From assembly GCA_022867105.1 (NCBI GenBank), contig JALHVH010000047.1, positions 1 through 31,321 on the forward strand: a DNA stretch of 31,321 nt, in the 5' to 3' direction. Positions 1 to 31,321 of the stretch are shown here, piece after piece (position 1 is the stretch's first letter; every line of letters begins with the position of its first letter). Origin of the DNA: Candidatus Aminicenantes bacterium (GTDB lineage Bacteria > Acidobacteriota > Aminicenantia > Aminicenantales > Saccharicenantaceae). The notes under the pieces are model-generated. The model saw nothing but the letters and a program-made list of their open reading frames with translations, did no database searches and was not told the DNA's origin. The translations under genes and the position numbers were made by a program.

Positions 1-1
1 C

Positions 2-301
2 AATTCCGCCGAAGGCCGGCAAAAAATTCTATCGGAAAAGCCGGATCTGATTCTCCTCGATATCATGATGGACAGCCTTTTTGACGGCTTTTCTCTATGC
101 CACGCCATCAAAACGTCCCCCGAATACGCGGACGTCAAGAGCACGCCGATCATTCTCGTCTCCGCCGTCAAGGAAATTGCCGGCTCCGGATTTCAGTTCA
201 AGAGAGATGAGCAGGGCATGATCGGTCCGGATGATTACCTCGACAAGCCCGTCAAGCCGGCCGTGCTCCTGGCCAGGATCGAAAAACTCCTGAAAAAATA
301 G
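2..301 (+). CDS. Response regulator receiver-domain protein (5'-truncated by window edge)
   Basis: The frame is open from position 2: NSAEGRQKILSEKPDLILLDIMM...IILVSA...DDYLDKPVKP. It has the phospho-acceptor Asp (LLDIMM) and the conserved KP motif. The ORF-track start at 65 is internal. Confidence 0.85.
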   Translation, partial: NSAEGRQKILSEKPDLILLDIMMDSLFDGFSLCHAIKTSPEYADVKSTPIILVSAVKEIAGSGFQFKRDEQGMIGPDDYLDKPVKPAVLLARIEKLLKK

Positions 302-356
302 AGAGCTTACTGCAAAAAAATTCATTTTGGACTAAAATAATGTATTAGGCTTTTCC

Positions 357-1454
357 ATGATGCAACAAAAACCCCTGGTGCTTATCATCGACGATGAAGA
401 GGCGATAAGGGACTCCTGCACCCAAATCCTTCTCAAAAGCGGCTTCCGCGCGGAGACGGCTGAAGACGGGGCCGTAGGCCTTGAAAAAATCAAGGAACTC
501 GGACCGGATCTGGTTCTTGTCGATCTGAAAATGCCGGGAATTAGCGGGTTTGATGTCCTGGAGCGCTTGAAAGCCATCGACCCGAATGTCATTCCCATCG
601 TCATCACCGGTTATGCGACCGTCGATTCCGCCGTGGAAGCCATGAAAAAGGGAGCTTATGACTTTCTGCCCAAGCCGTTCAGCCCCGAGGAACTGCGGAT
701 CATCATCCGCCGGGCTCATGAGCGACGAATGCTCATCCTTGAAGCCGAGGCCCTGCGGATAGAGAAGAAACTCCTAGAAGAGAATTTCATCACAATGGTT
801 TCCCATCAGCTCCGGAGCCCGCTCGTGGCTGTTCAACAATATTTCGAAGTCATCCTGGCCGGGATCATGGGGCCGATCGATGGGCACCTCAAGGAGATGA
901 TCCTCAAGGCCCGGGACCGGCTGGACGGGCTTCTCAGCTTGATCAACGACTGGCTGGATCTTGCCCGCCTCAACAAGGGGCAGATCGTCGATAAATTCAA
1001 GCCCCTGGACATCCAAAAGGTCTTAGAGAACTTCTTGGAATTCATGCGGCCGCTCGCCGAGGAGTTCGGAGTGACGCTGGAATTGAATCGGGTGCCGGGG
1101 TCTGTCCTTGTTTTGGGAGACGAACAAACCCTGGAACAAGTTTTTACGAACCTGATCAGCAATGCCATCAAATACAACAAACCCCAAGGCCGCGTCCGGG
1201 TCAGCCTTAAGGAAGACGCCGAATCCGTCTCTGTGGCCGTTGAAGATACCGGAATCGGAATAGCCAAAGAACACGTGCCGTTCATCTTTGACCAGTTTTA
1301 TCAGGTCCACCGCGGCGAAGAGAAAAAAATGAAGGGAACCGGACTCGGATTATCCATCGTCCAAAAGATCGTCGAAGCCCATAACGGCACCATCGGCGTC
1401 ACGAGCGAGCCGGGCTTAGGAAGCACGTTCACCGTCCGGCTTCCGCGGCCTTGA
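357..1454 (+). CDS. Hybrid response regulator / sensor histidine kinase (REC-HisKA-HATPase_c), no transmembrane segment
   Basis: The N-terminal receiver shows IIDDE, DLKMPG and KPF. The kinase part shows H-box VSHQLRSPL, N-box NLISNAIKY, G1 DTGIGI, F-box IFDQF and G2 GTGLGLSIV. Confidence 0.92.
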   Translation: MMQQKPLVLIIDDEEAIRDSCTQILLKSGFRAETAEDGAVGLEKIKELGPDLVLVDLKMPGISGFDVLERLKAIDPNVIPIVITGYATVDSAVEAMKKGAYDFLPKPFSPEELRIIIRRAHERRMLILEAEALRIEKKLLEENFITMVSHQLRSPLVAVQQYFEVILAGIMGPIDGHLKEMILKARDRLDGLLSLINDWLDLARLNKGQIVDKFKPLDIQKVLENFLEFMRPLAEEFGVTLELNRVPGSVLVLGDEQTLEQVFTNLISNAIKYNKPQGRVRVSLKEDAESVSVAVEDTGIGIAKEHVPFIFDQFYQVHRGEEKKMKGTGLGLSIVQKIVEAHNGTIGVTSEPGLGSTFTVRLPRP

Positions 1455-1484
1455 GGGCAAAACCACAATCCATGAAAACCCTCT

Positions 1485-2384
1485 CTACTTTGGGTCATAT
1501 TCGACATCCCCGGTCACGATTCTTTTTTGCTGTCCGTCCTCCGTCTTCAAAATTAGACCCCCGTCCGAGTCGATATCAACAGCAATGCCCGCCCATGTCT
1601 CTCCGGAGGAAGTCACTCTGACCGGCCTCCCCTTAATTTGGGCCCGGTCTCTCCACGCCTTCAGAATAGGGGGGGCCCCCTCTTTCAAAAATATTTCATA
1701 CCAAGCTTCCAGTCTCCGTAACAGAACCTGAAAGAAACCCTTTCTCGAAACCGCCCTTCCCATCTCTTTCTTTAAAGAGGTCGCGACTTTCCGGATCTCT
1801 TTGGAAAACAACTTCCCGTCCATATTGAGGTTGACGCCAATGCCTAAGATGACAAAATGGACTCGGCCCATCCCGGAATGAATCTCATTGAGAAGCCCGG
1901 CCACCTTTCGACCTCTCAGGAGAATATCATTGGGCCATTTGATCAAAGGAAGGAGGCCGGATATCTCCTGAACGGCATCTGCTGTCGCGACCGCCGCCAT
2001 CAGGGTGAGGAGAGAGGCCTGATGGGGAGGGATCTTCGGGCGAAGAATGACGGAGAGATAGAGGTTTAAAGAAGGCGGGGAGTACCAGGGCCTTCCCAAC
2101 CTCCCTCTTCCCTTTTCCTGTGATTCTGCGACCACCACCTCCCCTTCCTCGGCACCATGGAGGGCTAACTGATAGGCCTTCGAATTCGTCGAATCAATCG
2201 TCTGAAAGTGGTGAATCGTCCTTCCCATCCATTCCGTCGTAAGAAGGGGTTTGATTTCCGACGGGGTGAGCAGATCTTGGGAAAGATCCAAACGGGATCC
2301 CGTTTGCGTTGAGGCTTCAATCTCATAGCCCGAGCTTTTCAGGCGCTTATCTCTTTGACTCACAGCCGTTCGACTTGTTTTCAA
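1485..2384 (-). CDS. birA: Biotin--[acetyl-CoA-carboxylase] ligase with truncated/degenerate N-terminal wHTH
   Basis: TIDSTN, GRGRLG biotin loop, KWPND, KVAGLL and a C-terminal SH3-like domain. TTG start with a GAGGAGG RBS, and an in-frame stop just upstream. Confidence 0.92.
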   Translation of the reverse strand: MKTSRTAVSQRDKRLKSSGYEIEASTQTGSRLDLSQDLLTPSEIKPLLTTEWMGRTIHHFQTIDSTNSKAYQLALHGAEEGEVVVAESQEKGRGRLGRPWYSPPSLNLYLSVILRPKIPPHQASLLTLMAAVATADAVQEISGLLPLIKWPNDILLRGRKVAGLLNEIHSGMGRVHFVILGIGVNLNMDGKLFSKEIRKVATSLKKEMGRAVSRKGFFQVLLRRLEAWYEIFLKEGAPPILKAWRDRAQIKGRPVRVTSSGETWAGIAVDIDSDGGLILKTEDGQQKRIVTGDVEYDPK

Positions 2385-2450
2385 TCGACGATGACCCTCC
2401 TCTCGTCAAGGCCAACGCGGCCTTTTCATGAAACAGAAGCTAGGAAGCCC

Positions 2451-3287
2451 TCAAAGCGCAACGACTTCTTGCAGGACGCAGTGACCCTTTTCATCCATTT
2501 TCACGCGGGCCGCGGGGATGTCCGGATCGTGTTCGAAGACAACGATCCAATGATAGGCGACTGCCCGGTTCAGAAAATCCTCTTTCTCCTCGAGCAGCGT
2601 CCCGGCCGAGATATCGTAGCCCATCGAATACGAGAGCGGAAGATGATGAGAGGTTGGGACAAGATCGGCGGGAAAGACGACGGACTCGGCGCCGTTTTTG
2701 ACTTCAAGCCATTGCTGGCCACGGGTATGACCGTTGACTTGATGCACCCAAAGGCCGGGATAAATCTCCTGTGAGCCGTGCGTCAACACGAGTTTTGCCC
2801 GTTCGAGAATAAAAACATTCTCCTTTAGGTAACTGGCGCGCTCGCGCGGATTGGGATTTTTGGCATTTTCATAATTATCGGCTTGGAGATACACCCGGGC
2901 CAGGGGATAACAGAGCTCAAGGTCCGTTTGGCTTCCCGGTTGATATCGGGAAATCCCGCCCGCATGGTCAAAATGAAGGTGTGTCAAAACAATGTCCGTT
3001 ATGGCGTCGAAATTGAAACCGGTTTCCTGATAAGAGAAATTCTGAAAGGCGTATATCCGGCGGAGTCTATCCGGCCATTTGTCGCCGTTGCCGACATCGG
3101 CCATGAAGATTCTCTCGCCGGCATCAATGAGCAGCGACCGGGTGGCGATCCGGATGCAGTTTTCAGGATCCGCGGGAATCCGGCGCGACCAAATGTTTTT
3201 TGGGACCGTCCCAAACATCGCCCCCCCGTCCAGCCGGAAAAAGCCGTGGTTATAAACGGAAATCTTAAATCGGCCGAAGGTCATCAC
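2451..3287 (-). CDS. Metallo-beta-lactamase-fold hydrolase (YtnP-like)
   Basis: LDGGAMFG..P, the HLHFDH metal-binding motif, GHT, FPADLVP and FEHDP. The start is GTG 3287 or ATG 3284. Confidence 0.85.
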   Translation of the reverse strand: MMTFGRFKISVYNHGFFRLDGGAMFGTVPKNIWSRRIPADPENCIRIATRSLLIDAGERIFMADVGNGDKWPDRLRRIYAFQNFSYQETGFNFDAITDIVLTHLHFDHAGGISRYQPGSQTDLELCYPLARVYLQADNYENAKNPNPRERASYLKENVFILERAKLVLTHGSQEIYPGLWVHQVNGHTRGQQWLEVKNGAESVVFPADLVPTSHHLPLSYSMGYDISAGTLLEEKEDFLNRAVAYHWIVVFEHDPDIPAARVKMDEKGHCVLQEVVAL

Positions 3288-3424
3288 CTGAATTCTTTCT
3301 CCGCTCTCTCTCGCGGTAGTTTAGCACATCTTCGGCGCCCGGTCGAGGCGATGGATGAGGCACAAGGTTCTCTTCCATCCTCACCCCAACCAAAATGGAA
3401 AAGAACCGAAGAAAAATAATGGGC

Positions 3425-3453
3425 TTGCGCGTTGAGCCAAAATTCTGTATTTT
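3425..3453 (+). promoter_or_regulatory. Putative sigma70 promoter for the acetyl-CoA hydrolase/transferase gene
   Basis: TTGCGC (3425-3430), 17-nt spacer, TATTTT (3448-3453). Sequence match only. Confidence 0.3.
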
Positions 3454-3505
3454 CTAATTGTTATCATATGAATTCATTCCACGTCATCATCTCAGGAGGA
3501 ACCAC

Positions 3506-4924
3506 ATGACTTATCAACCCCCGGTCATTAAACTCGATCAGTTGGCGGACGTCATCTCCAAGGAATTCAGGCATAAGGACACGATCACTTGTTATATCGG
3601 TTCTAATGCCGCGACGCCGACGGCTTCGCTGGAATCCCTGACGGCCGCCGTCAAGGCCGGCAGCCCCACACTGCCTTTTATCAAGATGGTTCATCTCCTG
3701 CTCCAGGGGCCCGTGCCTTACGTGGAAAAAGGACTCCAGGATCGCATCATGACCTATTCCCTTTTTTCCACGGGCGACGTGCGAAAGGCCGCCAACGAGG
3801 GACGGGCTTTTTATTTGCCGTGTACGCTGGCCAATCTTGACAGTCTGATCGGCAAAGACCGGGAGTATGAGCCGGACGTTGCCATCTTCAAAGTTCGTCC
3901 CCATGAAATCACGAAGGAATTCAGTCTGGGATTGTCCGTCGAAGTCCTGCACACGGCCATCGATCATGCCAAATGCGTTATTGCTGAGCTGGATTTCAGC
4001 ATGCCTTTCACTCAAGGTCAAAGCATCGTCGGCCCCCAATCCATTGATTACCTCATTGACGACGACGACGTGAAATGCGTCTACAATTGTCCCGCGCCCG
4101 ATTTTGACAATCTTTCCCCTGAAGAGCGGAGAATCGGTGAATTGATCACGGAACATTTTATTCGCGATGGAGTGACGTTGCAGGTTGGTATCGGGCAAAT
4201 CCCGGACGCCGTGGTGGGGACCATCAAAGGGGCGAATTATAAAGACCTCGGCATCCAGACGGAGCTTTATGGGGACGGTCTGATGCATCTGCAGAAGGCC
4301 GACATCGTGACGAATCGAAAGAAAAAGCAACATATGGGATACAGCACGACCTCCCTCATTATGGGCTCGACAGAACTGTATGAATTCGTGCATATGCGCG
4401 CGGGAATCCAGATGCGTCCCTGCACCGTCACCAACTCGGCCGAAGTCATCCGGAGGAACAGTCCCTTCGTCTCCATCAATACGGCCATGGGAGTCGATCT
4501 CTTCGGCAATGTCTGGGCCGATTATATTGATGCTCGTCGATATTACAGCGGCGTCGGCGGTCAGCCGGATTTTGTCCGCGCCTTGAATAATCCTGTCTAC
4601 GGCGTCCCCATAATTGCCTTTCGAAGCCTTACCGATAAAGGTCATTCAAAAATCGTCAAGGTCCATCCTCCCGGCGTGAGTTTGACAGCCTCGGCTTATG
4701 ATGGAGTGGTCATTGTGAGCGAATACGGTATTGCCGACCTTCGGGGACTCACCGCCGGTGAGAAAGCGCTTGCCATCGCCAGCATTGCCCATCCCCGGTA
4801 TCGCGATCAGTACCTCAAGGCCATCTATGACGATCCCCTGTTCACGAAGCCCATCGGTTCTTCCCTGGGCAAAACTCCCCGCGGAGTAACCATGTACCAG
4901 GGGAATATCAAGCTGGACGCGTAG
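3506..4924 (+). CDS. Acetyl-CoA hydrolase/transferase family protein (4-hydroxybutyrate/butyrate CoA-transferase-like)
   Basis: LQVGIGQIPDAV, GIQTELYGDG (catalytic Glu retained), GVGGQPDF and SEYGIADLRG. The start is placed at ATG 3506 behind AGGAGGA. Confidence 0.85.
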   Translation: MTYQPPVIKLDQLADVISKEFRHKDTITCYIGSNAATPTASLESLTAAVKAGSPTLPFIKMVHLLLQGPVPYVEKGLQDRIMTYSLFSTGDVRKAANEGRAFYLPCTLANLDSLIGKDREYEPDVAIFKVRPHEITKEFSLGLSVEVLHTAIDHAKCVIAELDFSMPFTQGQSIVGPQSIDYLIDDDDVKCVYNCPAPDFDNLSPEERRIGELITEHFIRDGVTLQVGIGQIPDAVVGTIKGANYKDLGIQTELYGDGLMHLQKADIVTNRKKKQHMGYSTTSLIMGSTELYEFVHMRAGIQMRPCTVTNSAEVIRRNSPFVSINTAMGVDLFGNVWADYIDARRYYSGVGGQPDFVRALNNPVYGVPIIAFRSLTDKGHSKIVKVHPPGVSLTASAYDGVVIVSEYGIADLRGLTAGEKALAIASIAHPRYRDQYLKAIYDDPLFTKPIGSSLGKTPRGVTMYQGNIKLDA

Positions 4925-4965
4925 GCTTCACAGGCATCATTTCCATTCAGCGAGAGCGACCGGCC

Positions 4966-5736
4966 CTATCTCAAAAAGATTCTCTCCGGATCAACTTCCT
5001 CGCGGAGAATGCGTAATTCTTGTTGGGTCGGCGGCGCTGTCTTGGCGGCGTCCTCGATATCCAGGGTGAAGCCGGTCGCCTCAGCGACGGCCTGAGGAGT
5101 CACGTCCGGGTGGTAACTGGCCAAATAGATGGCTTTCGTATCCGGACGGAAGCGCATCACGCCCATGGTGGTGACCACGACGCTCGGCCCGCCTCGGCCA
5201 AGACCGGACATTTGACGGCTGTTTCCGCCTTCAAGCCATCCGGGGCTGGTGATGTAGTCCACCTTTTCCGGGAAGCGTCGTTTTTCGTGCTTGGCGATGA
5301 TAATGGTTCGGCTGGCGAGGCAGGCGATGTCGCAGGCACCGCCGCTCCCGGAGAAACGCACGGTCGGATGGCGGTGATCGGATCCAATCGAAGTGCTGTT
5401 GATGTTTCCGAAGCGATCCACCTGCGCTCCGCTTAAAAAGCCGACATCGACCCGTCCTGCCTGCAGCACGAAGGTGAAGACCTCAAGGAGTCCGGCGGCG
5501 GTGGCCGCCCCGCGCATCGCGCGTGGATCCCCGACCGACATCGGAAGATGGGCGAGTTGACTGGCCATCGTCCCCGCCTCAAAAATGACGATGCCATTGG
5601 GAGCATGAGTGCGCTGGGCCAGCATCACGCCGAGCATGGGCAGGCCGGTGCCGGCGAAAACCACCTCGCCATCCACGATCTCGCGGGCGGCGACGACCGC
5701 CATCAGTTCTGTCAAAGTATATTCGGGGATTGCCAT
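4966..5736 (-). CDS. gctB: Family I CoA-transferase beta subunit, glutaconate CoA-transferase (GctB)-like
   Basis: GTGLP, IFEAG (Glu at the GctB catalytic position), GAQVDRFGNINST, GSGGA, HEKRRF and VDYITSPGW. GGAGGAG RBS. Confidence 0.85.
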   Translation of the reverse strand: MAIPEYTLTELMAVVAAREIVDGEVVFAGTGLPMLGVMLAQRTHAPNGIVIFEAGTMASQLAHLPMSVGDPRAMRGAATAAGLLEVFTFVLQAGRVDVGFLSGAQVDRFGNINSTSIGSDHRHPTVRFSGSGGACDIACLASRTIIIAKHEKRRFPEKVDYITSPGWLEGGNSRQMSGLGRGGPSVVVTTMGVMRFRPDTKAIYLASYHPDVTPQAVAEATGFTLDIEDAAKTAPPTQQELRILREEVDPERIFLR

Positions 5737-5738
5737 GG

Positions 5739-6704
5739 CTACAATCTCCTCCGCTTCAGGTTGGGGCTATAACCATAGGCCGGCGACGCTTTCAATGTTT
5801 TGAGCCGCGCCTGGCCGCCCACCGCTTCCAGGTATTCGTTGTGATCCTTGACGCCGCAGACATACTTTTCCAGGTAATCCTGGAAACTTGCGTCATCGTG
5901 CACGCCTTCGTGGTACTCTTTCAATTGGAGAGGATCATAATCATAGTAGTTGTAAACGGCATAAGGGTGGGCCCCAAAGGGGACATGGCAGACGTGTTTC
6001 ACGGTGAAGAATGGGATCGGGTTGCGTTCCGGTTCGCGGCGCAGCATGTCCTCATCAACAAGCTCTTCGGCGGTCACGATCACGGTATCGGCGCACAGGG
6101 CCTGCTGAATATCGGCGAAGGTCTGACCCTCGATCCGCACCATGCCGTTGGCCGTTGCCTTCTGGACATGCAGCACGGCGAAATCGGTGTGGATCGCTGG
6201 AACCAATACGACCTGCTCCCGGCCATCGAAGGGCGAGGTCATCACATGCAGTTTCTTTGGCGAGGTGCGCGGATCGGCCTTCCGCTGCTCAGGCCCAAGG
6301 GCCTCTTTGCGCAGCACGTCGCTCCCGAGCAGGCTGCGAACGGGCATAAAGGGAATTCCCATGGCGCCTGCGGTGAAGCGTGCCACCATCGTGAAGTTGC
6401 TGTAATCCTCCCACTCGATCTCGCCCCGTTCCACGGCCTGCCGCCAGCGGGGCCCAACCGTGTTGAAAGCCTCATCAGCTTCGTAGGCCAGTTCGACCCG
6501 CTTCACGCAACCCGCCCCAATGAGAATGTCCCAATCCCCTCCGGGTGAATGTCCAAACAGATAAAGACTGCGTCTTTTCAGGCGGATCAGTTCATAGACA
6601 AAGGCCATGGGATGACGCTGGGTGGTGAAACCGCCGAAGGAAATCGTTGCGCCATGAGGAACCAAAGCGGCCGCCGCGTGAAGGTCCATCATTTTGCCGG
6701 TCAT
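5739..6704 (-). CDS. gctA: Family I CoA-transferase alpha subunit, glutaconate CoA-transferase (GctA)-like
   Basis: ISFGGF..RHPMA, EDYSN, AGAMGIPFMPV and PFGAHP. AAAGGAGG RBS; lies 2 bp from the beta subunit. Confidence 0.85.
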   Translation of the reverse strand: MTGKMMDLHAAAALVPHGATISFGGFTTQRHPMAFVYELIRLKRRSLYLFGHSPGGDWDILIGAGCVKRVELAYEADEAFNTVGPRWRQAVERGEIEWEDYSNFTMVARFTAGAMGIPFMPVRSLLGSDVLRKEALGPEQRKADPRTSPKKLHVMTSPFDGREQVVLVPAIHTDFAVLHVQKATANGMVRIEGQTFADIQQALCADTVIVTAEELVDEDMLRREPERNPIPFFTVKHVCHVPFGAHPYAVYNYYDYDPLQLKEYHEGVHDDASFQDYLEKYVCGVKDHNEYLEAVGGQARLKTLKASPAYGYSPNLKRRRL

Positions 6705-6739
6705 GAAATTCCTCCTTTGCCAAACCGGCTTATCGCCAT

Positions 6740-6768
6740 AATCTATATCAACTTCACCCTGAAATCAA
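6740..6768 (-). promoter_or_regulatory. Putative sigma70 promoter for gctAB
   Basis: On the minus strand: TTGATT (6768-6763), 17-nt spacer, TAGATT (6745-6740). Confidence 0.4.
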
Positions 6769-6897
6769 CGTGATGAAAGTTCAGGAGTTCCCCCAGGGAC
6801 GCTCTTCCGCTAAAGAAATCTGCGATCCGGAGAAAACTTGACTTTAGGTTCAAATTATGGAATGATACTTTCCCATTTTAATATTAATACAAGTCCT

Positions 6898-6927
6898 TTG
6901 TTATTTGCTATTTAGCGCATTTATAAT
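6898..6927 (+). promoter_or_regulatory. Putative sigma70 promoter for the HMGCS-thiolase-MCC operon
   Basis: TTGTTA (6898-6903), 18-nt spacer, perfect TATAAT (6922-6927), in an AT-rich divergent intergenic region. Confidence 0.5.
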
Positions 6928-6973
6928 TCGTCCGCGCGAAAATCTATTTCTGCCGCGAAAGGAGGTCTGATCA

Positions 6974-8020
6974 ATGGCTGGAATCATCGGCTATGGGGCC
7001 TACATCCCGCGAAACCGGATCAAAGTCGAGGAGATCGCCAAAGTCTGGGGAGCGGACGCGCCGAGCTATAAAAAAGGGCTCATGCTCGAAGAGAAATCCG
7101 TGCCCTCTCCCGATCAGGATACGATCACCATGGCGGTGGAGGCTTCGAAGCGCGCCTTGAAGAGGGCGGGCATCGACCCCAAGGAGATCGGCGCCGTTTA
7201 TGTCGGCTCGGAATCCCATCCCTATGCCGTGAAACCGAGCGGCACGGTGCTCGCGGAAGCGCTTGACGCCACGCCCGAAGTCCATACGGCGGATTTCGAA
7301 TTCGCCTGTAAGGCCGGGACCGAGGCGATGTTCGTGGCCCTGAGCCTGGTCCAGGCGGGCGCGATCAAATTCGGCCTGGCCGTCGGAGCCGACACGTCGC
7401 AGGGTGCGCCCGGCGACGCGCTCGAATATTCGGCCGCTGCCGGTGCCGCCGCTTTCATTTTCGGCAAGGACCCCATCGTCGCCGAAGCGCTCGATACTTT
7501 TTCCTTCACCACGGACATGCCGGATTTCTGGCGCCGCGAATACCAGTATTATCCCCAACACGGAGGCCGGTTCACGGGCGACCCCGCCTACTTCAAGCAC
7601 ATTATGGGCGCGGCCGAGGGCATCATGGCCAAGGCCAAGATGAAGCCTTCCGATTTCCAATACGTGATCTTCCACCAGCCCAACGGCAAATTCCCGTTCC
7701 GGGTGGGTGAGATGCTGGGATTTGAGAAAAAACAGATCGAACCGGGCTGGCTGGTTCCCAAACTGGGAAATACGTACTCCGGATCATCCCCGCTCGGCCT
7801 GACGGCGACGCTGGATATCTCCAAGCCCGGAGACATGATCCTGATCGTCTCCTACGGGTCGGGAGCCGGCAGCGATGCCTTCATCTTCAGGGTGACGAAG
7901 CGGATTGATGAAGTGAGGGACTTGGCTCCCAAGACAAGAACCCTTCTGGACACCAACAAGAATTACCTGGAGTACGGCGTTTATGCCAAATACCGCCGTA
8001 AGATCCGGAAGGCAGAATAG
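6974..8020 (+). CDS. mvaS: Hydroxymethylglutaryl-CoA synthase, archaeal type
   Basis: GIIGYGAYIP, GSES(Glu)HPYAVKP, EFACKAGT (catalytic Cys), GGRFTG.PAYF, FHQPNGKF (His), GNTYSG and SYGSGAGSD. About 348 aa. AAAGGAGG RBS. Confidence 0.93.
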   Translation: MAGIIGYGAYIPRNRIKVEEIAKVWGADAPSYKKGLMLEEKSVPSPDQDTITMAVEASKRALKRAGIDPKEIGAVYVGSESHPYAVKPSGTVLAEALDATPEVHTADFEFACKAGTEAMFVALSLVQAGAIKFGLAVGADTSQGAPGDALEYSAAAGAAAFIFGKDPIVAEALDTFSFTTDMPDFWRREYQYYPQHGGRFTGDPAYFKHIMGAAEGIMAKAKMKPSDFQYVIFHQPNGKFPFRVGEMLGFEKKQIEPGWLVPKLGNTYSGSSPLGLTATLDISKPGDMILIVSYGSGAGSDAFIFRVTKRIDEVRDLAPKTRTLLDTNKNYLEYGVYAKYRRKIRKAE

Positions 8021-8029
8021 GAGGCGGCG

Positions 8030-9184
8030 ATGAGAAACGTAGCTGTCATCGGTGTCGGCATGACCAAATGGGGCGAACTCTGGGAGAAATCCCTGAGGGA
8101 TATCTTTGTTGAGACGGCCCTCCTGGCGATCGAGGACGCCGGCGTGGACCGGATTGACTCGATGTATGTCGGCTGCATGTCCTCGGGTCTTTTCATTGGC
8201 CAGGAGCATTTGGCATCCCTCTTGCCCGACTATCTCGGCAGGAATCCCGTTCCGGCAGTGCGCGTGGAGTCCGCCTGCTCGTCGGGCGGCCTGGCCCTCC
8301 GGCAGGGATTCATCGATGTGGCCTCGGGGATGAGCGATATCGTGCTCGTCGGCGGCGTCGAAAAGATGACCGACGTCAACGGTCACGAAGCCACATACGC
8401 ATTGGGCACGGCAGCCGACCAGGAATATGAAAGCTATCACGGCCTGACGTTTCCGGGGCTCTATGCCATGATGGCCCATGCCCACATGGCGAAATACGGC
8501 ACGACACGGGAGCAGTTGGCCATGGTGGCCGTCAAGAACCATGACAACGGCTCGAAGAACCCTCTGGCCCAATTTCCCTTTAAGATCACCGTGGAAGGCG
8601 TCTTGGGCTCCGTTCTCGTCGCCGATCCGCTGCGGGTCCTGGATTGCTCTCCCATCACGGACGGAGCGGCGGCCGTCATCCTCTGTCCCTCGGACATGGC
8701 CAAGCGGATGAAAAAGCCTGCGGTAAGAATCGCGGGAAGCGGCCAGGCCACGGACACCATCGCCCTCAGTTCGAGAAAGGACATCACCTGGATTGAATCC
8801 ACCCACATCGCCGCCCAAAAAGCCCTGGCGATGGCCGGCCGGAAAGTCGAGGATATCGACCTCTTCGAGGTCCACGACTGTTTCACTATAGCCGAAATCA
8901 TGGTCTCGGAGGCGCTGGGCATCGTCGAGAGGGGACAGGGCGGAAAGGCCGTCCAGGAAGGGCTGACGTCGCTCCAGGGAAAATTCCCGGTCAACCCCAG
9001 CGGCGGTTTGAAAGCCAAGGGCCATCCGGTCGGCGCGACCGGTGTCGCCCAGGCCGTCGAGGTCGTCAAGCAGCTCCGCGGAGAAGCGGGGGCGAGGCAG
9101 GTCGGGGGCGCGAAACTCGGGCTGACCCAGAACATGGGCGGCACGGGGGGAAGCTCGGTCGTCCACATCTTCGAGGCGGAGTGA
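8030..9184 (+). CDS. Acetyl-CoA acetyltransferase (archaeal/SCP2-type thiolase)
   Basis: VESACSSGG (catalytic Cys), [34 protein letters not shown] and NMGGTG. Confidence 0.9.
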
Positions 9185-9196
9185 GAGGAGGACAAG

Positions 9197-9589
9197 ATGC
9201 CGACACCATCAAGATACTGGCGAGAGATCCCTCAGAGGTACCGGCTTGAAGCCGGAAAATGCGCGAGCTGTGGGTACGTCTGTTTCCCGCCCCGCCTGAT
9301 TTGTCCGCGGTGCGGCAGCCAGGAATTCGCAAAGACGAAGCTCGCGGATTCCGGAAAAATCCTCACCTACACAATCATCCGCGTCGCTCCGCATCAGTAT
9401 GTCGACCAGGCGCCCTACGCCGTCGGCATCGCCGAGCAGGATGACGGCGTGAAGCTGACGGCCCAGATCGTCGACTGCAATTTCGAGGATTTGAAGATCG
9501 GGATGCGGGTCAAAATTGAATTCCGGAAAATTTACGAGGAAGGGGAAGCCGGCGTCATCTACTACGGATATAAATTCGTCAAAGAATAA
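9197..9589 (+). CDS. DUF35 family Zn-ribbon/OB-fold protein (thiolase-HMGCS scaffold)
   Basis: CASC-x10-CPRC Zn ribbon followed by an OB fold (GKILTYTII...PYAVGI...GMRV). It follows the thiolase directly. Confidence 0.9.
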
Positions 9590-9617
9590 ACGCCGCCGCC
9601 GAGCGAAAGGACGGGCG

Positions 9618-11225
9618 ATGTTCAGAATCGAATCCAAAGTCGACACCCAAAGTCAGGATTACAGGCAGAATCTCGAGCATATGACGAAAGTCGTGGCCGA
9701 GTACAAGGAGCGCCTGGCCAAGGTTCAGGCGGGAGGGTCGGCTAAGTACCGCGAGCTTCACAAGTCCCGCGGCAAGCTTCTCGTCCGGGAGCGATTGGAT
9801 AAGCTTTTCGACCGCAACACGCCGTTCCTGGAGCTCAGCGCCCTGGCCGCCAACGGCATGTACGAGGACGAAGCCCCCGGGGCGAGCATGGTCACGGGCG
9901 TCGGCGTCGTTCGCGGCCGCGAAGTGCTTGTTGTGGCCAACGACGCCACGGTGAAAGGCGGCACCTATTTCCCGATAACCATCAAGAAGCACCTCCGCGC
10001 CCAGGAGGTGGCCCTCGAAAACCGGCTGCCCTGCATCTACCTGGTCGATTCCGGCGGTATCTTTCTCCCCCATCAGGCGGGGACGTTCCCCGACAAGGAG
10101 CATTTCGGACGGATCTTCTATAACCAAGCCCGCCTCTCCGCGCTCGGCATCCCGCAGATCTCGATCGTCATGGGATCGTGCACGGCCGGCGGCGCCTATG
10201 TCCCGGCGATGAGCGACGAGACGGTCATCGTCCGCCGGCAGGGGACGATTTTCATTGGAGGTCCGCCGCTGGTCAAAGCGGCCACGGGCGAGGAGGTTTC
10301 GGATGAGGACTTGGGCGGCGCCGACGTCCACTGCCGCATCTCCGGCGTTTCGGACTATTACGCGTTGAACGATGAGCACGCGCTCGAAATCGCCCGGAAT
10401 ATTGTCGAGACGCTCGCCCCGCCGTGCCGGTTCGTGCTGAATACAGCCAAGCCTGAAGACCCGGATTATGATCCTGCAGAGATGTACGGCATCGTGCCGA
10501 GGGATTTACGGAAGGCCTTTGATATCAAAGAGCTCATCGCCCGGATTGTGGACGGAAGCCGTTTCCAGGAGTTCAAGGAGCTCTACGCCCAGACGCTGGT
10601 CTGCGGGTTCGCCCGCATCATGGGCTATCCCGTGGGCATCCTGGCCAACAACGGCGTGCTTTTCTCTGAAAGCTCGCTCAAGGGTGCGCATTTCATCACC
10701 CTCTGCGCTATGCGCAAGATCCCGCTCGTCTTTCTCCAGAACATCACCGGCTTCATCGTCGGCAAGCAGTACGAGCATCGCGGCATCGCCAGGGACGGGG
10801 CGAAGCTTGTCCATGCCGTAGCCAACGCCGACGTGCCCAAATTCACGGTCATCGTCGGCGGCTCCTACGGCGCAGGCAACTATGCCATGTGCGGCCGTGC
10901 CTACGATCCGCGCCTGCTCTGGATGTGGCCCAACGCGCGAATCGGCGTCATGGGCGGCGAGCAGGCGGCCAATGTCCTAGTCTCCGTGAAAATCAAGAAG
11001 CTCCAGGAACAGGGCGTCAAAATGACCGAGGAAGAGAGGGAAAAGATGATCAGACCCATCCTGGACACATACGAAGCGGAGGCCAGCCCGTATTTCAGCA
11101 CGGCCAGGCTATGGGACGACGGCCTCCTCGACCCCCTCGAGACGCGGCAGGCGCTAGCGCTCGGAATCGCCATGAGCCTGAACGCTCCCATTCCGGATTT
11201 CAAGGTCGGAATCTTCAGGATGTGA
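9618..11225 (+). CDS. liuB: 3-methylcrotonyl-CoA carboxylase beta (carboxyltransferase) subunit
   Basis: [16 protein letters not shown]...[55 protein letters not shown] and STARLWDDG. The start is placed at ATG 9618. Confidence 0.88.
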
Positions 11226-11267
11226 CAGCCAAGTTCTGATGATGATCGTGATGAACGGCGAACTCAA

Positions 11268-12059
11268 GTGAAAGAAAAAAAATACGAAACGATCATTCTG
11301 TCGCTCGAGGACAAGGTCGGCCGCGTCTGGCTCAACCGGCCCGAAATCCACAACGCGTTCAACGTCGTCATGATTCGGGAACTCCGGGACGCCATCCGGA
11401 CCCTCGGCGCGGATGAAGCTGTCCGGGTCGTCGTTCTCTCCGGCAAGGGGAAGTCATTCTGCGCGGGCGCGGATTTAAATTGGATGCGGGAGATCATCAC
11501 TTATTCCTACGAGCAGAACCTCCGGGAATCGCTCGAGCTGGCCGAGTTCCTGTATGAGCTTTACGCCCTGCCCAAGCCAACGATCGCCCGGCTGAACGGG
11601 GCCGCTATCGGAGGCGGCGCGGGTTTCCTCTCCGCCTGCGACATCGCTGTCGCTTCGGCCGACGCGCAGCTCGGCCTGAGCGAAGTGAAAATCGGCCTGG
11701 TGCCGGCCTGTATAGCCCCTTATGTGCTGCGGAGAACCGGGGAGAGCCGGGCCCGCCGGTTATTCCTGACGGGCGAGCGGTTCGACGCCAAGCGGGCGGC
11801 GGAGATCGGCCTGGTTGACGAGGTCGCCGCGCCCGCAGATCTGGACGGAAGGGTCGATGACATCGTCGGCCGCCTCCTATCGTCAGGACCCGAAGCGCTG
11901 GCCTGTTGTAAGGAGCTTCTCCGGAGGGTTCCCGGGATGAGCTTCGAGGACGTCAAGCGCTTCACGGCGGAGATGATCGCCGGGCTCCGGGTCAGCCGGG
12001 AAGGCCAGGAGGGTATGGCCGCCTTCCTGGAAAAAAGAAAGCCAAGATGGACCGACTGA
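11268..12059 (+). CDS. liuC: Enoyl-CoA hydratase/isomerase, methylglutaconyl-CoA hydratase-like
   Basis: LNRPEIHNAFN, FCAGADL, AIGGGAG and SEVKIGLVPACIAPYV. It sits between the MCC subunits, as in liu/yng operons. Confidence 0.8.
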   Translation: MKEKKYETIILSLEDKVGRVWLNRPEIHNAFNVVMIRELRDAIRTLGADEAVRVVVLSGKGKSFCAGADLNWMREIITYSYEQNLRESLELAEFLYELYALPKPTIARLNGAAIGGGAGFLSACDIAVASADAQLGLSEVKIGLVPACIAPYVLRRTGESRARRLFLTGERFDAKRAAEIGLVDEVAAPADLDGRVDDIVGRLLSSGPEALACCKELLRRVPGMSFEDVKRFTAEMIAGLRVSREGQEGMAAFLEKRKPRWTD

Positions 12060-12140
12060 AGTCTTTGTGGTTGTCTTTCGTGAAAAGGGATGGGGGAATT
12101 TGCCGGCATGATGGAATGATCATGATCTTGGGGAAGCGAG

Positions 12141-13667
12141 ATGTTTAAGAAGGTTTTAATCGCCAACCGGGGCGAGATCGCCGTCAGGGTGATCAGGGCC
12201 TGCCGTGATATGGGGATTGCGACGGTGGCCGTCCATTCTGAGGCGGATAAACTGAGCCTCCATGTCCAGCTCGCCGACGAAGCCGTCCCCATCGGACCGG
12301 CTCCTGCCGCCGAGAGCTACCTCAACATGGCCCGGATCATCCGGGCCACTCATGACACCCGCTCCGAAGCCATCCACCCCGGCTATGGTTTTCTGGCGGA
12401 AAACGCAGACTTCGCCCGGCTCTGCGAGAAAGAAGGCATCGTTTTCATCGGGCCCAACTCCGGAGCGTTGGCGCTGGTGGGCGACAAGGTCCGCGCCCGC
12501 CAGACGATGGAGAAAGTCGGTATTCCGATCATCCCGGGAATGAAGGCCATTCCTAAATCTGTGACGGAATTCGAAGTCGCGGCGCGATCCATCGGATATC
12601 CGGTGATCGTCAAAGCTTCGGCCGGAGGCGGCGGAAAAGGGATGCGCATCGTCTGCGGGGAAAAGGACCTGAGGCCGGCTCTCGAGGCGGGGATGCGGGA
12701 AGCCAAGTCCGCTTTCGGCGATGAGTCGGTGTATCTCGAAAAATATATCGAAGAGCCCCGGCATGTTGAGTTCCAGGTCCTGGCCGACAACGCCGGCGCG
12801 ATGGTCCATCTTTTCGAGCGGGAATGCTCGATCCAAAGGCGCCACCAGAAAATCGTCGAGGAGACGCCCTCTCCGGCCCTGGACCCGGACCTGCGGGCCC
12901 GGATGGCGGAGACGGCCAAAAAAGCGATGCGGGCGGCAGGCTACAACAACGCCGGCACCGTCGAGTTCCTCCTGGATAAAGATCGCAACTTTTACTTCCT
13001 GGAAGTGAACGCCCGGCTCCAGGTCGAGCATCCTGTGACGGAGATGGTGACGGGCGTGGACTTGGTCCGCCGGCAGATCCTGATCGCGGCCGGGGAAAAA
13101 TTGACTTTAAGGCAGGAGGATCTCCGCCAGAGGGGGCATGCCATTGAATGCCGGATCTACGCCGAGGATCCGGAGAACAATTTCCTTCCTTCTTCCGGCA
13201 AGATCTTGTTCCTCAAAGAGCCGCAGGGCCCGGGAGTCCGCTATGATGGCGGCATTTACGGAGGCTGGGAAGTCCCGATTTATTATGATCCGATCCTGGC
13301 GAAGCTGATTGTCTGGGCCGAAGACCGGGAAATGGCTTGCCGGAGGATGGCCGCCGCGCTGGACGACTTTGTGATCCTGGGAATTCACACGACGATCGAT
13401 TTTCTCAAAGACATCATCCATCATCCGGAGTTCCGGGCCGGCCGGACAAACACGGCGTTCATCAAGAATTATTTCGACGGATGGAAAGAGAGCGGGAAAA
13501 ACGAAGACAAGCTGCGACTGGCCCTGGCTGCGGCCGCTTTTGATGACATGGCCGCGGCGACGCGCCCGGGAGGCGGTCCGGCCCGGGAAGCGAAAGAAGA
13601 CGCCGCAGCGCCCTGGAAGACATTGGGCCGGTGGAGGATCGGAGGAGCCGGGTCTCATGGAATTTGA
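12141..13667 (+). CDS. Biotin carboxylase subunit of acyl-CoA carboxylase (MCC alpha, N-terminal part)
   Basis: VLIANRGEIA, HPGYGFLAEN, KASAGGGGKGMR, ERECSIQRRHQK, FLEVNARLQVEH and YYDPILAKL. It has no biotinyl domain. Confidence 0.92.
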   Translation: MFKKVLIANRGEIAVRVIRACRDMGIATVAVHSEADKLSLHVQLADEAVPIGPAPAAESYLNMARIIRATHDTRSEAIHPGYGFLAENADFARLCEKEGIVFIGPNSGALALVGDKVRARQTMEKVGIPIIPGMKAIPKSVTEFEVAARSIGYPVIVKASAGGGGKGMRIVCGEKDLRPALEAGMREAKSAFGDESVYLEKYIEEPRHVEFQVLADNAGAMVHLFERECSIQRRHQKIVEETPSPALDPDLRARMAETAKKAMRAAGYNNAGTVEFLLDKDRNFYFLEVNARLQVEHPVTEMVTGVDLVRRQILIAAGEKLTLRQEDLRQRGHAIECRIYAEDPENNFLPSSGKILFLKEPQGPGVRYDGGIYGGWEVPIYYDPILAKLIVWAEDREMACRRMAAALDDFVILGIHTTIDFLKDIIHHPEFRAGRTNTAFIKNYFDGWKESGKNEDKLRLALAAAAFDDMAAATRPGGGPAREAKEDAAAPWKTLGRWRIGGAGSHGI

Positions 13668-14163
13668 GTTTCTCATCGACGGCGCTCTCAGGAAGATTTC
13701 CCTGGAGAAAAAGGAAAAGACGTACGTTATCCGGGATGGAGAGACGATCCTTGAAACCGAAATCAGGCCTGTCTCCGAAAACGAGTTGATGTTCCTCGCA
13801 GGCGGCCGGTCCTCGAGGGTCTATATCGCCCGGGACGGAGAGCGAAGGCTCGTTTTTACAGGGGGCCGCAAGTTCGTCGTCTGCGAATCCCTTCATGAGG
13901 CCGGGCATTTAATCGGCGGGGATGAGAGGACGCCCGAGGGAGGGCGGCATGTAAAAGCGCCCATGCCGGGGAAGGTCATCAAGCTGAATGTCGCTGAAGG
14001 CGAAGACGTGAGGAAGAACCAGACCCTGGTGATCGTCGAAGCGATGAAGATGGAAAACGAGATCAAATCCGCGATCGAGGGCACCATAAAAAAAATTCAT
14101 GTGGCGGCCGGCGATCTGGTCGATTCGGAGAAGTCGCTGATCGAGATCGAGCCAAAACGCTGA
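13657..14163 (+). CDS. Biotin carboxyl carrier protein with N-terminal BT-like beta region
   Basis: APMPGKV and EAMKMENEI (biotinyl-Lys). It has its own RBS (GGAGGAG) and ATG 13657, overlapping the previous stop by 11 nt. Confidence 0.88.
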   Translation: MEFEFLIDGALRKISLEKKEKTYVIRDGETILETEIRPVSENELMFLAGGRSSRVYIARDGERRLVFTGGRKFVVCESLHEAGHLIGGDERTPEGGRHVKAPMPGKVIKLNVAEGEDVRKNQTLVIVEAMKMENEIKSAIEGTIKKIHVAAGDLVDSEKSLIEIEPKR

Positions 14164-14201
14164 GCGGAGGCCATAATAAAAATCGGCATATGTTCGCTGA
14201 T

Positions 14202-14217
14202 TTTAGGCTTGCCTAAA
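14202..14217. promoter_or_regulatory. Perfect palindrome TTTAGGC-TT-GCCTAAA upstream of the acyl-CoA dehydrogenase
   Basis: 7-bp arms with a 2-nt spacer in an 85-bp intergenic gap. Function unknown. Confidence 0.35.
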
Positions 14218-14248
14218 GCCTCAGCCAGGAGCTGAAAAGGAGGGAACG

Positions 14249-15391
14249 ATGACGCCTGAAACGCTGGAAACCTTGAATGAATGCCGGGAGATGGTGCGGG
14301 ATTTCGCCCGCACGGAAATCGCCCCCCATGTCCGGGAATGGGACGAAAAGGCCCATTTTCCCCACGGCATCCTCCGCCGTCTTGGCGAACTTGGGCTGAT
14401 GGGGATCCTGATTCCGGAAGAGCTCGGCGGAGCCGGGCTGACCTATCGGCATTACGTGGCGATCCTGGAAGAACTGGGGGCCGTCGAGGGCGGAATCGCC
14501 CTCTCGGTAGCAGCCCACAATTCCCTGTGCACGAACCATGTTTTCTTATTCGGGACCGATGAGCTGCGCCGCCGGTGGGTGCCCCGGCTGGCGTCCGGAG
14601 AAGTCATCGGCGCGTGGGGATTGACGGAACCCGAGGCCGGGTCCGACTCCGGCGCGACCAAGACCATGGCCGTCCGCGACTCCGGCGGCTGGGTTTTAAA
14701 CGGCACCAAAAATTTCATCACGCATGCCGGAGCCGGAGGGATCGCGGTGGTGATGGCGCGGACGCAGCCGGGGAAGGACCATCACGGCATCTCTGCGTTC
14801 CTCGTCCCGCTCGACGTCCCCGGTGTCACGGTCGGAAAACACGAAGATAAGATCGGCATGCGCATTTCCGACACGGCCTCGTTGATCTTCGAAGACTGCC
14901 GCATCGGAGGGGACGCTCTCCTGGGTAACGAAGGCGACGGGTTCATCCAGGCCATGGTTGTCCTCGAAGGCGGCCGGATTTCAATCGCCGCCCTTTCTGT
15001 GGGGATCGCCCGGGGAGCTCTCGACGCGGCCGTTGCTTATGCCAAGCAGCGCCGTCAATTCGGGAAGTCCATCGCGGCTTTTCAAGGCATCCGTTTCAAG
15101 CTGGCCGACATGGCCACCCACGTCAGCGCCGCCCGGCTGCTCACCGAATCCGCGGCCGACGATAAGGACGCGGGGCGGAAGACCACCCTGATCTCATCGC
15201 AGGCCAAGCTTTATGCTTCGGAAGTCGCCGTTAATGTGGCGGAGGAGGCCGTCCAGATCTTCGGCGGATACGGCTACTGTAAGGATTATCCGGTCGAGAA
15301 GTTCTGGCGCGACGCCAAGCTGTGCACGATCGGAGAGGGCACGAGCGAGATCCAGCGCCTGGTGATCGCCCGGGAGCTCATCGGGGAATAA
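14249..15391 (+). CDS. Acyl-CoA dehydrogenase (probably isovaleryl/branched-chain, by context)
   Basis: [45 protein letters not shown] and [22 protein letters not shown]. Confidence 0.9.
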
Positions 15392-15420
15392 AGACCCGGC
15401 TTATTTCTCCCAATTGAAGA

Positions 15421-16668
15421 TCATTCGGCGCGGCGATAGACGATGGCCGTGACCGTTTTATCGTTTCCGCCCATGTTGACGGACAGCGCATAGGGGCGGT
15501 CCGGGGAAATCGGGATTTGCCAATTTCCCGCTTTCCCTGTCAGCTGCTGCCAGATGGTGACGGCCTGCCTCACTCCCGTGCCGCCTGTGGGATGTCCCCA
15601 GCCGATCAGCCCGCCGGACGTGTTGACAGGCAAAGTTCCCTGGCGCGAGGTATTCCCAGCTAAAACATAATCAGCCCCTTCGCCTTTCCCGGCCAGCCCG
15701 ATCGCCTCCACGGATAAGAGACCGGAAATCGTGAAGCAGTCATGGCATTCCACGGTCCCCAGCTCCTGGAGAGGAATTCCCGCGCACTCCAAGGCTTTTT
15801 TCACAGCTCTAGCCGTCGTTTCGAGCCGGGTCGGATCTTCCGGAGGAATCGTCAGATCCGCTTCAACCTGCCCCCAGCCGACGACTTCCACGGCGTCGGA
15901 TTTAGGGATTCCAATCCGTTTCAAGCCTTTTTCGGAGACGATGGCGATGGCGGACCCCGCGTCGGAGACTTTGGAGCAGTCAAAGACATTCAAGTGGTCA
16001 ACGAACGTCCGGGGATTCGGTTCCGTTAAGGCCAATGATTCGAGATTTTCCGCGGTATTATGGAATTCCTGGGCGGTTTCGCAGAGCCGGGCGTTTTCGA
16101 TGGCGTTCCGGTACCAGCGGGCGAAAGCTTGCCGCGTTTTCTCCCGGCCGTATTTTTCGAAATAGGCCCCCGCCCGGTCGCTGAAGGCCGCCGGGAAGAA
16201 ATAGGCGTGACCTTTCTTGCGTTCACCCCTGAACCAGCCGGCGCCGGCCAAGATGTCCGCTCCATAAATGGCCTTGACGGTGTTCTGGACTTCGACACCG
16301 ATCGCCAGGACGACATCGGCCGTTTCGGCGAGCACGGATTTCATCCCGGCAGCCAGTCCCAGCCCACCGGAGCCGCAGGCCCCTTCCACCCGGCAGCACG
16401 GTTTCCATCTCAAGTCATCATCCACATAGGGAATCAGGGCGGCTAGGTTGCCCTGCTTATTGAAGCGGGCCGCCATGAAATTGCTGATCACCCCTTCATC
16501 GACGTTCTTCCCTCCGCCGATTTGCTTCAAGGTCCCTTGGCCCGCTTCCCGGATGTATTCCTCAAGGCCCGGCCGGGGCTTTTTGGGATGGAATTCCTTC
16601 CGGCCCGTTCCCAGGGAGATGGTGTTGTATCCCGCCGTCATGAAGACTTTTCGCCGGCTTTTTTTCAT
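15421..16668 (-). CDS. 3-ketoacyl-CoA thiolase (SCP2/archaeal-like type)
   Basis: VEGACGSGG, DCSKVSDAGSA, ECHDCF, GGLIGWGHPTGGTG and NMGG. Confidence 0.85.
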   Translation of the reverse strand: MKKSRRKVFMTAGYNTISLGTGRKEFHPKKPRPGLEEYIREAGQGTLKQIGGGKNVDEGVISNFMAARFNKQGNLAALIPYVDDDLRWKPCCRVEGACGSGGLGLAAGMKSVLAETADVVLAIGVEVQNTVKAIYGADILAGAGWFRGERKKGHAYFFPAAFSDRAGAYFEKYGREKTRQAFARWYRNAIENARLCETAQEFHNTAENLESLALTEPNPRTFVDHLNVFDCSKVSDAGSAIAIVSEKGLKRIGIPKSDAVEVVGWGQVEADLTIPPEDPTRLETTARAVKKALECAGIPLQELGTVECHDCFTISGLLSVEAIGLAGKGEGADYVLAGNTSRQGTLPVNTSGGLIGWGHPTGGTGVRQAVTIWQQLTGKAGNWQIPISPDRPYALSVNMGGNDKTVTAIVYRRAE

Positions 16669-18017
16669 GGCCTGCTCTCTCCATTAAAATAATTGTTGAT
16701 CGGGCCGTAGGCATGGAAAAAGCCCGTCAGCAATACGGTATTGACGTCCTCTTCCCGGTCGGCGACTTTCTCGTTCACGAGCTCAAGGCCGATTTCCTTG
16801 GATTTCCGTCCATATCTTTTGGCTAAATCCGCGCCCAGGGTGTTCATCTTTTTCAGCTGCCGGAAATAGCCCTCCAGGAAATTTATCCTGTCGGGATGTT
16901 GGATCACACTTTTCCACGGCTTGGCTTGACCCGGCAGGACGCCCAACGCTTCATCACCGCGTCCCGCGATCTCCGAGAAGGGCGCGTAGGCCTGTTTTTC
17001 AGGATCAAATACGCCGTTGGGCCGTCCCTTTTCATATTTCAGGAATCCGTCCTTCTGGGACCCATCGGCGTATTGCCCGCCGGCAATCCCCAGGGAGATC
17101 AACCTGTCCACGAGAAAGCTGTGGAGCCGGCCTCCCGGGAGACGCTCGTTCATCACGCGCAAGATGCATTGGCAGATGTCGAGGCCCACGTAATCGATCA
17201 GTTGGAAAATCCCCATGGGACGGATCAGAAAATCCTGACTGACCTTATTCACCATATAGATCGCGTCGACCAGGCCGAAATCTTCGGCGAGCCGTTCGAC
17301 CTCAGCGACGGCATACAAGGCGTCCCTCATGAAGTGCCCGTTCCCGATGAAACCCGCGACGTCATGGGAAGGCACAACGGTTTTCCGCAACTTTTTGGCG
17401 AATTGCCTGGCAAAATCCGCAAGGTCGGGAAGAGTGGATTTCGCCGAAATCAATTCTACGAGTTTTTGAACGGCCGGAGGGTTGTAGAAGTGAAATCCGA
17501 TGAGGCGGCCGTTCAAATTCGCTTTGGCGTTCAATTCGGAAATGGGAATGGAAGACGTATTGGAAAAAAACCAGGCGTCCCGCGAGTTGTGAGAGATGAT
17601 CCGGGAGAGGAGCTCGACTTTGATGTCCAGGTTTTCATGAATCGCTTCAAACACCAGGGTGGAATGATAGGAGGTCTCGATCTCGGTGGCCGGACGGACG
17701 ATGGCCAGAACGTCCTCGATATATTGATTGATCACGTCCTCGTTTTCAATCAAATCCTCCCGCTTTTCATAGGCTTTCCGGAGCCAAGCCGCCTTTTGTT
17801 CCGCGGTCCGCTGGACCTGGGAGCGCAGGTATTTCAACAATCCCGAAAGGGCTTTCTGAGAAATATCCACGGCCTGGAGAGTAAAGGCCAGAGATTCGTA
17901 TCCGGGCTCCAGGCTCAGATCGGCCATTTCCATGGCCGCGAGCAGAACAATGCCCCTCCCCATTTTCCCCGCGGCCCCCAAAACGGTGACATTTTCAAGT
18001 CGCTCGGCATAATTCAT
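16665..18017 (-). CDS. 3-hydroxyacyl-CoA dehydrogenase family protein (atypical, 450 aa)
   Basis: Rossmann GAAGKMGRG, EAIHENLDIK, SNTSSIPI, GFHFYNPP (catalytic His), GFIGN and MGIFQLIDYVGLD. Confidence 0.85.
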   Translation of the reverse strand: MNYAERLENVTVLGAAGKMGRGIVLLAAMEMADLSLEPGYESLAFTLQAVDISQKALSGLLKYLRSQVQRTAEQKAAWLRKAYEKREDLIENEDVINQYIEDVLAIVRPATEIETSYHSTLVFEAIHENLDIKVELLSRIISHNSRDAWFFSNTSSIPISELNAKANLNGRLIGFHFYNPPAVQKLVELISAKSTLPDLADFARQFAKKLRKTVVPSHDVAGFIGNGHFMRDALYAVAEVERLAEDFGLVDAIYMVNKVSQDFLIRPMGIFQLIDYVGLDICQCILRVMNERLPGGRLHSFLVDRLISLGIAGGQYADGSQKDGFLKYEKGRPNGVFDPEKQAYAPFSEIAGRGDEALGVLPGQAKPWKSVIQHPDRINFLEGYFRQLKKMNTLGADLAKRYGRKSKEIGLELVNEKVADREEDVNTVLLTGFFHAYGPINNYFNGESRP

Positions 18018-18041
18018 CGATGTCCCTCGGCTCCTTCGAGA

Positions 18042-18815
18042 TCAGCTTTTCCATTGGGGTGCACGTTTTTCCAGGAAGGCCCGCATCCCCTCTGCCCCCT
18101 CGTTTTCAAAGAGCGAACCGAACATTCCGGATTCCAGAGCGCAGCCGGCTTCGAAATCCATCAGGAATCCTTGACGGGTGACTTGTTTGACCAGTTTGAC
18201 GGCCCGGGGACCTTTGGAGGCGATCGTTTTTGCCAGTCCAAGGGCCGCCGGCATGAGCTCGTCGGGTTCCACGATTTTTTGGACCAATCCCATGCGCAGA
18301 GCGTCTTCGGCGCCGATCATCTCCCCCGTCAGGAGCAGGAACAGGGCGTTCCCGAGACCGATGAGCCTGGGAAGCCTCTGTGTCGCGGCATAGCCTGGGA
18401 TCACGCCCAGATTGACTTCAGGTTGGCCGAATTTGGCTTTGGCGCTGGCAATCCGGAAGTCGCAAGCCAGGGCCAGCTCGCAGCCTCCGCCGAGGGCAAA
18501 TCCGTTCACCGCCGCGATCACCGGCTTTGCGAGAAGCTCCAGGCTCCGGAATGTCCGCTGGCCCACCTTAGAGAATTGGGCGGCTTGGTCCCGGGTTTTA
18601 TCAACCATTTCGGCAATGTCGGCCCCCGCAGCGAACGCCTTTCCTTCACCCGTGATAATCAAGACTTTGATATCATCCCGTGCGCCGATCTCGGCGATCA
18701 GGTTGTCCATCTCCTGGAAAAAACGCGAGTTCAAGGCGTTCAAAGCCTGGGGCCTGGAGATGGTGACAGTGGCGATACCTTCCGCCGCTTCCATTTTCAG
18801 GATTTCATACGGCAT
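18042..18815 (-). CDS. crt: Enoyl-CoA hydratase (crotonase)
   Basis: RPQALNALN, FAAGADI, ALGGGCE and GQPEVNLGVIPG. Both catalytic Glu residues are present. Confidence 0.9.
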   Translation of the reverse strand: MPYEILKMEAAEGIATVTISRPQALNALNSRFFQEMDNLIAEIGARDDIKVLIITGEGKAFAAGADIAEMVDKTRDQAAQFSKVGQRTFRSLELLAKPVIAAVNGFALGGGCELALACDFRIASAKAKFGQPEVNLGVIPGYAATQRLPRLIGLGNALFLLLTGEMIGAEDALRMGLVQKIVEPDELMPAALGLAKTIASKGPRAVKLVKQVTRQGFLMDFEAGCALESGMFGSLFENEGAEGMRAFLEKRAPQWKS

Positions 18816-18826
18816 GCCTTTCCTCC

Positions 18827-19972
18827 TTATTCCGTCAAAAGCGATCTGGCGATCACCAGACGCTGGATTTCCGACGTGCCTTCGTAAATTTCCGTGATCC
18901 GCTGGTCGCGATAAAGCCGCTCCACCTTGTACGCTTTCATGAATCCGTATCCCCCGTGGATCTGCAGCGCTTTATGGCAGACGCGATGGGCCATTTCCGA
19001 TGCGAACAGTTTGACCATGGCCGACTCCTTGGTGAAGCGCTTATTTCCCGAATCTTTTATCCAGGCGACGCGGTAGAGCATGGTTTTCGCCACTTCGACG
19101 TCTACGGCCATGTCGGCCAGCATGAACTGCAGCGCCTGAAATTCTGAAAGCAGCTTGCCGAACTGGGTCCTTTCTTTCGAATAACGGACCGCTTCTTCCA
19201 AGGCAGCTTCGGCGATGCCGACGGCCTGCGCCGCGATTCCGACGCGGCCGCAATCCAATGTCGCCAGGGCGATGTTTAAACCGCGATTTTCCTGGCCTAA
19301 AAGGGCTTCGGCGGGAATCCGGCAGTCGGTGAACACCAATTCCGTCGTGCTGGATGTGCGGATCCCCAACTTGTCTTCGTGTTTTCCCACGGCATATCCG
19401 GGGGTCTCCTTGGGAACGAGAAAAGCGGATATTCCCTTGGCCCCCTTTTCCTTGTCCGTGCAGAAAAAGGCGATGATGACGTCGGCAAAAGAGCCGTTTG
19501 TCGTAAAATTCTTCGTGCCGTTCAAAAGATAAGAATCTCCCTGCCGAACAGCGCTGGCACGTAAGGATCCCGGGTCGCTGCCGGCACCCGCTTCCGTCAG
19601 GGAAAAACAACCCATCCATTCCCCGGAGGCCAACTTCGGAAGGAATTTCCGTTTTTGATCCTCCGTCCCAAACATGATGAGGGCATCGTTGACCAGAGAA
19701 TTCTGGACGGAGACCCCCACCGCCGTGCCCGCATCCACCTTGCTGAACTCGATCATGGCTCCGGCATAGGCGACCATGCCCAACCCCGTCCCTCCATATT
19801 CCTCCGGAACGGTCATGCCTAAATAGCCCAACTCTCCCAGTTTCTTGAGCGCGGCCAGGTTGACCTCCTGCTTGGCGTCCAATTCCTCGACAGCCGGCGC
19901 GAGCTCCTTTTCGGCGAATTTCTTCGCCCCGTCGACGACCATTTTTTGTTCTTCGGTGAATTCAAAATCCAT
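18827..19972 (-). CDS. Short-chain acyl-CoA dehydrogenase (butyryl-CoA dehydrogenase-like)
   Basis: [41 protein letters not shown] and [13 protein letters not shown]. The start is placed at ATG 19972. Confidence 0.9.
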
Positions 19973-20384
19973 GATACGTCTTTCTCCTCTCCTGAATGGT
20001 TTTCTGGATATATTCAACGATATCTTGAATATCCTCGCCCGGGCCGAAAACTTTTCCGACTCCCAATTCTTTCAGTTTTTCCTGATCTTTCGTGGGAATG
20101 ATTCCGCCTCCCGTCAACAGGCAATCGCCGAGGCCGGACTTTTCCATGAGTTCCTTGACCCGCTTGAAATGGGTCATATGGGCCCCCGACAAGATCGAGA
20201 GGCCGATGACATCGGCGTCTTCCTCGACGGCAGCCTGGACGATGGATTCCGGCGTCTGCTGCAGCCCGAGGTAAACAACTTCCATGCCGGCTTCCACCAG
20301 GGCGCGGGCGACGATCTTGACTCCGCGATCATGGCCGTCCAGCCCCGGCTTGGCGATGATGACTTTGATTTTTGGATCGGCCAT
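19962..20384 (-). CDS. icmB: Cobalamin-binding small subunit of acyl-CoA mutase
   Basis: [11 protein letters not shown] (DxHxxG), [10 protein letters not shown] and GGGIIP. Confidence 0.88.
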
Positions 20385-20409
20385 CTCTCTTTCCTCTTGC
20401 TAAGAAATT

Positions 20410-22053
20410 TCAGTAAAAGGGTTGCTCCCGGTATTCTCCAAAGACTTTGATCAAAGCATCGCTGATTTCACCCTCCGTGGCCTGGACGCGCGAACACTCC
20501 AGCAGGTGCGGAATCAGATTTCCGGTCCCGGCGGCCGCTTTTTCCAAAGCCTCCAGCCGGTGTTGAACGGCGGAGTTGTCCCGTTCTTGTTTGATTTCAT
20601 GCAGGTATTCGACCTGGTCCCTTTCCACGGATTCATCGATTTCCAGGACCGGGATTTCCAAAATTTCGCCTTCATTGATGAATTGATTGACGCCGACAAG
20701 GACTTTTCTCCTGCGGGAAAGCGCGATCTGGTATTCATAGGCGGCCCGGGTGATTTCCCGCTGGCAGAATCCTTGTTCGATAGCCCTGACCATGCCCCCC
20801 AGCTCGTCGATTTTTTGGAAGTATTTTTCCGCCTCTTCCTCCAACTCATCAGTCAGTTTCTCGATATAATAAGAACCGCCCAGCGGATCGATCACGTTGG
20901 CCGCTCCGCTTTCGAAGGCAATGATTTGTTGGGTTCGGAGCGCGATTTCCACAGCTTTTTCTGAGGGAAGGGCCAAGGCTTCGTCCATGGAATTGGTGTG
21001 CAGGCTCTGGCATCCGCCCAGAACTCCGGCCAGAGCTTCCAGGGCCGTCCGAACGATGTTGATTTCCGGCTGTTGCGCCGCCAAGCTGCAGCCGGCCGTC
21101 TGAACATGAAACCGGCACAGCCAAGACCGGGGATTTTTCGCGTGATACTTTTCCTTCATGCGGCGGGCCCAAATCCGCCGGGCCGCGCGCAGCTTCGCGA
21201 TCTCCTCGAAGAAATCCAGATGGGAGTTGAAGAAGAAAGACAGTCTGGGGGCAAAATCGTCAATATCCAATCCCGCCCGGACGGCGTGTTCCACATAGGT
21301 GAAGCCGTCGGCCAGCGTGAAGGCGAGCTCCTGGGCCGCCGTGGATCCGGCCTCGCGAATATGATATCCGCTGATGGAAATCGTGTTCCATTGAGGGACA
21401 TGGTCCGCGCAAAAGGCCATGAGGTCCGTGATCAGACGCAGGTGGGGTTCCGGGGGAAAGATCCACTCCTTCTGGGCGATGTATTCCTTCAAAATGTCGT
21501 TCTGAAGCGTTCCCCGGAGCCGGTCAAAAGGGATATGTTGGTTTTCCGCGTTGGCCAAGAACATCGTGAAGATCCATGCGGCGGGAGCGTTGATGGTCAT
21601 GGAGGTTGAGACTTTGTCCAGGGGGATATCGTGAAACAAGCGTTCCATGTCGGCCGTCGTATCCACGGCGACTCCCGTTTTGCCGACTTCTCCGACCGCG
21701 AGGGCGTGATCGGAATCCCGGCCGTAAAGCGTCGGATTGTCAAAGGCGACCGATAAACCGGTTTGTCCTTTCTCCAGAAGGAATTTGTATCTCTGGTTCG
21801 TTTGAGCGGGAGTTCCCATCCCGGCAAACTGGCGCATGGTCCAAAGTCTCCCCCGGTACATCGTCGGGTGAATCCCTCGAGTGTAAGGATATTCTCCGGG
21901 GGCGCCCAGCTCCGCCGCAGCGTCGAAATCTGATAAATCTTCCCAATTGTAAAACGGTTGAAGCCGGCGTCCAGAAATTGATGAAAAATCGGCATCCCGA
22001 AGCTCGGCTTTTTGATATTGTCCCTCTTCCTGTTTCTCATTCGCCGTTTTCAC
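20410..22053 (-). CDS. icmA: Adenosylcobalamin-dependent acyl-CoA mutase large subunit, isobutyryl-CoA mutase type
   Basis: [18 protein letters not shown] (Phe), [14 protein letters not shown] (Gln), [12 protein letters not shown] and LHTNSMDEA. The start is placed at GTG 22053 behind GAGAGG; 22068 and 22080 are alternatives. Confidence 0.85.
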
Positions 22054-23041
22054 AGCCGGACCTCTCATTCGTGAATTCAATTTTTATCTGAGCGCAAGTT
22101 TTACGAATATAAGGATAAGGGGATTGGCGATTTTTTAAAAGACGTCCGGAGACAATCCGGATTTCCTCCCGGGCATTCGTCAGTGTTGAGAACCTTTCCC
22201 ACAAATTCTGCCGGATGGATTCCTTGATCTCGTGCTCCATGCGCGATCGTTTCTTTTCCTGGTACCGTCCGGATTGGACAATTCCCTGGATCTGTCGTTC
22301 CATCTCTGCGAAAACCTCATCTAACCCCCGGTCTTGAATGGCCGACGCCGTAAGAATCGGGGGGGCGGATTTTGTTTTTTCGCGCGCGCTGATTTCGAAC
22401 AAAAATCTTAAGGAGTCCAAAAGGGTCTCCGTGCCCGGCAGGTCGGCTTTATTGACGAGAAAAATATCACCCACCTCGAAAATCCCGGCCTTGAGCGCTT
22501 GGATGATATCTCCGGTGCCGGGCTGGAGCACAAGAATGATAAGGTCGGCGCACGTCATCACGTCCAGCTCGGCCTGACCGACTCCAACCGTTTCGATAAA
22601 TATCCGGTCCATTCCAAAAGCGTCAAAAATATCCGCCGCGTGGGGAGTTGAGGGTGAAAGCCCCCCTTGACCATCCCGGGAGGCTAGGGAGCGGATGAAG
22701 ATGTGCTGGTCGCCGCTCAAACTTTGCATGCGCACCCGGTCTCCCAAGAATGCGCCGCCCGTAAAAGGGCTGGACGGATCCACGGCGATGACGCCGACGG
22801 AATGGTTGGCCTTTAGGGCTCGGCGGGCCAGGGCTGCCGTGACAGTGCTTTTCCCAACGCCCGGAGGACCGGTGATCCCGATCCGAATCGCCCCTTTCTG
22901 ATGAGGAATGAGTTTATCCCGAATTTCGGGTATCAACTCCGGGCAATTCTCGACTTTGGTGATCAAGCGGGCGCACGCCAGCCGGCTGCCCTTAAAAAAT
23001 TCATCCCACAATTTCGGCTTGATAGAGCGTCCGGCGGGCAT
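22037..23041 (-). CDS. meaB: MeaB/ArgK family G-protein chaperone for the B12 mutase
   Basis: [38 protein letters not shown] and NKAD. The start is uncertain (ATG 23041 chosen). Confidence 0.9.
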
Positions 23042-23129
23042 TTCTGACTTCAGGAAAACTCCTTCCCCTCGAACTCCGAGACCGTCTGATAAAACGCATA
23101 AAGAATATATCGCCAAAGAAGGATCGAAG

Positions 23130-24353
23130 TCAAGAAAGAGGAAAAGGCTGTCTTCCTAATCGTTTCTGGAACTCTTGGGTCAGCTTGGGGACAACCGCAA
23201 AAAGATCGGCCACGACACCGTAGGTGGCGATTTTAAAGATGGGAGCATCGGGGTCCTTGTTGATGGCCACAATGATATCCGATGTCTTCATCCCGGCCTG
23301 ATGCTGAACGGAGCCCGAGATGCCGCAGGCGATATAGATCTTAGCCCGGACGGTTCGACCGGTCTGCCCGACCTGGTGTTCGTAAGGAATCCAGCCTGAG
23401 TCGACGGCCGCGCGCGAAGCGCCCACGGCTGCGCCCAAGACTCCCGCGAGCTCCCGAATCACCTTAAAATTCTCGGCGCTTCCGACCCCTCTTCCTCCCG
23501 AGACAATGATCTCCGCATCAGCCAGATTGACGGTCTCCGTTCCTTTGATGAATTCCAAGATCTTTGTTCTGACCTCGTCCTCGGTCATCTGGAGGGTCTC
23601 CCGGATGATCTCTCCTTTTCTTGAATCATCCCTCGGGGGCATGGCGAAAACCTTGGACCGGACGGTCGACATTTGGGGGCGGTAACCGGGATAATCGAGA
23701 ATCGTCGCCATGATGTTTCCACCGAAAGCCGGCCGCGTCTGTTTAAGATATTTTGTTTCCGGATCGATGTCCAAACCGGTGCAGTCCGCGGTCAATCCCA
23801 CCTCAAGAGTCGTGGCCACGGCCCCCGCGAAATCGCGGCCCTGGGTCGTCGCCCCGAAGAGAACGATCTCGGGCTTGTATTTCCGGATGAGATCGACGGC
23901 GGCCCTGGTATAGGGATCGGTGCGATATTGTTTCAGCAAGGGGCTTTCCATGACATAGACCTTTTCCGCGCCATGGGCAATGGCCTCTGGGACAAAATGA
24001 TCGATGTCATCCTGATCCCCGAAAAGCATTCCGCATACTTGAGATCCCAGGGCATCGGCCAGTTTCCTTCCCTCACCCAAGAGTTCAAAGGAAACGCTCG
24101 AAACCTTTTCCTGCTCGTGCTCGATGAAGGCCCAGACATTTTTATGGGCGCCGGTGTCAACGGGAACGGCTTTTTCCTCCTTTTCTACGGTGATGGCGCC
24201 GACCGGACAGGCATCGACACAAGCGCTGCAGAAATTGCATCTCTCATCGGCCACGGCAATCCCGTCCTTCATGCCTAATGAGCCGAAGGGACAGGAAGGG
24301 ATACAGGCCTCGCATCCCGTACAGGTATCGGCATCGATGATCAATCTGGCCAT
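23130..24353 (-). CDS. etfA: Electron transfer flavoprotein alpha subunit with N-terminal 2[4Fe-4S] ferredoxin domain
   Basis: N-terminal CTGCEACIPSCP and CNFCSACVDACP. The ETF-alpha body has GLTADC, QTRPAFGGN, SGGRG, QVGQTG, CGISG..QH and AINKD. Confidence 0.93.
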   Translation of the reverse strand: MARLIIDADTCTGCEACIPSCPFGSLGMKDGIAVADERCNFCSACVDACPVGAITVEKEEKAVPVDTGAHKNVWAFIEHEQEKVSSVSFELLGEGRKLADALGSQVCGMLFGDQDDIDHFVPEAIAHGAEKVYVMESPLLKQYRTDPYTRAAVDLIRKYKPEIVLFGATTQGRDFAGAVATTLEVGLTADCTGLDIDPETKYLKQTRPAFGGNIMATILDYPGYRPQMSTVRSKVFAMPPRDDSRKGEIIRETLQMTEDEVRTKILEFIKGTETVNLADAEIIVSGGRGVGSAENFKVIRELAGVLGAAVGASRAAVDSGWIPYEHQVGQTGRTVRAKIYIACGISGSVQHQAGMKTSDIIVAINKDPDAPIFKIATYGVVADLFAVVPKLTQEFQKRLGRQPFPLS

Positions 24354-24435
24354 TCCCTTATCCTCCTCTTCATCAAAGACGCTTAGCGCTCACGTGTTGA
24401 TCCTGCAGGCGGCGGACGCCATGCACAGAATGATA

Positions 24436-25233
24436 TTATTTGATAAATTTCGTGTCCATCAGCTTGTGCGCAAGAAGGGGAACCACCTCCGCCAATTCCC
24501 CTTTCAAAATATCACCGCCGGCTCCTCTGGCCTCCGGGGAAAAGACCCTCACCACCCAGGTCGGCGATCCTTTCAACCCGATTCGATTCTCATCCGCGCC
24601 GATATCCTTGGCGGCCAAGATGGGGATCTGAGCCTTAGCGACCCTTTTGATTCCCAGCAGAGAAGGGTGTCTGGGCTCATTGATATCCTTGACAACCGTC
24701 ATCAAGGCAGGCAGCGAAGACTCCACAACCTCTCTCCCGTTCTCCAGCAGCCGTTCTACCACAATTCTCTTCCTATCGGGATCGATCTCCCTGACCTTCG
24801 AAACATACGTCAGTTGAGGAATTCCCATGCGGGTCGCAACGCCCGGCCCGACTTGAGCGGTATCCCCATCGATGGCCTGCTTTCCGCAAATCACCAGGTC
24901 CGCGCCGCCGATCGTCTGGATCATCTTGGCCAAGGTGTACGCCGTGGCCAGCGTGTCCGCCCCCGCGAATGCCTTGTCTGAGATCAGATAGACCTTATCC
25001 GCGCCCACCGCCAGAGCATTTTTCAAGACCTCGACAGCCTGAGGAGGGCCCATGCTAATGACGTGGACTTCTCCGCCATGTTTTTCCTTGATACGAAGGG
25101 CTTCTTCGACGGCATACTCATCGAAGGGATTGGTGATGCTGGCGACGCCCTCCCGAATCAAGGTGTTCGTCTCAGGGTTGATCTTCACGTCCGTGGTATC
25201 CGGAACCTGTTTGATGCATACCGCGATCTTCAC
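24436..25233 (-). CDS. etfB: Electron transfer flavoprotein beta subunit
   Basis: VCIKQVPDT, NPFDEYAVEEAL, GADTLAT and GKQAIDGDTAQVG. The start is placed at GTG 25233 behind GAGGAG. Confidence 0.93.
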   Translation of the reverse strand: MKIAVCIKQVPDTTDVKINPETNTLIREGVASITNPFDEYAVEEALRIKEKHGGEVHVISMGPPQAVEVLKNALAVGADKVYLISDKAFAGADTLATAYTLAKMIQTIGGADLVICGKQAIDGDTAQVGPGVATRMGIPQLTYVSKVREIDPDRKRIVVERLLENGREVVESSLPALMTVVKDINEPRHPSLLGIKRVAKAQIPILAAKDIGADENRIGLKGSPTWVVRVFSPEARGAGGDILKGELAEVVPLLAHKLMDTKFIK

Positions 25234-25376
25234 GTTCTCCTCTTTCTCTTCTTTTAAAATTGGGTTTTCACGCATTCCCAGAAGCACGGATGAAGCCGCA
25301 GGGAAGCGCGATGCGGGCATAAAGAATTATTATCAGAATCCATGTTGCCAAAAGATATATCATCGGACAATATCAC

Positions 25377-25399
25377 GAGTCAATCATCCGCATTGACTC
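25377..25399. promoter_or_regulatory. Perfect palindrome GAGTCAAT-N7-ATTGACTC upstream of etfB, overlapping a candidate -35 (TTGACT, minus strand)
   Basis: 8-bp arms at 25377-25384 and 25392-25399, about 145 nt upstream of the etfB start. Confidence 0.4.
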
Positions 25400-25971
25400 A
25401 CGTAATATGTTACCCAAATCCCATGAAGGATAGGGTGACATGCACAGGATGGACATGCGATCTCGCGAACAGTATCTGAAAGCCCTCTTGGGACGGTATC
25501 TCAGGGCCCGGAAGAGGGGGAAAAGCGCGCTCTTGGATGAGTACTGCCGTAATACGGGCATGGCCCGCAAGTCGGCCCTCCGGAAGATAGCCGGCCTCCT
25601 TAAGGGGGAATCCCCGCCCCGGAAGCAGAGATGGCCGGTGTACGGGAGGCCGGGGGGAATCTCATCGCCAAGAAGATCCCGCTCAAAATGACCGATTGGG
25701 ACCTCCGCCAAGTCGGGTTCTTGGAGATGGACTTGGTCCTTCACTGCGGGGCTTCGACGGCCGGCGAGTATGCCCACAGCCTCTCCGCAGAGCTTGACCT
25801 GATCAATGACCTGTACAGAAACGAGTTGCGGCTCTACAAGAACTTCTTCCAACCGGTGATGAGACTGGAGCGCAAGGAGCGAGTCAATGGAAAAAAGCTC
25901 GACCCTTCTTCGGTATCATTTTCGGTGACGTAATGACTACTGTTTCGGTAACATGGTTAAATGAGTTGACA
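25394..25971 (+). mobile_element. Internally deleted insertion-sequence remnant (integrase-core/DDE transposase family)
   Basis: Transposase-like fragments: MDMRSREQYL...KSALLDEYCRNTGMARKSALRKI (25440-~25645), GFLEMDLVLHCG...GEYAHSL and INDLYRNELRLYKNFFQPVM (~25670-25897), in different frames. Imperfect terminal inverted repeats share ACTCA..TAA..ATGTTACC. The exact ends are approximate. Confidence 0.7.
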
Positions 25972-25996
25972 CGGAGGGGCAATCCGGCCTAAATCG

Positions 25997-26082
25997 GGGA
26001 CACAATACCAATTTCCGAATTTCCTGAAACGCCGAGTTTTCAAGGGGAGAATTCACGAATTCGGAAATTGGTATTGTGTCCC
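25997..26082. repeat. Perfect 25-bp inverted repeat (REP/MITE-like) with 36-nt spacer
   Basis: GGGACACAATACCAATTTCCGAATT (25997-26021) and its exact reverse complement (26058-26082). Confidence 0.9.
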
Positions 26083-26110
26083 TATTTTCTCGCCGGGCCC
26101 GAATTCCATC

Positions 26111-26139
26111 TTGTAAATCCCCGGCCTTTTCGACATAAT
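26111..26139 (+). promoter_or_regulatory. Putative sigma70 promoter for potABCD
   Basis: TTGTAA (26111-26116), 17-nt spacer, CATAAT (26134-26139). Confidence 0.5.
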
Positions 26140-26180
26140 AAAAATCTTCGTTGACAAGTTCGGAAGAGGAGTGCCGGCGG

Positions 26181-27353
<1,173 letters not shown>

Positions 27354-27365
27354 CGGCGCCGGCGG

Positions 27366-28229
27366 ATGAAGACGGGCACCCGAAAGAAGCTTCAGGAAGC
27401 GCTCGTTTCCTCTCCTTCGCTCCTCTGGTTGGGTCTTTTTTTCCTCTTCCCGACGCTTCTCGTTTTCGTCCTCGCCCTGCGGCCGGCGAATCCTTACGGG
27501 GGCATCGGCCAAGGCTGGACGCTCGAGAACATCCGCCGGCTGGCCGATCCTTCCTATCTGGAAGTCGCCCGGCGCACCCTGGAGATCAGCCTCGTGACGA
27601 CCGTCATCTGCCTGCTCCTGGCCGTCCCCATCGGATACTACCTCGCCCGCGTTTCCCTGAAATGGCGAAATCTATTCCTGATGCTCATCATCATCCCCTT
27701 CTGGACGAACTTCCTCATCCGGGTCTTTGCCTGGAAGGTTCTCCTCCATCCTGAGGGGCCCATCAAGCACATCCTCGTTTTCCTGGGATTGGCCGGACCC
27801 CAGACTTCGCTCCTCTATAACGCCGGCGCCGTCGTCCTGGTCTCGGTCTACACGTTCCTGCCGTTCACCATCCTCCCCATCTACGCCGCCGCCGACAAGT
27901 TCGACTTCCAGCTCCTGGAAGCCGCCCGCGACCTGGGGGCCAGAAGGTTCCAGGCTTTTCGCAGGATCTTCCTGCCCGGGATCCGGCGCGGCCTCTTCAC
28001 GGCCGTCCTGTTTGTCTTCATCCCGGCGCTCGGCTCCTATATCATCCCCGACATCGTCGGCGGGCCCGGCGGAGAGCTCATCGGCAACAAGATCGCCCAG
28101 CGGGTTTTTGTCGACCGCAACCTTCCCCTAGCCAGCGCCATATCCGCGGTGCTCATCCTGTCGGTCCTGGCGCCGCTCGCCGCCGTCCTGTTCCTTCAAC
28201 CCAAGGACGAGCGGCCGGAGATCTTGTAG
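27366..28229 (+). CDS. potB: Spermidine/putrescine ABC transporter permease
   Basis: IPFWTNFLIR, YTFLPF.ILPIY, the EAA motif LLEAARDLGA and VFIPALG. Confidence 0.9.
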   Translation: MKTGTRKKLQEALVSSPSLLWLGLFFLFPTLLVFVLALRPANPYGGIGQGWTLENIRRLADPSYLEVARRTLEISLVTTVICLLLAVPIGYYLARVSLKWRNLFLMLIIIPFWTNFLIRVFAWKVLLHPEGPIKHILVFLGLAGPQTSLLYNAGAVVLVSVYTFLPFTILPIYAAADKFDFQLLEAARDLGARRFQAFRRIFLPGIRRGLFTAVLFVFIPALGSYIIPDIVGGPGGELIGNKIAQRVFVDRNLPLASAISAVLILSVLAPLAAVLFLQPKDERPEIL

Positions 28230-28237
28230 GAGAACGC

Positions 28238-29011
28238 ATGAAACGCAGCCGATTGCCTCTCCTCGTCACGATCGCGGTGCTGTTCTTTCTCTATCTCCCC
28301 ATCATCATCCTCGTCGCCAACTCCTTCAACGCCTCGCGCTTCAGCACCGGCTGGCAGGGCTTCTCGCTGGGGTGGTACGCCCGTCTCCTCCACGAACCGG
28401 AGATCTGGCGGGCCGCGCGGAACTCCCTGGTCATCGCTCTCGGGGCCACGGCGTTGTCCGTCGTCTTCGGCACGACGGCCGCCTTCGCCCTCCACCGCTT
28501 CGCCCGGAGCCGCCTCCAGCGCTTTCACTACGGCCTCGTCTATACGCCGCTCGTCGTCCCGGAGATCCTGATGGGGATCAGTCTCCTCATGGCCTTTGCG
28601 GCGGCGGGCGTCCGCCTGGGGCTTGGGACGATCTTCTTGGCCCACGTCACGTTCTGCGTCAGCTTCGTGGCCATGACGGTCCTGGCGAGGCTCCAGGACT
28701 TCGATTTCGCCGTCGTTGAGGCCGCCCAGGACCTGGGCGCCGGTTGGGGAACGACCCTCCGGAAGGTCCTTTTGCCGCTCCTCGCGCCGGGGATCCTGGC
28801 CGGGGCGCTCCTCGCCTTCACCCTGTCCATCGACGATTTCGTCATCACGTTCTTCGTAGCCGGTCCGGGTTCGACCACCCTGCCCATCCGCATCTACAGC
28901 ATGATCAAATACGGGTCGCCTCCGCTCATCAACGCCCTGTCGACCATCCTGTTGACGGTCACGTTCACCGCGGTGGCCGTGAGCCAGAGGATCTCCCGTT
29001 CCAAGGGGTGA
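28238..29011 (+). CDS. potC: Spermidine/putrescine ABC transporter permease
   Basis: FLYLPIIILV, PLVVPEI, EAAQDLGA, FTLSIDDFVIT and TLPIRIYS. Confidence 0.9.
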   Translation: MKRSRLPLLVTIAVLFFLYLPIIILVANSFNASRFSTGWQGFSLGWYARLLHEPEIWRAARNSLVIALGATALSVVFGTTAAFALHRFARSRLQRFHYGLVYTPLVVPEILMGISLLMAFAAAGVRLGLGTIFLAHVTFCVSFVAMTVLARLQDFDFAVVEAAQDLGAGWGTTLRKVLLPLLAPGILAGALLAFTLSIDDFVITFFVAGPGSTTLPIRIYSMIKYGSPPLINALSTILLTVTFTAVAVSQRISRSKG

Positions 29012-29014
29012 ACT

Positions 29015-30052
29015 ATGAAAAAGCGCCCGACCCGGGTCCTCCTCGTGCTGGCCGCGGCCGCCTCTTTCGTGAGCTGCGGGCGGTCAAAGCCCGTCCTCAA
29101 CATCTACACCTGGGCGGATTATTTCAAGCCGGATATCATCCGCCGTTTTGAGCGGGAGAACGGCTGCCGGGTGGTCATCGACACCTTCGACTCCAACGAG
29201 GCGATGTATGCCAAGCTCAAGGCGGGCGCCGCCGGCTACGACCTGCTGACCCCCTCGAGCTACATGGTCAGCCTCATGAACTCCCAGGAGATGCTCCAGC
29301 CGCTCGACCACGGCCTGCTCCCCAACGCAGCCCACGTCGATCCGGAGTACCTCGAGATCGCGATCGACAAGACGATGCACCACTCCGTCCCCTACATGAT
29401 CGTGAACACCGGCCTCGCCTACCTCAAGAGCAAGGTCGCGGACTTCGTTCCCTCCTGGTCGATGTTCGACCGGGCGGACCTTAAAGGCCGGATAACCCTG
29501 CTGAACGACATGCGGGAGACGATCGGGGCCGGGCTCAAGTCCCTGGGTTACAGCCTGAACAGCACGGATCCACGCGAGCTGAGACAGGCCAAAGAAGTCG
29601 TGCTGCGTTGGAGGGCCCGCATCGCCAAGTTCGAGAACGAGCAGTACAAGACCGGCATCGCGTCCGGCGAGTTCCTCCTCGTCCACTCTTACTCCGGCGA
29701 CATCCTCCAGGTCCAGCGGGAGAACCCCGACGTCGCGTTCGCCATCCCGAGGGAGGGCACCGCCATTTCCGTGGATGACCTGGTCATCCCGAAGACGGCC
29801 GGGGAGGTACGGCTGGCCCACGCCTTCATCAACTTCCTGCATGACCCGCGGACGGCCGCCGAGAACACGGTCTTCCTCAGCTACCTCTGCCCCAACAGGG
29901 AAGGCTACGCGCTCCTCCCGGCCGAATTGCGGGACAACCCGGCGGTCTTCATGCCCCCGGAGTTGAGGGCCAGGAGTGAGATCTTCGCCGACCTAGGCGC
30001 GGCCAACGCCCTGTATGTGAAGATTTGGGACGAAATCAAATCCGCAAAGTGA
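29015..30052 (+). CDS. potD: Spermidine/putrescine ABC transporter substrate-binding lipoprotein
   Basis: Lipoprotein-like signal ending FVSC, then LNIYTWADY, FDSNEAMYAKL, DMRETIG and IPREG. Confidence 0.88.
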   Translation: MKKRPTRVLLVLAAAASFVSCGRSKPVLNIYTWADYFKPDIIRRFERENGCRVVIDTFDSNEAMYAKLKAGAAGYDLLTPSSYMVSLMNSQEMLQPLDHGLLPNAAHVDPEYLEIAIDKTMHHSVPYMIVNTGLAYLKSKVADFVPSWSMFDRADLKGRITLLNDMRETIGAGLKSLGYSLNSTDPRELRQAKEVVLRWRARIAKFENEQYKTGIASGEFLLVHSYSGDILQVQRENPDVAFAIPREGTAISVDDLVIPKTAGEVRLAHAFINFLHDPRTAAENTVFLSYLCPNREGYALLPAELRDNPAVFMPPELRARSEIFADLGAANALYVKIWDEIKSAK

Positions 30053-30223
30053 GGCGCCTCCCAAAATCGCCGATCGGGTTCTTTCTTCCCAAGTGATGAC
30101 ACCGACTTCTGGCAATACCCGAAATTCCGACCCGCGTCCTATTGGCAATTTTGAGTCGACCGGAAAGGCTTTTATTAGCGGCGCGAATTGCGTTATAATG
30201 TTTCGGAAGCTGAAGAAGCCCCA

Positions 30224-30859
30224 ATGACGATTTCCAGGTCCGTCTTATCCGTCCTCATGGCCGTTATTGTTTTATCCGGGCCGGCTGGTCTCCAAGAACA
30301 GGTCAATCCTGCCGACGCCTGGGAGAAGCGCTTCAATGACCTCCAGCCTCCCGACAAGGTCATGGAGGCCATCGGGGTCAAGCCGGGAATGGTTATCGGT
30401 GAGATCGGAGCCGGCCGGGGTCGCTACACCGTGCTCCTCGCGGGCAACGTGGGCCCGGCAGGAAAGGTCTACGCCAACGATATCGACGCCGGGAGCCTGG
30501 CCTACCTGAGGGAACGGTGCCAGAGGGATGGAATTGGGAACGTCGTCATCATTCTCGGCAGGATGGACGACCCGCTCTTCCCGGCCGGGAGCCTGGACAT
30601 GGTCTTCATGGTCAACACCTACCATCACCTGGCCAGGCCCGTGGTCCTTCTTAGGAACCTCATCCCGGGCCTCAAGCCCGGGGCGATCGTGGCGGTCGTC
30701 GAACACGATCCGGATAAGAGCGGCGCGGAGTTCCAGAAGGAATCGACCTCGCAGGAAGCGCTCCGGAAGCAGGCCGCCGATGCCGGATTCGAGGTCGTCC
30801 GCGTCGAAACGTTCCTGAAAAAAGATAATATCTACATCCTTCGCGTCAAAGAGCCGTAA
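30224..30859 (+). CDS. Class I SAM-dependent methyltransferase with putative N-terminal signal peptide
   Basis: Motif I EIGAGRG, then YANDID, LDMVFMVNTYHH and LKPG. The start is placed at ATG 30224; TATAAT lies at 30194-30199. Confidence 0.85.
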   Translation: MTISRSVLSVLMAVIVLSGPAGLQEQVNPADAWEKRFNDLQPPDKVMEAIGVKPGMVIGEIGAGRGRYTVLLAGNVGPAGKVYANDIDAGSLAYLRERCQRDGIGNVVIILGRMDDPLFPAGSLDMVFMVNTYHHLARPVVLLRNLIPGLKPGAIVAVVEHDPDKSGAEFQKESTSQEALRKQAADAGFEVVRVETFLKKDNIYILRVKEP

Positions 30860-30977
30860 ACTTTAGGCCGTGCTCCCGGACGTTTGACTTTTCCCATCGT
30901 TGATCCATCGGTATCTACCGCCTCCCCAAGGCCTGATTCAAACCTCGATCGCGGGATACTTAGGGCGCCTAAGCGGC

Positions 30978-31070
30978 TCATGTCTCCGTCAGCTCCAGAA
31001 AGATACCTTCCAAGGATTGATCGCCCCCGGCCCGGGCCTTGAGCCCGGCCATGTCGCCGAAGGCGACTAG
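30978..31070 (-). pseudogene. Vestigial 3' end of an ABC-2-type transporter ATP-binding gene
   Basis: Reads LVAFGDMAGLKARAGGDQSLEGIFLELTET*, resembling the C-terminal SLEDIFLELT tail of ABC ATPases. There is no Walker region upstream. The stop overlaps an ATG (ATGA) that starts MSRLGAL. Confidence 0.55.
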
Positions 31071-31080
31071 TGGAAACCTC

Positions 31081-31320
31081 TCAAGACGCGAGGCCCGCGA
31101 CGAAGCCGGATGCCCAGGCCCAGGCCAGGTTGAACCCTCCCCGCCCGCCCTGGACGTCCAGAACCTCTCCGGCCAGGTAGAATCCTTTCCGAAGCTTGGA
31201 TTCAAGCGTCCGGGGATCGACCTCGCGGGCATCCACCCCGCCGCAGGTGAACTCGGCCTCGTTCCAGCCGCGCGTCCCCTGAACGGAAAAACGTTTCTCC
31301 TTGAGGGCTGAGGCCAGGGC
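31081..31320 (-). CDS. HI0933/YhiN family FAD-dependent oxidoreductase, C-terminal part (5' end outside window)
   Basis: Manual translation gives ...AEFTCGGVDAREVDPRTLESKLRKGFYLAGEVLDVQGGRGGFNLAWAWASGFVAG*. It is absent from the ORF track because it lacks a start codon. Confidence 0.88.
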   Translation of the reverse strand, partial: ALASALKEKRFSVQGTRGWNEAEFTCGGVDAREVDPRTLESKLRKGFYLAGEVLDVQGGRGGFNLAWAWASGFVAGLAS

Positions 31321-31321
31321 G

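Follow-up and report, generated by a model that had tools for sequence, protein, structure and literature searches.

An archaeal-type HMG-CoA synthase/thiolase/DUF35 triad in the place of HMG-CoA lyase in a methylcrotonyl-CoA carboxylase operon found across bacterial phyla

A putative leucine/isovalerate operon that has a triad of genes for archaeal-type HMG-CoA synthase (HMGCS), thiolase, and a DUF35 protein instead of HMG-CoA lyase is common to many bacterial phyla. Our data support the view that the triad and the methylcrotonyl-CoA carboxylase (MCC) genes form one conserved unit, with the triad located where canonical clusters have the lyase; no published description of such an arrangement was found in the literature. 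We consider it somewhat probable that the operon serves leucine/isovalerate catabolism with the complex reversed (HMG-CoA + 2 CoA -> 3 acetyl-CoA), one thioester being saved. If true, this would constitute an energy-saving split of HMG-CoA into three acetyl-CoA.

Organization of the operon

The locus was analyzed in a stretch of 31,321 nucleotides (hereafter, the window) from an uncultured sediment bacterium (Aminicenantes). Eight genes at positions 6974 to 15391, all on the plus strand, were identified by Pfam and NCBIfam:

6974..8020, +, archaeal-type HMGCS, 348 aa (TIGR00748, 540 bits versus a cut-off of 353)
8030..9184, +, SCP-x/archaeal-type acetoacetyl-CoA thiolase, 384 aa (PRK06064, 562 bits)
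9197..9589, +, DUF35 scaffold protein, 130 aa (CxxC...CxxC zinc ribbon plus OB fold)
9618..11225, +, MCC-beta (carboxyltransferase), 535 aa
11268..12059, +, crotonase-family hydratase, LiuC/AtuE-like, 263 aa (NF004227, 280 bits, below the cut-off of 426)
12141..13667, +, biotin carboxylase (BC, ATP-grasp) subunit, 508 aa (TIGR00514, 650 bits)
13657..14163, +, biotin carboxyl carrier protein (BCCP), 168 aa (168-aa homologue in L002, the closest relative)
14249..15391, +, acyl-CoA dehydrogenase (ACAD), 380 aa

The intergenic gaps measure, in 5′-to-3′ order, 9, 12, 28, 42, 81, -11, and 85 bp, the negative value corresponding to an overlap of the BCCP start with the end of the BC gene. With a range of -11 to 85 bp, the original observation of eight co-oriented genes separated by 86 bp or less thus proved correct. 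The longest open reading frame (ORF) for MCC-beta begins at 9516; the ATG at 9618 gives a 535-aa product that matches the homologues. This protein scores 727 bits against Pseudomonas aeruginosa MCC-beta and 718 against the human protein, compared to 463 for GCC and at most 275 for PCC. The functions of the hydratase and ACAD were assigned via context, without equivalog-level matches. The PDB matches of the hydratase are generic crotonases, and from its context it is presumed to be the 3-methylglutaconyl-CoA hydratase. ACAD scores higher against SCAD/Bcd (337 to 401 bits) than against isovaleryl-CoA dehydrogenase (IVD; 255 to 273 bits), is found 3′ of BCCP in the nearest relatives only, and lies outside the conserved core.

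An MCC-beta orthologue, a crotonase, BC plus BCCP, and an ACAD are also features of Pseudomonas liuABCDE, Bacillus yng, and the isovalerate cluster of Desulfococcus multivorans, the last of which carries HmgL (PMC5109826). The operon differs from these liu-type clusters in that the triad stands in the place of the in-cluster lyase, MCC-alpha is split into BC and BCCP genes, and the ACAD resembles SCAD/Bcd more than an IVD orthologue.

The following features were recognized upstream of the operon:

6898..6927, +, best sigma-70-like promoter match (TTGTTA-18-TATAAT), 47 bp 5′ of the HMGCS start
4966..6704, -, divergent glutaconate-CoA-transferase-like pair (GctA-like, 5739-6704; GctB-like, 4966-5736)
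3458..4924, +, acetyl-CoA hydrolase/transferase family protein, butyryl-CoA:acetate CoA-transferase-like
1485..2384, -, biotin protein ligase, BirA-like

The promoter match comes from a consensus scan, a weak method, which detected no promoter-like sites on the plus strand within the operon. Metatranscriptome contigs span thiolase-DUF35-MCC-beta (8857-9883) and MCC-beta to the ACAD start (10847-14308); they are from one study, are 90 to 97% alike rather than identical, and may include DNA carry-over. The GctAB-like pair is kept in the closest relative only, and the CoA-transferase at 3458..4924 is a candidate isovalerate activator. An ETF-alpha with a ferredoxin domain is also present in the window.

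Relationship of the triad to the archaeal complex

The adjoining HMGCS, SCP-x-type thiolase, and DUF35 genes (gaps of 9 and 12 bp) are the same three that encode the solved complex of M. thermolithotrophicus, to which their products are orthologous and which they match at 461 bits (HMGCS, 6ESQ_I), 386 bits (thiolase, 6ESQ_A), and 108 bits (DUF35, 6ESQ_E). The catalytic motifs are present in the window, namely, E-C-H-N in HMGCS and the ACSSG Cys, HDCF, and GHP in the thiolase, and the zinc ribbon is kept. Among the bacterial homologues, the HMGCS tetrad is found in 62/62, thiolase HDxF and GHP in 61/61, and the thiolase Cys motif in 54/61; the tetrad and HDxF are both lost in Phl/Muc acyltransferases (PMC12960953). 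No gene of the block is better conserved than HMGCS (median identity, 73.5%). The archaeal complex is known from work of 2018, cited here from PMC12960953, and we infer that the three proteins also form a complex in this bacterium. The setting differs from the archaeal one in several respects: the bacterial host has the MEP pathway and neither HMG-CoA reductase (HMGR) nor mevalonate kinase; the triad is co-transcribed with MCC and the hydratase, so that the leucine pathway is its only metabolic neighbor; and the direction proposed is the opposite.

Conservation of the arrangement and distribution of HMG-CoA lyase

The triad-MCC synteny, predicted to be conserved, was observed in 45 of 55 informative loci from at least 8 phyla. 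MCC-beta lies directly 3′ of DUF35 in 33 of these 55 loci from other genomes and within 10 kb in 12 more; the arrangement is therefore not due to chance. The order triad-MCC-beta-hydratase-BC-BCCP was found in Aminicenantes, Zixibacteria, Ignavibacteria, Eisenbacteria, Coatesbacteria, Glassbacteria, Planctomycetota, and Elusimicrobiota, and five close relatives without the triad are also without MCC-beta. None of 80 related loci has an HMG-CoA lyase within 10 kb of the operon. In a phylum sample of 201 genomes, a high-scoring canonical lyase was detected in 0 of the 17 genomes with MCC and the triad versus 36 of the 51 with MCC and no triad, a contrast that overstates its own weight because related genomes are not independent; at least 28 of these 36 are encoded no more than about 6 kb from MCC-beta. 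The anticipated anticorrelation between triad and lyase was thus recovered, and synteny, complementary distribution, and joint presence or absence among close relatives support the notion that the triad occupies the lyase's place.

No window ORF matches the HMGL-like family. The claim that the operon lacks HMG-CoA lyase hence stands for the window but not for the genome, whose sole PF00682 match, on contig C184, is an HMG-CoA-lyase-family protein scoring above the cut-off. Its RDGLQ, HFHNT, and GGCP motifs are intact, and the composition of C184 fits the rest of the genome. These data, together with the CoA-transferases directly 5′ of the operon, are consistent with a canonical ending, in which the C184 lyase would yield acetyl-CoA and acetoacetate, the GctAB-like pair or the upstream acetyl-CoA transferase would re-activate the acetoacetate, and the operon thiolase would cleave acetoacetyl-CoA, HMGCS being idle, regulatory, or otherwise employed. 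We nevertheless regard this ending as unlikely. The C184 lyase (207 bits to 1YDO) is paired with a CoA-transferase (269 bits to SUGCT, PDB 9BR6); the pair matches both proteins of the SUGCT plus HMG-CoA lyase combination but forms a two-gene module of its own, on a contig other than the operon's. All eight genomes that carry the lyase pair it with a SUGCT-like family III CoA-transferase, and the lyase is found as well in four genomes of the same class that have neither MCC nor HMGCS. The C184 module probably serves a free dicarboxylate, not the operon. Among 39 genomes with the synteny, a lyase above the cut-off was found in 4 and was absent from 35, and 27 had neither lyase nor HMGR. Furthermore, a canonical ending gives no account of HMGCS, the best-conserved gene of the block, and forward HMGCS combined with a lyase would result in net acetoacetyl-CoA hydrolysis.

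A nonorthologous HMG-CoA-cleaving enzyme, e.g., CitE/HpcH-like, might also end the pathway, with the triad supplying thiolase or making HMG-CoA for another use. Mycobacterium tuberculosis Rv2498c provides a precedent (PMC6689899), and HpcH-like genes are present in genomes G004, G019, G033, and G036. However, the M. tuberculosis route involves (R)-HMG-CoA from a MaoC-type hydratase while the operon has a crotonase, PF03328 was found neither in the window's genome nor in the closed G027 and G032, and none of the 80 loci has a CitE/HpcH-like gene linked to the operon, making this explanation improbable. Neither an HMG-CoA-lyase match above the cut-off nor a CitE-like lyase nor HMGR was found on the closed chromosomes of G027 and G032.

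Mevalonate synthesis

A shared HMG-CoA pool feeding mevalonate synthesis, one of the possibilities originally raised, is refuted for the window's genome (92.8% complete) because no HMGR or mevalonate kinase was detected above the cut-off and the MEP pathway is present (Dxr and IspH), unless HMGR resides in the ~7% of the genome that is unassembled. HMGR gave a strong match in 8 of the 39 synteny genomes, with no Dxr found in 3 of these, in which the complex probably runs forwards for that reason. Trypanosomatids are known to shunt leucine into sterols (PMC5993337). Yet a convergent supply, in which HMGR would receive HMG-CoA for mevalonate from leucine by way of MCC and from acetyl-CoA by way of the triad, is extremely improbable given that HMGR went undetected in 31 of the 39 genomes and that each of the 12 HMGR-free synteny genomes tested for Dxr has it.

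Direction of the pathway

In the catabolic pathway that we favor, isovaleryl-CoA would be oxidized by ACAD and ETF, carboxylated by the ATP-dependent MCC, and then hydrated to (S)-HMG-CoA. [quoted passage not shown] Since no free acetoacetate would be made, the three C2 units would all exit as thioesters, one more than in the lyase route, to be converted to ATP via acetate kinase. We infer both the flux direction and the energetic benefit.

The hydrolytic release step of HMGCS is commonly regarded as irreversible, and we know of no experimental demonstration of HMGCS reversal in vivo. Citrate synthase has been experimentally shown to operate in reverse in the roTCA cycle of Desulfurella and Thermosulfidibacter. 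By analogy, the operon would employ a Claisen-type synthase with a supposedly irreversible hydrolytic step reversed, the thioester conserved, and no lyase, although the enzyme families are unrelated and the reversal demonstrated there is only proposed here. HMGCS is exergonic by an amount similar to the cost of the thiolase condensation. The latter has been put at +25.2 kJ/mol (PMC10562921). As the two energies are opposite and similar, their sum is near equilibrium, and channeling solves the low-acetoacetyl-CoA problem alike in both directions. Labeling in Trypanosoma brucei, where the thiolase/HMGS bridge worked only towards HMG-CoA (PMC5993337), counts against reversal.

The operon can also be read anabolically (3 acetyl-CoA -> HMG-CoA -> methylglutaconyl-CoA -> methylcrotonyl-CoA -> isovaleryl-CoA), with MCC as an ATP-yielding decarboxylase and the product serving as iso-fatty-acid primer, electron sink, or source of leucine by reductive carboxylation. 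Myxococcus AIB and caprazamycin biosynthesis are established cases of HMGCS followed by LiuC-type dehydration (PMC5389471, PMC9636800), an IPMS-type PF00682 gene was not found in the window's genome or in closed G004 and G019, and a Bcd/SCAD-like ACAD plus a ferredoxin-domain ETF-alpha are as in enoyl-CoA-reducing bifurcating systems. The alternative isovaleryl-CoA biosynthesis of Myxococcus xanthus, through MvaS, LiuC, AibA/B, and AibC (PMC5389471), likewise joins HMG-CoA synthase and methylglutaconyl-CoA hydratase to isovaleryl-CoA metabolism. It differs, however, in that the HMGCS here is archaeal type and accompanied by thiolase and DUF35, and in that a complete ATP-dependent MCC replaces AibAB, which Myxococcus employs for the decarboxylation. 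AibA/AibB have a CoA-transferase fold without transferase activity; the neighboring upstream pair is not of this kind, matching GctAB at 210 and 217 bits versus AibAB at 91 and 57 bits and retaining a Glu at the expected catalytic position. There is no AibC-type NAD(P)H reductase either, with no MDR/ADH-type reductase among the scanned window ORFs, and ACAD is not in the conserved core. A biotin carboxylase that includes a BC subunit is not known to act physiologically as a decarboxylase, and the decarboxylating biotin enzymes known to us are without BC. Because the ATP-grasp BC subunit is present in every operon locus long enough to show it, carboxylation, i.e., catabolism, is indicated, and the catabolic reversal is favored over the anabolic route, to which we attach little credence. 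Highly improbable is its particular form in which organisms without isopropylmalate synthase would run MCC backwards to make isovaleryl-CoA de novo, and then leucine via 2-oxoacid:ferredoxin oxidoreductase.

In line with the catabolic reading, the genome encodes acetate kinase, two ELFV dehydrogenases, and five homologues of the 2-oxoacid:ferredoxin oxidoreductase alpha subunit. The biotin ligase found near the operon was counted in favor of carboxylation.

Organization of the triad-MCC operon

The window is contig C260 of a metagenome-assembled genome (G000; 2.49 Mb in 483 contigs, 92.8% complete, 5.1% contamination), and the source names of its HMG-CoA synthase (HMGCS) homologues are Candidatus Aminicenantales and Acidobacteriota. 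The ORF listing and family scans confirmed the eight co-oriented genes of the original prediction, in which an archaeal-type HMGCS, a thiolase, and a DUF35 protein (the triad) precede methylcrotonyl-CoA carboxylase (MCC) genes. The gaps (9, 12, 28, 42, 81, -11, and 85 bp) are indeed all of 86 bp or less.

Operon, 6974-15391 (+)
6974-8020 (+), archaeal-type HMG-CoA synthase
8030-9184 (+), thiolase
9197-9589 (+), DUF35 protein
9618-11225 (+), MCC-beta
11268-12059 (+), crotonase (hydratase)
12141-13667 (+), biotin carboxylase (BC)
13657-14163 (+), biotin carboxyl carrier protein (BCCP)
14249-15391 (+), acyl-CoA dehydrogenase (ACAD)

In a consensus scan, the + strand showed promoter-like sites only immediately 5' of HMGCS (best site, 6898-6927), and shuffled sequence gave terminator-like matches at least as often. 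In sediment metatranscriptomes (two runs from one study), contigs 90 to 97% alike tile the operon; a single RNA contig spans thiolase-DUF35-MCC-beta (8857-9883) and another runs from MCC-beta to the start of the ACAD (10847-14308). Judged from these sequences, the RNA contigs fit co-transcription of the operon in a close relative, with DNA carry-over as a possible alternative source. A hole at 6757-6828 and depth differences between genes were not taken as evidence.

All three chains of the Methanothermococcus thermolithotrophicus complex 6ESQ were matched by the triad (461, 386, and 108 bits). The Phl/Muc acyltransferases are neofunctionalized relatives that have lost the HMGCS and thiolase motifs (PMC12960953), whereas the triad keeps them: E-C-H-N of HMGCS is retained in 62/62 bacterial homologues and HDxF plus GHP of the thiolase in 61/61, and the DUF35 zinc ribbon is also kept. 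By sequence the carboxyltransferase is an MCC-beta orthologue, scoring 727 bits against Pseudomonas aeruginosa MCC and 718 against human MCC; geranyl-CoA carboxylase reached 463 bits and PCC at most 275. The pathway roles of the hydratase, a LiuC/AtuE-like match scoring below the cut-off, and of the ACAD, which is nearer to SCAD/Bcd than to IVD, are assigned solely by context.

The flanks form a short-chain/branched-chain acyl-CoA island, with a biotin ligase, a butyryl-CoA:acetate CoA-transferase-like gene, a divergent GctAB-like CoA-transferase pair, and a convergent operon.

15421-25320 (-), convergent operon: ETF-beta, ETF-alpha, MeaB, acyl-CoA mutase large and small subunits, ACAD, crotonase, 3-hydroxyacyl-CoA dehydrogenase, SCP-x thiolase

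Its ETF-alpha carries an N-terminal 2x[4Fe-4S] ferredoxin domain and its 3-hydroxyacyl-CoA dehydrogenase is 450 aa long; the set looks like an isobutyrate/butyrate-type beta-oxidation operon with a CarE/LctC-like, possibly bifurcating ETF. Beyond it, at 25373-27512 (-), long ORFs of 159 and 476 aa lack any Pfam or NCBIfam match; an ORF of 400 aa on the + strand overlaps the putative 476-aa one, which leaves the coding strand ambiguous. GC content is ~0.53 at 1-5000 and ~0.60 across the operon (7000-16000). Tetranucleotide use in the window correlates with the genome mean at 0.938, a low value among the large contigs of this assembly (5th percentile, 0.921).

Conservation of the gene order

Scanning one genome per species recovered 80 loci (HMGCS identity, 68 to 90%) from Aminicenantes, Zixibacteria, Ignavibacteria, Eisenbacteria, Coatesbacteria, Glassbacteria, Planctomycetota, Elusimicrobiota, and others. 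Among the 55 informative loci, i.e., those in which the triad is complete and followed by 2 kb or more of sequence, MCC-beta lay directly 3' of DUF35 in 33 and within 10 kb in a further 12, with none in 10; the anticipated HMGCS-thiolase-DUF35-MCC synteny is thus conserved, MCC-beta being found within 10 kb in 45/55. On one 3.3-Mb contig (HMGCS identity, 87%) the gene order of the window is repeated, upstream CoA-transferases included. No HMG-CoA lyase homologue was found within 10 kb at any surveyed locus. Clustering of the ORFs of the 80 loci gave no clue to direction from accessory genes, the neighbours being housekeeping genes (sigma/anti-sigma factors, HtrA, DnaK/J, ClpB, lipoate ligase) and some beta-oxidation genes. 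A literature search found no paper linking DUF35 or archaeal-type HMGCS with MCC or isovalerate, and the anaerobic isovalerate cluster of D. multivorans, unlike the window operon, has a canonical lyase.

HMG-CoA lyase and mevalonate genes in the genome

The absence of a lyase (HMGL-like, PF00682), noted for the window, does not hold genome-wide, as another contig of G000, C184, carries a gene for a member of the HMG-CoA lyase family with the RDGLQ, HFHNT, and GGCP motifs all kept. This protein scores 285 bits (cut-off, 246) and matches Bacillus subtilis YngG at 207 bits. Beside it lies a family III CoA-transferase, for which the best match among solved proteins is succinate-hydroxymethylglutarate CoA-transferase (SUGCT).

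C184, locus L001:198-2334 (-), two-gene module: SUGCT-like CoA-transferase and HMG-CoA-lyase-family protein

A contaminant origin was rejected for C184, as its GC content and tetranucleotide use match the genome. The pair looks like an independent module, because its genes sit side by side in every neighbourhood inspected (seven genomes plus two relatives) and this lyase type also occurs in four same-class genomes without MCC and HMGCS. The module plausibly acts on a free dicarboxylate, e.g., 3-hydroxy-3-methylglutarate or a relative. A CitE-type lyase was rejected as a general substitute, none being found in G000 or in two closed chromosomes of operon carriers (G027 and G032).

The idea of a shared HMG-CoA pool feeding mevalonate synthesis was not borne out here. 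The genome search found no HMG-CoA reductase (HMGR) and no mevalonate kinase above cut-off, and Dxr and IspH of the MEP pathway are present; hence the triad, which includes the only archaeal-type HMGCS of G000, does not feed a mevalonate pathway in this organism.

Distribution of the lyase relative to the triad

In whole-genome searches of 39 genomes carrying related operons, 4 had a lyase that passed the cut-off, 8 matched HMGR strongly, and 27 had neither; Dxr was present in 12/12 of the HMGR-free genomes tested. In the closed chromosomes G027 and G032, no match to HMG-CoA lyase passed the cut-off, and CitE/HpcH-like lyases and HMGR are both lacking; in two others, G004 and G019, no HMGL-like gene was found. 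In an even phylum sample of 201 genomes, 68 had an MCC-beta orthologue (at least 54% identity).

HMG-CoA lyase in the 68 genomes with MCC-beta (high-scoring, at least 300 bits)
With archaeal-type HMGCS (n = 17): any lyase above cut-off, 7 (all of the low-scoring type, 252 to 289 bits); high-scoring, 0
Without archaeal-type HMGCS (n = 51): any lyase above cut-off, 41; high-scoring, 36

The expected anticorrelation was therefore recovered for the high-scoring lyase (0/17 with the triad versus 36/51 without), in samples that partly overlap with the synteny set and contain related, nonindependent genomes. The contrast does not depend on G072, an unpublished genome among the 51, since leaving it out gives 40/50 (any lyase above cut-off) and 35/50 (high-scoring). 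In 14/17 triad-bearing genomes, HMGCS and MCC-beta share a contig and are no more than ~3.5 kb apart, and at least 28 lyases of the triad-free group lie within ~6 kb of MCC-beta.

The triad is present in 13 of the 21 closest relatives, and MCC-beta is likewise missing from 5 triad-free ones. A triad/lyase swap was ruled out for G254 (same genus, high-scoring lyase, triad-free), in which no MCC was found. Family f24 of the phylum sample (e.g., G068, G085, and G101) has archaeal-type HMGCS, no lyase, and a carboxyltransferase, encoded on a separate contig, that shares only 45 to 49% identity with MCC-beta; it is a different context for the triad. HMGR, Dxr, and the triad-MCC operon occur together in Zixibacteria G019, G023, G025, and G028 (HMGR open frames of about 770 to 820 aa) and in Acidobacteriota G036.

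Direction of flux

The only links of HMG-CoA in most carriers are to the hydratase and HMGCS, so that it must pass between the two halves of the operon. On balance we lean slightly towards catabolism with the triad complex reversed (HMG-CoA + 2 CoA -> 3 acetyl-CoA). Reversal of HMGCS is uphill and roughly offset by thiolysis, which favours this direction. The value for thiolysis is -25.2 kJ/mol (PMC10562921). Catabolism is also favoured by the acetate kinase and several 2-oxoacid:ferredoxin oxidoreductases of G000, and because a route without the lyase would keep one more thioester. None of the loci has lost the ATP-grasp BC subunit or BCCP, and the decarboxylating biotin enzymes known so far lack BC, which again argues for catabolism. 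The opposite, anabolic route through the operon (3 acetyl-CoA -> HMG-CoA -> isovaleryl-CoA) would need MCC to act as a decarboxylase, and the neighbouring CoA-transferase pair, for which an AibAB-like identity was rejected, is GctAB-like. [quoted passage not shown]

Three observations weaken the case for a reversed triad. Labelling in Trypanosoma brucei showed that the thiolase/HMGS bridge runs solely towards HMG-CoA (PMC5993337). No Dxr was found in three HMGR-bearing synteny genomes, which probably use the complex forwards. Lastly, G000 has its own lyase.

Were the complex reversed, leucine/isovalerate breakdown would end without free acetoacetate in many uncultured anaerobes, with up to one additional ATP per molecule from the extra thioester, helping to explain isovalerate fermentation near the thermodynamic limit. 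It would be the second supposedly irreversible synthase, after reversed citrate synthase, to serve as an energy-conserving lyase. Genome-based metabolic models would then need revision for Aminicenantes, Zixibacteria, and related sediment/digester bacteria; in their current form they would call the pathway incomplete or misassign the triad to mevalonate synthesis.

Leucine biosynthesis

No PF00682 isopropylmalate, citramalate, or homocitrate synthase was found in G000, where the lyase is the sole PF00682 gene, or in the closed chromosomes G004 and G019. The LeuB and LeuC models matched only below-cut-off homologues, as they did in archaeal controls. These bacteria may be leucine auxotrophs or make leucine another way.
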